Below are positions 1-37,659 of a stretch of DNA of 37,659 nucleotides, in pieces. The notes beneath the pieces are model-generated. The model had not been told where the DNA came from, did not search any database, and saw nothing but the letters and a program-made list of their open reading frames with translations. The position numbers and the translations under genes were made by a program. How positions within the stretch are numbered: the first letter of the stretch is position 1; every line of letters starts with the position of its first letter. Origin of the DNA: a virus; IMG/VR virus record IMGVR_UViG_3300012668_000271. The stretch is one strand, 5' to 3'.

Positions 1-77
1 CTGCCGAATTGATTTGACCTGCTTGACTCAAAATTCACCTATGTTTGTATGATAAATTGAGAAACTAAATAGACTAA
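1..77. repeat. terminal direct repeat copy 1 (overlap of a circular or circularly permuted genome)
   Basis: nt 1-77 read base by base are identical to nt 37583-37659. The unique length is therefore 37582 bp. nt 1-31 duplicate the 5' end of the CDS that starts at 37613. Confidence 0.95.
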
Positions 78-371
78 ACCAACACCTGCAACTCCTTTAA
101 CCATCACCTGTGTTCCTTGTGGTAATGATTGGGAAGAAGAATTAAAGCCGGCTTTAGTTTCATCATATAGCCAGTATGAATTGGCAGGAGCAACATCCAT
201 ATCATTTATTCCATCTATAGATATAGTAACGAGAACATTTGAAGTATTTACTAATTTTACAATATATCCAGGATTAAGTAGTGGTATTCCTAGATTTTGA
301 TATAAACCTGTAAAAGTAGCTGAATTAATACTTCTAAGATTCTCCCAAGAAATTCTTTGTGTATATGACAT
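39..371 (-). CDS. hypothetical virion/fibre-associated protein (110 aa)
   Basis: ATG at 371 preceded by AGGAAT. Lies between two fibre-type genes on the same strand. Its stop overlaps the AGGTG RBS of the next gene across the circular junction. Confidence 0.6.
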   Translation of the reverse strand: MSYTQRISWENLRSINSATFTGLYQNLGIPLLNPGYIVKLVNTSNVLVTISIDGINDMDVAPANSYWLYDETKAGFNSSSQSLPQGTQVMVKGVAGVGLVYLVSQFIIQT

Positions 372-389
372 AAATTAATTCCTAAAATC

Positions 390-2129
390 TTAGTTTGTTA
401 TTTCCCAACCAATTACTGAAACATCAGAAGCTTGTAAGACAGTAGCATTTGCAGGAGTCCAAGAATTTATAACAAAACTTGTTCCGTTTACAATTGTACC
501 AACACTTATTTCACCTAATGCTGCAGCTCCTGTTGCACCAACAGATTGTCTCCATATCATGATTAGAGAATTTGTGGTAACGGAAGTTGTAGAAATTGTA
601 GCTGTACCGCCAACTAAAACAACTGTTCCCATACTATTCGCACCAGCTGCTATTGTTGTAGCTACACTTGTACGGTTGATCTTATTTCCAGCTGCAACTA
701 ATACTAAATTACCATTTGTAGCAGTAATATTTCCTAAGGTAGCAGTCAATGAAGTAGAAGCAGTCAATGATCCAGTAACTGCAGTATTACCAGTTGCGTT
801 ACCAATATTCACAACGCCTGTACCACCAGTTCCAATTGTCGTTACTGCAGCACCTGATGCGTTAATCAAGGTAGTCCCAACTTGTGTTAATGCAGCAAGT
901 GTGGATAATCCAGTTACACCTAAGGTTGTACTAATAGTTAAAGCACCTGTCAAAGCTGTATTACCTGTTGCGTTACCAATATTTAAAGCACCAGTACCAC
1001 CAGTTGAAATATTAGTAACTGCTGCACCTGACGCATTTATATTTGAAGTACCGACTTGAGTAAGAGCTGCTAAGGTCGTTGTTCCTGTCACACCCAATGT
1101 TGTACTGATGGTTAGAGCACCAGTTAAGATAGTATTACCTGTTGCATTACCGAGAGCTAAAGTTCCTGTTCCACCTGTTGCGATTGTAGTCGCAGCTGCA
1201 CCTGATGCATTTATGTTAGCTATTCCAACCTGAGTTAGAGCTGCTAAGGTAGCCAATCCTGTAATACCTACAGTTGTACTAAATGTAGCCGAAGAAAATG
1301 AAGCTAATCCAGTCACTCCGAGTGTTGTACTGAAAGTACCAGAGGAGAAGGTTGAAGCACCAGTTACTCCAAGCGTGGTAGAGAATGTTCCAGAAGTTGC
1401 AGAAAGTGCAGCTATTGTTGAAGCACCGGTAACACCTAGTGTTCCACTGAAAGTACCATTACTAGCATTTACAACACCTAAAGTTGTTACACCTGTAACA
1501 CCCAATGTACTTGAGAATGTTCCGGTCGTTGCGCTTAATGCTGCTAATGTTGAAGCACCAGTAACGCCTAAAGTTGTACCAACTGTTAATGAAGTTGATA
1601 ATGCTGTTGCCCCAGTTGCTGATAATGTTGTCGCTGCAACAGGACGAGGGGTTATGCTACCAAATCCACCAACAGGAGGAGCTGCAAATACAGCTGCAAT
1701 GTTGCTTGGTTGTAAAGCTGTATTTGGATTTGGTGAAGTTCCAAGCACCGCATTAGCATCAGTTTGAAGAAATACGTATCCTTGTTGAGCTACTGTTGCT
1801 GGAACACCTGCTCCTGCAACAACACTTGCAATAACTGTAGCAATATCGTTTGTTAAAGAAAGAAAGGAACCGGCTGGGGCTGTTCCAGTCTGTAGTTGAG
1901 CTAAAGTTGAAAGTTGAACAGTACCAAATGTTGCTGCTGTTGCCGGTGCGCCACCTGCTGCGTTCCAAGTTTGACTATTAAAAATGTATTCAGTAGGAGG
2001 AGTTGTAGAAGTATCAAAATATTGAGCACCTAAAGCTGGTTTAAAACTTGGTGAAGGTGCGCCGAAACCTGTAATTGCTTTTGGAGACACACTTATGAGT
2101 CCCCCGATTCCATAGCAGAGACCGCTCAT
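390..2129 (-). CDS. tail fibre protein with tandem repeats (579 aa)
   Basis: Thr/Gly/Ala/Ser-rich ORF. Three 58-aa tandem repeats (LAALTQVG...TLGVTG) plus about 22-aa TLGVTGxST repeats, followed by a non-repetitive C-terminal domain. Confidence 0.75.
   Translation of the reverse strand: MSGLCYGIGGLISVSPKAITGFGAPSPSFKPALGAQYFDTSTTPPTEYIFNSQTWNAAGGAPATAATFGTVQLSTLAQLQTGTAPAGSFLSLTNDIATVIASVVAGAGVPATVAQQGYVFLQTDANAVLGTSPNPNTALQPSNIAAVFAAPPVGGFGSITPRPVAATTLSATGATALSTSLTVGTTLGVTGASTLAALSATTGTFSSTLGVTGVTTLGVVNASNGTFSGTLGVTGASTIAALSATSGTFSTTLGVTGASTFSSGTFSTTLGVTGLASFSSATFSTTVGITGLATLAALTQVGIANINASGAAATTIATGGTGTLALGNATGNTILTGALTISTTLGVTGTTTLAALTQVGTSNINASGAAVTNISTGGTGALNIGNATGNTALTGALTISTTLGVTGLSTLAALTQVGTTLINASGAAVTTIGTGGTGVVNIGNATGNTAVTGSLTASTSLTATLGNITATNGNLVLVAAGNKINRTSVATTIAAGANSMGTVVLVGGTATISTTSVTTNSLIMIWRQSVGATGAAALGEISVGTIVNGTSFVINSWTPANATVLQASDVSVIGWEITN
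726..1247. repeat. three tandem 174-bp coding repeats inside the fibre gene
   Basis: The block gc(a/t)gcacctga(t/c)gc recurs at about 850, 1024 and 1198 (period 174 nt). It corresponds to aa 295-352, 353-410 and 411-468 of the fibre protein. Confidence 0.85.
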
Positions 2130-2235
2130 AGTAAAATCCTTTGTACTTACCCATTAGGGTGTTTATGATGTTATATATTAAATTTAAAACTTTAAATGAA
2201 TACTTACAATAAAATTCTTTAATTAGTAATCAATA

Positions 2236-2264
2236 TTGACCATAATTAACGAATATGTTATATT
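2236..2264 (+). promoter_or_regulatory. sigma70-like promoter TTGACC-17-TATATT
   Basis: TTGACC at 2236-2241, a 17-nt spacer, TATATT at 2259-2264. ATG codons follow at 2265 and 2271, and no Shine-Dalgarno sequence is present. Confidence 0.55.
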
Positions 2265-2516
2265 ATGCTCATGGAAGAGATTGAAAAAACATATTTATCA
2301 GTTAACGATTTTGCTAAAAAATTAGGAAAGCATCCTTCAAGTATTCGAAGGGCAATAAAAAGCAATCGTATTAATGCTATAAGAATTGGTCACGGAAAAA
2401 AGGCAAGTTATAGCATACCTGTAAGTGAACTTCACCGAATAGGTGTAGTAGATCTTGAAGACATGATTAATATTATGGTTGAAAAAAAACTAAAAGAAAA
2501 AAACCAAAATGTCTGA
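2265..2516 (+). CDS. excisionase/MerR-type HTH (HTH_17-like) DNA-binding protein
   Basis: LSVNDFAKKLGKHPSSIRRAIKSNRINAIRIG fits the excisionase-family HTH pattern. The real start is probably ATG 2271, 6 nt after the -10 hexamer (leaderless). Confidence 0.7.
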   Translation: MLMEEIEKTYLSVNDFAKKLGKHPSSIRRAIKSNRINAIRIGHGKKASYSIPVSELHRIGVVDLEDMINIMVEKKLKEKNQNV

Positions 2517-2621
2517 TAAATTTTTTGTATTTAAGGAATTAAGTTACAAAGAAAGAAGATTGATGAATTTATAATTTTACTTAGAAAAAGATGGAAGCAT
2601 ATTTAAAAAAGGAAAGTATTA

Positions 2622-2756
2622 ATGAGCATATACCGATGCAAAAAATGCGATTGCACATGCGACGCAAATTATGACGGATGCAATGCGCATCCTAATGAGA
2701 CATTTGGAAATGTGTGTGATAAGTGTGACGAATTAATTTCAGAGGAGGAAAAATAA
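2622..2756 (+). CDS. small Cys-rich protein (44 aa), candidate
   Basis: AAGGAAAG RBS before the ATG. Product is MSIYRCKKCDCTCDANYDGCNAHPNETFGNVCDKCDELISEEEK. Its stop overlaps the next ATG (TAATG). Below the ORF-track size cutoff. Confidence 0.35.
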   Translation: MSIYRCKKCDCTCDANYDGCNAHPNETFGNVCDKCDELISEEEK

Positions 2757-2836
2757 TGAGTTGGCTAATGATATTTGCTATATGGTTTGGGTTGGCTATT
2801 TTTTTTCCCCCAAGTCCACCCGTTGAACCTTTTTAA
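2756..2836 (+). CDS. 26-aa hydrophobic peptide, candidate
   Basis: GAGGAGG sits 7 nt upstream of the ATG. Product is MSWLMIFAIWFGLAIFFPPSPPVEPF, a single membrane-span-like segment. Confidence 0.3.
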   Translation: MSWLMIFAIWFGLAIFFPPSPPVEPF

Positions 2837-2844
2837 AATTAATT

Positions 2845-4131
2845 TCATTCTTTTAGATTTTCATCAAGAGCTTTTAAATTTTTTGTAGCTTCTGGAACGT
2901 TACCTAAAGCTGCTTCTTTTAAAATTCCTGAATAATATTTTGACAATGTCGGGCTATTTTTTATTCTATGAAGAACTTTAAAGCCTTGATATGCTGAATA
3001 ACCCGCAGCTGCGCCAGCCGCTCCAACAGGACTTAATTTTGTAGCTGCTACTATTGCAGCGGTAGGAGCATATGAAAATAAAGATTGAACAGCTTTGCTT
3101 TTTGGTGCGTATGGAATTTTATTATGCAAAAAATTAGCTATCACATTACTTTTTGCATAAGCTGCATAACCTTCGTTTGCATCATGCCAATTCTTTAAAA
3201 ATTCAGGATTAAATTTTTCTCCATATTGATTTAATGTTTTTATCACTTCTGATTTCACATCATTTAAATTTTTTATCGCTTTTGGAGCAAGTTTCATTGG
3301 AACTTCTGCGTTAAACCCACCCAATTCTGTTATCGCTTCATTGATAGATGGTCTATAGGCAACAAGACGTTTAACATCTACTTTTCCATTTTTAATTTCA
3401 TTTTTAATTTCGATGATTTTTTCTAAAGATTTTTTGGTAGTTGGTCGAGATCCACCAGCTGTTAAAGTATTTTCAAGTTTATTGAGAGATCTTTCGAGCT
3501 CAGTTGCTTTTATGGAAACGCCATTTGGAAGTGATTTTTCTGCTTTATCGTATAAAGAATTTAAATGAGATTTAACACCACCAGATCTACGTGAAATTAA
3601 ATCTAAAGCAACCATTGCCCCTACTTTTCCATATGCTTGATTTTTTTCATCTGCATTCGAATATTTTAATCCTTCTTTAACTAAGTTAGAAACAATAGGA
3701 ATTCCAATATTTCTTGCCAATTTATAATGACCACCTCCAGGAAAAGCCATTGATCCAATATCAGAAGCTAGTTCATCTATATTTTCTTCAAATTCATTTT
3801 TAGGTTTTGTATAACCTTGACTTGCTTCTTGACTAAATTCTTTGAGTTTTTGTGATGTTGGTAATACATTTTGTTCTTTTCCAAATAATCCTGCTCCAAA
3901 TGAAGCTATATCACCTGGAACACCTAAAGTTCCTTCTAAAACCCTACTCAGGAATCTTGATTGATGTCTTTCGTATTCTTTTTCTTCCTCTTCTTCGGAA
4001 GGAAATTCTTGATTATTTTGTATTTGTTTTTTTGGTTTTAAAGTGGAAGGAAAGCTTGATTGAGAAAAAGATTGGGATGTTTGATTTTGTTCAGGAGCTT
4101 TTTTTAACTTTAATGACGATGGCATTGTCAT
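2845..4131 (-). CDS. virion internal/ejection-type protein (428 aa), function unassigned
   Basis: Long ORF whose start overlaps the upstream gene stop by 4 nt (4128-4131). Last gene of the leftward structural operon. No catalytic motif recognised. Confidence 0.6.
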   Translation of the reverse strand: MTMPSSLKLKKAPEQNQTSQSFSQSSFPSTLKPKKQIQNNQEFPSEEEEEKEYERHQSRFLSRVLEGTLGVPGDIASFGAGLFGKEQNVLPTSQKLKEFSQEASQGYTKPKNEFEENIDELASDIGSMAFPGGGHYKLARNIGIPIVSNLVKEGLKYSNADEKNQAYGKVGAMVALDLISRRSGGVKSHLNSLYDKAEKSLPNGVSIKATELERSLNKLENTLTAGGSRPTTKKSLEKIIEIKNEIKNGKVDVKRLVAYRPSINEAITELGGFNAEVPMKLAPKAIKNLNDVKSEVIKTLNQYGEKFNPEFLKNWHDANEGYAAYAKSNVIANFLHNKIPYAPKSKAVQSLFSYAPTAAIVAATKLSPVGAAGAAAGYSAYQGFKVLHRIKNSPTLSKYYSGILKEAALGNVPEATKNLKALDENLKE

Positions 4132-5372
4132 GAAACTAACCTAAAGCCTTCTGGAAGTTCTTCAACTTCACTTTGATCTAATTCATAAGTTTGACCATCT
4201 GGTCCTATAACATCAATCATTTTTCCTGATAATTTCTTTGGTTCAGATTGATTTTCTAGTCCAAGAAATTCATCTTCTAATCTTTTTGTTTCATCTGAAA
4301 TTAATTCTGAAGCAATTTTATCAGCTTCTTCTTGAGCAACACCATCAAGTCCATATTTTTTATAAACTTGATCTAATGCTTGATCATAAAGATCGTCTAG
4401 AGAATAATTTATATCCATCATTCTTAGAATTTTCGATCTACCTTCTTGTGTATTTAAAAGGCCTGGAAATTGTTGCATGTATGATTGGAGATCAAAATTA
4501 GTGACTCTAGAACCAAATGTATCCTTAGCTCTAGTTTGAAATCTCGAAATGACTTTAGACCATTCTTGTGCTTGAGGGGATTTAAATCCTGCTACTTGTG
4601 CTGGTCCATAAAAATCATTCGTTTCAGGATTGATAAGCATTCTCTCAATTCCGTCAGGCATCTTACTATTTAATTGTGTTAATTTTTTAGTAGATAAAAC
4701 ATCCTGTTTTCTATTCTTTAACTTTTTCTTATTTTCTGTAAAAACAGGCACGTTTTCTTTTCTCCAATCTTTTCTAGTATCAGCCCATTCTTTAGGTGTA
4801 TATCCAGAAGGTCGATGAGAAAAATTAGGCCATTTGTAATCAGAAGAGATTTTATTATTTTTCATTTGAGGTTTGTTAGATTGATCGGTTTCTCCGAAAT
4901 CATTATGATCAGGAATTTGATTTTCTTGAGGATTTACTCCTGATAAAACTTCTTCTAAATTAATTCCTCTTTGGGAAGCATCGATCGCATGTTTTAATAA
5001 TTCAGTCCTTCCACCAACCGGCGATGATCTCCAAACATTTGCAAACTTTTCACCAAAATTATCTTTTATAATATTGAAATCTCTAGTTTCTATTTCATGA
5101 TTTCCTGATAATTCCGAAGCTTTATTTCTTTGTTGGATATTTCCTTCAAGCATCTTTTGTTGAAATTCTTTTGGCATATCCCTGGATTCTGGACCTAAAT
5201 ATTTTTCAATAGCTTGCTGTTGTTGCTGTTGTTTTTGATTTTCTTTCTCTTTATCTTGAAATTGCTGGTATTTATCTAAACCAGTCATTGCAGTCTGAAC
5301 ACTTTGTTGCATGCCAGAATTTATCCTCTCTGAAAAGGTTGGTTTTCTGTTTTCTTGTAGTAATGGTAACAT
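4128..5372 (-). CDS. virion internal/ejection-type protein (414 aa), function unassigned
   Basis: Long ORF in the same-strand operon with a Gln-rich N-terminus. Tightly packed with its neighbours. Confidence 0.6.
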   Translation of the reverse strand: MLPLLQENRKPTFSERINSGMQQSVQTAMTGLDKYQQFQDKEKENQKQQQQQQAIEKYLGPESRDMPKEFQQKMLEGNIQQRNKASELSGNHEIETRDFNIIKDNFGEKFANVWRSSPVGGRTELLKHAIDASQRGINLEEVLSGVNPQENQIPDHNDFGETDQSNKPQMKNNKISSDYKWPNFSHRPSGYTPKEWADTRKDWRKENVPVFTENKKKLKNRKQDVLSTKKLTQLNSKMPDGIERMLINPETNDFYGPAQVAGFKSPQAQEWSKVISRFQTRAKDTFGSRVTNFDLQSYMQQFPGLLNTQEGRSKILRMMDINYSLDDLYDQALDQVYKKYGLDGVAQEEADKIASELISDETKRLEDEFLGLENQSEPKKLSGKMIDVIGPDGQTYELDQSEVEELPEGFRLVS

Positions 5373-5381
5373 ATTATTCTC

Positions 5382-6164
5382 CTATCCGATTGAATTTCCG
5401 AAAGTTCCTAAACCACCCATATTGGTAGCTGAGTAGCTAGATCCTCCACCCATTCCACCCCATGAGCTTCCTCCACCCATTCCACCCATTCCACCACCGC
5501 CTCCATTATTACCACCCAAACCACCTAAAGATGAAAAGTTAGGCATACTGACTTGATTATTTCCACCACCCTTACCAGATAATCCAGAACCCATATTGTA
5601 ACCCATACCAGCGCCAGATATTGCACCCATTGGACCTCCTGCAAGAAATCCTCCAACACCACCTATTGCGCCACCTGCTAAACCACCCCAGTTAAAGCCT
5701 TCTTTCTGTTGTTTCTGCATGATGCCTTGGTCATAAGGTTTTTGCCCAAGCAATTGATTACTCATGCCCATAAGATCATTTATAGCCTGTCTCTGGAGCG
5801 TCTGTCTTCTTCCTGCTAGATCTTGAGCAAAATCAGAACTGGCTTGATTAGCTGAATTTTGGAATCCACTGCTTTTTCTTGAACCCGTTCCACCCATTCC
5901 ACTAAACCTTGAACCCATTTGACCTTGCATTTGAGAAAATTGTCTCATTGCAGGTTCTTCCATCTGATCAAATTGAGATTGATCGCCACTTGCTAATTTA
6001 GATAAATAACTTTCAGGTCCTACATGCGAAAAAGCCTGTTTAAATAAACCCATTTGCTCAGGTGTATAATTCTGCATTTGATATTGGCGGTATCCAGAAG
6101 GTAATTTATTACCAGCTTTTCCGTTAGGGCCCATCACGCCCGCACTTCCCATCATAGAATTCAT
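5382..6164 (-). CDS. Gly/Met-rich virion protein with a glycine-zipper segment (260 aa)
   Basis: GGLAGGAIGGVGGFLAGGPMGAISGAGMG followed by GGMGGMGGGSSWGGMGGG low-complexity sequence. Located among ejection-type genes. Confidence 0.6.
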   Translation of the reverse strand: MNSMMGSAGVMGPNGKAGNKLPSGYRQYQMQNYTPEQMGLFKQAFSHVGPESYLSKLASGDQSQFDQMEEPAMRQFSQMQGQMGSRFSGMGGTGSRKSSGFQNSANQASSDFAQDLAGRRQTLQRQAINDLMGMSNQLLGQKPYDQGIMQKQQKEGFNWGGLAGGAIGGVGGFLAGGPMGAISGAGMGYNMGSGLSGKGGGNNQVSMPNFSSLGGLGGNNGGGGGMGGMGGGSSWGGMGGGSSYSATNMGGLGTFGNSIG

Positions 6165-6174
6165 TTAAACCCCC

Positions 6175-6636
6175 TTAAGGCAAACTAAGCCATTCCAAAA
6201 CAATTTGTGCTTTAACGATTGTTGCAGCACCAACAAAAACGATATTAGTCGAAGTCAAATAAAAAGTTAACTGTCCGGCGATTCCTGCGCTATTGGAGAA
6301 AATAATTCCATTCCAGTTAGTGCCATCATAATAAACTCCCCAACATCGTGAGAAGTTGTAGATATTGCTAGTGCTTATATTATGTGGGATGCTCGCCGTA
6401 GTAGTAAAGACATATGCCTGTCTAAAAGTTTGCTGCTTTTGATTATTGACTAAGTACCATGCCTCACCTGTGATGGCTGGTCTTGTAGTTGGAAATATAC
6501 CGATTATCCTAGCATTTACAACATTGGCTGTATCTATATACGCTTTGCTAAGTTCAGTTGATAATTGCTTGGCATCTTCTGGAAAATCTCTTGATGTTCT
6601 GAGATAAGGTATTTGATTAACAATATTTGAACTCAT
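6175..6636 (-). CDS. hypothetical virion protein (153 aa)
   Basis: ORF whose start overlaps the upstream 984-aa gene by 4 nt (6633-6636). Confidence 0.6.
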   Translation of the reverse strand: MSSNIVNQIPYLRTSRDFPEDAKQLSTELSKAYIDTANVVNARIIGIFPTTRPAITGEAWYLVNNQKQQTFRQAYVFTTTASIPHNISTSNIYNFSRCWGVYYDGTNWNGIIFSNSAGIAGQLTFYLTSTNIVFVGAATIVKAQIVLEWLSLP

Positions 6637-9587
6637 GCCAAAACCATTGAAGGAGATACATCTAAAATAAATCCATGTAGTTCAATTTCTGAAAAAGCAT
6701 TTATTGCTGATTCTTGCATCAGAATGCCACCTGAAATATAAGGTGTAAAAGAAATGGAATTAACTCCTATCGTTACAGTAGTAGCATCGGATGCAATCAC
6801 ATTATAAACATTATTATTAAGTTGTGTCATACCTAAAACACCTTGAATAATGATAAGACTTCCATTCGGTAAAAGACCTTGTGAAGCACATGTAAGTATA
6901 CAATTAGTAGAATTACTTGCATTAGTAATAATAAAAGAAACACCATTTGTTTCTAAATCCCTAACCTGAGCATCTGACATCGTAAAGCCTAGTTGAACAG
7001 TATCACCAATTAATGAAGTATTAACTCTATGCCATATTTGAGACTGTGTATTTGCTGTTACAGACTGTATGTTAATGTTAGAAGGCGTTAATCCTAAATT
7101 AGTACTTTCAGGACATGTGTAAAGAACTGAGCTGTATATTAAAGAATTATTTAAAGATACAGCACTTGGTACAATAGTGCCAATATTATAAGGATTATTT
7201 GCATCTTGACTGAGATATATTTGTAAAGTTATCTGTGAATTAGGTGTAGAACTTAAAAGATACATCTGAGGACCAATTCTAGTCTTTCTTGCACTATCCC
7301 AACCTAAAGGGAATTGTTTTGTCTGAATAAATGGCACATAAATACGCGTGATAACTCCACCACCAAAATAAGTTCCTGTTGTAGGTACAACAGGTGCAAT
7401 CAATGTAAATGTATTTGCATTTGGTATACCGACTTGAAAAATATAACCATTTACCTGACCTGACAGTGTACCCTGTACATCTGTTATGATTATATAATCA
7501 CCTTCATTCAAACTATGGTTAGGGCTTGTCACTAGATTTGCAACAATGTTTTGAATTGCTATGGAAGTTCCTTCACCTGTTCCTATGCCTTTTATTAAAA
7601 CAAAACCTTGTTGATTTCCACCAATTATTTGTGGTTGTAATAAACTTGATTCTCCAGCATTCCAAGGATCATTCCATGCATTCCAAGTTGGATAAGTAAG
7701 TCCTACAGTATTCCATGTAAACCCTGTCTGTCTTTTGAATTGACCATAGGTAGTATAACTTTCTCTGAATATCGCCCAAGATTGATCTCTGTAATTATAT
7801 TGTAACGTTTGGTCTGGGAATGTATAAAAATCTTCATTGACAGGGTATGTGAAATAAATCCATTCATTTATATAATCTCGTTGCGCACAGACTCTTTCAA
7901 CGCCATTATTGGTTAAAGACATCTCAAACACTTCATCAGGTATATCTAAATCGAATCTAGAAGCAGAGGTTTGATTAGTCATAATAAATCCTCGATCTCC
8001 TCTTGTGAGGACACCTTCATTCATGACTATTCCTGAGAATGTGCTACTAGATCCTAATTCAGAATTTATAATATAGAAATTGAATGGGACGATGTCATCA
8101 CCGGTATAAACCATTTTAGCTTCTGCATTTCTAAAACCTAAAATAATGACGTCTTGGTTTGGATATGCAGTATTAATCGGTTGATCAATACCTACTGTTT
8201 GAAAACCTCCAAATCCAGTTGAATCTTCGAAAAAAGCTGATGGAGTTGCAGTTTGATTTACCGGTACAAGTAAAGGTGTTACTGTGGCAATTCTAGGGTC
8301 ATTTCCCGTACTTGTGTACGAACCTGTGTAGTAAGGCGTTCCATTTTGACTATAAATGACTGTATCTTGCAAATAAATTGGGTTACTAGATGATGATTGG
8401 ATCACCACACCGATAAAAACAAGCCGATCTTTAAAAGGTATAATCATTCGAGCACTAACTAAATAATAAATAGCAGGAGGCAAATCAGATATAGAAAATG
8501 CTTGTTGACTAAGTGGTGGCATGAAATTAACCCAACCGAATCCAGGCGAAAATCCAGGAGCCAAAGCACTTCCATTAGTAGGATCACCATCATACCAGCG
8601 AATGCAATCTTTGGTCTTATCTGATCTATTAGTTAAATATTGAGCTATTCCGTTACTAGTGTAGACTCCGCTCAATGTTGCATTTGGAAATTCTACAGTG
8701 ACGGTATTTGCATCAACAACAACAGTTACATAACCGGTTTGAAAATTAATTCCATTAATTCCTTTGACCTCATTTACAAATATAAAATCACCGACCACAA
8801 GTCCATGACCAGTAATTGTTAAATTTGTAATTGCAGGAGGACCACCAATACCCGTTATTGCTGTTATCGGTTTAAATTGCATACCTATATTTGTGATATT
8901 GAATGGAATATTTATACCATTCGTAACCCAAAAAGCTCCTTGAAAATTGGTCGACCAGAATTGCTGATAATTTTGACCATTCCAGGAAATTGTTGTCCAA
9001 GTTGATTTTTGAACATATCCGGGATATCCAACTGTAGCTGTTGCTATATTTTTATAAAAACTAACATCATAAGCTGAATAAGGTGTTGATGTGAGAATAT
9101 TATAAGCATATGTCGTATCAAAAGCTATAGTACTTGAGAATGAACCGGAAGTTGTGACATCTTCTTCAAGACCCATAACCGGCAGAGTAGGGTAATAAAA
9201 CACATTGGTTAATGCTACAGATCCTAAAATAATTAATACACCTGTTGATCTATTTAATACACCAGTTCCACTTAAACTATTAGTTAAAAGATTAACTGGA
9301 TTTGCTCCGCCTTGATCAATAAAAATATCTGTTCCAATAGTGAATGTGGATATACCGGAAATGATCGGTTGGGGGCTTATTGTAACTGTGAGATTACCTG
9401 AGACATCTGTAGTACCAAGAAAACGCTGTAAACGACATAATAATTGAGTTCCGCGCTTTCGTTTTATTCGTCCACGCCATTGATAAGAATTAATTAAAAC
9501 AGGAAAAGAATCATTGTCTATATTAAATGGAAGTCTATCATTTTTTAGACCTTTATCAATAGGTCCTACAGTAAGTTTTTGTCCCAT
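6633..9587 (-). CDS. large tail/baseplate-type virion protein (984 aa)
   Basis: Largest ORF in the window. Contains three copies of a G(D)xVxI...NG.Y.V...TF module. Single-nt overlap with the upstream gene at 9587. Confidence 0.65.
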   Translation of the reverse strand: MGQKLTVGPIDKGLKNDRLPFNIDNDSFPVLINSYQWRGRIKRKRGTQLLCRLQRFLGTTDVSGNLTVTISPQPIISGISTFTIGTDIFIDQGGANPVNLLTNSLSGTGVLNRSTGVLIILGSVALTNVFYYPTLPVMGLEEDVTTSGSFSSTIAFDTTYAYNILTSTPYSAYDVSFYKNIATATVGYPGYVQKSTWTTISWNGQNYQQFWSTNFQGAFWVTNGINIPFNITNIGMQFKPITAITGIGGPPAITNLTITGHGLVVGDFIFVNEVKGINGINFQTGYVTVVVDANTVTVEFPNATLSGVYTSNGIAQYLTNRSDKTKDCIRWYDGDPTNGSALAPGFSPGFGWVNFMPPLSQQAFSISDLPPAIYYLVSARMIIPFKDRLVFIGVVIQSSSSNPIYLQDTVIYSQNGTPYYTGSYTSTGNDPRIATVTPLLVPVNQTATPSAFFEDSTGFGGFQTVGIDQPINTAYPNQDVIILGFRNAEAKMVYTGDDIVPFNFYIINSELGSSSTFSGIVMNEGVLTRGDRGFIMTNQTSASRFDLDIPDEVFEMSLTNNGVERVCAQRDYINEWIYFTYPVNEDFYTFPDQTLQYNYRDQSWAIFRESYTTYGQFKRQTGFTWNTVGLTYPTWNAWNDPWNAGESSLLQPQIIGGNQQGFVLIKGIGTGEGTSIAIQNIVANLVTSPNHSLNEGDYIIITDVQGTLSGQVNGYIFQVGIPNANTFTLIAPVVPTTGTYFGGGVITRIYVPFIQTKQFPLGWDSARKTRIGPQMYLLSSTPNSQITLQIYLSQDANNPYNIGTIVPSAVSLNNSLIYSSVLYTCPESTNLGLTPSNINIQSVTANTQSQIWHRVNTSLIGDTVQLGFTMSDAQVRDLETNGVSFIITNASNSTNCILTCASQGLLPNGSLIIIQGVLGMTQLNNNVYNVIASDATTVTIGVNSISFTPYISGGILMQESAINAFSEIELHGFILDVSPSMVLA

Positions 9588-10165
9588 TAATTACCCAATG
9601 CCACCCAATAAAAACCATTATAAGCTGTTCCACCTGTATAATTATAAAAAAAACCACTCGCATTTATTGTTTTACCAACAGATAAAGTTTGAGCATTTGT
9701 AGTATTGCCCGCATTTATCAAAGTTGTTGTAACAACAAAACAAGCAGTAGGAAATGCTGGACTAAATGAAACAAGTATATTTGAATCTGAAACAAGAGGA
9801 GAAACCTTACCCCATTTTAATAATATCCCACCAGCTAGTGAAGTTGTACCATTTAATGGTGTTGCTGTTGTTGGTGAAGAAATGATAACTGTTGAACCTA
9901 ATGCATTTTGCCAAATTGGCCATGATTGTCCATTGACTATATTAGCATACATAGCAGCATCTGCACTACTTAATCCAGGTGCTGCCTCATTAATCAAATG
10001 GACATGTTTATGAAATCCACCAGGAGTTGAAGAAGAAAGATTAAAGTTATAATGATCAACAGCTAATAAAGAATCTACGGCATTAGTATTGATTGTCATT
10101 AAAGGTCTATCAGCTGAAGGATTATTAGCACCGGCCGGGATATTTAAATTATAATTGATCGTCAT
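9587..10165 (-). CDS. tail fibre-like protein (192 aa)
   Basis: ORF inside the tail module with an Asn/Thr/Ser-rich beta-type composition. Assigned by position only. Confidence 0.5.
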   Translation of the reverse strand: MTINYNLNIPAGANNPSADRPLMTINTNAVDSLLAVDHYNFNLSSSTPGGFHKHVHLINEAAPGLSSADAAMYANIVNGQSWPIWQNALGSTVIISSPTTATPLNGTTSLAGGILLKWGKVSPLVSDSNILVSFSPAFPTACFVVTTTLINAGNTTNAQTLSVGKTINASGFFYNYTGGTAYNGFYWVALGN

Positions 10166-10177
10166 GAAATTAATTCC

Positions 10178-11386
10178 TTAAAAAGTTGTTCCGCCCTGAT
10201 TAGATCCTGATTGCCCTGTATTTTGACTTTGACTATATATCGTTTGTGTTCTCGTTGAAGTCCATTGTCTTTGGCTTCTTTTCCAAACAAGCATTTCCTG
10301 TTCTTTGAATAAAGTTTCATAAAACATAAATTGCTCAATATCTCCTGTATCAGATAACAATTTTCTAGCAGCTCCTCGTGCGATGTATTCAGCCATATAA
10401 GCAAATGGAATAGCATTTGCTGTATTTAAAAAAGCTGAAGGAGAAAGATATGCCTCTAATTCAACTAAATATTGTTTATCCGGAGGATTACGAAGCGTTA
10501 ATGTGTTATTATAGAATAGAATAGCACGAGGCAAACCGCATTGAAAAAAGTGACACTGAGCACTTATGTTAACACCTGATGGTATTGAAGATGGAAAATA
10601 AAGATTAATGACAGAACCTGTCAGATAATTTATCGTATTTTGAGTCGTTGAATAAGGTGTTGGTAAAGATCCTCCATTTGGTAATGCAGTATAACCAAAT
10701 GGTGCGGTTCCAGGAGTCATTAACAACCCATAGTTAGGTGAACTTGTTAAAAACTGACCACTATCTTGCACAATGATATTAGTACCGTTATTATCATTAG
10801 AAGTGATGTAAACTGCTGGAATTATACTTGTAGAAGGGATACTAAGATTTAAATTAGTTCCTAATGGAGGATCAATATTTGCACCTGTTGCAATAATACC
10901 TGCCATATCCACATGTCCTCTCAAAATTGCTTGAATAGGTGGATTTAAAGGAGAATTATTTACTGGAGCAATAGGGAAAGAGAAAGTATAAGGTCCAGAT
11001 GTTCCATTACCAACCGCAACAACATTCATTTGCTGAACTACATTTGTCCAGCTATTAAAAAATAAACCTTTTTCAGTTTGAAATGAAACTGGAATTCCAT
11101 TGATATAAGCAGGCCCTAAAAAACCTTGATAAACAGGATATGATGCAATTTTTTGATTGCCGGATTCCGTTTGAACATCATACAATGGCATGTTATACTG
11201 ATCTATACCGGGACTTGTCTGAAACTGATACGTTGTTTTAAGATCAAATAATTGAATCCTTGCATCAACATCCATAATCCAAAAGCGATTAATATAATCG
11301 ATAATTAGATTGTCACTTAAGACAGCATTAGAAGGTGTTTTAACAATTCTTCTAATGTATGTTATTATATCACTTAATATATTCAT
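10178..11386 (-). CDS. virion structural protein (402 aa), function unassigned
   Basis: Long ORF in the structural operon, 12 nt upstream of the next gene. Confidence 0.6.
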   Translation of the reverse strand: MNILSDIITYIRRIVKTPSNAVLSDNLIIDYINRFWIMDVDARIQLFDLKTTYQFQTSPGIDQYNMPLYDVQTESGNQKIASYPVYQGFLGPAYINGIPVSFQTEKGLFFNSWTNVVQQMNVVAVGNGTSGPYTFSFPIAPVNNSPLNPPIQAILRGHVDMAGIIATGANIDPPLGTNLNLSIPSTSIIPAVYITSNDNNGTNIIVQDSGQFLTSSPNYGLLMTPGTAPFGYTALPNGGSLPTPYSTTQNTINYLTGSVINLYFPSSIPSGVNISAQCHFFQCGLPRAILFYNNTLTLRNPPDKQYLVELEAYLSPSAFLNTANAIPFAYMAEYIARGAARKLLSDTGDIEQFMFYETLFKEQEMLVWKRSQRQWTSTRTQTIYSQSQNTGQSGSNQGGTTF

Positions 11387-11394
11387 TTATTTTC

Positions 11395-11976
11395 CTAAAA
11401 ACTAGCACCCATGAAAACAGATTTTCTATCACTTACAGGTTCGGCATTTAATCTTTGAATTGTTTTATCTACTGCCATCGATCCATAATATTGACCCATA
11501 CCATCAGATGCAGTATTCGTATGTTGCTGCATGATTAAACGGTGGTATTTGCAACCTCTAATCTGCTCTGCTAAATATCTTGGTCCCCATATAGGTTTAT
11601 TAACTGGAACTTTCCAGTTTTCAGCCGGCATACCAGCAAAAGGTTTTGTCCACAGATCAATATCTTCACCGATGATCTCTATATTTTCAGCTGTGAAATG
11701 GACATATTCTTTCTTAAAATTAAATTCATCTCGATAGCTTTCATTAAATTTTTCTTTGCTTCCAATAGATCTAAATGGTTTTAAATATAAATCTTTAGAT
11801 TTTGCAATTTCAGATTGAGAAAGTTTTGTTTGTGGCTCCATTTCTTGTTTTGGTGCCGAATTCATACGATCTAATGTCATTTTCTGGACTTCTGAATCAA
11901 ATTCTTTAAATTGTTTATCCAACTTTTCTAATTCTTTTTCCGCTATCGAAGGATTATTTTTAATTTTTTCACTCAT
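11395..11976 (-). CDS. virion structural protein (193 aa), function unassigned
   Basis: ORF in the structural operon with a charged, coiled N-terminal half. Confidence 0.55.
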   Translation of the reverse strand: MSEKIKNNPSIAEKELEKLDKQFKEFDSEVQKMTLDRMNSAPKQEMEPQTKLSQSEIAKSKDLYLKPFRSIGSKEKFNESYRDEFNFKKEYVHFTAENIEIIGEDIDLWTKPFAGMPAENWKVPVNKPIWGPRYLAEQIRGCKYHRLIMQQHTNTASDGMGQYYGSMAVDKTIQRLNAEPVSDRKSVFMGASF

Positions 11977-11984
11977 ATTTACCT

Positions 11985-12416
11985 CTATAATGGACTTATG
12001 TTTAAAAAGCTTCCTGGTATGTAATTTAAAGTTGAATTTATACCATTATTGTTTGTCTGTCCAGTATTCACATCACCGATCGAGAATATTTGCGCAACTG
12101 TAGTTGATGAAGATGAAATATATGCATCAACATTTTGCGAAGAATTAATTCCTACTAATACTTGCGTACTTGTTGGGATGGATAATACATATCCTTGAGT
12201 CTCGTTCAATTGAATACAACCAAATGAAGATGGGATCAATAAACGCACCAACTGACCAATCACAAAATTATGTGCAACAGATGTGCTAATAGTCGTATTT
12301 ATTCCTAACGAAACTCCAGATATCACAAAAAGATTCGGTTGATAGAAATTTGATTGGATCGGAGGATTGGAATACAAAGGAATGGGATATGATACTACAC
12401 CTTTAAGAATCACCAT
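11985..12416 (-). CDS. virion protein carrying one HxFxxGQxV...GYV module (143 aa)
   Basis: SVAHNFVIGQLVRLLIP...ETQGYVLSIPTSTQVLVGIN resembles the modules in the 379-aa and 984-aa proteins. Confidence 0.55.
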   Translation of the reverse strand: MVILKGVVSYPIPLYSNPPIQSNFYQPNLFVISGVSLGINTTISTSVAHNFVIGQLVRLLIPSSFGCIQLNETQGYVLSIPTSTQVLVGINSSQNVDAYISSSSTTVAQIFSIGDVNTGQTNNNGINSTLNYIPGSFLNISPL

Positions 12417-12497
12417 AAAAACTTTCTTTTTAAAATTTTTTTACACAAATTTATTAAAAACACTCCTCTTTTTTAAGGAGGAGTGTTTTATCATTTA

Positions 12498-13637
12498 CTA
12501 TGAACCAATATCATGCATATATGCATGCCAGTACACAATATTCGTATTAGCAATCAAAGTTGCTATACCATCTACTGCTGCTAAACCAGCACCGATTGTA
12601 AAGCCTTGAGATGTGTTATTTACATACGCACCTATAACAGCAGGACCATTAATAGTACTGCTATCATTTTTTGAAGCTACTGAATATTGAGGTGCTGGAT
12701 ACAATTGTGATCCTGCAGAAATTTGCACTCCACCTGTATTCACATCACCTACTGCTACCACTTGAGGGAAGCTAAGACCAGGTACACTTGCGACAGTTTG
12801 ATTAACACTAAAGGCTGTAAAACCTACAGAATTAATATTAACAACAAATGTAAAGTTATCAGTAACAGATACAACATATCCATAGATCGGTGATCCTGGA
12901 ATAAGTATATTTGGTAATGAATTCAATGCTGTCGTTTTCCAAGCTTGCGGTACTCTAAATGCAATTTCTTGTCCTACCTGAAACTGATGATTACTAGTTG
13001 TAACCACAGTTGTTGTAGCTCCCAAAGTAAGAGCGCTTATAAACGCTGATCCAGGAAGATACAACCAAGGATAAAGAATTTTCTTTACAGTCGCGTTAGC
13101 TGGTGAGCCGCTTAATGCTGTATAATTACTTCCACTACTATCCCATTTAACTGTAAATGTATTAGCAGTTACTGCTGAAATAGTAAAAGGTATACCTGCC
13201 ATTTGCGGTTGACCAGTAGTTGTTGTCTGGAATAATCCATTCAACAAAACTGTATCACCAATTTGGTAACCGTGCGCTGTTACTGTAAATACAGTAGGGT
13301 TTGCAGCAGTCGAACTAACAATTTGCTTAGTTGGACCAAATTGAGTCAATAAACCTGCTGAAAAAGGATTTATTGCCTGCTGTGCTGCTGAGTTTGGTAT
13401 TGTATCAAACACGCTTGAAGTGCTAGATCCTGCATACAACTCAATCATTGTTGGATTATTAGAACCATCAAGCAACCTAGAATCCCACCAAGCTCTTGTA
13501 ACGCTATGGATAGCTGCTGTCTTAATGTTACTATAGTTCCATAACTCAACATAATCAGGTATAAAAGGTAAATTAATTACTGCACTTGTACCTGTTGCAA
13601 TAAAATTACCCTTCGCCATTCTTGAATATTCAGTCAT
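12498..13637 (-). CDS. virion protein directly downstream of the capsid gene (379 aa), possible decoration or head fibre
   Basis: ATG lies 1 nt after the capsid stop codon. Two HGYQIGDTV / HQFQVGQEI modules. The function is inferred from position only. Confidence 0.5.
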   Translation of the reverse strand: MTEYSRMAKGNFIATGTSAVINLPFIPDYVELWNYSNIKTAAIHSVTRAWWDSRLLDGSNNPTMIELYAGSSTSSVFDTIPNSAAQQAINPFSAGLLTQFGPTKQIVSSTAANPTVFTVTAHGYQIGDTVLLNGLFQTTTTGQPQMAGIPFTISAVTANTFTVKWDSSGSNYTALSGSPANATVKKILYPWLYLPGSAFISALTLGATTTVVTTSNHQFQVGQEIAFRVPQAWKTTALNSLPNILIPGSPIYGYVVSVTDNFTFVVNINSVGFTAFSVNQTVASVPGLSFPQVVAVGDVNTGGVQISAGSQLYPAPQYSVASKNDSSTINGPAVIGAYVNNTSQGFTIGAGLAAVDGIATLIANTNIVYWHAYMHDIGS

Positions 13638-13638
13638 T

Positions 13639-14187
13639 TTATACCCCCAAATTGCTTAAGCGTGTACTTAACAAATTACGGATAGCCGTATCTTGCGTAA
13701 TAGCTTGAGCTTGAGCAAATTTAACTGCCAAGGTTGCATTCTGAGCTAGCATACCAGAGTAATAAGGATCACGATAAATTAAATTCATCGAGAAACCATC
13801 CTGATTAATATGCGTAATAGCCTGTTTACCTAAAACTGTGTTGTAATATACGTCATTCAAAGTACCAACGTTATTTGCAACACTATTTCTTGCTACAGGT
13901 GCTTCCGAACTTGTCAAAATACGGATATTAAATATTGATCCATATTCACTTGCCAAAGCAGATGCATTCGTAGGATAGTTCCATTGTGAAAGGAATCCTG
14001 CACCCACTAAAGAATCAAAATCGGACTGAAGTTCAGTCGAACTAAGCATAAAATATGCTGAACGAACTGGACCTGTTCCAAATCTATCCATGCCTTCAAT
14101 ACCAGACATGAATTTATAAGCATTGTTACTATCAAGAGTTGTAGCAACTAATGAGAAGTCTGAGACTCCTAAGTTAGTTGGGTTATA
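13639..14187 (-). CDS. major capsid protein, exon 3
   Basis: YNPTNLGVSDFSLVATTLD...LSSTELQSDF...EYGSIFNIRILTSSEAP fits the C-terminal two-thirds of HK97-fold capsid proteins. The exon start is proposed after the G at 14188, supported by a P10-like pairing of AUAAC with GUUAU. Confidence 0.75.
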   Translation of the reverse strand, partial: YNPTNLGVSDFSLVATTLDSNNAYKFMSGIEGMDRFGTGPVRSAYFMLSSTELQSDFDSLVGAGFLSQWNYPTNASALASEYGSIFNIRILTSSEAPVARNSVANNVGTLNDVYYNTVLGKQAITHINQDGFSMNLIYRDPYYSGMLAQNATLAVKFAQAQAITQDTAIRNLLSTRLSNLGV

Positions 14188-14201
14188 CATTCTATTACTT
14201 G

Positions 14202-14230
14202 TTGACTTAAACGCTTGATCTTGTTACAAT
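14202..14230 (+). promoter_or_regulatory. sigma70-like promoter TTGACT-17-TACAAT for the homing endonuclease
   Basis: TTGACT at 14202-14207, a 17-nt spacer, TACAAT at 14225-14230. The ATG follows 6 nt later at 14237 with no SD. The promoter lies entirely inside intron 2. Confidence 0.6.
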
Positions 14231-14236
14231 AATAAC

Positions 14237-15148
14237 ATGATCGATAAATACACTTTAGCTTACACAGCTGGTTACACCGATGGAGATGGATGTTTTCATA
14301 TAAGAAAAACAATCCGAAAATCTACTGGTATAGCCAAATATTCTTGTTCTTTCATCATCTCTTCTACAGATACTGATATTATTGAGTTCCTTGTAAAGAC
14401 TTTCCCAGGTATTCGACGCATAGTGCATAATGGAAAAAGATCTTCTATATGGAAACCTCAACATCATTTTGTGATTAGAGGAAAAAAATCCATTAAATTT
14501 GTTCAGCAAATTTTGCCATTTCTTATTGAAAAACGAGAAGAAGCTGAAATTTACTGCAAATTCATTAAATCTTTTTCTCGTGAAGAAAAAGAGATTCTGA
14601 TGAATCGACTTAAGGAAGTTAAAAATGAATGTAATTTGGTCAAAAAATCTCATAAGAATAATCTTCAAGAGTGTATCTTGACTTTGTGCCCTAGTGATTT
14701 GGATTTTGCTTATTTCGCAGGTTTTATAGATGCTGAATGTGCACTTGGTGTATTTAGGTACAACTCTAAAAATCGCGATAACTTTATTTACAAAATCCTT
14801 CTTCAATGTGGCAATACCAAACTTCCCATTTTTAAATGGCTTCTTGAGCGATTTGGAGGACAAGTTCATTTTGTAGAACGTCGTTCCAAAAACATTAATC
14901 ATCGAGATTTTTTGACTTACAGAATTTCCAGTAAATCTCTCGGTGAGTTGCTTCCAAGAATATTTCCTTATATCAAACACAAAAAAATTGTTTGTGTTGA
15001 ACTGATGAAATTTTATGAAACAACGACTCCATTGCAAGGAAACATAAGCAGAAATTCTCCAAAATTTAAAGAATTCTATGCTGATATACTCACTATGAGG
15101 GACACTATTTTTCATAAAGTTCATATTCTTAATCGTAAAGGTATTTAA
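14237..15148 (+). CDS. double-motif LAGLIDADG homing endonuclease
   Basis: Two LAGLIDADG motifs: LAYTAGYTDGDGCFHI and FAYFAGFIDAECALGV. 303 aa. Confidence 0.9.
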   Translation: MIDKYTLAYTAGYTDGDGCFHIRKTIRKSTGIAKYSCSFIISSTDTDIIEFLVKTFPGIRRIVHNGKRSSIWKPQHHFVIRGKKSIKFVQQILPFLIEKREEAEIYCKFIKSFSREEKEILMNRLKEVKNECNLVKKSHKNNLQECILTLCPSDLDFAYFAGFIDAECALGVFRYNSKNRDNFIYKILLQCGNTKLPIFKWLLERFGGQVHFVERRSKNINHRDFLTYRISSKSLGELLPRIFPYIKHKKIVCVELMKFYETTTPLQGNISRNSPKFKEFYADILTMRDTIFHKVHILNRKGI

Positions 15149-15337
15149 ACATTTAAGCGGGTGGTCATTTCTGCCACCTCTCATAGTTTCCTATGAGATT
15201 AGACTATCGCTTCACCTTTCGGTGTCTGACCGCTTTAGTCGTTCACGGTCCCTTTCGGGTTCCGCCTTGTTGTCTTCACCATGACGTGGTAAGAGTTCCA
15301 AGTCGATTAGGTCTGATTTTACAACGGCAATAACTCT

Positions 15338-15706
15338 ACCGTTGGATCCACCACCTGCGTTAATCTGAGAAGCTGCTGATACGATATAATCTCGTAAAAT
15401 CAAATCCTCTGCTTGACGCATGGCTACGGCAAGTCTTTCTGAAACCCAAGCGAGAACTCCCTCTTGGTCTTGCAAAATGACTTGTTCGTTGATTATGCAG
15501 CCAGTCTATAAGCATAATCTAGGATCATTTCGGCACTGGCAATGCAACCGAAAAACGCCATCTGAGCATCAATTATATCCCTTTGTGGTACCTGTGCAGG
15601 TGGATCAATACCCGCATTACCTAATTGTACAGTAGGTGGCTGTATCGCACGAGGGCGCATAAATCTGCAAGTAGTACCGCCATTAGCTGGCATTGATACT
15701 TTGTCA
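15338..15706 (-). CDS. major capsid protein, exon 2 (contains a 1-nt frame break near 15496-15507 as assembled)
   Basis: DKVSMPANGGTTCRFMRPRAIQPPTVQLGNAGIDPP...AFFG continues in another frame as ...QEGVLAWVSERLAVAMRQAEDLILRDYIVSAASQINAGGGSNG. The 5' boundary could instead be 15724. Confidence 0.7.
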
Positions 15707-15977
15707 CACACAGTAATGTAATTCCTTGTTGTTAAGGTACTTAAGTACCTATCCGATCATTTCTGTCGAATTCTCTATGTTTCCATAGAGTTCAGAGCAC
15801 CGCATCCACTTAATTAAGTGGTCTCTTCGCTTGCTACGTTCACGCTGCAAAGCTTTCGCCGGCTTGCGCCTTGTTGCCTTCAACATTACTTGGTCAGGGA
15901 TTCAAGTCCATCAGAAGAGATTTTACAACGACGAATATATTGCACAAAACATTTGTGCATGATATAGTTAAACTGCC
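15707..15977 (-). mobile_element. group I-like intron 1 of the capsid gene (ORF-less, about 253-271 nt)
   Basis: P1 pairing: exon CAACGAU (15984-15978) with GUCGUUG (15932-15926). Shares blocks with intron 2 (CGUUGUAAAAUC, UGAAGGCAACAAGGCG, CGUGAACG, CAGAAAUGA). Hairpins CUCUAUG-GAAA-CAUAGAG and GGUACUUAAGUACC. Confidence 0.75.
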
Positions 15978-16063
15978 ATCGTTGGGGTAGGAACATAAAG
16001 CATAGCTGGAGCTAAACTTTGTAGGATCATGGGACCCAGGTTCCCTGTAGTCGTAATAGACAT
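15978..16063 (-). CDS. major capsid protein, exon 1 (28 codons plus 2 nt)
   Basis: AAAGGAAT RBS, then ATG at 16063. Encodes MSITTTGNLGPMILQSLAPAMLYVPTPT. The unspliced frame stops 3 codons later. Confidence 0.7.
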
Positions 16064-16104
16064 TATTTTAATTCCTTTGTCTAATTACTAGATTTGTTAA
16101 ATCC

Positions 16105-16134
16105 GTGGACGAAGACGTAATACGTCCGTTTTTT
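16105..16134 (+). terminator. hairpin plus T6, plus-strand intrinsic terminator candidate
   Basis: GGACG (16107-16111) pairs with CGTCC (16123-16127) and is followed by GTTTTTT. It lies just beyond the capsid start codon, on the strand antisense to the capsid gene. Confidence 0.4.
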
Positions 16135-16224
16135 AACATATCGATTATGGATGCGAACCCACTACGCGAAACATGATAACAGTCATGTAAACTGAAATTT
16201 AACATATATCATAGTAAATATTTT

Positions 16225-16887
16225 ATGGCACCTAGAAAAACACATGGCATGTGTAAAACAAAAGAATATCAATGTTGGAGAGCATTTAAAAATAGATGTA
16301 TGAATGAAAAAAATGTTCAATTTAAAGATTATGGCGGTCGTGGAATAACTGTGAGTAATGAATGGTTAGAATTTGTGAACTTTTATTCTGACATGGGAAA
16401 TTGTCCTGATGGGTTTGAAATTGATCGTATCGATAATAATAAAGGATATTGCAAAAAAAATTGCAGATGGACTACTAAGAAAATAAATTCTAGGAATAGA
16501 AGATCCACAAAAAAACATAAAATTAATTCTGAAGAAATAGTCCAACAAGTTCTTTTAGAGAAGATTGGATGGACAAAAAATCAATTTAGATGGTTTAAAG
16601 ATCAATATGGCATTGATTGGATTTTAGAAAACTTCAAGAAAGGAACTTTGCCAGAAATAACTAATATACCTGTTGATAAAGATGAAATTATTGGAAAGAC
16701 AATGGGAAAATGGACAGTTCTAAAATTCGTTTCATATAAAAGATGTATAGGAAATACTTATTTATGTAGATGCCATTGTGGGCATGAAAAAGAAGTTAAC
16801 GGATATTATCTTAGATCTGGAAAAAGCACTCAATGCCGCAAATGTGCTTATCAAAAACAAGAGAATAAACCAAATCCAAAAAAATAA
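16225..16887 (+). CDS. free-standing HNH-like (IDRID...NCRW family) endonuclease-type protein
   Basis: KEYQCWRAFKNRC...YGGRGITV...FEIDRIDNNKGYCKKNCRWTT plus a C-terminal Cys cluster CRCHCG...CRKC. Opposite strand to the surrounding late genes. Confidence 0.65.
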   Translation: MAPRKTHGMCKTKEYQCWRAFKNRCMNEKNVQFKDYGGRGITVSNEWLEFVNFYSDMGNCPDGFEIDRIDNNKGYCKKNCRWTTKKINSRNRRSTKKHKINSEEIVQQVLLEKIGWTKNQFRWFKDQYGIDWILENFKKGTLPEITNIPVDKDEIIGKTMGKWTVLKFVSYKRCIGNTYLCRCHCGHEKEVNGYYLRSGKSTQCRKCAYQKQENKPNPKK

Positions 16888-16890
16888 CAT

Positions 16891-16923
16891 ATAGGGGTTC
16901 AAATTCACATTTGCAACCCCTAT
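16891..16923. terminator. 9-bp stem hairpin between convergent genes
   Basis: ATAGGGGTT (16891-16899) pairs with AACCCCTAT (16915-16923) around a 15-nt loop. The flanking T runs are weak. Confidence 0.35.
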
Positions 16924-17005
16924 AATTGAAAATTTATTACTTCTTTTTCTTTTCTTCTGGTTTAGGCATAGGCTTTTTGTCATCTTTATGTTTCATGGTG
17001 TCTCC

Positions 17006-17656
17006 TTATAACCTTAGTGATTTTTTAAGTTCTTGCATTTTTTGATACGCATTTTTTTGACCTGTTTCGCTAAAATCGCTGACGGTTGAATAGGGTGCAG
17101 TGCCGATGCCGGAAGGTTGGTAATATGGGCTTTTTCTATTTAAATCTATTTTTTCTTGAATTGAAGCAATTTTTTGTTCAGGTCTATGAAGACCTAAAGC
17201 TTTAATATTTTGATAAACCAGCTTTTGTCTTTCGAAAGATTCTGGCATAGCTAAAATTGATTCGGCAAGATGCCTATCTTTTTGATATAATTTATCAGCA
17301 TTTTGCATAACATCAGAAAAATCAGAATTATTTTCTAACCACATCTCTTGTTTAATTTCTTCTTTAGCTTTATTTTTTGCTATTTCCATTGCTTTTTGAA
17401 TTTCTGACTGAGTAGATTGACCATACTTAGCGAGTTTCTTTTCTAATTTTTTATGATCAACATAAGGTTCTGAGTTATCATCATCGTCTTGAACTTCTTG
17501 TTTTCTAAAATTCACTTCTTGAACAATTCTTTCAGCTTCTAGAACACGTGCATTAGCTTGATCAAGTTGTTTTTGATACCTTTGTTCCAATGCTCTGAAA
17601 TTAAGTTCTTTGTCTGAAGTTTTCTGCTCTTGACTAACTTGTGCCTGATCTGTCAT
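17006..17656 (-). CDS. scaffolding-like protein (216 aa)
   Basis: Acidic, coiled-coil-type sequence located between the portal and capsid genes. Positional inference. Confidence 0.5.
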   Translation of the reverse strand: MTDQAQVSQEQKTSDKELNFRALEQRYQKQLDQANARVLEAERIVQEVNFRKQEVQDDDDNSEPYVDHKKLEKKLAKYGQSTQSEIQKAMEIAKNKAKEEIKQEMWLENNSDFSDVMQNADKLYQKDRHLAESILAMPESFERQKLVYQNIKALGLHRPEQKIASIQEKIDLNRKSPYYQPSGIGTAPYSTVSDFSETGQKNAYQKMQELKKSLRL

Positions 17657-17729
17657 ATCTATATATTCTCTTGGCGATGGGTTGCTGTACTCTTTATATT
17701 AAACATAAATTTTTAATTATGAGCAATAC

Positions 17730-18266
17730 ATGAAATTAGATAGACTTGACACACATGATAGGTTGTTACATTTTAAGAAAGATCAATCAGATATAATTGC
17801 TCAAGGATGTAATGATTGTTTAAAGAAAAATCCTTTATCATTAGCTTTACAAGAAAGATCACCTTATATTTATATATTTGCTCATCCTAGAACTGCTGAT
17901 GATGGCGTTAATAAACGTATGTTATGGCAACCGAGACTTGGAAAACCTGCAGCTCAAACCAACTCTTATTTATTTAGAGCACAATCTTATTCTGACAATC
18001 TAGAAATTTGCTGGATGATACCTCCTTTTGAAATGTGGAAACAATATGAAAAAGGAAATGTCACAGAAAGCGATCATATTACTTGGAGTATTCATCAATA
18101 TAAAAACAATAGATTAGCATTAGAGTCCCCATATTTTGAAGATTTCAATAATGAGAAAATAGCAGAAGTATTAAAAGATATTGCAAGAGAAATCGACCAA
18201 CAAAAGATGATGGATAAATTATATATAAAACCTAAGGAATTAATTTTACCTATGCAAGAGATTTAG
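17730..18266 (+). CDS. hypothetical protein (178 aa) on the opposite strand within the late operon
   Basis: Clean ORF with no motif I recognise. A possible TTGCTG-17-ATAAAT promoter lies at 17682-17710. Confidence 0.6.
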   Translation: MKLDRLDTHDRLLHFKKDQSDIIAQGCNDCLKKNPLSLALQERSPYIYIFAHPRTADDGVNKRMLWQPRLGKPAAQTNSYLFRAQSYSDNLEICWMIPPFEMWKQYEKGNVTESDHITWSIHQYKNNRLALESPYFEDFNNEKIAEVLKDIAREIDQQKMMDKLYIKPKELILPMQEI

Positions 18267-18417
18267 GCGGCTTACCAATTTTTTTTGATGTCATGGAATT
18301 AATTCCGACATAGCCTCTTTGCATAGATCCAACTTTCTGCTTTATGCCAGAACCGTAAAAATCACCCATACCCATTTTTGAATTAGGTGTATTTTTAATT
18401 GGTTTTTTATTATCCAT
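18250..18417 (-). CDS. small Gly/Lys-rich protein (55 aa), candidate
   Basis: ATG overlaps the upstream stop (TAATG at 18415-18419), with GAGGG upstream. Product is MDNKKPIKNTPNSKMGMGDFYGSGIKQKVGSMQRGYVGINSMTSKKIGKPPKSLA. Below the ORF-track cutoff. Confidence 0.4.
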   Translation of the reverse strand: MDNKKPIKNTPNSKMGMGDFYGSGIKQKVGSMQRGYVGINSMTSKKIGKPPKSLA

Positions 18418-18713
18418 TATCCCTCTTGATCAATTCTCATTGTATTAACTCTTCCATAAGGTAACACATCAACTTTTTCTTTAGGATTACCATGATGGCC
18501 TACAGGTTGATTGATACCAACTCCATAATGTGTTCCAGCATTAACAAAATTACTGGATCTTTGATCATATTGAGGACAGCGAAAGTCCCACGGGGATTTC
18601 TTACCATCCTCTGGTTTACATTCTTCTTTCTGATATTTAATTTTATCGGGATTAGAAAAATGTGCTTTTTCACTGATTTCTTTTTTAAATTCAGTTTTTC
18701 TTAGTTTAGTCAT
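18417..18713 (-). CDS. hypothetical head-module protein (98 aa)
   Basis: ORF in the late operon between the portal and scaffold genes. Confidence 0.55.
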   Translation of the reverse strand: MTKLRKTEFKKEISEKAHFSNPDKIKYQKEECKPEDGKKSPWDFRCPQYDQRSSNFVNAGTHYGVGINQPVGHHGNPKEKVDVLPYGRVNTMRIDQEG

Positions 18714-18724
18714 ATTTACCTCTT

Positions 18725-18773
18725 AAAATGGAGAGGAAGCCTGCGCACGCTTTTAGTAGGCTATCTCTCTCCA
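18725..18773 (-). terminator. GC-rich imperfect hairpin followed by TTTT (minus strand)
   Basis: Minus strand reads UGGAGAG..AGCC - loop - GGCU..CUCUCCA and then UUUUAAG. It sits between the 86-aa and 98-aa genes. Confidence 0.4.
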
Positions 18774-18777
18774 AAAA

Positions 18778-19038
18778 TTAATTTCTATATTCAGGAAGTT
18801 TACCTTGATGGCCTTTAATTTTGGCAGCTTTTCCATCTTGAACTTTTTTAATTACTTCTGTTTTATCAAGATATTTATCTACATCACCAGCATTTCTTGC
18901 AGATGACTCAGATTTGGTATGTACTCCCATAGGAAGAACCATGTCTTTGCCAGCTTTTCCAGCCCAAAATGAATGATCATCAATCCTTCTTCCATCACTC
19001 TTAAAAGATCCTTTACTAGAATCATCGTGTTGTTTCAT
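18778..19038 (-). CDS. hypothetical head-module protein (86 aa)
   Basis: GGAG RBS 5 nt before the ATG. Basic and Lys-rich. Confidence 0.55.
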   Translation of the reverse strand: MKQHDDSSKGSFKSDGRRIDDHSFWAGKAGKDMVLPMGVHTKSESSARNAGDVDKYLDKTEVIKKVQDGKAAKIKGHQGKLPEYRN

Positions 19039-19190
19039 AACTACTCCATTTAAGCCATGAGGGCTTTTTTTGTTTTTCTTACATGCTATTTATAAGCATT
19101 TTTTGACTTTGTTTAATCTCTATTAAGCATCTTGAATTCGTATAATTCAAGAAATTCCTTACAGTAGTGTAATTTATTTTCGTTATAGAT

Positions 19191-21308
19191 TTATTGTTGT
19201 CCATTAGCTTGTTGTTGCATAGGCTGCATTGCTTGTCCTAGTATTTCTTGCAAAAACTTGTTAGATTCTGTCCTGCTTTCAACATCACGTTTTTCAAATT
19301 CTTCTTCCTGCATCATTTTTTGATTTTGAATATCTAATTGCAATTGACGATGATCTGTTTCTATTTCTCCAAATCTCTGAATATTTTCAAGTAATGATGT
19401 AAGAGCTGATTGTTTTTCTTTCAATGACATAGCTCTATTTCTTTCGATCATTGATAATCTTTCTTCATACAAGCCTAGATTAGATTCAGATCTTGAATGA
19501 TCTTCTCTTGCTCTAGCAATATTACTCATAGCTTTAGTCATCAGTTCTTGTAACTTAGCATTTTCAAAGGCATGTTGAATATTTTGACCTTCTGCTTGAA
19601 CGGCTTGTTGTTGCTGTTCTTGCTGCTGGAGGAACTTAATAGCTTCACCCTTACCTGTGATATTTAACTTAGGAATAATCATTGAAGGAGGGAATACTTC
19701 ACGACCAAATCTTTCATTAATTTCAAACATCTGTTGGGCTTGCAAATTCTGCTGAGTCGGAGTTAAATCAGATTCTTCAACAATCGTTTGAAATTTACAA
19801 AATACTTTACTATAAAAATAAGGCGTTGGCTCTTCACCAATGAGTAGTTTAACTTTCTCAGCATTCCAATTATTTAAAGCAATTTGAATAAGTCGTTCTC
19901 CGAGCAATTTATCAGATAAATCCCATTGATCAAAATACTTTTGGAAAACCATTAAGTTAGCAGCTTGTTTAATTAAAGCAGTAAGAGCAGATGTTTGTTT
20001 ATCATTCTGACCTGACCAATTCTCTAAATTAATCCCTGATGTTTGATAGATTAAATCAGCCATTTGTTGAGCTAAAGCAAGGTCACTTTCCGGAACAGCA
20101 GAAGGAATAATCTTCTGAATATCTGTCATCTCATAACCTTCATTAATGATGATATCCCAGCCTTGGCCTGATTTCTTTAGATTATCTTCATTAGCAACTG
20201 CACCACTCTTACGCATCCAACCTGCATTAACTGTAGCTGCTGCGATGTCATTATTTGTTATAATTTTGTAATTATATAAAAACTGAGGATCGCGCATAGT
20301 CCTAACGAGAGAGCGCACGCGTAAATCATGGTGATTAATGTGGGGTTCATAATTCCAAAAGTATGGAACAAAAGGGCATCCATCAAATCCAAGTGGGTTT
20401 TCTCCTTGAAACATAAGTTGATCATTTAAAACGACAGCTAATTTCCAACAAGGAACTTCAACAGTGATTTCTTCCATATCTGGAATATTATAAAGAATAG
20501 CTTCAAGATTTTCATCTCCACCAGAGAAATCAAAGAATTGATTTCTAGATCTACTATAAAGTCTTTTCTTTTTCCTTTTCCATTTATACCATACATATGA
20601 CAAGACCATTAAATCATTTTTGGCCATGTTATGATTTTCAGGAAGGAAATAGAAGTTACCATATCTTTGCGGTGAACCTGACATGGGTTTAATGTCTTTA
20701 AACTTATCAGGGAATCTATTTTCAGCTTCTTGTTTACTTATGTACTCTTGGCACCAAACAAATTGAGCATCTGACATATCAGGATTACGAAAATAAGGAT
20801 CAACAATGAAAGAATTATATTCCCATATTTTAACTTTAAGATCACCTTGAGCTTGATCATCTGAAGTATAATCTAAATAAGGCTGCATTAGAACCATTCC
20901 AGAGATAGCAGCTAATTCTTTTGCTTTAGACTTTTGTTCATGTATACAACCAGCATTGGCCACATTCGTAATTAATCTTGAATATTGATCAGTGGTATTA
21001 GTATCAGCACCTTCACAAGGCACATAATTAAAATTCTTTCTATGTTGTCTTTCATAACCTGTAATCATATTGACTGGTTGCTGAATCAAATTAAAATGAT
21101 ACTGTTGATATGAACTTTTTTGAGAGAAATTAAATTGACGATTTACATATTCTTGTGAGCCAGCATAGAAAAGAGTGTCAATATTACTTTGATTCCAACG
21201 TGCCGTTTCTAATGGCTGAAATTTAGCATATAAATTATCTAACCAATGTCTAATATTACCCTGATTTGGCTCTAAATTATTATTCCATGGTGCACTATAG
21301 AAAGAAAT
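19191..21308 (-). CDS. portal protein (705 aa if initiated at ATT 21308)
   Basis: Size and position after the large terminase gene. The N-terminal ...NIDTLFYAGSQ... region and the Gln-rich coiled C-terminus are typical of portal proteins. The ORF is open from 21317. The only start-like codon behind AGGAGG (21314-21319) is ATT at 21308-21306. Confidence 0.7.
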   Translation of the reverse strand: MSFYSAPWNNNLEPNQGNIRHWLDNLYAKFQPLETARWNQSNIDTLFYAGSQEYVNRQFNFSQKSSYQQYHFNLIQQPVNMITGYERQHRKNFNYVPCEGADTNTTDQYSRLITNVANAGCIHEQKSKAKELAAISGMVLMQPYLDYTSDDQAQGDLKVKIWEYNSFIVDPYFRNPDMSDAQFVWCQEYISKQEAENRFPDKFKDIKPMSGSPQRYGNFYFLPENHNMAKNDLMVLSYVWYKWKRKKKRLYSRSRNQFFDFSGGDENLEAILYNIPDMEEITVEVPCWKLAVVLNDQLMFQGENPLGFDGCPFVPYFWNYEPHINHHDLRVRSLVRTMRDPQFLYNYKIITNNDIAAATVNAGWMRKSGAVANEDNLKKSGQGWDIIINEGYEMTDIQKIIPSAVPESDLALAQQMADLIYQTSGINLENWSGQNDKQTSALTALIKQAANLMVFQKYFDQWDLSDKLLGERLIQIALNNWNAEKVKLLIGEEPTPYFYSKVFCKFQTIVEESDLTPTQQNLQAQQMFEINERFGREVFPPSMIIPKLNITGKGEAIKFLQQQEQQQQAVQAEGQNIQHAFENAKLQELMTKAMSNIARAREDHSRSESNLGLYEERLSMIERNRAMSLKEKQSALTSLLENIQRFGEIETDHRQLQLDIQNQKMMQEEEFEKRDVESRTESNKFLQEILGQAMQPMQQQANGQQ

Positions 21309-21362
21309 AAGAGCCTCCTAAAACCTGGTAGCGGTTATAGGATAATGTACTATAAATTATTT

Positions 21363-21391
21363 ATTATAGCAAGTTAGGAAGCTATTTCCAA
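21363..21391 (-). promoter_or_regulatory. sigma70-like promoter TTGGAA-17-TATAAT upstream of the portal gene
   Basis: On the minus strand, TTGGAA at 21391-21386, a 17-nt spacer, TATAAT at 21368-21363. Confidence 0.55.
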
Positions 21392-21424
21392 AACTGCCAC
21401 CACTTCTTAGAATTAATTTCAGGT

Positions 21425-22018
21425 TTAACTTTTAAAAATTGCTCTTAAACGTATTCCGCAATCCTTTGAACAGTATTTATTTTTTGCATATTTATTGCTC
21501 ATGAATTTAATTCCACAACGACCGCATACTTTCTCTACATCATCAATTCCTGAGTTTCTACGCCATTTGCTTTTACATGCATTAGAGCAGAATTCTTGAT
21601 GATACATCTTGGTTTCTGCTACTTTTTGACAAACTTTGCAAATTATTTTTATAGGTTCTTTATTAATCCAAGTTAAAATCCCGTGAGCTTTATGCCAAGC
21701 TAAACCTTCTTCACTTGCGTGCCATGCTTTAGTTAATGGGCGAATTTTTTCGCAAAGTAATCTAGATCTTTCTCTGTTTTCTTCCGTGTAATGATGACTT
21801 ATATGTCTAGAAGCTTCTATCAGTTCAATGTTTTCAATCCTATTATCAGATTTATTTTCATTCTTATGATGGATATGATAACCAATTGGTATTTTCCCGT
21901 GTAAACTAATCCACACCCATCTATGTGCTCTAATACGAGGATAATCAGTTGATATCCAATAACCTGTTTTTTTGTCTTGGTAAAACAGTCGACCGAAATG
22001 TTCTTGATGTGTTATCAT
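21425..22018 (-). CDS. HNH endonuclease with C-terminal zinc-ribbon repeats
   Basis: HIHHKNENKSDNRIENIELIEASRHISHH (H-N-H signature), then CKVCQK...FCSNACKSKW and CGRCG...YCSKDCG. Confidence 0.85.
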   Translation of the reverse strand: MITHQEHFGRLFYQDKKTGYWISTDYPRIRAHRWVWISLHGKIPIGYHIHHKNENKSDNRIENIELIEASRHISHHYTEENRERSRLLCEKIRPLTKAWHASEEGLAWHKAHGILTWINKEPIKIICKVCQKVAETKMYHQEFCSNACKSKWRRNSGIDDVEKVCGRCGIKFMSNKYAKNKYCSKDCGIRLRAIFKS

Positions 22019-22050
22019 GTATCATATGGTATCACCACTTGAATTTTATC

Positions 22051-23334
22051 TCAAAAGGAACTTTTGAAGCGATTATTTCTATAATCATCAGGATTATGCT
22101 TGTAAGGATCGTATGAGGATGGCTTGTGAGTGAAGATTGCGTAGCGGAGGGAATCGCAACAATGGTCTTCGGTCTTCATAGGCTCATCATAACCTTTCTT
22201 AGCTGCCTTAGAATCCCATACATAAGATTCAATTTCACGTATGGTATTGACGCATTCGCTACATATCAATAGCTTGCCATTTCTAAGAAAAGTAGAAAGA
22301 TGCTGTATACCGTTAAGAACATCATTATTAGCGTGAGTCGCATGCATACCTTTCTTTCTTAACTCTAGTTGAAATGATTCTGCAGATGGATCTAGATATA
22401 TATTCTTAACTGAATAGGGTTCTAAGAACGCTTGCACATCATCTGCAAACTCAGAATTAACTTTCTGTCTACCTTTCTTCTTAGGATCCCAGTAATACTC
22501 TTTCTCTACCCACATTTGCACACCTTGCTGGGTGTACTTACCAGTGGATACGCCAATAAGCAGGCAGCAAAATGGGTTAGCTGTGCCGTAATCAATGCCA
22601 GCAATCCAATATTCAGCGGCACGCGGTGGTCTATCTACTACATGGATCTTTCTGTCGAAGAAATCGAATATGGCACCTTCAGCCATAACCCATAAACCAA
22701 GCACATTACGCTTATAGAACAGACCTGTAGCGCTATTTTTAATGCGATCTTTATAATGCTTCGGAAGGAATGTGTTATCATCTAATTCAAAATGTAAAGC
22801 ATAGTAATTCGGATCACCTTCTGCAGCTTTATCTATCCATTGCTTGCACTTATGGTTAGGATGAGATGGGTTCATAGCAGCGAAACCTTTGCTATGATTC
22901 TTTCTTAAGCGTGTGTCGATCATGTCTATAACGCTATCGGGGTATAACGTCATCTCATCGCATAGCATTAATGAAGCTGTCAATCCCTGAAAGTTACCAA
23001 TACTTCCCTCATCTTTTGCACCAAGAATGGTAATGGTTTTATCTTTGAAATAAAGCTTCTTTCCCGACCATGTGCAAAAAGGCTTATATAATGCTAATAC
23101 TGAATCATCAGGAGCCTCGACTATCAACCGTACCACATTACGATAAGCTGTGTCGAACGTATGACCTACAATGAATATATCTGAATCTGGACATTCATCA
23201 ACAGCGTGCATGAAACCAAATGTCGTACAAACAGTTTTTCCAGTGGATACAGCACCATGCGCTAGATTCCAATGACGGAAACAATTCGTTAAAAATTCTA
23301 GTTGCTTTGATGCGAAAGGATTTTGCATAATCAC
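22051..23334 (-). CDS. terL: terminase large subunit
   Basis: Walker A-like GAVSTGKT, a downstream LMLCDEM motif, and a C-terminal nuclease-type region with WIAGIDYG and EDHCCDSLRYA. Confidence 0.85.
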   Translation of the reverse strand: MIMQNPFASKQLEFLTNCFRHWNLAHGAVSTGKTVCTTFGFMHAVDECPDSDIFIVGHTFDTAYRNVVRLIVEAPDDSVLALYKPFCTWSGKKLYFKDKTITILGAKDEGSIGNFQGLTASLMLCDEMTLYPDSVIDMIDTRLRKNHSKGFAAMNPSHPNHKCKQWIDKAAEGDPNYYALHFELDDNTFLPKHYKDRIKNSATGLFYKRNVLGLWVMAEGAIFDFFDRKIHVVDRPPRAAEYWIAGIDYGTANPFCCLLIGVSTGKYTQQGVQMWVEKEYYWDPKKKGRQKVNSEFADDVQAFLEPYSVKNIYLDPSAESFQLELRKKGMHATHANNDVLNGIQHLSTFLRNGKLLICSECVNTIREIESYVWDSKAAKKGYDEPMKTEDHCCDSLRYAIFTHKPSSYDPYKHNPDDYRNNRFKSSF

Positions 23335-23363
23335 AATATAATGAAATTAATTTTAAGGATGCA

Positions 23364-23771
23364 ATGAAAAACAGAGCCAAATGTAAATTATGCCAAGATA
23401 TCATAGAAAGCTTTCTTCATAATGATTACGTCACCTGTAAATGTGGTGAAATATCTATTGATGGAGGCTCTAATTTACTTAAATGCGCTGCCAAAAGTTG
23501 GGATAATTTCTTGCGGATAGATGATCTTGGAAATATCATCGTTCCTAAAATAACTCAAGAATCGGGATCGGAAATTACCGCTTCTCCTGAAAATAAAAAA
23601 GATAAAGAAGTATTGTCTAAAAAGAAAATAATGCATTCGATCGAAAACATCATCAGCACAATTGAACAATTACCTTCTCATGTAATGTCAACACCAATTA
23701 CACATTATGATTACATCTCATTGCTACTGATCATTTCTTCTTTATTAAAGGTAGATTCTGAAGAAGATTGA
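23364..23771 (+). CDS. small zinc-ribbon protein (135 aa) on the opposite strand between terS and terL
   Basis: AAGGA RBS. CKLCQDIIES...CKCGEISIDGG is a CxxC...CxC pattern seen in small phage proteins. Its 3' end overlaps terS by 61 nt. Confidence 0.6.
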   Translation: MKNRAKCKLCQDIIESFLHNDYVTCKCGEISIDGGSNLLKCAAKSWDNFLRIDDLGNIIVPKITQESGSEITASPENKKDKEVLSKKKIMHSIENIISTIEQLPSHVMSTPITHYDYISLLLIISSLLKVDSEED

Positions 23772-24205
23772 TTTGAAGAATTAATTTTATCTGATTGAAG
23801 CGCAGAAAGCTGTTGCATAATGGCGCTGAATTCCATTTTTCTTTCTTCATCTGCATTCTGGTCGGGGGTTTCTTTTTGATTAAGTCTATTCTTACCTAAC
23901 CATATTAATAGAGTATTATCTCCATCAGTTGATTTACCAATTGCTTTCAAATATTGCTGATGTCTTAAGTAAGCATCACCTTTTGATCTCTTTTGTTGAC
24001 AATATCCCGTAAATCCAACTCCATGATGTTTTTGAAATCTAACATAAAATGTTTCTTGATGCATATCGAAAAGACCGGCAAGTTCGGTTCCAGAAGAACC
24101 ACTGATTAGGAATGTGTCAACAATATCCCAATCTATATGTTTAATAGGCCTTGTAATACGTTTTTTTTCTTGTGCATCGATAACGCATTTTTTTAAACCA
24201 CCCAA
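23711..24205 (-). CDS. terS: terminase small subunit (HTH type)
   Basis: TTG start. SGSSGTELAGLFDMHQETFYVRFQK is HTH-like and ...LLIWLGKNRLNQKE is typical of small terminases. Located upstream of terL. Confidence 0.6.
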   Translation of the reverse strand: MGGLKKCVIDAQEKKRITRPIKHIDWDIVDTFLISGSSGTELAGLFDMHQETFYVRFQKHHGVGFTGYCQQKRSKGDAYLRHQQYLKAIGKSTDGDNTLLIWLGKNRLNQKETPDQNADEERKMEFSAIMQQLSALQSDKINSSNQSSSESTFNKEEMISSNEM

Positions 24206-24249
24206 AACATACCTACCTATACTTGGTTATACTCGGAATTGAGTATAAG

Positions 24250-24381
24250 TTATTTCTTGAGTTGAGCTTTTTTACCTAACTTGACAAGTCCATCTCTTTT
24301 TTTATCTAACTTTTCAATATGTTCAATTTGTTTTTCTGATTTTTTAAGATCTTTTGAAACTTTATGCAATTCTTTATCCAT
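24250..24381 (-). CDS. 43-aa Lys-rich coiled peptide, candidate
   Basis: AGGTG sits 8 nt before the ATG. Product is MDKELHKVSKDLKKSEKQIEHIEKLDKKRDGLVKLGKKAQLKK. Below the ORF-track cutoff. Confidence 0.35.
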   Translation of the reverse strand: MDKELHKVSKDLKKSEKQIEHIEKLDKKRDGLVKLGKKAQLKK

Positions 24382-24390
24382 AAAACACAC

Positions 24391-24951
24391 CTATTTTTTC
24401 TTTAATTTAGCTCTAGGAAACTTTAATAGCAAGTCATCAAGTTGATTTTTAAAAGAAGTTGAATCTTCTTCAGGTATTGATATATTAAATTTTACACCTA
24501 AAGATCCTGTATCATCTGAACTTAATTCTTCAGTGTCTTTTGATTCATCATCACCAAGAGTCAAGTGCAATTCATGCATTTCGAATCCATATGAAATTAA
24601 TTCTGGAATATCGTAATCGCAAGTTAAAATATCGAAGTCGAAGGTTCCATAATGCACATTATCTTTAATAATACGTTCTTTCATAATCGTTTCAGATAAG
24701 CCACATTCAACAATACATGGGATTGTCTTTCGTTTAAGTGCTTTTGCTGCTCTTACTCTCTGATTACCTGCATATACTTGAAGTGGTGATCCAATCGCAT
24801 CCTGGTTAACAAGAATAGGCCTGCACCATAAAAATTTAGGATCATCTTGAATAGAAGCTTTAAGCTTATCCATTTGATCTTTTGAGATCTTTCGAGGATT
24901 GCGTTCGAGTAAAATTAAGTCTTTAATGGGAATTTCTTGTATTTCGATCAT
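24391..24951 (-). CDS. ParB N-terminal (nuclease-like) domain protein
   Basis: IPIKDLILLERNPRKIS and VYAGNQRVRAAKAL match the ParB/Srx-fold motifs. Confidence 0.75.
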   Translation of the reverse strand: MIEIQEIPIKDLILLERNPRKISKDQMDKLKASIQDDPKFLWCRPILVNQDAIGSPLQVYAGNQRVRAAKALKRKTIPCIVECGLSETIMKERIIKDNVHYGTFDFDILTCDYDIPELISYGFEMHELHLTLGDDESKDTEELSSDDTGSLGVKFNISIPEEDSTSFKNQLDDLLLKFPRAKLKKK

Positions 24952-24982
24952 TTTAACTCATGTTTTTTATTTTTAAATAATA

Positions 24983-25013
24983 CCTGAAGAAAGAGATGAT
25001 TAATACTCATCTC
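24983..25013 (-). terminator. intrinsic terminator candidate after the par genes
   Basis: GAGATGA-7 nt-TCATCTC (24993-25013), followed on the minus strand by TTTCTTC. Confidence 0.45.
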
Positions 25014-25056
25014 ACCTAATGATAATTCGAATAAGTAATAATAATTTGACAATGTA

Positions 25057-25305
25057 TTATTCATTTTCTGCCCTTTTCAATTTTTCTTGAATTGCTTCCA
25101 ACATCCATCCTGTTTTTGAAATACCAACTCGATCCTCAAGAACTTGGTCAATTTGAGCTAACATTTCTAACTTAATTCTAAGACAAAAATTCATCCATTC
25201 TTTCTTATTTTTTATTTTCTCATTACCCGAAAGTGCATGCGCTGCGTTATAGATTATAGAATCTTTATCGATCTCTAATCTTTCAGTCTTTCTTTTAACG
25301 GTCAT
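25057..25305 (-). CDS. ribbon-helix-helix ParG-like partner of ParA (82 aa)
   Basis: Small gene immediately downstream of parA. The C-terminal ...LRIKLEMLAQIDQVLEDRVGISKTGWMLEAIQEKL fits an RHH fold. Confidence 0.55.
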   Translation of the reverse strand: MTVKRKTERLEIDKDSIIYNAAHALSGNEKIKNKKEWMNFCLRIKLEMLAQIDQVLEDRVGISKTGWMLEAIQEKLKRAENE

Positions 25306-25373
25306 ATATATCCTGCTTGTTAAATACGTGTGTTATGCATGTAAAACGCATGCTAAATGCATGTAAAAAATAT

Positions 25374-26021
25374 CTATCCTACGTTTGAATCATATATTGA
25401 ATTGTAAAGAAAAAGTAATTCTTGAAGTGCTTTTTTATCTTGGATTTTAAGCTCTGAAATACCTAAACCTTCAGTCGCTGCATTAGCAAATGCTTTACGA
25501 TGTCCAATAGGAATTGTGATGCATTTTAAAGAAGGACAATCGGAAATAATTTCTTGGGAATCTTTATTGTCTGTACCACATGAATCCGCTTGATTGATAA
25601 TTGCATAAGCCAAAAGTTTATCATTGCTGACTTTCATTTCAGACAGAAGTTTTTTTAGGCTGCCGATTGTCCATATATCTAATGATCTAGGCTTAAAAGG
25701 AACTAATAAGACGTCAGCAATCTTAAGGGCCGAGCGCTGACTTATTGTATCTCTTCCGCCAACATCGACAATAATATCATCGTAATCTAGAGACATACGT
25801 TTTAATTGCGGGTAAACAGCATCACCACAAAGTTGTATTGTAGACCATTTTGTTTCAATGCCACTATTCTCTCTTTCGTGTGCCCAATCAGATGCACTTC
25901 TTTGTTCATCAGCATCAACAAGCAAAACTTTCTTTCCGCTAGCAGATCTTAATACTGTTAAGTTCGTTGCTATAGTCGTTTTACCACTTCCACCTTTGAT
26001 TCCACCAACAACCACTATCAT
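25374..26021 (-). CDS. parA: ParA/Soj-family partition ATPase (215 aa)
   Basis: Deviant Walker A GGIKGGSGKTT, plus VLLVDADEQRS. GGAG RBS. Confidence 0.9.
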   Translation of the reverse strand: MIVVVGGIKGGSGKTTIATNLTVLRSASGKKVLLVDADEQRSASDWAHERENSGIETKWSTIQLCGDAVYPQLKRMSLDYDDIIVDVGGRDTISQRSALKIADVLLVPFKPRSLDIWTIGSLKKLLSEMKVSNDKLLAYAIINQADSCGTDNKDSQEIISDCPSLKCITIPIGHRKAFANAATEGLGISELKIQDKKALQELLFLYNSIYDSNVG

Positions 26022-26041
26022 ATATAACTCCTATATAGTTT

Positions 26042-26093
26042 ACAGGTATTTAACACGTGAAACATATATTGTTTATACGTGTTAAATACCTGT
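26042..26093. promoter_or_regulatory. perfect 17-bp inverted repeat upstream of parA (operator or centromere candidate)
   Basis: ACAGGTATTTAACACGT (26042-26058) and ACGTGTTAAATACCTGT (26077-26093). Related ATACGTGTTA copies lie at 26075, 26097 and 25324. Confidence 0.6.
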
Positions 26094-26128
26094 TATATAC
26101 GTGTTATATATTTATTTGCCAGTGTTTT

Positions 26129-26335
26129 TTAGCAACAGACGGATTTGATTTTTTCAGAAGAAGGATCGACATATTCATATTTTTTTAAAACTGAATGATA
26201 ATTTTTTTCTTCTAGCATAGCTCGATATGACTCGATTACCGAAAAGCAAAAATTAAATGAGGGAGAGCTTTCTTCATATTGCATAATATTACAACAAGCA
26301 GTTTCAAACATTTGACGTGCGAAGTCAGTTTTCAT
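26129..26335 (-). CDS. hypothetical protein (68 aa)
   Basis: ORF in the early leftward operon. No motif recognised. Confidence 0.45.
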   Translation of the reverse strand: MKTDFARQMFETACCNIMQYEESSPSFNFCFSVIESYRAMLEEKNYHSVLKKYEYVDPSSEKIKSVCC

Positions 26336-26344
26336 AAGATTCCT

Positions 26345-26653
26345 TCAAATTTTTTCTACAATTTTTATCTTGATAGGATATATTTCTTCAACCTGTTTTA
26401 TTTTCAAAGTGCTAATAGGTGTTCGCATTCCTTTAACATCAATGAATTCAATATCTCCATTAGACAAAAAGACAATGAAATCAACCACATACTTAATCTT
26501 ACCTGGAAGTCTAAATGGACATTGCATGAGAAAGAAGATGACATCTCCTGCAAGCTGACGTAATTTCAATTGATTATAAAATTGAGCTTCCAGTTTTGAG
26601 CTGAATTTAATCTCGTCGACTAAACAACGTATTGCACCGAATTTATGTTTCAT
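26345..26653 (-). CDS. DUF1064-type (PD-(D/E)XK-like) nuclease, possible resolvase
   Basis: MKHKFGAIRCLVDEIKFSSKLEAQFYNQL...VVDFIVF...EFIDVKG fits the DUF1064 pattern. Start chosen at the ATG behind GGAG; the ORF track extends to a GTG at 26677. Confidence 0.55.
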   Translation of the reverse strand: MKHKFGAIRCLVDEIKFSSKLEAQFYNQLKLRQLAGDVIFFLMQCPFRLPGKIKYVVDFIVFLSNGDIEFIDVKGMRTPISTLKIKQVEEIYPIKIKIVEKI

Positions 26654-26765
26654 TTGCTTGTCTCCATGCGGTGGCACTTTGGCATTTTTCTCGAGTAGAT
26701 TAATTTTTCATAAATCTAAAAGTCATGTCTACAAAAACTCATTTATGTGTGTATGTTTTTCAAAA

Positions 26766-27029
26766 CTATGCATTTGTGTCAAAATTAATTTCAGGTTTAT
26801 TATGTGGTATTTTTTCAGGAATATAAGGGTAATAGAATTTTGTATCATAATCATTAATGAAAATTCCTGACACACAAATACTTTCACAATTTTTATAATA
26901 ATCTGGGCTTTCAACAACCTTTTGAATGGCTTGATTAATCACCTCAGAATGATCATCCGAATCATCAATGTCAACGCAGTGATAGTTAGTCACTGCGATA
27001 TGAACTCTCCATTTAGGTAATTTTTTCAT
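26766..27029 (-). CDS. hypothetical protein (87 aa)
   Basis: ORF in the early operon. No motif recognised. Confidence 0.45.
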   Translation of the reverse strand: MKKLPKWRVHIAVTNYHCVDIDDSDDHSEVINQAIQKVVESPDYYKNCESICVSGIFINDYDTKFYYPYIPEKIPHNKPEINFDTNA

Positions 27030-27035
27030 GTTATC

Positions 27036-27449
27036 TCAAAATGGAATGTTAGAATCTTCAAAATGTGCAGGGGTCGATTGCGCTTGATTGGTTGAGTTTG
27101 CGTGATCAACACGTGTACTTGTTTGGCTCCATTGGTTTTGATCGTGTAAAGACCCGTTTGCTTGAATTTGAGTAGGTTTGGCTAAGGCATACTTAACATG
27201 GTTTTGAATCAACTTGCGAATTTCTTGAATTTCAAAGTTAGAATCTAGTAAAAAAGCTTCGACATAATCTTCTCTTGAATTTCCTGTTGAATCAATTTTA
27301 TAGCTAGCTTCCGTTGAAAAAAAGCCGTTACCTTCTTTGCTTGGAGTAATTTTATATCTAAAAATATATTTGTTATCGATTTTTACAGAGGCTATGCCTA
27401 AATATTTTTCATTGGGTGTTGGAATAAATCCTACAAATTCTATTGCCAT
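27036..27449 (-). CDS. SSB-like protein: N-terminal domain, Gln/Asn-rich linker and acidic ...DSNIPF tip
   Basis: The C-terminus FEDSNIPF resembles the bacterial SSB tip (D-D-D-I-P-F). About 40 aa of low-complexity linker precede it. Confidence 0.55.
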   Translation of the reverse strand: MAIEFVGFIPTPNEKYLGIASVKIDNKYIFRYKITPSKEGNGFFSTEASYKIDSTGNSREDYVEAFLLDSNFEIQEIRKLIQNHVKYALAKPTQIQANGSLHDQNQWSQTSTRVDHANSTNQAQSTPAHFEDSNIPF

Positions 27450-27461
27450 AATCTTTCCTAA

Positions 27462-27824
27462 TTAATTTTGTATTGGTTGTTTTTTTTCTTTTTTCTTTTT
27501 TTTCAATGAAATCAATGCGTTATTTTTCTGTATTTCTGCATATTTTTCTTGCATGTACTTGGTTCCTTCTTCCGAAAGAGACATCTTAAAATCATCATTT
27601 GTCTTTTTATTTGCAAACGAAACAAATGGGAAATTTACCTTTTTTTTTGATTCAGGATCGTAATTTGTCCTGATAGGCAAAGGAAAAATCCATTTCTTAA
27701 CAAACTTAACCATGATTCCACGCATATCTAAATCCAGATCAGGAAGGTAGATGTGCATGGAATAAACATTCTCTGTTTCTTCTTCTATCTTAAGGGGATA
27801 TACCTCTATAATTTCTATTTTCAT
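27462..27824 (-). CDS. hypothetical protein with Lys-rich tail (120 aa)
   Basis: ORF directly downstream of the initiator gene. Confidence 0.5.
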   Translation of the reverse strand: MKIEIIEVYPLKIEEETENVYSMHIYLPDLDLDMRGIMVKFVKKWIFPLPIRTNYDPESKKKVNFPFVSFANKKTNDDFKMSLSEEGTKYMQEKYAEIQKNNALISLKKKKKEKKQPIQN

Positions 27825-27881
27825 TTAGCACCTTTAAATTTTTAAGACAACTTTTCAATATAACAAAATACGAATTAAATA

Positions 27882-28826
27882 TCAATAAGTTTTGATGTTT
27901 TCCCAATAACGTTTATTTAAAATATCTTGTAAGTAAGCCCAATTATTTGAAATAACGCTTCCTTTTGATTTTTTCTTTTGATTTTGTAGACATAAATATT
28001 CAGAAGCCTTTTCGATGTCCGTGTGTGAAAATTTCTCAGCTATAGATTTTGCGTTGAGCGGTGGACATCCTTTTTGAATGAGCCAATCAAGAGCTTTTTG
28101 TTGAATAACGGGATTATCCGCAGGAAACAGCTTTCTTTTTTTATTTGAAGAAATAGCAGGATCGGCCTTGGCCGTGGGTTGTTGTTCTCTATACAGAGGG
28201 ATATTGTTATATGGGTTCTTTATAGGTTCACCACATGAATCGGTCTCCTGGGGGACAGATTCACCACATGAATCGGTCGGGGGGACAGATTCACCACATG
28301 AATCGGTCTCGATTTGATATTCATTTGGATTGACGCCAACTCCAATCCCGATTCCGATCCCCAAAGATTTAGAATGATTCAATGTCGACATAAACGCATT
28401 ATTCCAACGCCATATATCGAAAATGGTGTAGGTACATAGCTCTCGTTTGCTAGTAATCACATCGTTTTGTTTTTTTGAAATCATTTTTCTTTTTTCAATT
28501 ATCAAAGGATTTCCATCCAATTGATCCATTGACATTAGCAATTCTTTTTTTGCATTTACTATCGATCCAACAGAGCAATTTGCTTTTTCGGCTAATGATT
28601 TCGTTGTGTACCAGCACACATTATTATCACTGGCAATCATTCTAATTATTCTATAAAGCACTTTAGCATAAACGCTTAGTCTCCTTGTCGTAACAACACC
28701 TTTTTTATCAGTAAATTTATAAGTAAGGTAATCAACGATATTAGGAATACGAGTATAAAACTTGGGTTCTGAATTCTGAAAATGATAAGCATACAGTTCG
28801 GAGCGAGAAGAGTTTTGACAAGTCAT
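27882..28826 (-). CDS. replication initiator/organiser-type protein with winged-HTH (314 aa)
   Basis: LYRIIRMIASDNNVCWYTTKSLAEKANCSVGSIVNAKKEL is HTH-like. An internal repeat linker (TDSCGESVP x3, GIGIGIGVGV) separates N- and C-terminal domains. Lies next to an AT-rich non-coding region. Confidence 0.6.
   Translation of the reverse strand: MTCQNSSRSELYAYHFQNSEPKFYTRIPNIVDYLTYKFTDKKGVVTTRRLSVYAKVLYRIIRMIASDNNVCWYTTKSLAEKANCSVGSIVNAKKELLMSMDQLDGNPLIIEKRKMISKKQNDVITSKRELCTYTIFDIWRWNNAFMSTLNHSKSLGIGIGIGVGVNPNEYQIETDSCGESVPPTDSCGESVPQETDSCGEPIKNPYNNIPLYREQQPTAKADPAISSNKKRKLFPADNPVIQQKALDWLIQKGCPPLNAKSIAEKFSHTDIEKASEYLCLQNQKKKSKGSVISNNWAYLQDILNKRYWENIKTY
28227..28308. repeat. three direct repeats TTCACCACATGAATCGGTC (iteron candidates) inside the initiator gene
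   Basis: Copies at 28227, 28260 and 28290. The last two units share 28 identical nt (GGGGACAGATTCACCACATGAATCGGTC) with a 30-nt period. Confidence 0.85.
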
Positions 28827-28847
28827 TTATTTAACCTACAAAATTAA

Positions 28848-28876
28848 TTGAATTAATGTTTGTAAAATGATATAAA
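28848..28876 (+). promoter_or_regulatory. sigma70-like promoter TTGAAT-17-TGaTATAAA (extended -10)
   Basis: TTGAAT at 28848-28853, a 17-nt spacer ending in TGA, TATAAA at 28871-28876. Divergent from the initiator ATG at 28826. Confidence 0.55.
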
Positions 28877-28880
28877 TAAA

Positions 28881-29051
28881 GCACCTACAAAGGTGAATTA
28901 TTTATATATCTTACGTTTCCCGAAAACCTTAAATTTCGGGAATGCGATACGTTTTTTACTGTATCGATAGATTCATAATAGACCCCTCATTTGTCAATGC
29001 ATTCGTTTGAAGGTTTTCATAAATCGAATGAGGGGCCTTTCTTTTTTTTTT
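28881..29051 (+). ncRNA. candidate structured small RNA (about 170 nt), promoter to terminator
   Basis: Hairpins CACCU/AGGUG (28882-28895), UUCCCGAAA/UUUCGGGAA (28917-28942) and CGAUAC/GUAUCG (28945-28966). Terminator CCCCUCAUU/AAUGAGGGG (28983-29035) followed by a C/T tract ending in T10. No ORF. Confidence 0.45.
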
Positions 29052-29206
29052 CACAAGAACTTAAACTACAACTTATGAGCATAAAAATCCCCTTATTTTT
29101 TTTAAACGTATATTTTTAAAAAACAAAATTGAACTTATTAAGGAAATTTAAAATATTTTCTTAACAAATTTATTTTTGTTGAGTTTTTTTTTATGGATAG
29201 GTAAAA

Positions 29207-29300
29207 TCAAGATATCAGTTTTCCATTGATATTTTGAACACCAATCCGTTTTCATAGGACGGACTTCTTTTCAGGCCGGTTGAATCCCGGTCTTTTTTTT
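29207..29300 (+). ncRNA. second candidate small RNA (about 90 nt) ending in a strong terminator
   Basis: Possible promoter TTGAGT-17-TAAAAT (29179-29207). 11-bp hairpin at 29207-29237, hairpin at 29245-29263, and terminator GGCCGG-7 nt-CCGGTC plus T8 (29274-29300). The 5' end is uncertain. Confidence 0.4.
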
Positions 29301-29312
29301 ATGCATAAATAA

Positions 29313-29516
29313 CTACTTTACTTCATCTGCTATCAATTCATTTACTATAGGTTGCACTACTTCTTCAGCAGGTTTAATATACACAGTCGTTAGGAATAAG
29401 TCTGAAGGAAATTCTTTTACGTTGATTCCTTTCACATCTATGAATTGAAGGCATGGAACAATAGCTTTCATATATGTCATAGCTTCTTCATTAACCATTA
29501 ATAAATAATTTTTCAT
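29313..29516 (-). CDS. hypothetical protein (67 aa)
   Basis: ORF with a GGAAAAA RBS-like sequence. No motif recognised. Confidence 0.45.
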   Translation of the reverse strand: MKNYLLMVNEEAMTYMKAIVPCLQFIDVKGINVKEFPSDLFLTTVYIKPAEEVVQPIVNELIADEVK

Positions 29517-29688
29517 GATTTTTCCTTTTTTTCATGATTGATGATGTTTTATTTTTCCATTTCATTCTTTTGAAACATCAAACCAAAAAATTTTATTTAC
29601 ATAGTCTGAAAATACTTCATCAAATCGGTTACTCTAAAGAGTCAATATCTTGTCATGCACACATAATTACTTGTGAACGTCTGATAAT

Positions 29689-29937
29689 TTATATTATGTT
29701 AGCTTTATATCTGAGTAATTGTCGTTCTAGCATATTCGTGGGCTTGAATTCAGATATTTCTACTATTTTGGAAGTAAAGTTTATTTTCACATCGCCTTCA
29801 CAAGCGCTTTCAGGCATGGTGTTTTTTTGACAAGCTTTGCAGAAAAATTTAGCACAAAAATCAACGCGTGTGCGTTCATAAAACTTCTTAGCACTCTCGT
29901 CTTCCAAGTGCTTACATTCATAACATCTATGTTTCAT
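29689..29937 (-). CDS. Cys-rich (zinc-binding type) small protein (82 aa)
   Basis: CYECKH...FCAKFFCKACQ...ACEGD cysteine pairs. Confidence 0.5.
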   Translation of the reverse strand: MKHRCYECKHLEDESAKKFYERTRVDFCAKFFCKACQKNTMPESACEGDVKINFTSKIVEISEFKPTNMLERQLLRYKANII

Positions 29938-30018
29938 TTATCTAATACTTTTGATATTTTCGTTTTTCAAGAATTGGCCGATCTCAATTTTACTAATTTG
30001 CGATTGATAAACTTCGAC

Positions 30019-30360
30019 TCATTTTAACCCCAAAACAAATTTAATAATTGTATCAACCTCATTCATCTCTTTTAAATGAAGGCTTCCAATTTTTGTACCT
30101 ATTCTTGTTTTATCTACGGCTTTGAGCTGATCGATCATTGCCTTCCCAGTCACAAAAGAATGATCAGAAATTTCATATTCAAAGGCGTATACTTTCTTTA
30201 GTTTCGATGTTATAGGTGCAACGATCACTCTATTTGAATTTTCATTCATATCATCATGGGAGCAGATCAATGCGGGTCTTTTCTTTCTTGTCTCAGTGCC
30301 AGTCGAAGGATCAAAATCAACCCAAAATATATCACCGCGTTTAATATTCGTTTGTTTCAT
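30019..30360 (-). CDS. mazF: MazF/PemK-family toxin endoribonuclease
   Basis: IKRGDIFWVDFDPSTGTETRKKRPALI...VIVAPITSK...IDQLKAVDKTRIG matches the PemK/MazF pattern along its full length. Confidence 0.9.
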   Translation of the reverse strand: MKQTNIKRGDIFWVDFDPSTGTETRKKRPALICSHDDMNENSNRVIVAPITSKLKKVYAFEYEISDHSFVTGKAMIDQLKAVDKTRIGTKIGSLHLKEMNEVDTIIKFVLGLK

Positions 30361-30583
30361 CCAAACCGTCCCCTATAAATATATCCCATTCAGCGGCTTC
30401 TTTATTTCTTTCTTCATCAGCAGCAGCTTCTCTATATTGCTTAGCAACACTGCATTTTTTTTCTTCTAATCCTTTCTGAATAAGAATTGAGACAAAACCA
30501 CTTATCCCTCTTCCTGGAATATAGGAATGTAAATCTCTTATCAAATTCTCAGGTAAAGTAATAGTGATTGGAACTTTTCTCAT
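30341..30583 (-). CDS. ribbon-helix-helix antitoxin (80 aa)
   Basis: AAGGAGA sits 4 nt before ATG 30583. MRKVPITITLPENLIRDLHSY...GFVSILIQKGLEE is CopG/RHH-like. Overlaps mazF by 20 nt. The ORF-track start at 30613 lies upstream of the predicted promoter. Confidence 0.75.
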   Translation of the reverse strand: MRKVPITITLPENLIRDLHSYIPGRGISGFVSILIQKGLEEKKCSVAKQYREAAADEERNKEAAEWDIFIGDGLDETNEY

Positions 30584-30608
30584 ATATTCTCCTTGGTCCA
30601 TACTATGT

Positions 30609-30637
30609 ATCATATACGTATATTATATAAAGTACAA
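30609..30637 (-). promoter_or_regulatory. TTGTAC-17-TATGAT promoter overlapping a 12-bp palindrome ATATACGTATAT
   Basis: On the minus strand, -35 at 30637-30632 and -10 at 30614-30609. The perfect palindrome at 30612-30623 spans the -10, as expected for an antitoxin operator. Confidence 0.5.
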
Positions 30638-30669
30638 TGTTTATTTTATATGGCAGTTTCGACTCATTG

Positions 30670-31140
30670 TCATTCAAATAAATCTTTTTGATCCATAAAT
30701 GGAAAGGAGACTTTCAAAGCTTCTCTTACGATCATTGGTATGGATATGGGCTTATTTCTTTTTTTTGTCTCCTCAAGGGCTTTTTTCTGAATCATATTAT
30801 ATTGTGCTATAGGCAGAAGTAAGCAGATAGACTTTGATCCAAACTGTGAATTAATAATTGGTGTTTTTAATCCCATCTGTCTGCCTACTCTTTTTTTCAC
30901 CCAGGCGCATTTATCTTTTTTGAAAATATTACCTTCAATGAGCTCCAATCCGTCGCAGTGAGGAGGTATCGTGCCCATGTCTGTGATGAATGCCCCAAAA
31001 CTTTCTAACCACTCCGGACAAATGGTTATTCCTAGTGCCCCATATTTTGGGTAACTCAAGAATTTGGGGTTCTTCACACATGACTTCATTCTTTGCCATG
31101 CTTGATATTCTTTGGAGTGGCTTGAATTGTGACTCGTCAT
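30670..31140 (-). CDS. degenerate paralogue of the 16225 HNH-like family with an RHH-like C-terminus (156 aa)
   Basis: SKEYQAWQRMKSC...YGALGITICPEWLESFGAFITDMG parallels KEYQCWRAFKNRC...YGGRGITVSNEWLEFVNFYSDMG, but the IDRIDNN..NCRW motif is replaced by LELIEGN...KCAWV. GAGG RBS before ATG 31140. Confidence 0.6.
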   Translation of the reverse strand: MTSHNSSHSKEYQAWQRMKSCVKNPKFLSYPKYGALGITICPEWLESFGAFITDMGTIPPHCDGLELIEGNIFKKDKCAWVKKRVGRQMGLKTPIINSQFGSKSICLLLPIAQYNMIQKKALEETKKRNKPISIPMIVREALKVSFPFMDQKDLFE

Positions 31141-31597
31141 TTTTTACCTCAAAATTAAATTCTAATTGATTTGATTTTAATGGGTATTCTTTCATCACTA
31201 TATCTTTCAGTAGTTTTGACATAGATTTTCCTTTTAACTGCGATATATGCAGTAAATTTACAAAATCTTTGATGGGTAAGGTGAAAGATACATTAATATT
31301 TTTATGAATATTATCTAAAAATTGTATGGGTGTTTGCGGATTATTATCAGGGTTTAGCTTGCTATTTTTGCGATGAGCCTTACCATGACATTTACGACAT
31401 AGCCACATAACATCTAAAGGTTTTCCATAATCAATATGGTGTGACTCAATATCAAAACATATATTTTTGCATGATTCACAAGTACTTGGTTTAATGAGTT
31501 CTCTGTTTCTTATTGCCTTTGATGCAATATTTCTGGAGAATCTGCGTCTTTTAACCTGTAAGATTCTATCGTAATTAATTGTGTATTCAAATTTCAT
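30935..31597 (-). CDS. HNH endonuclease (220-aa ORF; last 206 nt overlap the next gene out of frame)
   Basis: CESCKN...ESHHIDYGKPLDVMWLCRKCHGKAH is a classic HNH/zinc signature. It is followed by an RHH-like VSFTLPIKDFVNLLHISQLKGKSMSKLLKDIV. Confidence 0.75.
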   Translation of the reverse strand: MKFEYTINYDRILQVKRRRFSRNIASKAIRNRELIKPSTCESCKNICFDIESHHIDYGKPLDVMWLCRKCHGKAHRKNSKLNPDNNPQTPIQFLDNIHKNINVSFTLPIKDFVNLLHISQLKGKSMSKLLKDIVMKEYPLKSNQLEFNFEVKNDESQFKPLQRISSMAKNEVMCEEPQILELPKIWGTRNNHLSGVVRKFWGIHHRHGHDTSSLRRIGAH

Positions 31598-31791
31598 AGC
31601 GGTTTTCGTCCGATGTTTTCTGTCGAAGGTTTAACAGCACTTTCTGTCAATTCGATTATTTTATTAGCATATTTAGGGCAAATAGGAATTCCATTTTTAA
31701 CTTTATTTATAACAGGACGTGAGCAACCAACCTTTTTAGCAAAGGAAATCGTTGTCATATTTTTTTGTCTTAGCCATGTTTCCAAATCCAC
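31594..31791 (-). CDS. Cro/XRE-type HTH regulator
   Basis: TTISFAKKVGCSRPVINKVKNG is an HTH. GTG 31791 lies behind GAGG (6-nt spacer). The ORF track begins at TTG 31803. Confidence 0.65.
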   Translation of the reverse strand: MDLETWLRQKNMTTISFAKKVGCSRPVINKVKNGIPICPKYANKIIELTESAVKPSTENIGRKPL

Positions 31792-31808
31792 CTTGCACCT
31801 CAATTAAA

Positions 31809-31838
31809 ATAATATCTTCTTGAATGTTAATTTGTCAA
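31809..31838 (-). promoter_or_regulatory. TTGACA-18-TATTAT early leftward promoter
   Basis: On the minus strand, TTGACA at 31838-31833 and TATTAT at 31814-31809. It overlaps the palindrome CAATATAATATTG (31836-31848) and abuts a plus-strand TATAAT at 31839-31844. Confidence 0.55.
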
Positions 31839-31874
31839 TATAATATTGAAATATAATTCGATTTAAGATAGAAT

Positions 31875-31910
31875 AAAAAAAACCCACAAGATTTGTGGGC
31901 TTTACGTTTT
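31875..31910. terminator. bidirectional intrinsic terminator candidate
   Basis: A8, then CCCACAA-GAT-TTGTGGG (31883-31899), then CTTTACGTTTT. The T run is stronger for minus-strand transcripts. Confidence 0.5.
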
Positions 31911-31969
31911 AAAGGATACAATGAGAAAAATTCATAATATCACAAAAATTAATTACATCAAAAGGAATC

Positions 31970-32590
31970 ATGAATAATTCTATACCAGACGGTTATACAC
32001 GTGTTACAGAGCCATTGAAAGCCTTTTCTAATTATGAAAGCATTCCACCTGATATATTAAAAAACGCAGCAGATAGAGGAACTAGAACACATAAATTTTG
32101 TGAACTATATGTAAAAAACATCTTTTTTATTCCTGATGAAGATTGTAAAAATTATTTTAATTGTTTTGAAAGATGGTATCTTGAAAATGTACAAGAAGTA
32201 ATATTTATGGAAAAAAGATTCAATCATGACGAACTTCTGTTAACTGGATGCATTGACATGGTAGCAATATTAAAAAATGAAGAAAAACCTTGTTTAATAG
32301 ATATCAAAACAACTTCTCAACCGCATAAGAATTGGGCACTACAGACAGCAGCTTATCAAATGCTTTTAAAACATGTTGATCAAATCGACATAAATAAAAG
32401 GATAGCCGTAAGGTTACCAAAAAAAGGTGATAAGGCTAAAACGATAGATTATTTAAATTATGAAAATGATATAAGATTATATTTAAATTGTTTGGAACTT
32501 TATCGCTATATTACGCCGACAAAAAGCATCAAAAAAACAATTCCGGATGAAAATATTTTCATTCAAAATGACTTTCTTCTTGATCTTTAA
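31970..32590 (+). CDS. PD-(D/E)XK (RecB/Cas4-like) exonuclease
   Basis: GTRTHKF..., CIDMV...LIDIKTT (D...D-x-K) and QTAAYQML (QxxxY) motifs. AAAGGA RBS. Confidence 0.65.
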   Translation: MNNSIPDGYTRVTEPLKAFSNYESIPPDILKNAADRGTRTHKFCELYVKNIFFIPDEDCKNYFNCFERWYLENVQEVIFMEKRFNHDELLLTGCIDMVAILKNEEKPCLIDIKTTSQPHKNWALQTAAYQMLLKHVDQIDINKRIAVRLPKKGDKAKTIDYLNYENDIRLYLNCLELYRYITPTKSIKKTIPDENIFIQNDFLLDL

Positions 32591-32705
32591 ATTGTATTTC
32601 GATTATATTGTGAATATCAAAACAACAGTCTCCCTGGTGACTTGGACTTAGTGAGCCGAGCAGGTTGTAGCTTAAAGTTTTGATAAATAACACAAAGGAA
32701 AACAC

Positions 32706-32885
32706 ATGAATACACATATACAAGAATTAATTTATACAGCAAACAAATTATGCTTTTCATTAGATGAAATTATTAAGAAAGATAAAGAATTTTCATTAAA
32801 TGTATTAATTGAATTAGATAAAATAAATTTAAATACTCAAAAAATAAGAATAAATCTAACAGAGATAAGAGATTACATATCTTGA
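32706..32885 (+). CDS. hypothetical 59-aa protein, candidate
   Basis: AAGGAAA RBS before the ATG. One codon below the ORF-track cutoff. Lies between the exonuclease and the annealing protein. Confidence 0.4.
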   Translation: MNTHIQELIYTANKLCFSLDEIIKKDKEFSLNVLIELDKINLNTQKIRINLTEIRDYIS

Positions 32886-33052
32886 ATTATTTCCATCAAT
32901 ATGCTGATCAGATTGATGATATTCTTGGGGTTATTGAAATCGAAGATGATGATGATGATGAATATCTAAGCGATGATCAAGATATTGATCAAAATGATGG
33001 ATGTCCTAGGTGTTCTGGAGGCTGTAATTATTGTTTAATGGTAGATTATTAA
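32882..33052 (+). CDS. acidic 56-aa protein with C-terminal CPRC..GGCNYC zinc-ribbon, candidate (TTG start)
   Basis: The open frame runs up to the RBS of the ERF gene. TTG overlaps the upstream TGA (TTGA). Contains the acidic run EIEDDDDDEYLSDDQDIDQNDG. Confidence 0.3.
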   Translation: MNYFHQYADQIDDILGVIEIEDDDDDEYLSDDQDIDQNDGCPRCSGGCNYCLMVDY

Positions 33053-33059
33053 GGAAAAA

Positions 33060-33674
33060 ATGAAAACATCAGAAAATATAAATGAAATTGCTAAAGCTAT
33101 GTCAATTGCTCAACTACAATTGAAACCTGCCATTAAGGATTCTATTAATCCACATTTTAAAAGCAAATATTCCGATATGTCATCCGTATGGGATGCCATT
33201 CGTGAACCTATTGCATCTAATGGTCTAACTATATGGCAAGATGTCACCACTGAAGATAAAAAAGTTTCTGTCACTACTAGAATTATTCATACTTCCGGTC
33301 AGTGGGTTGAATTTGGACCTTTATGTGTACCTATGTCTAAATTAGATGCCCATGGTGTTGGATCTGCTATTTCTTATGGTAAACGCTATGCTCTTTGTGC
33401 AGCTGTCGGTGTCGTATCATCGGGAGATGATGATGATGCAAATCATGCAGTAGGTAAGCCAACCGTACAGATAAATAAACTAAGCGTCGAGTTTGAAAAT
33501 TTTATTCAAGAGAATCCAGAAAAATACGAATATATAAAAGTAATTTCTAAAAATAGCGGAAAATCCATCTCGGACATTATATCACAAATTTTTGTTAATA
33601 TGGATCGTTTTAATGATGCATATGAAAAATGGCAATCTAAAAAACCAAGCTCAATGGACGAAGTCGAAAATTAA
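33060..33674 (+). CDS. ERF-family single-strand annealing protein
   Basis: NPHFKSKYSDMSSVWDAIREPIASNGL and ISYGKRYALCAAVGV resemble the ERF recombinase pattern. Paired with an exonuclease gene. Confidence 0.6.
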   Translation: MKTSENINEIAKAMSIAQLQLKPAIKDSINPHFKSKYSDMSSVWDAIREPIASNGLTIWQDVTTEDKKVSVTTRIIHTSGQWVEFGPLCVPMSKLDAHGVGSAISYGKRYALCAAVGVVSSGDDDDANHAVGKPTVQINKLSVEFENFIQENPEKYEYIKVISKNSGKSISDIISQIFVNMDRFNDAYEKWQSKKPSSMDEVEN

Positions 33675-33829
33675 ATCGGACTTACCTTGATGTCTGGACT
33701 AATATCCGCTGACGGTGATTGTTGTTCATCTACAACATCGGAAGCGGTACCTTGAGTATGAACCATATTGATTGAATAGGAACAGCTTCCTAAAATAATA
33801 GCCAATAGGCTACATATAATTTTATTCAT
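33671..33829 (-). CDS. small lipoprotein (52 aa), candidate
   Basis: MNKIICSLLAIILGSCSYS: signal peptide with a lipobox-like LGSC. The ATG overlaps the upstream stop (ATGAATAA). Below the ORF-track cutoff. Confidence 0.45.
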   Translation of the reverse strand: MNKIICSLLAIILGSCSYSINMVHTQGTASDVVDEQQSPSADISPDIKVSPI

Positions 33830-34007
33830 ACGTTTTTTCTCTTTCTAATAGATTGATGATGTAATCTAGAACTTCATCTCGACAAGATAATTTTATAAAA
33901 TTATTCTCATTAAGATTTTCAATAAGTGAATTCAATGAATATGTAATATCTGTAATAGTCCTAAACCCGAGTTCAGGTTTGACAGATTTTACAAAAATAT
34001 TTAACAT
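33822..34007 (-). CDS. hypothetical 61-aa protein
   Basis: Start taken at ATG 34007, in the junction AAATAATATGTT that repeats the junction of the upstream gene. The ORF-track start at 34097 overlaps the upstream gene. Confidence 0.45.
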   Translation of the reverse strand: MLNIFVKSVKPELGFRTITDITYSLNSLIENLNENNFIKLSCRDEVLDYIINLLEREKTYE

Positions 34008-34008
34008 A

Positions 34009-34191
34009 TTATTTATCTTTATGATTTTGTAAAATTTGAATGACTGAATCGATCGCAGCATTTTTTGCGTCTTTATCTGCAGAGAATTCTTCTTCAAATA
34101 ACTCGATTAATTTTGTTATATATCCCACTGATAGTGTCATGGAATGCATTGATGCATATTTCAAACACAATGCAAATAGAGCATTAAACAT
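34009..34191 (-). CDS. hypothetical 60-aa protein
   Basis: ATG in the junction AAATAATATGTT. Weakly resembles the next 61-aa protein (I..LIE......F........ID..I..L). Confidence 0.45.
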   Translation of the reverse strand: MFNALFALCLKYASMHSMTLSVGYITKLIELFEEEFSADKDAKNAAIDSVIQILQNHKDK

Positions 34192-34192
34192 A

Positions 34193-34324
34193 TTATTTAC
34201 CTTTGTTTTTTGATTTTCCTGCTACATTCAGAGCAATTGCTATCGCTTGTTTTTTAGATTTACCCGATTCTTCTTCTTGCTTAATATTTTTTCCGATATT
34301 ATTTTTACCTTTAAGCAATGGCAT
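34193..34324 (-). CDS. 43-aa basic protein with a KQAIAIAL motif (DUF6496-like), candidate
   Basis: AAGGGG RBS. Product is MPLLKGKNNIGKNIKQEEESGKSKKQAIAIALNVAGKSKNKGK. Below the ORF-track cutoff. Confidence 0.45.
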   Translation of the reverse strand: MPLLKGKNNIGKNIKQEEESGKSKKQAIAIALNVAGKSKNKGK

Positions 34325-34399
34325 AAAACCCCTTGTATTTTAAAATATTTATCAAATTAAACTTTATATAAATATTTTTTTATTTAACAGGTAAATTCA

Positions 34400-35221
34400 A
34401 TGAAAAAAATAATTTTATTTATGCTTACATTTATGTCTTTGGAAGCAAATTATAATGTATGTGTTACCACTATATTTCAAAATGAATCACCCTATCTCAA
34501 AGAATGGATTGATCATCACCTATCTGTTGGTGTGGAACACTTTGTTTTATATAATAACAATAGCACAGATGATTATGAATTAATTTTAAAACCTTACATT
34601 CAAAGAAATATTGTTGATTTGATTGATTGGCCATCAGAAACACAAAAAAATGAATTTGAATATTTTTCTTTTACCGTTCAACCAGGTGCTTATAATCATG
34701 CAATAGAACTCTTAAAAGAAAAAACAAAATGGCTTGCCATTATTGATACCGATGAATTTTTGATTTCAATGAAAGATAAGTCTATTTATTTGACTTTAGA
34801 AAAGTATTTCCCTAAAGCTTCTGGTGTTTGTGTAAATTGGCAATGCTATGGAACATCATCAATTTTTTTAAAGCCGGGACAATCTTTGTTAAAATCATTA
34901 ATATATAAATTACCGTTCGATCATTCTAGAAATTTATATTATAAATCAATTGTTAGGCTTGATTGTGTGGAAAAATGCGTAAATCCCCATTATTGTTTAT
35001 ATTTACCAGGATTTTATCATGTAAATACAAATAATGAAGCTATAGGAATGCAAAATACAGGCGTATATATTGATATATTAAGAATAAATCATTATTGGGC
35101 TCGGGATGAATGGTTTTTACTTAATATAAAAGCCCCCAGATATGAAAAATGGGGGGTAAATCCAGAAGATATTATAAAAGCAGGTCATGATATGAATCAT
35201 GAAATCGATGCATTATTTTGA
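34400..35221 (+). CDS. glycosyltransferase (GT2/GT92-like fold) with N-terminal signal/anchor
   Basis: IFQNESPYLKEWIDHHLSVGVEHFVLYNNNSTDD and AIIDTDEF (DxD) motifs. Hydrophobic N-terminus MKKIILFMLTFMSL. Confidence 0.7.
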   Translation: MKKIILFMLTFMSLEANYNVCVTTIFQNESPYLKEWIDHHLSVGVEHFVLYNNNSTDDYELILKPYIQRNIVDLIDWPSETQKNEFEYFSFTVQPGAYNHAIELLKEKTKWLAIIDTDEFLISMKDKSIYLTLEKYFPKASGVCVNWQCYGTSSIFLKPGQSLLKSLIYKLPFDHSRNLYYKSIVRLDCVEKCVNPHYCLYLPGFYHVNTNNEAIGMQNTGVYIDILRINHYWARDEWFLLNIKAPRYEKWGVNPEDIIKAGHDMNHEIDALF

Positions 35222-35463
35222 ATTTTACTCAGAATAAATTCAATATCACAACATTCTCGATGAGAATCAATAGGAACATAAAAGGCTTCTTGATCTTCAA
35301 TAAAAATTTTTACCTTATCATTTTCTACATGATTTATTTCATTAGGCTTCCCATCTGTAAAAACTATTTCGCATTTTCGAATACATTTATCATCGAAAGA
35401 AAAAGTCAAATTTTTATCAGGATGCATATTTCTAAATAAATCTTTAGATTCAAATAAATCCAT
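35197..35463 (-). CDS. hypothetical protein downstream of the tailspike gene (88 aa), possible fibre chaperone
   Basis: Starts 1 nt after the tailspike stop. The function is a positional guess. Confidence 0.45.
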   Translation of the reverse strand: MDLFESKDLFRNMHPDKNLTFSFDDKCIRKCEIVFTDGKPNEINHVENDKVKIFIEDQEAFYVPIDSHRECCDIEFILSKIQNNASIS

Positions 35464-35464
35464 T

Positions 35465-37099
35465 TTAGACCTCGTATTGACTATTAATTATGTAATCACC
35501 GGTTGTTCGACCAGTTAAACTTTCAATGGTTCTAGCACCTGTTGTTGGAGAAAAAGACTGTACAATATATTGTGAAGTATTATTAACAACAGTGACCAAA
35601 GGAAAAGTATTGGTAAAAATAGATAATTGAGTTGAACCAGCGCTAATTGGAGTATCAGAATTTAAGTTAGCAATATTAGCACTAATGAAAGGAAGTCCCT
35701 GTATTTGAATATTTCCAGTTCCGCCTGTATTACCTGAATAAGCAACATGAATATATAGACTGACTATTCGACCCACACGTTGATATCTACCTATTTGAAT
35801 TGTATAAGTTATTGCTCCGGCTGCAGTTGATCCAACAATAGTAGGAGTGAAAGTTCCTTGAGTAAATACATTTAAGGTATTTGTCCCACCATCAAAAGAA
35901 ATCCCTCCCGTATCAGTATTTCTAGCAACCAATGTTGTAGTATTTATTTTTGAAGAGGTATTGTTAAAAGATATTCCTGAATAGGTTAATGTGCCTGTTC
36001 CTGTAATGGCATTGGTATTTGTACTGTTAACGACAGAATTAGATATGTTATTACTTATTCCATTAATAGAAATTGCCGAAGCAGTATTGGAATTAATATA
36101 TGATGAAACGATAAAATTGCTTCCTGATCCATTTAATGTTAACGAAGTTGTATTCATTAAAGAAGTATCAACGGTTGAGTTTAATATTCCCAATGCTCCA
36201 GTAGAACTTGTCGTGATAGGGATATTCAAAATTGTATAAAAAAGATTTATTGTTCCGGCACTCATTGTGCATGCTGTCGTACTTAAGACTGTATTTGAAA
36301 TGATCGAATAATCAATATTTATTGTACCTGTGCTAGATGAAGAGAACAGTGCAATACCTGTAGTTGCTATGTTACCAAAGCAATTATTTATGCCAATAAT
36401 AGAAAGTGTATTTGATACTGTATGAGAAATACCTGTGTTATTTGAGCAAATTAAATTACAATTATTTACTTGCACTATGGAAGCGAGTGTTCCAGTTACT
36501 GCTAAAAAGAAATCTGCATTCGTCTGTAATTGTATATTACTAATAGAACAAATGCCAGCTGTGTTAAAAGTCGCTTTTCCAATTATCGTAACATTGGGTA
36601 CTAAGCTGTCACCTAAAAAAGCTGTTAAATTCACACCGGCTTTTAATGTTAGATTTTCAGTATAAGTCCCTGGACGAATAAAAATTGTTTGACCATTAAC
36701 GGAAGCTGTTATAGCTGCTTGAATTGTTGTAAAAGTTGCTCTTAGACCGACTACTGCTGAAGGATCAACTACAAATTGAGTTAACCAAGCTCTATCTTCT
36801 AAACTTATAGTACTTGCTGATCCTACTGTATCAAAAACAGGTATTGTGCCAGCTTTTTGACCTAATAGATTAAAGTTATTAGAACCATCTGGATTAAGTT
36901 GACCACCTGTATCACCTGTTAAATGCTGAACAGCTACGGCACCCCCTGTTAAAGAGATTGTCGTATTTCCAACTGTTCCGTCAGCATTAGAAATAGTTAT
37001 TCCAGTTCCTGCTTGAAATGCACGACCTGTAAAAGTCGACGTTCCGTCAAAAACAACATAACCACTTTGGCTAATGTTAAGGTCATTACTTGCAACCAT
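35465..37099 (-). CDS. tailspike/fibre with a pectate-lyase-type beta-helix signature (544 aa)
   Basis: FTTIQAAITASVNGQTIFIRPGTYTENLTLKAGVNL resembles the N-cap of right-handed beta-helix depolymerases. Asn/Ser/Thr-rich repeats. C-terminal GTFTPTIVGS...YQRVGRIV...IQGLPF domain. Confidence 0.65.
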   Translation of the reverse strand: MVASNDLNISQSGYVVFDGTSTFTGRAFQAGTGITISNADGTVGNTTISLTGGAVAVQHLTGDTGGQLNPDGSNNFNLLGQKAGTIPVFDTVGSASTISLEDRAWLTQFVVDPSAVVGLRATFTTIQAAITASVNGQTIFIRPGTYTENLTLKAGVNLTAFLGDSLVPNVTIIGKATFNTAGICSISNIQLQTNADFFLAVTGTLASIVQVNNCNLICSNNTGISHTVSNTLSIIGINNCFGNIATTGIALFSSSSTGTINIDYSIISNTVLSTTACTMSAGTINLFYTILNIPITTSSTGALGILNSTVDTSLMNTTSLTLNGSGSNFIVSSYINSNTASAISINGISNNISNSVVNSTNTNAITGTGTLTYSGISFNNTSSKINTTTLVARNTDTGGISFDGGTNTLNVFTQGTFTPTIVGSTAAGAITYTIQIGRYQRVGRIVSLYIHVAYSGNTGGTGNIQIQGLPFISANIANLNSDTPISAGSTQLSIFTNTFPLVTVVNNTSQYIVQSFSPTTGARTIESLTGRTTGDYIINSQYEV

Positions 37100-37112
37100 T
37101 ATATATACCTTT

Positions 37113-37613
37113 TTAAACTACGTTAAAGACACCAAGTGATGATTGAGTATGCCAAGTTAAATCTGATGGCTTGAAGATTAATTCGAGAATTGCTCCTCTA
37201 GTACTACTAGATGCTGTACCTGCAATAGCAGATATATTTGCACCTATTTGAATCATTTGACCAGCATTAGCTTGAACAATCACAGTAGAAGCTGTATCGA
37301 CATAAATAATTAAAGTATTTCCAATAACCAAACCAGCTGTTGCAGGCAATGTTACGGTTAATGCAGCATTACAAAAGTAACCATTTTGAATCGCAGCATT
37401 AAAACTTACGTTCTGCTCAGACCAAGCAAAACCTTCATTTTTTATTGTTACAACAAGGGTATTGCCTGAAGCTGATGTTGCAGTTCCTACACCACCAAAT
37501 ACATTTAATATGTTCAATGCAGGAACAGCAGTCCCCGCATCGGTAACATAACTAGTTGCAACTGTTGGAGGAACTGGACCAACTGCCGAATTGATTTGAC
37601 CTGCTTGACTCAA
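37113..37613 (-). CDS. fibre-associated virion protein (166 aa), TTG start
   Basis: TTG lies behind AGGTG, which overlaps the stop of the 39..371 gene across the circular junction. Gly/Thr/Ala-rich beta-type sequence. Confidence 0.55.
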
Positions 37614-37659
37614 AATTCACCTATGTTTGTATGATAAATTGAGAAACTAAATAGACTAA
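37583..37659. repeat. terminal direct repeat copy 2
   Basis: Identical to nt 1-77. Confidence 0.95.

Follow-up and report, generated by a model that had tools for sequence, protein, structure and literature searches.

A coreless 41-nt insert in a phage major capsid gene that also carries two group I-type introns, a candidate substrate for a co-resident ribozyme

Organization of the capsid locus

The window, a stretch of 37,659 nt, is derived from an uncultured phage of ~38 kb whose group has no relative among the GenBank phages. The major capsid gene is encoded on the minus strand (16063..13639) and is split into four exons by three inserts (Table 1). Two of the inserts are full-length group I-type introns, the second of which carries a homing endonuclease gene on the opposite strand. 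The third is a frame-breaking segment of 41 nt with no catalytic core.

Table 1. Features of the capsid locus
Feature	Coordinates	Strand	Description and basis
Capsid exon 1	15978..16063	minus	MSITTT...VPTPT plus AU of the Met29 codon; homologue alignment A1
Intron 1	15725..15977	minus	Full-length group I-type, 253 nt, without ORF
Capsid exon 2a	15547..15724	minus	NYITVCDKVSMPANGG...AQMAFFG
Coreless mini-intron	15506..15546	minus	41 nt, frame-breaking insert; homologue alignment, structure scans
Capsid exon 2b	15338..15505	minus	TGCIINEQVILQDQEG...INAGGGSNG
Intron 2	14188..15337	minus	Full-length group I-type, 1150 nt
Stop-free frame	14258..15190	minus	311 codons, capsid-sense strand, codon-aligned opposite the endonuclease gene
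LAGLIDADG homing endonuclease gene	14237..15148	plus	Double-motif, 303 aa; Pfam and PHROG matches
Promoter-like site	14202..14230	plus	TTGACT-17-TACAAT with TG; best score in 13500..17000 (10/12)
Capsid exon 3	13639..14187	minus	YNPTNLGVSDF...STRLSNLGV; stop codon 13641..13639

The conceptual spliced protein matches 1014 proteins, the best with 84-90% identity at ~100% coverage. The matched homologues are uninterrupted, ~322 residues long, and align without a gap at any of the three junctions (alignment A1). This full-length, gap-free alignment places the product in the N4-gp56-type major capsid family, with a putative HK97 fold, where 'N4-gp56 family major capsid protein' and PF25209 are labels from the sources' own annotation. 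The spliced protein also matches a PHROG major head protein over positions 56-336 of 356, and exon 3 matches phrog_1357 major head protein at positions 181-338 of 356. The exact spliced protein is absent from a collection of 15 billion proteins, and public assemblies call the capsid gene as ORFs of 31, 72, 87 and 183 aa.

A preliminary description of this DNA had proposed three exons. Its SD-preceded ATG at 16063, opening MSITTT...VPTPTM with an unspliced stop after MAV*, is correct, and the capsid sequence resumes twice as described, the start of exon 3 at 14187 agreeing with the homologues. The alignment to homologues that it had proposed is continuous across the junctions of both introns, GGGSNG/YNPTNLG being that of intron 2. 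The start of exon 2 was misplaced at 15706: homologues read VPTPTM/NYITVCDKV and exon 2 therefore starts at 15724, a position given only as an alternative, with intron 1 spanning 15977..15725. Nor is 15706..15338 a single open frame. After 15706 unspliced frame 0 ends at a UAA (15495-15493), and the capsid sequence goes on in another frame. Homologues read MAFFG/TGCIINEQ at the break, and therefore 15546..15506 is an insert, overlooked earlier, and the exons number four.

Two introns of one family

Intron 1 has a 46-nt L1 which contains a hairpin. Its guide, GUCGUUG (15932..15926), pairs with the last 7 nt of exon 1, CAACGAU (15984..15978), to form P1 with a U·G pair at the splice site, and its P10 strand AUUC (15936..15933) pairs with GAAU. 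The core from P3 to P9.1 occupies 15933..15748, a P9.2 hairpin lies at 15750..15735, and the last nucleotide before the protein-defined junction is G15725. The same site is occupied in relative L088 (L-numbers denote loci or contigs of relatives), where P1 has changed in a compensatory manner to CAACCAU/GUGGUUG. In intron 2, L1 is AGAGUUAUU, and the guide GCCGUUG (15328..15322) pairs with the last 7 nt of exon 2b, CAACGGU (15344..15338), again with U·G at the splice site. P10 is formed by GUUAU of L1 and AUAAC of exon 3 (14186..14182). The core from P3 to P9.1 is found at 15329..15157. A P9.2 stem, CGCUU (15159..15155)/AAGCG (14216..14212), closes a loop of ~940 nt, and the 3' tail ...CAACAAGUAAUAGAAUG ends with G14188 at the protein-defined junction. 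This site is occupied also in L001, L010, L011 and L016. Both introns combine a terminal G with a short P10 of 4-5 bp, and both cores have the order P3-P4-P5-P6-P7-P3'-P8-P7'-P9 with a P3/P7 pseudoknot and a bulged P7.

The two introns belong to a family of which 22 members were aligned. Across them 96% of the cells are paired, with double compensatory changes in 36 of 44 pairs, and the covariation score is 0.70 as compared with 0.20 for shuffled and 0.09-0.14 for slid alignments. All ten helices are supported by covariation, including the P7 pseudoknot, where three of the five pairs covary. Each helix is 93-100% paired, with the exception of a single-pair extension of P5a (80%). The architecture comprises P3, P4, P5-P5a, P6-P6a, P7, P8, P9, P9.1 and P9.2 and lacks P2 and P7.1/7.2. 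In P7, where a guanosine-binding site would be expected, an invariant G-C pair (columns 113/157) adjoins the bulged nucleotide in most members. In 19 members a 7-bp P1 with U·G lies at most 60 nt upstream, against 1.8 expected. The family model, R1, finds exactly two cores in the window, with 170.9 bits for intron 1 and 161.4 bits for intron 2, and the next best match scores 10.3 bits. The family is abundant, with at least 312 cores in at least 113 viral contigs and up to nine copies in a single locus of at most ~15 kb.

The preliminary description had named the lack of a covariance-model match as something that would refute its introns, and formally this was the outcome: RF00028 gave no match in the window at its gathering threshold, nor with the cut-off relaxed to E<=10. 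It also gave none at E<=1 in seven loci holding at least 12 family copies, and no family copy searched was matched by RF00028 or any other Rfam model. The positive control, the T4 td intron, was found by RF00028 with 40.3 bits (E 2.7e-8). Because an Rfam match is absent, group I membership rests on architecture and not on a curated model. The absence of Rfam matches where td is detected, and of P2 and P7.1/7.2, would fit a structured mobile RNA of another class in which P1 and the terminal G are mere mimicry, but this is very improbable, as the helices follow one another exactly as in group I, with the P3/P7 pseudoknot and the bulged P7, and all of them covary. In addition, R1 weakly matches the corresponding part of T4 td, P8-J8/7-P7-P9-P9.1, at the expected position (10.7 bits, E 0.0018), and a homing endonuclease gene has its typical place in a peripheral loop. 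In sequence, J8/7-P7' of intron 2 (GAAGCGAUAGUCU) is similar to the canonical S element.

The best reading of introns 1 and 2 is as complete ribozymes, both members of an abundant phage intron family that had not been catalogued before. They would be removed by ordinary guanosine-initiated splicing, in which P1 would present the U·G splice site, P10 would align the 3' exon and the terminal G would enter the G site. The earlier proposal of two related group I-type introns thus holds for the pair, on the covarying topology, the U·G of P1 and the terminal G, and fell short in leaving out the third interruption. The 7-nt guides pairing with the last exon nucleotides had been read correctly, and so had the sequence blocks common to both introns (TGAAGRCAACAAGGCG occurs exactly twice in the window) and the GAAA-capped hairpins with compensatory changes, which are P8, P9 and P9.1. 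The description of the inserts as GC-rich is true of the ribozyme parts (GC 0.42-0.47) relative to the window mean (0.34). They are not richer than the flanking exons 1-2 (0.45), and intron 2 is AT-rich where it carries the endonuclease gene (0.32).

The endonuclease gene, which had escaped notice, occupies loop L9.2 of intron 2. Its product has two LAGLIDADG motifs, LAYTAGYTDGDG and FAYFAGFIDAEC, and matches PF00961 (E 7.7e-8, 33.6 bits, cut-off 23.1) and, in two stretches, phrog_5046 (E 6.8e-37). The exact protein is already on record from an NCBI contig. The endonuclease presumably drives homing at the DNA level. The gene appears to have its own promoter, the promoter-like site being located 6 nt upstream of the ATG, so that the transcript would be nearly leaderless; the assignment is only suggestive because the total count of such sites is not above chance. 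Opposite the gene the capsid-sense strand is free of stop codons. The gene uses TTA, CTA and TCA 1, 0 and 0 times, against 21 expected (P~3e-10), and the antisense frame is likewise open in six other introns of the family with an antisense endonuclease gene.

The 41-nt insert and its relatives

The insert starts with an L1 of six nucleotides, UGCAUU (15546..15541). The P10 strand GCCAGU (15540..15535) follows, pairs over 6 bp with the first 6 nt of exon 2b, ACUGGC (15505..15500), and adjoins the P1 guide, GCCGAAA (15534..15528). The guide forms a perfect P1 with the last 7 nt of exon 2a, UUUCGGU (15553..15547), with the G·U pair at the splice site. After a linker, the tail strand GAUUAUGC (15519..15512) pairs with GCAUAAUC of exon 2b (15498..15491) in a helix that we call PX, and the insert ends with UUAUAG, the last nucleotide being G15506. 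The U·G of P1, an adjacent P10 and the terminal G are all present. Only 22 nt follow the guide, forming one strand of the helix with the exon, and there is no P3-P9. Devoid of this core, the insert is therefore unable to catalyse anything itself, and it is not an autonomous group I intron; it is classified as a derivative, the substrate half of one. Minimum free energy folds give the P1 and PX hairpins, and structure-only scans recover the insert, while single-sequence fold z-scores are weak for the site-A inserts (-0.65 to -2.7) and +0.18 for site B of L222. The identical insert-bearing ORF is present in two independent runs, SRR8842249 and ERR10878202. The insert is absent from 75 homologous genes.

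The same site is occupied in seven other metagenome or viral contigs (L001, L216, L217, L218, L220, L221 and L222), in which L1 and the linker vary and the length is 35, 38 or 41 nt. Equivalent inserts of 29-43 nt are found at five nearby capsid sites, interrupting codons in phases 0, 1 and 2, and altogether more than 12 contigs, which come from different samples, have kept such an insert. At the homologous site of capsids that are only ~45% identical, all helices have changed in a compensatory manner: the 34-nt insert of L007 has P1 UUACGGU/GCCGUAA, P10 ACCUA/UAGGU and PX AUCUUAAAC/GUUUAAGAU, and that of L259 is 29 nt long. The inserts at the four other nearby sites (L283; L293 and L340, which have one site in common; L222 site B) each have a guide fitted to their own exons, and the pairings covary in these four loci as in L007 and L259. 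In a looser two-helix scan, intron-bearing loci were no richer in matches than the background.

The exons bear the imprint of these pairings. In the PX region the codons are TGC ATA ATC in all eight insert-bearing genes and in none of the 75 genes without it. In the insert-bearing genes the exon sides of P1, P10 and PX are frozen, whereas among the 75 they occur 4, 13 and 0 times, respectively, and never together. Downstream of the insert, the three pairs among the window, L001 and L217 have a saturated pS of 0.69-0.82 and a pN of 0.09-0.125; dN/dS is ~0.05 for the window and L001, and dS is saturated in the other two pairs. These substitution patterns indicate that the capsid gene downstream of the insert is under strong purifying selection.

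Proposed removal of the insert

On balance, the features of the 41-nt insert argue for a non-autonomous group I mini-intron that is spliced by a co-resident ribozyme. Transcription would yield a pre-mRNA in which three group I-type introns separate four exons. The mini-intron would be a derivative of a full-length intron that has kept only the substrate side of the reaction, that is, a P1 hairpin whose U·G marks the 5' splice site and a second hairpin, PX, the loop of which would hold the 3' splice site and the terminal G. The 6-bp P10 would join the two hairpin loops. The pre-formed P1-P10 substrate would then dock into a core belonging to a co-resident full-length intron, which would excise the mini-intron through the same two transesterifications. 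The core could be donated by intron 1 or 2, either on the same pre-mRNA or as excised free intron RNA. The sequences establish the exon structure, the intron family with its structure, pairings of the mini-introns that are conserved and covary, their long retention in functional genes and their occurrence together with full-length introns; it is from these that we infer catalysis of any kind, and in particular that a core is borrowed.

At least one family core is present at every locus that bears a mini-intron: the core sites are 29/30 and 144/145 in the window, 144/145 in L001, 31/32 and 97/98 in L216, 120/121 in L217, and 97/98 and 122/123 in L222. Any intron at all is found in only ~9 of the 80 best capsid loci, a base rate that may be an underestimate, as the locus search places interrupted genes further down its ranking. 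The co-occurrence counts are phylogenetically non-independent and partly ascertained, the loci of L259, L283, L293 and L340 having been fetched by an intron motif. The nearest cores of the window are ~170-180 nt from the mini-intron, and each has its own P1, which competes for the active site.

That a protein nuclease and an RNA ligase, or some other factor of host or phage, remove the insert from the RNA is unlikely. The guide would serve as a splint across P1 and P10, whose coaxial helix sets both exon ends on a continuous support of the kind that suits nick-sealing ligases (Rnl2-type), and no core adjoins the insert in the window. However, no RNA ligase or candidate nuclease was found among the subset of window ORFs scanned, it is group I ribozymes specifically that recognize the conserved U·G wobble and the terminal G, and the strict link to the full-length introns of one family would be a coincidence.

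Programmed translational bypassing, in which the ribosome would skip the insert and the pairings would bring the take-off and landing sites together, has a still smaller chance of being correct. The size of 29-43 nt resembles the 50-nt gap of gene 60, also a phage gene, hairpins are found at both ends of the insert, and the site-A inserts have GGU before them and GGC 3 nt after. Hopping proceeds from codon to codon, whereas the inserts interrupt all three codon phases. The last triplet of the gap (UAG, UUG, AAG or AUG) never equals the take-off GGU, no nearby GGN landing codon exists in L007, L259 or L222 site B, and no stop codon directly follows the take-off codon; with neither matched codons nor such a stop, the inserts do not show the hallmarks of a bypass of the gene 60 type. 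Landing on GGC would also remove two residues, T and G, that are nearly invariant in homologues, and bypassing leaves the group I signature of U·G, P10 adjoining the P1 guide and terminal G unexplained. Least credible of all is that the insert is never removed and the capsid gene is dead or made as two polypeptides, as the UAA in the unspliced frame might suggest: the low dN/dS, the low pN in three pairs despite saturated synonymous sites, the retention in different samples, the synonymous sites frozen where the exon pairs with the insert, a break inside the nearly invariant motif FFGTGCIINEQ and the lack of an SD-preceded start codon after the stop all speak against it.

Implications

Group I introns are the textbook example of autonomous ribozymes, each with its own active site. 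If the mini-intron is faithfully removed from the mRNA of an essential and highly expressed capsid gene, natural group I ribozymes act on the splice sites of others. A literature search found no case in nature of a group I core that acts on the P1-P10 substrate of another element, and to our knowledge none has ever been reported. The chances are about even that this is the first natural group I ribozyme to service foreign splice sites and that the coreless mini-introns form a natural non-autonomous class; members of such a class would survive in essential phage genes thanks to the ribozyme of full-length introns of their own family, supplied in cis by the same pre-mRNA or in trans by the excised intron. 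The locus would then be a living analogue of introns that lose their catalytic core and come to rely on shared machinery, a loss that parallels the transition postulated from group II to spliceosomal introns. It would also offer a tractable system, in which phage DNA, one transcript and GTP suffice to study core loss and a shared catalyst.

There is a practical side as well. Sequencing error or pseudogene is the usual verdict on a short insert that breaks the frame of a phage gene, and those described here are conserved elements that break gene calling. The intron family itself marks a blind spot, being abundant and invisible to Rfam models.

Comparison with known systems

The introns of T4 td, nrdB and nrdD, Twort orf142 and the SPO1 DNA polymerase gene resemble the capsid introns in the P1 guide with U·G, P10, the terminal G, the P3-P9 core with its P3/P7 pseudoknot and the placing of an endonuclease gene in a peripheral loop. 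Three introns in one gene are known from Twort orf142. The T4-type IA2 introns have P2 and P7.1/P7.2, whereas the capsid introns lack these and are not recognized by RF00028. The capsid introns differ further in the host gene, a capsid gene of an uncultured phage, and in the orientation of the endonuclease gene, which is encoded on the opposite strand and faces a stop-free frame kept on the strand of the host gene. In crAss-like phages (Zeta/Delta) the major capsid gene is split into five fragments (Yutin et al. 2021, PMC7886860), and its group I introns were recognized through their endonuclease domains (PMC7886860). That case concerns another phage group and another capsid family, and no coreless short inserts with P1 and P10 were described (PMC7886860). 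With five fragments there and up to nine cores per locus among the relatives here, to call two introns in a capsid gene unusual, as the preliminary description did, was an overstatement.

T4 gene 60 and the mitochondrial byp elements are likewise short (~30-55 nt) untranslated gaps in coding sequences flanked by RNA structure. The mini-introns differ from them in lacking matched take-off and landing codons, in occurring in all three phases and in carrying the signature of P1, P10 and terminal G.

Engineered trans-splicing and trans-excision-splicing ribozymes, and the split, trans-spliced group I introns of Isoetes and of placozoan cox1, show group I cores at work on splice sites around which they are not covalently organized, and show that a substrate held by P1 and P10 can lose an internal segment whose last nucleotide is G. 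In these systems the guide belongs to the ribozyme, or two pieces rebuild one core. In the mini-intron, by contrast, the guide lies in the excised, coreless segment of 29-43 nt, and the helper would be a complete intron with its own P1. The group III introns of Euglena and the spliceosomal introns have been reduced to elements of splice-site recognition, with the catalytic RNA coming from elsewhere. These group II derivatives are the conceptual analogue, although they belong to another ribozyme class, which uses a branch-point lariat instead of guanosine. Unlike in them, the relation of the mini-intron to its putative helper is still visible within one gene.

The capsid gene and its interruptions

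Three-frame translation of the minus strand reveals four capsid-like pieces (see the table of window features). The pieces were joined, and the resulting protein was searched against 5.8 billion protein clusters. Of 1014 matches, the best are uninterrupted proteins of 322-330 amino acids with 84-90% identity and about 100% coverage, several of which carry the source-given name 'N4-gp56 family major capsid protein'. Alignment of the homologues places the junctions at VPTPTM/NYITVCDKV, MAFFG/TGCIINEQ and GGGSNG/YNPTNLG; all aligned homologues are free of gaps and insertions at these points. The preliminary description of a split capsid gene was therefore right in that the interruptions are real and the spliced protein is continuous with its homologues, and in that the two large inserts are related, having sequence blocks in common. 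It had placed the start of exon 2 at 15706, which the homologues move to 15724, and had counted three exons, having overlooked the MAFFG/TGCIINEQ junction and with it a third interruption.

A 37,612-nt contig from an assembly of run SRR8842249 matches the region 13400..16300 at 100% identity, and small ORFs straddling the inserts have exact copies in a second run, ERR10878202. Because the interruptions recur in these independent runs, they are not errors of assembly or sequencing. The gene belongs to the structural module of a phage genome of about 38 kb, with tail genes downstream. Among 50,697 GenBank phage records no match was found to the capsid protein (tblastn, E<=1e-5) or to the region (blastn); metagenomes contain more than 1000 close homologues of the protein. 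Judged by these searches, the phage looks like a member of a common, uncultured group with genomes of about 40 kb.

Features of the window
Feature	Coordinates	Strand	Basis or remark
Capsid-like piece 1	16063..15978	minus	three-frame translation
Intron 1	15977..15725	minus	253 nt
Capsid-like piece 2	about 15724..15547	minus	three-frame translation
Mini	15546..15506	minus	41 nt, coreless
Capsid-like piece 3	15505..15338	minus	three-frame translation
Intron 2	15337..14188	minus	1150 nt
LAGLIDADG endonuclease gene	14237..15148	plus	in loop L9.2 of intron 2
Stop-free sense frame	14258..15190	minus	311 codons
Capsid-like piece 4	14187..13639	minus	three-frame translation
Free-standing HNH-type endonuclease gene	16225..16887	plus	phrog_374/3377, E 1e-48; directly upstream of capsid gene, opposite strand
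P22-type portal	19191..21089		same structural module
Free-standing HNH-type endonuclease gene	21425..22018	minus	Pfam HNH_3; between terminase and portal
Large terminase	22051..23334		same structural module

The full-length introns and their family

The two large inserts had been interpreted as related group I-like introns, for which a match to RF00028 was expected. Rfam gave nothing relevant at the gathering threshold or E<=10 for the region, or at E<=1 for seven related loci with at least 12 copies. This null result is real and not a failure of the tool, because the same search detects the T4 td intron (RF00028, 40.3 bits, E 2.7e-8). A search of viral contigs for a pattern of two blocks common to both inserts supplied relatives, and 22 diverse copies were aligned from the guide sequence to P9.1, the structure being written with the group I helix order. 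Standard pairs occupy 96% of the cells, and in 36 of the 44 pairs both partners have changed. Covariation scores 0.70, compared with 0.20 in shuffles (none of 500 reaches 0.70) and 0.09-0.14 with slid partners, and covariation backs every helix: P3, P4, P5, P5a, P6/P6a, P7 (in a pseudoknot with P3), P8, P9 and P9.1. The architecture is without P2 and without P7.1/P7.2.

P1, the helix between the end of the 5' exon and the guide, is found with 7 bp and a terminal U·G within 60 nt upstream in 19 of the 22 copies (1.8 expected). At the intron 1 site, the window has exon CAACGAU and guide GUCGUUG, and the related locus L088 has CAACCAU and GUGGUUG. G is the last nucleotide of each window intron, and both could form a short P10 between the guide region and the 3' exon. 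A covariance model derived from the 22 aligned copies assigns the window introns 170.9 and 161.4 bits and everything else in the window at most 10.3 bits; with T4 td it aligns weakly, at the right place and strand, over the P8-J8/7-P7-P9-P9.1 part. The earlier interpretation is thus borne out in part, by the covariation, the P1 U·G and the terminal G, and not by Rfam: the two large inserts are very probably group I-type introns of a family beyond Rfam's reach.

The family is abundant. A 17-mer from J8/7-P7 occurs in at least 120 viral contigs; of the 116 new loci among the matches listed, 113 have cores (the P3-P9.1 ribozyme part), at least 312 in total and up to nine per locus. Its loci include L228-L343 among viral contigs and L347, L359, L389, L415 and others in genome_contigs, where a core accompanies 11 of the 120 matches listed for a 17-mer; about 139 chance matches are expected in 596 Gb, so most are due to chance. 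The true matches there are contigs of about 40 kb in MAGs of unrelated phyla (Patescibacteria, Simkania, Parachlamydia, Babeliales), and these contigs are probably mis-binned phage genomes. Across relatives, the capsid gene of about 325 codons contains introns of the family, or minis, at no fewer than ten sites, among them those after residues 22, 29, 31, 88, 97, 104, 120, 122, 144 and 163.

The P1 loop of intron 1 (15977..15933) is unusually long, with 45 nt from splice site to guide and a hairpin, GCACAAAUGUUUUGUGC; it is also long in L088 and L089 at the same site, and measures 5-19 nt in most family members. The 5' exons of the window introns end nearly alike, in CCAACGAU (15987..15978, intron 1) and CCAACGGU (15347..15338, intron 2), with guides GUCGUUG and GCCGUUG. 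Such ends would fit the spread of one intron to a similar site, for example by reverse splicing; a chance match this long in a 1-kb gene is not improbable.

Endonuclease genes and a stop-free sense frame

Intron 2 carries a gene for a 303-aa double-motif LAGLIDADG protein, antisense to the capsid gene (PF00961, E 7.7e-8; phrog_5046, E 6.8e-37); the protein is on record from NCBI WGS contig LDNP01. Of the promoter-like sites in the region, the top-scoring one, TTGACT-17-TACAAT with TG, has its end 6 nt upstream of the endonuclease ATG and is only suggestive of a promoter for that gene. Opposite the gene, and codon-aligned with it, the capsid-sense strand is free of stops. In the endonuclease gene TTA occurs once and CTA and TCA never, the expectation being 21 (P~3e-10); codons ending in A are otherwise favoured. 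The same open sense frame is present in all seven antisense-endonuclease introns examined (window, L001, L002, L006, L010, L011 and L216) and absent from the sole intron with a sense-oriented endonuclease gene, in L217. Translation of the frame may possibly shield the insert of about 1 kb from transcriptional polarity or decay.

The L217 intron (10274..9598) lies at capsid site 120/121 and has its LAGLIDADG gene in the P5/P6 region, not in L9.2. The family has therefore gained such genes on at least two occasions, with differing loops and orientations. Of the two free-standing HNH-type genes, the one upstream of the capsid gene might use co-conversion to mobilise intron 1, which has no ORF, or else the mini.

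A conserved, probable mini-intron without a core

The third interruption, here called the mini, is flanked by ...UUUUUCGGU, whose last nucleotide is 15547, and ACUGGCUGCAUAAUC..., whose first is 15505; its 41 nt are absent from 75 intron-less homologous genes. Its sequence is UGCAUU-GCCAGU-GCCGAAA-UGAUCCUA-GAUUAUGC-UUAUAG, the last nucleotide being G. The guide GCCGAAA forms P1 with the last seven exon nucleotides, UUUCGGU, leaving a G·U pair at the junction. GCCAGU, directly before the guide, forms P10 with nucleotides 1-6 of the following exon, and GAUUAUGC pairs with exon nucleotides 8-15, GCAUAAUC, in a helix termed PX. Minimum-energy folds contain a P1 hairpin and a PX hairpin, whose loops P10 then links. 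The mini is too small for a catalytic core. Intron 1 has a match to the mini's GAAAUGAUC in its L9.1/P9.1 segment, a hint that the mini may have arisen by internal deletion. A full-length ancestor at the mini's own site was considered, and the candidate, L016b, sits at the intron 2 site instead. An 8-nt direct repeat, GGTTGCAT/GGCTGCAT, which could have pointed to ribosomal hopping or to a 47-nt insert flanked by a duplication, is a coincidence, since L001 has AUAAUU for UGCAUU.

A metagenome scan found a mini at the same site in seven further contigs (35, 38 or 41 nt, with variable L1 and linker), and viral contig L001 has one as well. No viral contig contains the mini's exact 19-mer; a 14-mer, which is too short, has at least 120 matches, mostly by chance. 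A structural scan with two helices gave 12 hits per Mb against 16 in background, false positives dominating; with three helices the figures are 9.0 and 2.0. A sequence-blind, structure-only scan recovered the known minis at this site and found further examples.

Minis at other loci and sites
Mini	Length (nt)	Capsid site	Codon phase
L007	34	homologous site FYG/TYV, capsid only ~45% identical	0
L259	29	homologous site FYG/TYV, capsid only ~45% identical	0
L283	36	W/YGTY	1
L293	43	TGCI/INEQ	2
L340	36	TGCI/INEQ	2
L222, second mini	33	QDQEG/VLAW	0

In all six, excising the insert restores conserved capsid sequence and the helices fit the mini's own exons. The lengths of 35, 38 and 41 nt, each 2 mod 3, had raised a frame constraint, which the other lengths (29, 33, 34, 36 and 43 nt) contradict. 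All three helices of the L007 mini have changed compensatorily (UUACGGU/GCCGUAA, ACCUA/UAGGU and AUCUUAAAC/GUUUAAGAU), and between L293 and L340 P10 tracks a synonymous exon change (UGAUU/AAUCA versus UAAUU/AAUUA). In mini-bearing genes the paired exon codons are frozen, as TTT/C TTC GGT before the insert and ACT GGC TGC ATA ATC after it; among 75 genes lacking a mini, the exact exon strand is found 4 times for P1, 13 times for P10 and not at all for PX, and never all in one gene. Downstream of the mini the capsid gene is under strong purifying selection (pN 0.09-0.125, synonymous sites saturated; dN/dS about 0.05 between the window and L001). A conserved mini in such a gene must therefore be removed or neutralised at each expression. 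These findings strongly indicate that the insert of 41 nt is a group I-type mini-intron which has no core and is both conserved and under selection.

How the minis may be removed

An RNA of 29-43 nt cannot supply a group I active site. Every mini-bearing gene open to inspection contains at least one full-length family intron, at positions that differ between lineages; any intron is present in only about nine of the best 80 capsid loci. In L007, L216, L218, L220, L221 and L222 the two occur as a tandem module of mini, 26-nt micro-exon and full-length intron (L007 2537..2660; L216 5896..5830; L222 6193..6125). The micro-exon encodes TGCIINEQV or TYVILNEQV, and every stretch of it is taken by P10 or PX of the mini or by P1 of the next intron. 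The module has been kept between capsids that are only about 45% identical. The window, L001 and L217 lack this neighbouring intron and have other family introns.

The most economical reading, which we regard as moderately probable, is excision of the mini by a borrowed core. The mini would be a deletion derivative that retained the substrate helices, and the core of a co-resident intron would excise it, either within the pre-mRNA (in cis) or as the excised intron (in trans). Hopping of the ribosome over the mini does not fit: minis are found in codon phases 0, 1 and 2, the final gap triplet is never identical with the codon before the gap, and the conserved features are exactly those that a group I active site recognises. 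A simple -1 frameshift is dismissed, as the 12-nt overlap of the two frames is without a slippery sequence.

Comparison with known systems

Several group I introns in one phage gene are known from orf142 of Twort. Capsid genes with several introns are known in crAss-like phages (PMC7886860). In its two large introns the window's capsid gene is comparable to both. In the open-access literature searched, no description was found of a natural coreless group I-derived intron with conserved guide and P10 pairings, or of a sense frame kept systematically free of stops across antisense endonuclease genes. That chemistry of the kind proposed here is feasible is shown by engineered ribozymes for trans-splicing and trans-excision.

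Follow-up and report, generated by a model that had tools for sequence, protein, structure and literature searches.

Antisense LAGLIDADG endonuclease genes with conserved promoter geometry and a stop-free mirror frame in group I introns of a phage major capsid gene

The intron endonuclease genes of phage T4 are co-oriented with their host genes, and the genes of monomeric LAGLIDADG meganucleases of the I-OnuI group, which reside in organellar introns, are in familiar cases also sense-oriented. The antisense orientation of such a gene is nevertheless not new as such, its precedents being gp14 of mycobacteriophage LittleE and I-DirII. In LittleE (GenBank JF937101), the LAGLIDADG-type gp14 lies on the bottom strand of a major capsid gene intron, a probable group I intron; RT-PCR together with N-terminal sequencing established that it is spliced (Pope et al. 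2013, PMC3706429). In a nuclear rDNA group I intron of Didymium iridis, the I-DirII gene is antisense to the ribozyme and has its own promoter (PMC3073962), and the L2066 rDNA introns carry His-Cys box endonuclease genes in sense as well as in antisense orientation (PMC9548176). These earlier antisense genes are isolated cases, whereas the locus described here belongs to a large and diverse family in which this orientation is a fixed architecture.

The element, a mobile intron of group I, interrupts the major capsid gene of a podovirus-like, uncultured phage (~38 kb) represented by the window, the whole stretch of 37,659 nucleotides that was analysed. The phage lineage is uncultured: blastn and tblastn searches of an isolate phage collection with the capsid region, the capsid protein and the endonuclease protein gave no matches. 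The window carries no tRNAs. The major capsid gene, of N4-gp56 type, lies on the minus strand (16063..13639) and is interrupted three times, by intron 1 (group I, 253 nt), by a 41-nt insert and by intron 2 (1150 nt).

15978..16063, minus strand: capsid exon 1, defined by ORF restoration
15725..15977, minus strand: intron 1, a sibling of intron 2 (group I, 253 nt, no ORF; junction between PTPTM and NYITV; match to model R1)
15547..15724, minus strand: capsid exon 2a, defined by ORF restoration
15506..15546, minus strand: 41-nt insert with group I splice-site hallmarks (P1, P10 and terminal G only) and no catalytic core
15338..15505, minus strand: capsid exon 2b (…TGCIINEQ…GGSNG), whose last 7 nt are the P1 partner of the intron 2 guide sequence
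14188..15337, minus strand: intron 2 (group I, 1150 nt), preceded by an exon with a final U (GGU) and itself closing with G (…AGAAUG)
13639..14187, minus strand: capsid exon 3 (YNPTNLG…LGV, stop), with AUAAC at nucleotides +2 to +6 as the potential P10 partner of intron GUUAU

Excision of 15977..15725, 15546..15506 and 15337..14188 gives an uninterrupted ORF of 981 nt (326 codons), 87-92% identical to contiguous capsid homologs (313-342 aa, mostly 322-330 aa), against which the exon junctions of intron 2 (…GGSNG to YNPTNLG…) are exact. This restoration and the contiguous homologs bear out the placement of the capsid exons on the minus strand in the original prediction. That prediction had also described intron 1 as lacking an ORF and carrying a short hairpin at the position of the intron 2 ORF; indeed, the hairpin GGUACUUAAGUACC (15749..15736) occupies the place equivalent to P9.2 and the ORF of intron 2.

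Sequence comparison identifies intron 2 as a real group I intron, with a compact ribozyme devoid of P2.

15160..15337, minus strand: ribozyme core of intron 2, defined by covariation
exon 15344-15338 / 15328-15322, minus strand: P1
15316-15310 / 15231-15225, minus strand: P3
15302-15299 / 15269-15266, minus strand: P4
15294-15287 / 15281-15273, minus strand: P5
15265-15257 / 15252-15245, minus strand: P6
15240-15236 / 15206-15202, minus strand: P7
15224-15221 / 15216-15213, minus strand: P8
15197-15191 / 15186-15180, minus strand: P9
15178-15174 / 15164-15160, minus strand: P9.1
15151..15157, minus strand: 5' arm of P9.2, CUUAAAU, closing the ORF-bearing loop
14206..14212, minus strand: 3' arm of P9.2, GUUUAAG, overlapping on the plus strand the -35 hexamer as well as the first nucleotides of the promoter spacer
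14188..14236, minus strand: 3' tail of intron 2, including the terminal G (14188) and a conserved segment, UUUAAGUCAACAAGUAAUAGA

Covariation was assessed on an alignment of 14 introns and 48 pairs, with slid partners as the control. In the core, 93.9% of cells are paired versus 35-44% in the slid controls, and compensatory double changes affect 30 of the 48 pairs, support spanning P3 to P9.2 (for example GACUA/UAGUC versus GAGCA/UGCUC in P7). P1, which includes a U·G wobble, pairs exon CAACGGU with the guide sequence GCCGUUG, and relatives display compensatory changes in this helix (CAACAGU/GCUGUUG, AACGCU/GGCGUU, AAUGGU/GCCAUU). At the 3' end, where …AGAAUG is followed by exon UAUAAC, P10 joins intron GUUAU to exon AUAAC; the terminal G is present in 13 of the 14 aligned introns (exception L041). 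From structure, covariation and exact ORF restoration, splicing would take place after U15338 and after G14188 and restore the capsid mRNA.

The P9.2 stem comprises 7 bp (15157-15151 with 14212-14206) and is retained with compensatory changes in nearly all relatives (CUUAUAU/AUAUAAG, CUUAAGA/UCUUAAG, CUUUAGC/GCUAAAG). The original prediction, which had the ORF loop closed by CUUAAA (15157-15152) and UUUAAG (14211-14206), is thus confirmed and slightly extended. The endonuclease gene fills the P9.2 loop, a peripheral 3' loop located after the ribozyme core, and lies on the strand opposite to the ribozyme.

14237..15148, plus strand: monomeric double-motif LAGLIDADG homing-endonuclease gene of 303 codons, identified by Pfam, homologs and structure prediction
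14202..14230, plus strand: putative sigma-70-type promoter, TTGACT-17-(TGt)TACAAT, whose -10 ends 6 nt before the ATG
14255..15184, minus strand: mirror ORF of 309 codons, each of them aligned exactly with the codon grid of the endonuclease gene

The 303-aa product matches Pfam LAGLIDADG_1 (PF00961, E=7.7e-8) and contains two motifs, TAGYTDGDG (D17) and FAGFIDAEC (E167), whose acidic residues are both invariant in 30 homologs, 193 homologs having been found in all; the double-motif ORF of the original prediction is therefore upheld. An AlphaFold2 model (pLDDT 92.2, pTM 0.90) predicts a tandem alpha-beta-beta-alpha-beta-beta-alpha fold, for which the best Foldseek matches are single-chain I-CreI, I-MsoI (mMsoI) and I-OnuI (E 1e-15 to 1e-12, TM 0.6-0.72). 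With a dN/dS of 0.18-0.23, the ORF is, judging from its substitution pattern, under purifying selection; a few relatives carry truncated copies (L070, L073). Intron-less capsid alleles, with which the original prediction proposed a comparison, do exist: the junction is conserved (in the L204 allele it reads GGTGGATCTAACGGAGATAACCCAACTAAC) and provides a conserved candidate target site. The endonuclease is presumed to cut such alleles between …GGATCYAACGG and NGATAACCCAAC… during co-infection, after which recombination by phage Erf and an exonuclease would copy the intron in. The family represents dozens of new monomeric LAGLIDADG enzymes with deducible natural targets.

All 81 related metagenomic loci share the antisense layout, with an endonuclease gene that lies within the capsid gene but on the opposite strand. 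The family has invaded at least six sites of this essential and very highly expressed phage gene (117/118, 144/145, 163/164, ~263, 281-283 and 295). The layout described in the original prediction holds for the window and recurs in the relatives; the view that this layout departs from normal co-orientation has to be tempered by the two precedents, LittleE and I-DirII.

No other plus-strand gene lies upstream of the endonuclease gene for 14 kb, so the maintained ORF would need its own promoter. The near-consensus TTGACT-17-TACAAT (14202-14230) formerly noticed inside the intron is present, with a TG extension. A single such site would not by itself exceed chance, since 17 promoter-like sites occur in 6 kb versus 24 expected. 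The geometry TTGACT-17-TGnTAnnAT (at least 9 of 12 matches, and 4-9 nt between the end of the -10 and the ATG) is, however, found in 51 of 69 distinct upstream regions versus 2.8% of shuffles, a conservation far above chance; the distance from -10 to ATG is 6-7 nt in 45 of these 51, and the -35/-10 geometry is kept while the surrounding sequence diverges. Introns at site 117 display the same -35/-10/ATG geometry even though their cassette is located in a 5' loop with different flanks. No Shine-Dalgarno sequence precedes the endonuclease ATG and no phage RNA polymerase was found in the phage. The arrangement fits a conserved sigma-70 promoter and a leaderless mRNA: as only 6-7 nt separate the -10 from the ATG, transcription by the host RNA polymerase is predicted to begin on the A of the start codon or on a neighbouring nucleotide. 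Such an mRNA would allow expression of the endonuclease without the late capsid promoter or translation of the pre-mRNA. Transcription from this promoter may thus uncouple the endonuclease from late expression, and would create a convergent-transcription conflict in the capsid gene. A Bacteroidota host would not use a promoter of the sigma-70 type; the MAG bin labels conflict with one another (Nitrosopumilaceae, Bacteroidota, Nitrospiraceae, three Chlamydiia-type bins, Methanobacterium, Patescibacteria and others). A plus-strand terminator at 16114-16136, considered as the end of the endonuclease transcript, is regarded as incidental, such a site being present in only 2 of 53 relatives, among which no conserved plus-strand terminator was found.

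Could the interruptions be something other than RNA introns, namely inteins, assembly chimeras or parts of a dead capsid gene in a defective element? The contig derives from a metagenome bin, and the Rfam group I model RF00028 gives no match at the gathering threshold or at E<=10. We regard this miss of the compact, P2-less intron 2 as limited sensitivity of the model and not as evidence against membership; a custom covariance model (R1) detects exactly two introns in the window (intron 2, 15157-15345, 206 bits; intron 1, 15748-15985, 161 bits). Inteins are excluded, as the exon frame runs into stop codons within each insert, and the covarying group I fold, the precise excision that gives back a conserved protein and the same architecture in dozens of independent 35-42 kb contigs make the whole proposal barely credible. 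It is also quite improbable that the plus-strand ORF is a silent or decaying passenger, devoid of any independent transcript, whose promoter-like sequence is kept as the complement of structured intron RNA. The -35 does overlap the P9.2 3' arm and the conserved 3' tail, so that constraints on RNA structure could account for some of the promoter conservation; the region as a whole shows no excess of promoter-like sites, and truncated copies exist. Against this, dN/dS is ~0.2 and the catalytic D and E are invariant across 30-64 homologs; furthermore, the extended -10 lies in the loop, outside the conserved helices, and yet TAnnAT (often with TGn) is kept 6-7 nt from the ATG, also among the unrelated flanks of site 117 and here with no plus-strand gene upstream that could supply a transcript.

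What appears new is the codon use of the antisense endonuclease genes, which the original prediction missed together with the leaderless geometry. These genes are nearly devoid of TTA, CTA and TCA, the codons whose complements are stops, and as a result of this purging a stop-free mirror frame with its own ATG spans the loop on the capsid strand. In the window, the ATG of the mirror ORF lies within the 3' arm of P9 and its stop mirrors endonuclease codon 7 (TTA); among the relatives, the ATG often mirrors a conserved His CAT codon. The mirror frame is open, with a usable ATG, in all 64 distinct genes and has a mean stop count of 0.66 per gene, the two remaining antisense frames having 18 and 33.5. 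By comparison, the other genes of the window have 21 TTA, CTA and TCA codons per 300, and a background of 195 ORFs has a median of 13.3, only 1% having two or fewer.

The start position of the mirror ORF is not fixed among loci, an SD-like motif precedes it in 34 of 61, and in about 24 of 61 the mirror ORF stays open and in phase through the capsid exon that follows, ending only at the capsid stop; its phase relative to the exons varies between loci. Entry by read-through from the upstream exon was rejected, since the exon frame first meets TGA (15214-15212) and TAG (15193-15191) and the phase varies. With the endonuclease gene in reverse orientation, ~0.9 kb of the capsid pre-mRNA would be non-coding. 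Ribosomes may instead translate the mirror frame on this pre-mRNA, its product being itself irrelevant, and such translation would likely keep transcription and translation coupled, thereby avoiding Rho-type polarity or decay upstream of exon 3 and of the downstream late genes. The capsid-sense RNA across the endonuclease gene is not notably C-rich, so the Rho rationale is not specifically supported.

A mirror frame that is never translated could simply follow from biased codon or amino-acid usage in the endonuclease gene. Codon composition can in general yield long antiparallel ORFs (bioRxiv 10.1101/724807), and neither the start codon nor the SD-like motif is strictly conserved; the mirror protein has no Pfam match. 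The depletion is, however, restricted to the three stop-complement codons, other NNA codons (ATA, ACA, GCA, CCA, GTA) being used normally, and this in a phage whose other genes in the window use TTA for 49% of Leu and TCA for 31% of Ser codons. LAGLIDADG genes that lie in sense orientation within these same capsid genes show no depletion, with 13 and 22 such codons, and 40 of the 42 residual codons in the antisense genes are clustered in the first 14 or last 20 codons. Only a selection aware of the frame, i.e. translation, separates the mirror frame from the other two, which makes simple bias an unlikely explanation. Translation could also point to a genuine overlapping gene encoding a functional protein, such as a splicing cofactor, a maturase or a capsid-fusion protein, and the frame open in 64 of 64 genes and running to the capsid stop in about 24 of 61 loci would agree with it. 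This is very improbable, given a mirror-frame dN/dS of 0.74-0.98 where the synonymous sites of the endonuclease gene are highly divergent (dS 0.64-0.85), the lack of a Pfam family and the shifting start and exon phase.

The best explanation as a whole, with a probability of roughly 0.7, is a mobile group I intron carrying an antisense cassette with its own promoter and leaderless mRNA, together with a translated mirror frame. If the frame is translated, ribosome traffic over intron RNA would be a selectable trait in bacteria, linking intron mobility, transcription-translation coupling and the evolution of overlapping frames. Depletion of TTA, CTA and TCA provides a simple sequence signature for locating antisense genes embedded in translated or co-translated RNA. 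The family offers two conserved and directly testable adaptations, the leaderless-type promoter placement and the removal of codons giving stops on the capsid strand.

Excising exactly the 41 nt of the insert restores the conserved capsid residues T89 and G90, and a minimum free energy fold recovers P1 and the 3' helix, with a z-score of only -1.0. A translational bypass element of the T4 gene 60 type was rejected: GGU is followed by UGC, AUA, UGU or AGU according to the locus and never by a stop, and landing on GGC would delete T89 and G90. A metagenome scan with a 14-mer from the insert gave chance matches only, outside capsid genes. The most far-reaching reading, which we advance tentatively and at somewhat less than even odds, takes the insert to be a mini group I intron that lacks a core and relies on the ribozymes of its siblings for splicing in trans. 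Separately, it takes the backwards cassette and its host gene to have co-evolved into a two-strand coding unit, with a leaderless LAGLIDADG mRNA on the plus strand and a translated meaningless spacer ORF shielding the late operon on the minus strand. In such a unit, translation of the spacer across the 0.9-kb loop would guard the essential late operon from polarity and decay until splicing. If true, the unit would represent a strategy not described before by which a mobile intron lowers its cost to the host.

LittleE resembles the window in that an intron of a phage major capsid gene carries a LAGLIDADG-type ORF on the opposite strand. The proteins differ, however: gp14 has 177 aa, a single motif, resemblance to I-CreI and an HNH-related tail, while the window encodes a 303-aa double-motif monomer, and a tblastn search of the phage collection including LittleE with the latter gave nothing at E<=1e-5. 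LittleE infects a high-GC actinobacterium, and its report includes no promoter, leaderless-start or mirror-frame analysis; its mirror frame has 2 stops versus 7 and 11, an uninformative difference at 58% GC.

As in the window, the I-DirII gene runs opposite to the ribozyme; its expression relies on a promoter of its own and does not depend on transcription of the host gene. I-DirII differs in belonging to the His-Cys box family and in its Pol II promoter, spliceosomal intron and poly(A) tail. Furthermore, its host gene encodes a eukaryotic nuclear rRNA; as this RNA is not translated, coupling to translation is not at stake and a mirror frame would not be expected.

The monomeric meganucleases I-OnuI, I-SmaMI, I-PanMI and single-chain I-CreI and I-MsoI (PDB 3qqy, 4lox, 5esp, 3mxa, 3fd2) have the same two-domain single-chain fold as that predicted for the window endonuclease and likewise one catalytic acidic residue per LAGLIDADG helix. 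They share only 12-18% sequence identity with it, and those of the I-OnuI group are encoded in organellar introns.

Finally, td/I-TevI, nrdD/I-TevII and nrdB/I-TevIII of T4 are, like intron 2, phage group I introns with an endonuclease gene looped out from a peripheral helix. The T4 genes have regulatory elements of their own, and homing proceeds by double-strand-break repair through phage recombination functions (Edgell, Gibb and Belfort 2010, PMC2988022). The T4 enzymes belong to the GIY-YIG or HNH families and not to the LAGLIDADG family. Whereas translation of the T4 endonucleases on the pre-mRNA must be delayed for splicing, the window displays a reversed gene, with a non-functional mirror frame in the loop.

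Antisense orientation is the rule in the endonuclease family of the window. The layout put forward in the original prediction, with a LAGLIDADG gene running against both the ribozyme and the capsid exons, is seen in the window and in all 81 related loci recovered (64 distinct full-length genes), in each of which an N4-gp56-type capsid gene contains the endonuclease ORF and has all its exons on the opposite strand; these loci are not phylogenetically independent, and their counts overstate the number of independent events. The capsid gene of the window was mapped by alignment to contiguous homologs and to the intron-less allele L204, and the coordinates predicted for intron 2 proved exact.

16063..15978, minus strand: exon 1 (alignment to homologs and L204)
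15977..15725, minus strand: intron 1, 253 nt
15724..15547, minus strand: exon 2a (alignment to homologs and L204)
15546..15506, minus strand: insert, 41 nt
15505..15338, minus strand: exon 2b (alignment to homologs and L204)
15337..14188, minus strand: intron 2, 1150 nt
14187..13639, minus strand: exon 3 (alignment to homologs and L204)
14237-15148, plus strand: endonuclease ORF, 303 codons
15184..14255, minus strand: mirror ORF, 309 codons, in exact codon register with the endonuclease gene

Removal of the three inserts gives a 981-nt capsid ORF of 326 codons, whose restored junctions match the consensus (PTPTM/NYITV, FFG/TGCIINEQ and GGSNG/YNPTNLG). Among the relatives, the antisense ORFs occupy several insertion points in the capsid gene.

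Sites 144/145 (that of the window) and 163/164: ORF preceded by about 185-210 nt of ribozyme and followed by a 3' tail of mostly 45-63 nt
Site 117/118: ORF in a 5' loop, with 60-90 nt ahead and 165-190 nt behind
About 263, 281-283 and 295: further capsid sites with an antisense ORF

Two loci carry an extra, distant LAGLIDADG gene (24-26% identity) that is sense-oriented and sits in a different intron of that capsid gene; these two genes were used as a natural control. Many relatives have several introns per capsid gene (sites 29, 88/89, ~92-104, 117/118, 144/145, 163/164, 215/216 and ~263-295), and some have two endonuclease genes, antisense and, more rarely, sense LAGLIDADG genes being found in one capsid gene (L001 2499-3302 and L043 5788-6711, plus strand; L035 6291-5374 and L065 5548-4784, minus strand).

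The window is a complete 37,659-bp metagenomic contig (NCBI WGS LDNP01) from a low-GC phage encoding a P22-type portal, a large terminase subunit, Erf, an exonuclease and ParA/ParB-like proteins; neither a phage RNA polymerase nor tRNAs were found in it. Nearly all genes from 39 to 16063 lie on the minus strand. The N4-gp56-type major capsid protein has 944 homologs in the database, the best 120 of which are contiguous (313-342 aa, 81-88% identity), many of them from 35-42 kb contigs. The phage collection searched holds no related isolate, and the MAG bins containing related contigs bear contradictory taxon labels, so that no host call is possible. The capsid gene has as its immediate upstream neighbour a free-standing HNH/AP2-type endonuclease gene (16225-16887, plus strand; PHROG 374, E=1e-48), which runs counter to the late-gene flow; its TTA, CTA and TCA codons are not depleted (6 in 220 codons), and a plus-strand terminator-like hairpin (16114-16136) separates it from the capsid start. 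In the gene calls, the large terminase subunit is a 427-aa ORF that begins with GTG, and a distinct ORF of 197 aa comes after it (21425-23334, minus strand); the portal ORF starts with TTG.

Although an Rfam search of the intron gave no match even at E<=10, intron 2 can be assigned to group I by its defining features: the terminal U of the 5' exon lies in a U·G pair of P1 (CAACGGU/GCCGUUG), the last intron nucleotide is G, and the guide region is able to pair with the 3' exon (P10). From an alignment of 13 site-144 introns and intron 1 of the window, RNAalifold recovers P1, P3, P4, P5, P6, P8, P9 and P9.1; P2 is absent from the fold. When the P7 pseudoknot is included, paired cells reach 93.9%, against 35-44% with the partners slid, and compensatory double changes affect 30 of the 48 pairs, the observed values being reached by none of 500 shuffles. 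The covariance model built from this alignment has exactly two strong matches in the window.

15157-15345, minus strand: covariance-model match, 206 bits
15748-15985, minus strand: covariance-model match, 161 bits

A weak match at 29746-29874 (minus strand, 10.9 bits, E=0.06) is probably due to chance, and the model has none in the terminase region (21425-23334, minus strand).

The 41-nt insert (UGCAUUGCCAGUGCCGAAAUGAUCCUAGAUUAUGCUUAUAG), located between capsid codons G88 and T89, disrupts the reading frame, and its exact removal gives the consensus FFG/TGC. It bears the hallmarks of group I splice sites: U is the last nucleotide of the 5' exon and G that of the insert, GCCGAAA pairs with exon UUUCGGU as P1, including a U·G pair, the neighbouring GCCAGU pairs as P10 with ACUGGC, the six nucleotides with which the 3' exon begins, and GAUUAUGC pairs with exon positions +8 to +15; the P3-P9 core is absent. 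Three other phage contigs (L001, L002/L082 and L083 4143-4260) have an insert at the same site, which is also 41 nt long with a variable middle in two of them and reaches 65 nt in L083 by a 24-nt hairpin in the P1 loop, while the intron-less allele L204 differs at synonymous exon positions of the pairings. One possible reading of the insert is a core-less mini-intron whose splicing is done in trans by its sibling introns; a bypass of the gene 60 type is a poorer fit.

The ribozyme core of intron 2 ends at 15160, and beyond it CUUAAAU (15157-15151) pairs with GUUUAAG (14212-14206) in a 7-bp stem that includes the predicted CUUAAA/UUUAAG closure. As this stem is kept in relatives by compensatory changes (CUUAUAU/AUAUAAG, CUUAAGA/UCUUAAG, CUUUAGC/GCUAAAG, CUUAAAG/CUUUAAG), the ORF fills the loop at the tip of a peripheral 3' hairpin, here named P9.2. 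In ORF-less intron 1, the small hairpin GGUACUUAAGUACC occupies the equivalent place, again as predicted. The P9.1 loop CAGAAAUGA (15160-15178, minus strand) and the GAGAGG before it are near-invariant across divergent introns, including intron 1, and the GAAAUGAUC part of the loop is found again in the 41-nt insert. This segment, which holds an AUG 8 nt past a GAGG and is the mirror ORF start in 11 loci, may be a tertiary-contact loop, a ribosome-binding site, or both.

The endonuclease ORF matches Pfam LAGLIDADG_1 and has two LAGLIDADG motifs, the acidic D17 and E167 being invariant in 30 homologs. Its AlphaFold2 model (pLDDT 92) displays two alpha-beta-beta-alpha-beta-beta-alpha domains and resembles single-chain I-CreI, I-MsoI and I-OnuI-type meganucleases (E 1e-15 to 1e-12, TM 0.6-0.72). 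Its dN/dS is 0.18-0.23 against two relatives, truncated copies occur in only two loci, and the sequence across the insertion point is conserved in intron-less alleles. The objection that the ORF is decayed in relatives, named beforehand as a ground for rejecting the predicted layout, therefore fails, and the gene looks functional.

The TTGACT-17-TACAAT promoter predicted inside the intron (14202-14230) was found by a promoter scan, with a TG extension, and is putatively active. As promoter-like sites are not enriched in the region, the promoter argument rests on comparison with relatives. A match of at least 9/12 to TTGACA-(16-18)-TATAAT, with 4-9 nt between the end of the -10 and the ATG, occurs in 51 of 69 distinct upstream regions versus 2.8% of shuffles, and the -10 to ATG distance is 6 or 7 nt in 45 of these 51; most low-scoring regions have an alternative in-frame ATG two codons off. 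The -35 hexamer overlaps the 3' arm of P9.2 and the conserved 3' tail and is therefore doubly constrained, and the -10 falls in the loop, whose sequence is under no other constraint. The site-117 class has the same -35/-10/ATG geometry in a wholly different context (…CUGCGGGUCTTGACT…). No Shine-Dalgarno sequence precedes the endonuclease ATG, nor is there room for one; 16 of the 29 other window genes have one. Given the usual 7 nt between the -10 and the transcription start, the first transcribed nucleotide should be the A of the ATG, which predicts a leaderless mRNA. A terminator for the plus-strand transcript was looked for in the related loci, but no conserved one was found.

On the capsid strand, the frame in codon register with the endonuclease gene (mirror frame) is nearly purged of stops, which are the complements of TTA, CTA and TCA. 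A single codon of this set, the TTA at position 7, occurs in the window gene, against 21 per 300 codons in the other window genes, where TTA represents 49% of Leu codons and TCA 31% of Ser codons. In the 64 distinct antisense genes, mirror-frame stops average 0.66, and the two remaining antisense frames average 18 and 33.5; pooled, TTA and CTA account for 34 of 1553 Leu codons and TCA for 8 of 1172 Ser codons, and 40 of the 42 residual codons lie within the first 14 or last 20 codons. Usage of other NNA codons is normal. The 195 background ORFs from the same loci have a median of 13.3 such codons per 300, and no more than 2 occur in only 1% of them; the counts are 13 and 22 in the two sense-oriented LAGLIDADG genes, and 2 and 0 in two more antisense genes, from other subfamilies.

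The mirror frame evolves neutrally as a protein, judging by its dN/dS of 0.74-0.98, and a Pfam search of the mirror protein gave no family match. As only selection on the reading of this frame can give the stop-purge pattern, we infer that ribosomes move through the intron loop of the capsid pre-mRNA and translate it. The first ATG of the mirror stretch usually mirrors the His CAT of the conserved C-terminal K(V/I)HxLNxKG motif, and is preceded in 34 of 61 loci by GAGG or AAGG, which derives from an Asn-Leu codon pair. In about 24 of 61 loci, no stop closes the mirror frame in the remainder of the intron or in the downstream capsid exon, which it crosses in phase as far as the stop codon of the capsid gene. 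This run-on, seen in the site 144 class (L006, L009, L012, L014, L017, L023, L024, L027, L030, L036, L039, L041, L042) and in the site 117 class (L049, L053, L062, L064, L069, L071, L080), where it takes in ~180 nt of ribozyme, is more frequent than phase chance suggests, and these loci do not end the frame near the endonuclease start codon.

The most plausible benefit of mirror translation is a shielding one: left untranslated, the long insert would present naked RNA in front of exon 3 and the late genes that follow, with a risk of Rho-type polarity or decay; the capsid-strand region is not notably C-rich, so that the Rho version is only one option. Expression, timing, splicing and cleavage, like mirror-frame translation, are all deduced here from sequence.

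In phage T4, the intron endonuclease genes are co-oriented with their host gene and have promoters of their own, whereas that of intron 2 is antisense. The regulatory elements of the T4 genes are discussed in PMC2988022. The antisense layout as such is already documented, for I-DirII, whose intron gene has its own Pol II promoter (PMC3073962), and for nuclear L2066 introns, which carry both sense and antisense endonuclease genes (PMC9548176). Family-wide fixation of the layout, the leaderless promoter geometry and the mirror-frame purge were not found in the literature searched. The closest known case is mycobacteriophage LittleE, which has a spliced capsid intron with the LAGLIDADG-type gp14 on the bottom strand (PMC3706429) and thus associates, as in the window, a capsid intron with an opposite-strand LAGLIDADG-type gene.

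What the first reader, a model, noticed from the sequence alone, without database searches (positions are those of the whole stretch)
15322..15985. Both introns sit after the same CCAACGRU exon motif, with a compensating guide-sequence change
Exon 1 ends CCAACGAU (15985-15978) and pairs with the guide GUCGUUG (15932-15926). Exon 2 ends CCAACGGU (15345-15338) and pairs with GCCGUUG (15328-15322). The single exon difference (A versus G) is matched by U versus C in the guide, a covariation that supports P1. Two related ribozymes at two sites that share only a 7-8 nt guide-complementary motif fit spread by reverse splicing rather than by endonuclease homing. Only one of the two introns carries an endonuclease gene.
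Basis: inference. Interest (0 to 1): 0.6.

Follow-up and report, generated by a model that had tools for sequence, protein, structure and literature searches.

The report
Sibling capsid introns sharing one guide target
Two related self-splicing (group I) introns in a glacier phage's capsid gene really do sit behind almost the same 7-base exon word that each pairs with. Relatives show this intron family repeatedly landing at guide-matching spots, which is indirect support for guide-directed intron spread but no proof of reverse splicing.

Summary
On the minus strand, exon CAACGAU (15984-15978) pairs with GUCGUUG (15932-15926), and CAACGGU (15344-15338) pairs with GCCGUUG (15328-15322). Uninterrupted homologues fix both junctions.

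Both inserts are homologous group I introns (P1, P3-P9, P3/P7 pseudoknot, P10, terminal G), backed by 19 compensatory pairs. Rfam misses them.

The family occupies about 19 capsid positions in related phages, each copy with its own matching guide. Only five positions in this gene could encode CAACGRU; three of them (codons 29, 61 and 144) are occupied in nature. Similarity between the two window sites stops at the P1 bases.

The reverse-splicing reading is partly supported:
- Guide-directed site choice is likely.
- The RNA route is unproven, and no reverse transcriptase was found.
- Empty alleles rarely carry the motif, so exon and guide have also co-adapted.
- The two introns are only 64% identical.

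Spread between genomes looks endonuclease-driven. Intron 2 carries an antisense LAGLIDADG gene. ORF-less intron 1 co-occurs with a free-standing HNH gene just upstream.

"Exon 2" also holds a 41-nt core-less mini-intron (15546-15506) with its own P1, P10 and terminal G. I reached this independently; the scan had already noted such mini-introns on other DNA.

The parts
15978..16063 (-). Capsid exon 1 (codons 1-29, the last one partial). Its last 7 bases, CAACGAU (15984-15978), form the 5' strand of P1 of intron 1.
   Evidence: Sequence; alignment to uninterrupted homologues
15725..15977 (-). Intron 1: 253-nt ORF-less group I intron.
- 45-nt P1 loop
- P10 guide AUUC, 15936-15933
- P1 guide GUCGUUG, 15932-15926
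- J1/3 UAAAA
- P3 15920-15914 with 15828-15822
- P7 15837-15832 with 15799-15795
- P8 15821-15806
- P9 15790-15773 (GAAA loop)
- P9.1 15770-15752
- P9.2 15749-15736
- terminal G at 15725
   Evidence: Covariance model hit 199.8 bits; pair counts; RNAalifold; fold z = -3.5; coordinates
15547..15724 (-). Capsid exon 2a. Its first bases, GAAU, pair with AUUC as P10 of intron 1. Its last 7 bases, UUUCGGU (15553-15547), pair with the guide of the mini-intron.
15506..15546 (-). 41-nt core-less mini-intron.
- P10 guide GCCAGU (15540-15535) pairs with the first six bases of exon 2b, ACUGGC.
- P1 guide GCCGAAA (15534-15528) pairs with exon UUUCGGU, with a U.G wobble at the junction.
- The last base is G.
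- There is no catalytic core.
   Evidence: Frame break against homologues; 26 distinct variants at this site and 36 at four sites, all following the same rules; P1 99.4% paired, and one P10 pair seen as all four Watson-Crick pair types with no mismatch
15338..15505 (-). Capsid exon 2b. Its last 7 bases, CAACGGU (15344-15338), form the 5' strand of P1 of intron 2.
14188..15337 (-). Intron 2: 1150-nt group I intron.
- P10 guide GUUAU, 15334-15330
- P1 guide GCCGUUG, 15328-15322
- P3 15316-15310 with 15231-15225
- P7 15240-15236 with 15206-15202
- P8 15224-15213
- P9 15197-15180
- P9.1 15178-15160
- P9.2 stem 15157-15152 with 14211-14206, which encloses the endonuclease gene
- terminal G at 14188
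   Evidence: Model hit 177.9 bits
14237..15148 (+). 303-aa double-motif LAGLIDADG endonuclease gene inside intron 2, on the strand opposite to the ribozyme and the capsid gene.
   Evidence: ORF list; Pfam LAGLIDADG_1, E = 7.7e-08; homologues at 42-79% identity, also antisense, in site-144 introns of L001, L005, L006, L009 and L044
13639..14187 (-). Capsid exon 3 (stop codon included). Bases 2-6 of the exon, AUAAC, pair with GUUAU as P10 of intron 2.
16225..16887 (+). Free-standing HNH-type endonuclease gene, antisense, starting 162 nt upstream of the capsid start codon. It is a candidate partner of ORF-less intron 1 (collaborative homing).
   Evidence: PHROG 374 (E = 1e-48) and PHROG 3377. Homologues occur only upstream of capsid genes that carry an intron in the first 36 codons: L038, L002/L047, L004, L057 and L023. 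Fisher test p = 1.4e-5

Best explanation
What it is. The stretch is the 5' half of an N4-gp56-type major capsid gene on the minus strand. It is interrupted by two homologous group I introns, after codon 29 and after codon 144, and by a 41-nt core-less mini-intron after codon 88.

How each intron marks its splice sites. Each full intron marks its 5' splice site with a 7-bp P1 helix between the last seven exon bases and an internal guide. The guide lies just before a conserved UAAAAUC and a P3-P9 core. A short P10 pairing and a terminal G mark the 3' site.

The wider family. Both introns belong to one family that has colonised about 19 positions in the capsid genes of related uncultured phages, and also their portal genes. 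Each copy carries a guide matched to its own exon.

Why the two sites share CCAACGRU (inferred). Guide-directed site choice fits best. The old, widespread codon-144 intron, which carries its own endonuclease, seeded a copy at one of the few other places where the protein sequence allows almost the same exon word. Exon synonymous positions and the guide then co-adapted. Reverse splicing is the only known route that gives such base-precise, guide-matched insertion, but this step is inferred, not shown.

How they spread now (inferred). Present-day spread between genomes is most likely endonuclease-driven. Intron 2 would move by its antisense LAGLIDADG enzyme. ORF-less intron 1 would move by the neighbouring free-standing HNH enzyme.
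For: Shown:
- Junctions are fixed by uninterrupted homologues.
- The fold has canonical group I topology: 96.9% of cells paired, against 32-51% when partners are slid, with 19 compensatory pairs. RNAalifold independently recovers P3, P4, P5, P6, P8 and P9.
- Four P1 positions covary across relatives at these two sites.
- The family model hits the window only twice (199.8 and 177.9 bits) but gave 79 matches in related loci. These give 15 positions with 6-7 bp P1.

Bearing on guide-directed siting:
- Flank likeness is confined to the P1 bases.
- CCAACGRT occurs only twice in the 37.7-kb window, both times at an intron.
- Only 5 of about 975 positions in the gene are compatible with CAACGRU. Three are occupied in nature, including codon 61 in L163, whose exon ends CCAACCAU and whose guide is GUGGUUG.
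- Apart from other codon-29 introns, the nearest relatives of intron 1 are codon-144 introns, at 70-73% core identity.
- The codon-144 intron also occurs in capsids only 33-46% identical at protein level; the codon-29 intron occurs only in close relatives.
- Other site sets share P1 words: AACAGGU at codons 93 and 98; ACAGGNU at codons 102 and 121 and in a portal gene; UUCGGU at codons 88 and 181.
- The 5' flanks of 17 occupied sites are more alike than random T-ending 7-mers (P = 0.027, 0.0014 and 6e-5 by three measures).

Bearing on endonucleases.
Against:
- No reverse transcriptase domain was found in the ten largest ORFs. The reverse-splicing route would therefore need a host enzyme.
- The two window introns are only 64% identical in the core and are not sisters. 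Introns at one site do not form clades.
- Well-supported close relatives sit at sites with unrelated guides. The window's intron 2 groups with codon-102 introns (98/95 support). L163 holds three copies whose first ~50 bases after the guide are identical but whose guides differ. Cores are therefore exchanged or homogenised, and guides can change.
- Empty alleles rarely show the motif: 1/68 and 0/48. Some of the likeness must have arisen after insertion or come in with co-converted exon flanks.
- Any insertion route followed by selection for splicing of an essential gene would also leave only guide-matched sites.
- The Fisher and shuffle tests are not corrected for relatedness of the contigs.
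Confidence: 0.6

Rival explanations
1. DNA-level ectopic insertion. An endonuclease (LAGLIDADG or HNH) cut, or another break, at a second capsid site was repaired by illegitimate recombination from an intron-bearing copy. The guide and exon then mutated to restore P1. On this view the shared word is a by-product of later adaptation to an inherited guide.
For: - Endonuclease genes accompany both introns.
- Exon synonymous positions at occupied sites are tuned to the guide, while empty alleles vary.
- Close relatives occupy sites with unrelated guides.
- The Hausner review lists relaxed endonuclease specificity as an alternative route (PMC3984707).
Against: - The two sites are alike at only 9 of 22 bases around the insertion point, and at 2 of 11 downstream (read). 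A LAGLIDADG enzyme is unlikely to accept both.
- Base-precise insertion after the pairing U is not expected from illegitimate recombination.
- Three of the five motif-compatible positions are occupied.
Confidence: 0.2
2. Chance or functional convergence. The two exon words are alike because this ribozyme family works best with certain P1 sequences (C/G then A/G before the U), not because one site was seeded from the other.
For: - Many sites end in CGAU, GGAU, CGGU or AGGU.
- With about 17 sites, a pair matching at 6 of 7 bases turns up in roughly half of random sets.
Against: - Three pairs at 6/7 or better are seen, against 0.65 expected (P = 0.027); overall similarity gives P = 6e-5.
- The third site, at codon 61, carries the same word and guide.
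- The nearest non-site relatives of intron 1 are codon-144 introns.
Confidence: 0.15
3. The inserts are not spliced. The capsid gene would then be a pseudogene, be made as separate polypeptides, or be read by ribosome hopping.
For: No RNA evidence is available. Rfam finds no group I intron here, even at E = 10.
Against: - The group I fold carries heavy covariation.
- Excision restores the exact reading frame and 89-93% identity to homologues.
- The same architecture recurs in dozens of independent contigs.
- Hopping over the mini-intron would delete conserved residues, whereas splicing by the U/G rule restores them exactly at four different sites.
Confidence: 0.02

Closest known systems
Related group I introns at different rDNA sites that share 4-6 guide-complementary bases, taken as the best circumstantial case for reverse splicing (Bhattacharya et al. 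2005, PMC1299323; reviewed by Hausner et al. 2014, PMC3984707)
   Same: Homologous introns lie at heterologous sites in one gene. Flank likeness is restricted to the P1-forming bases, and the inference is the same.
   Different: Here the host is a phage protein-coding gene. Codon degeneracy lets one count how many positions could carry the word (5) and see exon-guide co-adaptation. Endonuclease partners are present at both sites.
Staphylococcus phage Twort orf142, a single gene with three related group I introns (Landthaler and Shub 1999; recalled from memory, not read here)
   Same: Several sibling self-splicing introns lie in one phage gene.
   Different: The subgroup was not compared. The present family lacks P2 and P7.1/P7.2 and escapes Rfam. 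Relatives carry many more interruptions per capsid gene: L163 and L124 each show about five breaks plus a mini-intron.
Collaborative homing: an ORF-less intron plus an adjacent free-standing endonuclease, as described for two different phages in Hausner et al. 2014 (PMC3984707)
   Same: ORF-less intron 1 lies about 250 nt from a free-standing HNH gene. The two co-occur across contigs.
   Different: Cleavage at the intron insertion site has not been tested. The HNH gene is antisense to the late operon.
Group I introns in capsid genes of cluster J mycobacteriophages (Pope et al. 2013, PMC3706429; title and abstract seen)
   Same: A self-splicing intron interrupts a major capsid gene.
   Different: The phage group and intron lineage differ. 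Here a whole population of capsid genes is colonised at many positions.
Small degenerate group I introns (56-81 nt) of fungal rDNA, which keep P1, P7 and P10 (Harris and Rogers 2011, PMC3160393)
   Same: The window's 41-nt insert keeps P1 and P10 but not the core.
   Different: The phage mini-introns are 30-79 nt, end in G and lie in a protein-coding gene. They have no recognisable P7. They occur only alongside full-length siblings.

Membership tests
Group I self-splicing intron | P1 helix between the exon end and an internal guide, with a U.G wobble at the 5' splice site | tested here: met
   7 bp in both introns. Four positions covary across relatives.
Group I self-splicing intron | Conserved core P3-P8 in the order P3-P4-P5-P6-P7-P3'-P8-P7', with a P3/P7 pseudoknot | tested here: met
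   41 pairs, 96.9% of cells paired, 19 pairs with compensatory change; slid controls give 32-51%. RNAalifold recovers the nested helices.
Group I self-splicing intron | Terminal G at the 3' end and P10 pairing of the 3' exon with bases just 5' of the P1 guide | tested here: met
   Both introns end in G (15725 and 14188). P10 is GAAU/AUUC for intron 1 and AUAAC/GUUAU for intron 2. The junctions are fixed by homologues.
Group I self-splicing intron | Match to the curated Rfam family Intron_gpI | tested here: not met
   No hit at the gathering score or at E up to 10. I read this as a limit of the model, because the fold is supported by covariation.
Group I self-splicing intron | Guanosine-dependent self-splicing of the RNA | not testable with these tools
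   This needs in vitro transcription or RNA reads.
Intron transposition by reverse splicing | Homologous introns at heterologous sites whose flanks are alike only in the guide-complementary bases | tested here: met
   7/8 at -8..-1, against 3/16 and 5/24 elsewhere. A third site with the same word exists. Only 5 positions are compatible.
Intron transposition by reverse splicing | The donor and the new copy are close relatives that keep the same guide | tested here: inconclusive
   The guides differ by one base. The window introns are 64% identical. The nearest non-site relatives of intron 1 are codon-144 introns at 70-73%. The tree is poorly resolved and sites are polyphyletic.
Intron transposition by reverse splicing | [quoted passage not shown] | tested here: not met
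   No reverse transcriptase domain in the ten largest ORFs. A host enzyme cannot be excluded.
Collaborative homing (ORF-less intron plus free-standing endonuclease) | A free-standing endonuclease gene next to the intron-bearing gene, co-inherited with the intron | tested here: met
   HNH gene at 16225-16887. Homologues occur only where an intron lies in codons 10-32; 4/0 against 2/67, p = 1.4e-5.
Collaborative homing (ORF-less intron plus free-standing endonuclease) | The enzyme cuts the intron-less allele at or near the insertion site | not testable with these tools
   Needs a cleavage assay.
LAGLIDADG homing endonuclease | Two LAGLIDADG motifs and a match to the family profile | tested here: met
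   Pfam PF00961, E = 7.7e-08, above the curated cut-off. Two motifs are visible in the translation.
Translational bypass of the T4 gene 60 type (considered for the 41-nt insert) | Matched take-off and landing codons, a stop codon directly after take-off, and a product that keeps the conserved protein sequence | tested here: not met
   No stop codon follows GGU. Hopping from GGU to GGC would delete the conserved Thr-Gly. At a second mini-intron site, hopping would delete a conserved Ile. Excision by the U/G rule restores the conserved sequence at all four sites.

The most novel reading that the evidence does not exclude
Two linked readings remain open.

(1) This intron family really does move to new sites by guide-directed reverse splicing into the abundant late mRNAs. 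That would make these capsid genes the first protein-coding, population-scale record of that long-hypothesised route.

(2) The 41-nt insert at 15546-15506 is a non-autonomous group I intron. It keeps only P1, P10 and the terminal G, and is spliced by the catalytic core of a sibling intron acting in trans. I found no such natural arrangement described in the papers I could search, although earlier reports of this scan noted it on other phage DNA.
Probability: 0.4. Interest if true: 0.85.

Novelty: new member of a known kind. Interest (0 to 1): 0.6.

Why it matters
The 2014 review I read (PMC3984707) states that reverse splicing as a route for group I introns to reach new sites has no direct experimental evidence. 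It adds that the best circumstantial case comes from rDNA.

This capsid gene and its relatives offer a second, richer natural record in a protein-coding gene:
- one intron family sits at about 19 positions;
- several sets of sites share the same guide word;
- codon degeneracy shows how few positions could carry each word;
- empty and occupied alleles are available side by side.

That turns the question into concrete assays: integration into CCAACGRU oligonucleotides, and cleavage maps for the two endonucleases.

The material also shows three further things. A widespread phage intron lineage is invisible to Rfam. ORF-less introns pair up with neighbouring HNH genes. Capsid genes can tolerate core-less mini-introns. 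All three affect how phage capsid genes are called and annotated in metagenomes.

Tried and rejected
- Rfam, at the gathering score and at E up to 10, found no group I hit. I read this as model blindness, not absence.
- The phage collection gave no match by blastn or by tblastn.
- No whole genome is held for this window.
No RNA or read-level check of the junctions or of the 41-nt insert was possible, and read laying was not used.
- I expected introns at one site to form clades. The tree rejects this, so I did not use it to infer direction.
- Flank-similarity test on the window's own coding sequence. It was uninformative, because unoccupied sites carry other synonymous codons. I repeated it with the occupied alleles.
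- Assembly artefact as the cause of the 41-nt frame break. Rejected: the same element recurs in many independent contigs, with covariation.
- Translational bypass for the 41-nt insert. Rejected, as set out in the membership test.
- A 12-base stretch in the P1 loop of intron 1 is complementary to both ends of the mini-intron. It is seen only in the window, and permuted controls give about 1 in 26. I treat it as chance.
- Alignment A2 misplaced the last two exon bases of P1. I therefore counted P1 by script instead.
- The Bellas 2015 and 2020 cryoconite papers do not describe capsid introns.

Full report
**Setting.** The window is a phage genome of about 37.7 kb with a P22-like portal (19191-21089), a scaffold-like gene and a minus-strand major capsid gene. 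Relatives of the capsid protein are named N4-gp56 family by one source. The paper it names lists a 37,582-bp putative phage-plasmid scaffold and never mentions introns. I did not confirm that the two sequences are identical.

**The observation.** Read on the minus strand, exon 1 ends CCAACGAU at 15985-15978, and GUCGUUG lies at 15932-15926. The second exon ends CCAACGGU at 15345-15338, and GCCGUUG lies at 15328-15322. Each pair forms 7 bp ending in a U.G wobble. The single exon difference (A or G at -2) is matched in the guide (U or C).

**Junctions.** These do not depend on the pairing. 233 longer homologues were found. The six I read are uninterrupted proteins of 322-336 aa. Removing 15977-15725, 15546-15506 and 15337-14188 gives a 981-nt frame whose 326-aa product aligns end to end at 89-93% identity.

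**Are they group I introns?** Rfam says nothing, even at E = 10. The two inserts align with each other. A pattern taken from their shared sequence found ten related loci, and a capsid search gave 80 more.
- On eight sequences I read a canonical topology: P1, no P2 (J1/3 is UAAAA), P3, P4, P5/P5a, P6, P7, P3', P8, P7', P9 with a GAAA loop, P9.1 and P9.2.
- RNAalifold found the nested helices on its own.
- With P7 written as a pseudoknot, 96.9% of cells pair, against 32-51% when partners are slid. Nineteen pairs show compensatory change.
- Both introns end in G and have a P10: GAAU/AUUC for intron 1 and AUAAC/GUUAU for intron 2.
- A covariance model built from the alignment scores the window's introns at 199.8 and 177.9 bits and finds no third copy in the window.
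- I could not assign a subgroup.

**P1 covariation beyond the window.**
- At codon 29, relatives carry CAACCAU with GUGGUUG (L004, L038) and GACCAU with GUGGUC (L033).
- At codon 144, L044 carries CAACAGU with GCUGUUG.
- Four P1 positions therefore covary.

**The wider family.** About half of 80 close capsid genes are uninterrupted. The rest carry up to about six intervening sequences (L163 and L124).
- Model hits with 6-7 bp P1 define sites after codons 10, 29, 32, 36, 69, 77 (two sites 3 nt apart), 94, 98, 102, 115, 121, 122 and 144.
- Further sites are 61 and 181, 93 and the mini-intron sites.
- The family also occurs in portal genes.
- Each copy has its own matching guide.

**Does the shared word mean guide-directed spread?**

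For:
- Likeness of the two flanks is 7/8 in the paired bases, 3/16 further upstream and 5/24 downstream.
- CCAACGRT occurs only twice in the window, both times at an intron.
- Given the protein sequence, only five positions in the gene could encode CAACGRU. Besides the two in the window, a third (codon 61) is occupied in L163 by an intron whose exon ends CCAACCAU and whose guide is GUGGUUG.
- Apart from other codon-29 introns, intron 1 is nearest to codon-144 introns, at 70-73%.
- The codon-144 intron also sits in capsids only 33-46% identical at protein level, so it is the older and wider lineage.
- Other sets of sites share words: AACAGGU at 93 and 98; ACAGGNU at 102, 121 and a portal site; UUCGGU at 88 and 181.
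- The 5' flanks of 17 occupied sites are more alike than random T-ending 7-mers (P = 0.027, 0.0014 and 6e-5).

Against:
- The two window introns share only 64% of core positions and are not sisters. Sites are polyphyletic in the tree.
- Intron 2 groups with codon-102 introns that have an unrelated guide.
- L163 has three copies whose first ~50 bases after the guide are identical but whose guides differ. Cores are therefore exchanged or homogenised while guides stay local.
- Empty alleles carry the word in 1 of 68 cases (site 1) and 0 of 48 cases (site 2). Exon synonymous positions have been tuned to the guide, or came in with the intron.
- No reverse transcriptase domain was seen in the ten largest ORFs.
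- Selection on an essential gene would filter any insertion route down to guide-matched sites.

**Endonucleases.**
- Intron 2 holds a 303-aa LAGLIDADG gene on the opposite strand, in the P9.2 loop. Homologues at 42-79% identity, also antisense, sit in codon-144 introns of five other contigs.
- Intron 1 has no ORF. A 220-aa HNH-type gene (PHROG 374) lies antisense, 162 nt upstream of the capsid start.
- Its homologues occur only in contigs with an intron at codons 10, 29 or 32 (L023, L038, L002/L047, L004, L057), and always in the same place and orientation. The count is 4/0 against 2/67, p = 1.4e-5, uncorrected for relatedness.
- This fits collaborative homing as described in PMC3984707. 'Rather than by endonuclease homing' is therefore not warranted for present-day spread.

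**The missed third insert.**
- Between AQMAFFG and TGCIINEQ the window has 41 extra bases (15546-15506) that break the frame.
- The upstream exon ends in U. GCCGAAA inside the insert pairs with exon UUUCGGU. GCCAGU, directly 5' of that guide, pairs with the first six bases of the next exon. The insert ends in G.
- I found 36 distinct such elements of 30-79 nt at four capsid positions, and every one obeys these rules.
- At the window's site, P1 is 99.4% paired with two covarying positions. One P10 pair appears as all four Watson-Crick types, tracking the third base of a Thr codon.
- In the 80-locus sample, mini-introns occur only in genes that also hold a full-length sibling (14/0 against 22/44, p = 2.5e-6). 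The 18 further mini-bearing loci found later all carry model hits too.
- Ribosome hopping would delete conserved residues, whereas excision restores them.
- The most likely reading is a core-less derivative spliced by a sibling core in trans. This is inferred.
- After I had reached this reading (note), a look-up showed that earlier reports of this scan describe the same kind of mini-intron on other phage DNA.
- The nearest published analogue I found is the 56-81-nt degenerate rDNA introns of fungi (PMC3160393).

**Verdict.** The two ribozymes are siblings in a large capsid-invading family. Guide-directed site choice is the best reading of the shared word. Reverse splicing itself remains unproven, and endonucleases probably drive current spread.

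Noticed in passing
It has a group I-style P1 guide, a P10 guide and a terminal G, but no core. I found 36 distinct relatives of 30-79 nt at four capsid positions, always alongside a full-length sibling intron.
   Followed up: yes
window 16225-16887 (plus strand): A free-standing HNH-type endonuclease gene lies antisense, just upstream of the capsid gene. Homologues occur only in contigs with an intron in the first 36 capsid codons.
   Followed up: partly
L163:1700-5100 and L124:8200-10600: The capsid genes of some relatives carry about five full-size breaks plus a mini-intron. In L163, the copies at codons 10, 61 and 144 are identical over the first ~50 bases after the guide but have different guides. 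This suggests within-genome homogenisation of the cores.
   Followed up: partly
L123:7931-8095 and L194:7595-7752: The same intron family also interrupts portal genes. In L123 the exon ends CAACCU, close to the capsid word.
   Followed up: partly
window 15933-15977; L002, L004, L038: Codon-29 introns that co-occur with the HNH gene have a 45-47-nt hairpin-bearing P1 loop. L033, which has no HNH gene, has a 10-nt loop. Codon-144 introns have 9-12 nt.
   Followed up: no
mini-introns in L052, L167, L112, L073, L090, L040; P1 loops of L050 and L090: A recurring GCAGCRUAA-like motif, often inside a small hairpin, appears in many mini-introns and in the P1 loops of some full-length copies. Its role is unknown.
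   Followed up: no
L011-L090, empty alleles of codons 29 and 144: Intron-bearing alleles use rare synonymous codon combinations that complete the P1 pairing. Empty alleles vary widely at the same positions.
   Followed up: yes
window 1-37659: This intron lineage is invisible to Rfam's group I model. Capsid genes of this phage group will be mis-called as fragments by standard annotation.
   Followed up: yes

Follow-up and report, generated by a model that had tools for sequence, protein, structure and literature searches.

The window, by which we mean the whole stretch of 37,659 nucleotides analysed here, contains in full the circular genome of a tailed phage that is uncultured and has a P22-type portal; on balance we favor the view that, once it has infected a cell, this phage can be maintained as a circular plasmid prophage of low copy number, without integrating. 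This reading draws together the circular packaged genome, a partition (par) cassette, a toxin-antitoxin (TA) pair, a replicon, the lack of a recombinase and the genome-sized contigs of its relatives. The initial annotation had likewise proposed an episomal prophage; this is still the best-supported reading, but the initiator is not of the plasmid type, the lack of an integrase is family-wide and no repressor was recognised. The window corresponds to scaffold ML_43_489 from glacier cryoconite, which Bellas et al. already read as a phage-plasmid candidate in 2015 (PMC4490671 Table 5), and which is again listed as "Phage-plasmid" in the 2020 follow-up (PMC7468147 Supplementary Data 1). The phage-plasmid finding, as a reading that we infer, is correct but previously published; new with respect to these publications are the initiator and iteron assignment, the identification of an 82-aa protein rather than a ParB_N protein as the ParA partner, and a census of the phage family.

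A circular phage genome and the search for recombinases

Positions 1-77 of the window are an exact direct repeat of 37583-37659 (77 bp), which indicates that the assembly is circular, with a unique genome of 37,582 bp, the very length given for ML_43_489 in PMC4490671 Table 5. Searches with Pfam and PHROGs recovered TerL, portal, capsid and tail genes, together with about six genes of the homing-endonuclease type. The genome also contains a lone, low-GC glycosyltransferase gene, and genes for outer-membrane proteins are present in relatives. We give very little credence to the view that the element is no infectious phage but essentially a plasmid that has acquired phage genes, a defective phage or a producer of gene-transfer-agent-like particles. 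Such a caveat was left open by Bellas et al. (PMC4490671), and the probable major capsid gene lies in four pieces, split by insertions and a frame change; against this, dozens of related genomes share the structural module, which is complete and syntenic, at 50-96% protein identity. Moreover, the scaffold came from the virus-size fraction (<0.2 um) at ~70x coverage (PMC4490671) and was reported to be 100% identical four years later in a bulk metagenome from the same glacier (PMC7468147).

A Pfam search (E<=0.01) of all 105 six-frame ORFs that reach 50 aa recovered no Phage_integrase, Resolvase, transposase or protelomerase, and a PHROGs search of nearly all of these ORFs found no integrase, bearing out the earlier claim that the genome encodes no recognisable recombinase. 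A tblastn search of the window with the recombinases of relatives also gave no match, even at E<=10. The HTH gene at 2265-2516, previously singled out as Xis-like and lacking an integrase partner, was part of a pooled Pfam scan of 75 ORFs that returned HTH_17 (4.2e-6) and, when searched directly, weakly matches the excisionase-family model TIGR01764 (8.5e-4); no integrase was recognised in the window.

These results bear directly on the improbable alternative of a temperate, integrating phage, which would use either a divergent integrase hidden in an unassigned ORF or the host XerCD at a dif-like site, as in CTX-phi. Many ORFs of the window indeed have no family match (e.g. 2845-4131, 4128-5372 and 35465-37099), and the XerC/D-like recombinases of several more distant ParA-bearing phages show that ParA does not preclude recombination. 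However, few domains are easier to detect than those of tyrosine and serine recombinases, the above searches were empty, and the large unassigned ORFs are located in the tail and tail-fibre block. Contig sizes point the same way: among several hundred related contigs retrieved, none exceeds ~42 kb or shows host flanks, the exceptions being two contigs with ParA homologues (67.8 and 74.3 kb), which may speak for integration. Among contigs with the closest ParA homologues, 36 of the 39 that reach 30 kb measure 35.8-41.2 kb, contigs with initiator homologues measure 34-40.7 kb (16/16), and the longest TerL relative in JGI metagenomes is 41.8 kb; in species-representative genomes relatives occur only as MAG contigs of up to 40 kb.

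Across the TerL family, a tyrosine integrase was absent from the sampled early regions of 29 relatives, and ParA was present in only 4 of 32 loci; L029 and L052, both close relatives whose early regions were sampled in full, have neither. The absence of an integrase is therefore family-wide and not specific to this genome, and on its own need not mean that ParA has replaced an integrase.

The partition cassette and the toxin-antitoxin pair

The following features make up the par region and its surroundings:
24391-24951, minus strand: stand-alone ParB_N domain protein (ParB-like nuclease/CTPase-type N-terminal domain; Pfam ParB_N 4.6e-8)
25057-25305, minus strand: ParG-like candidate centromere-binding partner of 82 aa, from synteny and homology
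25306-25373: parA-partner intergenic region, with a fifth 14-mer copy, two TTACATGCAT direct repeats and a short hairpin
25374-26021, minus strand: parA, a small (215 aa) Walker-type partition ATPase, ParF-like type Ib
26042-26112: centromere/operator-like repeat cluster directly upstream of parA

The small ParA ATPase is present as initially annotated; its Walker A motif is of the deviant kind (KGGSGKTT), and it lacks an HTH at its N-terminus. It matches CbiA (1.2e-14) and AAA_31 (7e-15) in Pfam, the PHROG of ParA-like proteins (1e-35) and, over its full length though under the equivalog cut-off, the NCBIfam model ParA_partition (1.8e-40). Its closest solved relative is ParF of TP228 (5e-13), and its best plasmid matches are 42-48% identical. 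The repeat motifs earlier reported to flank parA are likewise real: the 14-mer GGTATTTAACACGT occurs 10 times in the window with up to 3 mismatches, as against 3.35 copies expected, a count matched in 0 of 100 shuffles. Five of these copies cluster at parA, four within 26045-26112 (three direct, 11 nt apart, and one inverted) and one at 25315-25328, and the upstream cluster also holds a perfect 17-nt inverted repeat (26042-26058/26077-26093). Relatives display palindromes or 11-nt tandem repeats of their own at the same site, and more than 100 related contigs keep a par operon with operator- or centromere-like repeats. In one relative (L033) the cassette lies elsewhere in the genome, on the opposite strand and amid structural genes, suggesting that it is an autonomous unit.

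Sequence comparison indicates that the 82-aa partner is a real conserved gene. Its N-terminal tail is variable, with an invariant C-terminal segment (RxGIxKTGWxLEAI); Cardinium pCher and a Deinococcus plasmid each carry a homologue as the small gene next after ParA, and tblastn recovered it in 14 of 22 ParA-bearing viral contigs, where its synteny with ParA is kept. Of its initial description as an RHH ParG-like protein, the conserved gene beside ParA stands, but the RHH fold found no confirmation: there is no match in Pfam or the PDB, and the AF2 model has a pLDDT of only 58.

The ParB_N protein, whose gene adjoins that of the small terminase, has the N-terminus of DNA methyltransferases as its best PHROG, and scores only 23 bits against parB_part (cut-off 58 bits). 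We consider it an unlikely ParA partner, as it occurs in ParA-less relatives (L003, L028 and L029) and is encoded apart from ParA in another (L057); it probably lies outside the partition cassette, despite falling within the interval previously assigned to plasmid maintenance.

The TA pair belongs to a leftward early operon, with these elements:
30019-30360, minus strand: MazF/PemK-family toxin, an endoribonuclease (Pfam PemK_toxin 3e-30)
30341-30583, minus strand: antitoxin gene, RHH/CopG-like, overlapping the toxin by 20 nt
30601-30634: imperfect palindrome (17-nt arms, 82% complementary), candidate autoregulatory operator
31594-31803, minus strand: Cro-like small HTH protein (HTH_3 2.5e-3; PHROG 'transcriptional repressor' 6e-4)
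31809-31874: divergent early promoter region, from consensus matches

The toxin also matches the MazF-like PHROG (4e-29) and NCBIfam MazF (7e-17, under the equivalog cut-off). Translation of the antitoxin likely starts at the ATG at 30583, after AAGGAG, although the listed ORF extends to 30613, and the palindrome lies directly upstream of this ribosome-binding site. Toxin and palindromic operator thus agree with the earlier proposal of a MazF/RHH pair, while the antitoxin has sub-threshold family matches only (RHH_5 9e-4; MazE-family 7e-5). The Cro-like gene is the first of the operon, which holds the TA pair, the replicon and the par genes. By consensus match only, the early promoters are TTGACA-18-TATTAT (11/12) on the minus strand and TTGAAA-17-TAGAAT on the plus strand; a palindrome with 12-nt arms (31830-31854) covers both -35 boxes. 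Among Pfam, PHROG and NCBIfam matches we recognised neither a CI-type repressor nor an antirepressor, nor any other lysogeny switch.

The proposed replicon of the phage family

Replication-related features lie between the par genes and the TA pair:
26345-26677, minus strand: DUF1064 protein (PHROGs: Holliday-junction resolvase), in the replication/recombination block
27036-27449, minus strand: possible SSB-like protein
27882-28826, minus strand: candidate lambda-O-like replication initiator, 314 aa, from weak HTH matches and repeats
28288-28304, 28258-28274 and 28225-28241, minus strand: three iterons, a 17-bp dyad (GATTCA-TGTGG-TGAAYC) inside the initiator gene
28827-29312: AT-rich structured intergenic region (486 nt, 27% GC) upstream of the initiator gene
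29214-29300, plus strand: candidate antisense small RNA, three hairpins followed by a U8 tract

The possible SSB-like protein ends in ...EDSNIPF, like an acidic SSB tail, and has no family match in Pfam, PHROG or NCBIfam. The AF2 model of the initiator candidate shows an N-terminal winged-helix domain (1-155), a disordered linker (160-233), part of which is encoded by the iteron repeats, and a C-terminal helical domain (239-310). Its matches are to Pfam HTH_36 (7.9e-5, under the cut-off) and, weakly, to DnaD-like PHROGs, and Foldseek returned weak winged-helix matches only, RepE among them. We obtained 61 homologues, none of them in annotated plasmid or phage collections.

The three repeats span 28217-28308, 33 and 30 nt apart in plus-strand order, and this spacing is conserved; the iterons are followed by a stretch of lower GC (27-33%; 28205-28235), together with which they constitute our proposed origin. 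Across 38 homologues the repeats evolve in concert (77% identity within a protein, 44% between proteins). In one homologous locus (L140) the same 17-mer is inverted, changing the peptide from DSCGES to DSPHES, which indicates that selection on the iterons acts on the DNA. The AT-rich region has strong hairpins; on its plus, i.e. antisense, strand, those at 28980-29052, 29245-29263 and 29273-29293 carry T-runs. The candidate antisense RNA is preceded by a promoter-like site (29179-29207; promoter scan), folds at -29.1 kcal/mol in RNAfold (z -4.8) and matches no Rfam family; an antisense-strand terminator upstream of the initiator homologue is kept in L028, L029 and L052/L053. The loci inspected in relatives (L028, L029 and L052) have the initiator and no ParA. 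An initiator with iteron-like repeats beside an AT-rich region, as initially described, is thus present, but this lambda-O-like replicon belongs to the phage family itself and is not a plasmid-type add-on.

Lifestyle of the phage

In the plasmid-prophage reading, the 314-aa winged-helix protein would bind, probably as a dimer, the three dyads inside its own gene, then open the adjacent lower-GC stretch and recruit replication proteins of the host, in the manner of lambda O at ori-lambda; the antisense transcript may set the initiator level. By homology to ParF/ParG of TP228, the 82-aa protein would bind the repeats upstream of parA and the intergenic copy to form a partition complex, thereby also autoregulating the par operon, and the ParF-like ATPase, in its ATP form on the nucleoid, would move the copies apart. 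The labile antitoxin is predicted to neutralise MazF and, through the palindrome, to repress its own operon; the stable toxin would inhibit cells that lose the element. On the other side of the balance, the genome has no multimer-resolution recombinase, unlike several ParA-bearing relatives; the partner's RHH fold and the antitoxin's family are both sub-threshold; and the initiator assignment combines weak HTH matches with repeat logic.

The close relatives devoid of ParA and integrase, along with the scarcity of ParA in the family, imply that the family backbone may be virulent. A virulent phage, or at most a transient carrier state, using the lambda-like replicon only in productive infection, is to us an unlikely but serious contender. 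Here par and MazEF would be 'moron' genes for DNA positioning during replication or packaging, superinfection exclusion, anti-defence or abortive-infection-type competition. Consistent with this are a regulatory repertoire limited to the weak Cro-like HTH protein and the lone HTH_17 gene, with no lysogeny module recognised, the homing endonucleases, which are more usual in virulent phages, the high virome coverage, and the small stand-alone contigs, equally expected from a lytic phage. However, no function in lytic growth is established for the complete par operon with its repeats, so widely kept; the TA pair and its operator, the glycosyltransferase and the outer-membrane-protein genes of relatives look lysogen-expressed; and persistence of an identical genome over four years in a bulk metagenome (PMC7468147) also speaks for the plasmid prophage.

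In an arrangement like that of lambda O and its origin, the candidate initiator gene carries its own iterons internally, and ParF/ParG of TP228 is the model for segregation by ParA and its 82-aa partner. Burkholderia phage KS14, the single cultured precedent that we checked, shares the layout of ParA plus a small ORF and has been shown to be a plasmid prophage, which argues against a virulent lifestyle.

Provenance and virion genes of the genome

The first and last 77 bases of the window are identical, which points to a circular assembly with 37,582 unique bases; its GC content is ~34%, a tRNA scan recovered no tRNA genes in it, and an Rfam scan of it returned no match at gathering thresholds. 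A 37,612-bp contig from the assembly of run SRR8842249, the ML09 virome, encodes the exact ParA protein of the window; this run is a 2009 virus-fraction metagenome from cryoconite holes of Midtre Lovenbreen, Svalbard (PMC7468147, Table 1). A 4.7-kb contig from ERR4837106, 99.6% identical, also encodes it, and the initiator-like protein of the window is recorded under the GenBank WGS prefix LDNP01. The window corresponds to scaffold ML_43_489, which Bellas, Anesio & Barker (2015, Front Microbiol 6:656; PMC4490671, Table 5) list with 37,582 bp at a coverage of 69.7x: the supplementary gene table of that paper fits it gene for gene after a rotation by 15,859 nt, with agreeing coordinates for ParF, MazF, the antitoxin, the ParB-like nuclease and TerL. 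A megablast search for near-identity with 17.7 kb against 50,697 phage and 72,556 plasmid records found no match.

Corresponding coordinates of two genes
ParF: ML_43_489 9515-10162, window 25374-26021
MazF: ML_43_489 14160-14501, window 30019-30360

ML_43_489 was assigned to group G10, the 'putative phage-plasmids' of cryoconite viromes (Bellas 2015; Bellas et al. 2020, Nat Commun 11:4403), and the 2020 follow-up again lists it as "Phage-plasmid" and as "Identical - 100%" in a 2013 bulk metagenome of the same glacier (PMC7468147). In both papers this was inferred from ParA, ParB, the PemK toxin, the antitoxin and the terminase (PMC4490671, PMC7468147). The phage-plasmid claim is thus already published for this exact scaffold and is not novel; the initial annotation, which had proposed an integrase-less phage-plasmid from the sequence alone, re-derived the published interpretation of the same genome. 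In the published accounts, however, the initiator gene and the 82-aa partner of ParA are 'hypothetical', the ParB-like nuclease is counted as a partition gene, and no iterons, parA repeats, operators or wider family are described; there as here, the phage-plasmid reading comes from sequence. Phage-plasmids spread genes as viruses and as plasmids alike, and environmental data sets register too few of them; this genome is a clean uncultured example rather than a new kind of element. What we add is a layout of the probable mini-replicon, made up of the initiator and the iterons inside its gene, the likely ParA partner and centromere-like repeats; DNA-level selection on the iterons; a candidate antisense RNA; and a census of a very large family that was not seen integrated (two exceptions being unclassified) and only some members of which carry the par cassette.

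The virion and packaging set comprises TerL, a P22-type portal, and major head, tail and tail-fibre families; relatives have kept this structural module, and in the window its capsid gene is interrupted. That the element is defective or merely plasmid-like, a reading for which the broken capsid gene speaks and against which the virion set stands, strikes us as the most improbable of those weighed here. In the related phage contig L004 the probable major capsid gene is one ORF of 326 aa (L004:16833-17813); mapped against it, the gene lies in four pieces in the window:

16063-15977, minus strand, capsid gene piece
15729-15520, minus strand, capsid gene piece
15505-15338, minus strand, capsid gene piece
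14187-13642, minus strand, capsid gene piece

These are split by a ~250-nt gap, a frame change and a ~1,150-nt insertion, in which a LAGLIDADG endonuclease gene runs on the opposite strand (capsid region 13642-16063, minus strand; plus-strand ORFs 14237-15148 and 16225-16887). LAGLIDADG homologues occur in the same region of four related contigs (L003, L005, L016 and L033), and no group I or group II intron model of Rfam matched the capsid region. Genes of the homing-endonuclease type are unusually dense for 37.6 kb (one LAGLIDADG and several of the HNH, AP2-like or HNH_3 kinds), and three of them lie inside the structural module on the opposite strand:

14237-15148, plus strand, homing-endonuclease-type gene
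16225-16887, plus strand, homing-endonuclease-type gene
17730-18266, plus strand, homing-endonuclease-type gene
21425-22018, minus strand, homing-endonuclease-type gene
30670-31140, minus strand, homing-endonuclease-type gene
30935-31597, minus strand, homing-endonuclease-type gene

Two further genes run against the direction of their neighbors:

2265-2516, plus strand, HTH_17/excisionase-family gene, isolated between tail genes
34400-35221, plus strand, GT92/GT2 glycosyltransferase gene, isolated in the lowest-GC part of the genome (27%)

From its sequence and setting the glycosyltransferase looks like a lysogenic-conversion gene. The product of the former, described earlier as Xis-like and lacking an integrase partner, indeed falls in the HTH_17/excisionase family with that partner absent, and is possibly a partnerless regulator.

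The partition cassette and the toxin-antitoxin pair

The genes considered for partition and addiction are the following:

24391-24951, gene for a ParB_N-domain protein
25057-25305, gene for the 82-aa candidate partner of ParA
25374-26021, minus strand, parA
30019-30360, MazF toxin gene

The small ParA ATPase proposed in the initial annotation was confirmed by Pfam (CbiA and AAA_31, both ~1e-14), by the PHROG ParA-like family (1e-35) and by the NCBIfam model ParA_partition (NF041546; 1.8e-40 over its full length, 2-199 of 203, with a score below the cut-off). The best match among solved structures is ParF of TP228, a type Ib ATPase (4dzz, E 5e-13; 206 vs 215 aa). Like ATPases of this type, which have ~200-215 aa, the motif KGGxxK[ST] and no N-terminal DNA-binding domain, the protein has 215 aa, a deviant Walker A motif KGGSGKTT at residues 9-16, and no N-terminal DNA-binding domain. 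Its closest annotated relatives are encoded on plasmids of many phyla (42-48% identity), whereas identity to phage ParAs is only 31-36%.

Of the ParG-like RHH partner that had been proposed for 25057-25305, the conserved gene stands but the fold found no match in Pfam or PDB. In Cardinium pCher and in a Deinococcus plasmid, a small gene after ParA encodes a homologue of the 82-aa protein; tblastn places the protein after ParA in 14 of the 22 ParA-bearing IMG/VR contigs, and its C-terminal half is nearly invariant. Neither single-sequence nor profile searches recovered a Pfam, PHROGs, NCBIfam or PDB match for it, and an AF2 model of the monomer (pLDDT 58, with two C-terminal helices and no strand) was too poor for a structure search. 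The protein is likely to be the true partner of ParA, and on its sequence an RHH fold would be plausible.

The repeat motifs that had been noticed around parA proved to be real: the 14-mer GGTATTTAACACGT occurs in 10 copies in the window against 3.35 expected, a number that no shuffle reaches, and five of these copies lie at parA, with three direct copies 11 nt apart and one inverted copy upstream, and one between parA and the partner gene. The upstream cluster includes a perfect 17-nt inverted repeat, and at that position upstream of parA relatives have palindromes or 11-nt tandem repeats of their own. To judge by this arrangement, the repeats may be centromere-like or operator-like and are a candidate array for binding by the partner. 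The position of the par cassette varies among genomes, and in the related contig L033 it lies on the opposite strand among structural genes; the cassette behaves as an optional, autonomous module.

We rejected the ParB_N protein, which the 2015 paper counted as ParB (PMC4490671), as the ParA partner: of its 186 aa only residues 3-98 match a domain, the N-terminal ParB_N, its score against TIGR00180 is 23 bits (cut-off 58 bits), and it is found in ParA-less relatives, where it adjoins terminase genes. It resembles the N-termini of phage methyltransferases. The full ParB paired with ParA that marks ParABS systems (type Ia/chromosomal) was thus not found here.

In a more distant group of ParA-bearing phages, tRNA-like sequences stand directly upstream of the promoter/operator palindrome of parA, ~70-160 nt from the gene (L037, L038, L040, L041, L043, L046 and L047); one of them starts GGGTTATTAGTGCAGCGGTAG and has the T-loop TTCAACTCC at its end.

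For the MazF/RHH toxin-antitoxin pair with a palindromic operator that the initial annotation had described, the toxin was upheld by a full-length match to PemK_toxin (PF02452, 3e-30) that places it in the PemK/MazF fold, and a candidate operator by a palindrome, albeit an imperfect one with 17-nt arms, just upstream of the antitoxin start. The antitoxin gene overlaps that of MazF by 20 nt and probably starts at ATG 30583, behind AAGGAG. Its product gave matches below threshold only, to RHH_5 (9e-4) and to an NCBIfam MazE-family model (7e-5; 23 vs 65 bits), and from these it looks RHH-type rather than AbrB-type.

A predicted initiator gene, its iterons and a candidate antisense RNA

The proposed replication region contains the following:

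27036-27449, minus strand, gene for a 137-aa protein
27882-28826, predicted initiator gene (314 aa)
29179-29300, plus strand, candidate antisense RNA

The predicted initiator gave a HTH_36 match of 22.8 bits, below the 25-bit cut-off, a weak match to a DnaD-like PHROG, and none to Pfam Phage_rep_O, so that it does not fall in that family. Searches with tblastn against annotated phage and plasmid collections found no match, while metagenomes furnished 61 homologues; a profile of 38 of them, run against PDB sequences, recovered only a chance UBA-like match. In an AlphaFold model built with the 38 homologues, residues 1-155 at the N-terminus form a winged-helix domain and the C-terminal part a helical domain, both modelled with confidence, with a disordered linker (160-233) between them. 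Foldseek matched the model weakly to winged-helix proteins only (E>=0.02), RepE-type initiators included, which supports a predicted DNA-binding domain rather than assignment to a family.

The three DNA repeats, reported before as iteron-like, fall in the part of the gene that codes for the linker, and each is a 17-bp dyad, GATTCA-TGTGG-TGAAYC; their spacings of 30 and 33 nt are kept in the related contigs L028 and L052. The linker of every homologue bears a short peptide in three copies, which are 77% identical within a protein and 44% between proteins, as against 54% for the flanking domain. Given that identity is higher within than between proteins, and that the latter lies below that of the flanking domain, the copies show concerted evolution. 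In the related contig L140 (positions 1072-1170) the 17-mer likewise occurs in three copies with unchanged spacing, but in inverted orientation (GATTCACCACATGAATC; compare window 28225-28304), whereby the peptide reads DSPHES instead of DSCGES. The retention of the inverted site despite the changed peptide indicates that the site is selected as DNA with the peptide as a passenger, as is expected of intragenic dyad iterons of the lambda O type. The orientation of the iteron thus dictates the linker peptide, a case of a DNA site setting a protein sequence.

The stretch beyond the iterons is modestly AT-richer (27-33% GC), and Pfam and PHROGs searches of the window brought up no P, DnaC or DnaB-like gene, while IstB/DnaC-like genes are present in relatives. 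By analogy with lambda we consider the assignment of initiator and probable origin a well-founded inference; the repeats announced in the initial annotation have thereby become defined dyads, but the plasmid-type replicon seen there gives way to one of phage type. The 137-aa protein encoded two genes downstream of the initiator has a C-terminus, EDSNIPF, that resembles the acidic tip of bacterial SSB; it has no family match in Pfam, PHROGs or NCBIfam.

Upstream of the initiator gene is a 486-nt region of 27% GC, where the antisense strand presents a promoter-like site, three hairpins and a U8 tract (z = -4.8). In the related contigs L028, L029 and L052/L053 a terminator is likewise found upstream of the initiator homologue on the antisense strand and none on the sense strand. 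These features suggest a candidate antisense RNA of the oop-like or countertranscript-like kind. Permissive Rfam scans of 28700-29450 and of 13500-18400 returned chance-level matches or none.

Relatives, lifestyle and likeness to known systems

The structural module (TerL, P22-type portal, capsid and tail) is common to many contigs at 50-96% protein identity, and these delineate a family of soil and cryosphere phages with a P22-type portal, a lambda-O-like replicon and no tyrosine integrase found. A scan of JGI metagenomes brought up 372 TerL relatives, the best 80 of which include 21 contigs of at least 30 kb, the longest being 41.8 kb; all 16 contigs of at least 30 kb with initiator homologues span 34-40.7 kb; and for ParA, the closest 120 homologues (58-72% identity) include 39 contigs of at least 30 kb, of which 36 measure 35.8-41.2 kb. 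Only two close-ParA contigs exceed the 36-42 kb of the family, JAWVHB010000617.1 (74,336 bp; L054) and JAWVGW010000504.1 (67,760 bp; L057); ~20 kb read of each shows phage genes throughout, and concatemers, chimeras or integrated copies are all possible. Among species-representative genomes, relatives are found on MAG contigs of up to 40 kb only, in bins of inconsistent taxonomy. Bar the two exceptions, the family is essentially never assembled with host flanks, which fits a plasmid and equally a lytic phage.

We rejected host assignment from MAG bins, as those of the relatives span Bacteroidota, Alphaproteobacteria, Thaumarchaeota and Chlamydiota, which suggests mis-binning. Two of ten genome-collection matches are chlamydial MAGs (L017, JBPQHD010000031.1, Parachlamydiaceae; L019, JAGXTH010000002.1, Simkania, 39,969 bp); one chlamydial-MAG match is a standalone contig of genome length, and the remaining matches fall in bins from unrelated phyla. 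A host among chlamydiae or amoeba symbionts is conceivable, though mis-binning is likely, and would be notable, since to our knowledge no tailed chlamydial phage has been described.

Pfam searches of all six-frame ORFs of 50 aa or longer, 105 in number, detected no integrase, resolvase, transposase or protelomerase, PHROGs detected no integrase in nearly all of the same ORFs, and tblastn of the relatives' recombinases against the window was empty even at E<=10. The searches that the initial annotation had called for therefore agree with its reading of the genome as free of such enzymes. Its further step to an episome, which rests in part on this absence, is weakened: ParA-less relatives also lack an integrase, so that the absence is a property of the family and not a sign of ParA having replaced one, and the census thus tempers the argument 'no integrase, therefore plasmid'. 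Pfam scans of 29 of the 32 family loci found no tyrosine integrase and one small resolvase only; where early regions are fully visible, a small resolvase in L028 is the only such gene, and L029 and L052 lack any. That the phage integrates cryptically is very unlikely in our estimate, with the empty recombinase searches and the dearth of host flanks on one side and the two unclassified contigs on the other.

ParA and integrase were also considered as mutually exclusive alternatives, as in cluster A mycobacteriophages, and this found no support: ParA-less relatives are without an integrase too, and a more distant group of ~39-kb phages combines a ParA of 63-64% identity with a 303-aa XerC/D-like recombinase, which might serve in multimer resolution, the role of Cre in P1, or in integration. 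The enzyme comprises Phage_int_SAM_1 and Phage_integrase (303 aa in L055), and its copies are 55-61% identical:

L030:5250-6149, XerC/D-like recombinase gene
L031:4630-5496, XerC/D-like recombinase gene
L049:4248-5147, XerC/D-like recombinase gene
L050:3-302, XerC/D-like recombinase gene
L055:10974-11885, XerC/D-like recombinase gene

Small resolvases occur in other related phages (L012, L028 and L057-L059); the window has neither type.

The genome hence combines virion and packaging genes with plasmid-type maintenance functions (ParF-like ParA, partner, repeats and a MazEF-type toxin-antitoxin pair) and with no integration machinery, on a replicon of phage type. We lean towards the hypothesis of a plasmid prophage. 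In its favor are the complete and conserved type Ib-like par operon with its repeats, the toxin-antitoxin pair with its own candidate operator, the predicted autonomous iteron replicon, the lack of any recombinase found, the lone low-GC glycosyltransferase of the lysogenic-conversion kind, the recovery of the unchanged genome after four years from a bulk metagenome, and the precedent of the cultured phage KS14 with the same layout of ParA and a small ORF. Against it, no repressor or lysogeny switch was recognised, there being only a weak Cro-like HTH gene that heads the early operon and the isolated HTH_17 gene; there is no multimer-resolution enzyme; homing-endonuclease-type genes are many; and most relatives are without ParA. 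The early region is mosaic, with the ParA cassette, the toxin-antitoxin pair and even the initiator absent from most close relatives, and of the 32 family loci that extend 8 kb or more upstream of TerL, 4 contain ParA. The same points leave room for a virulent or carrier-state phage with accessory par and toxin-antitoxin genes, against which the conserved par operon and the four-year persistence may be set; we regard it as a distinctly less probable competitor.

In a more daring conjecture, which we think doubtful, the ParF/ParG-like cassette might be a self-contained, mobile 'lifestyle module' by which widespread soil and cryosphere phages of 36-42 kb become plasmid prophages, the backbone alone being virulent or carrier-state. 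About one genome in eight would have gained the cassette, at varied positions, with copy number controlled through a conserved oop-like antisense RNA and the co-evolving, flippable iterons. If so, the family would offer a natural series for the transition from virulent phage to plasmid prophage in uncultured phages.

With the described phage-plasmid groups (P1, N15, SSU5, KS14-like and others) the window shares no backbone genes or DNA similarity, which places it outside them. P1 is likewise a tailed phage, temperate and maintained as a low-copy plasmid by a par system (ParA/ParB/parS), with Phd/Doc as its addiction module, and the extrachromosomal prophages of cluster A mycobacteriophages carry parABS (PMC7157519). 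These, however, combine a ParA of type Ia with a genuine ParB and parS, as against the type Ib-like system of the window, and have no DNA match to it; P1 in addition has a dedicated plasmid replicon with RepA and dimer resolution by Cre/lox. The P2-like Burkholderia phage KS14, for which plasmid extraction demonstrated maintenance as a plasmid (Lynch et al. 2010, BMC Genomics 11:599), parallels the window in layout: a tailed phage of ~32 kb, it encodes a 216-aa ParA 31% identical to that of the window followed by a small ORF, with an initiator gene close by, and lacks a tyrosine integrase. It differs in being a P2-type myovirus, whereas the window has a P22-type portal, and in its RepB-type initiator and serine recombinase, and no toxin-antitoxin pair is reported in the KS14 region viewed.

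In segregation, the order of an ATPase gene, then one for a ~80-aa protein, with repeats upstream of the operon, is that of TP228 ParF-ParG-parH. The ParF match is distant (E 5e-13), though, and the partner has no sequence match to solved structures. The parH site of TP228 is an array of tetramer boxes, unlike the 14-mer of the window with its 11-nt phasing and inverted copy. In replication, the predicted initiator resembles lambda O in its N-terminal DNA-binding domain, flexible linker and C-terminal domain, and the region resembles lambda ori in having dyad iterons in linker-coding DNA followed by an AT-richer stretch; the early operon is headed by a Cro-like gene, and the candidate antisense RNA is placed like oop. 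Here the differences are three iterons instead of the four of lambda, a modest AT-rich stretch, an initiator that Phage_rep_O does not match, and no recognised partner of the P, DnaC or DnaB-like kind. Lambda-dv shows that a replicon of the lambda O/ori type is able to run as a plasmid. By analogy, then, the element would resemble P1 and KS14 in its logic, TP228 ParFG in its segregation, and lambda O/ori and lambda-dv in its replication.
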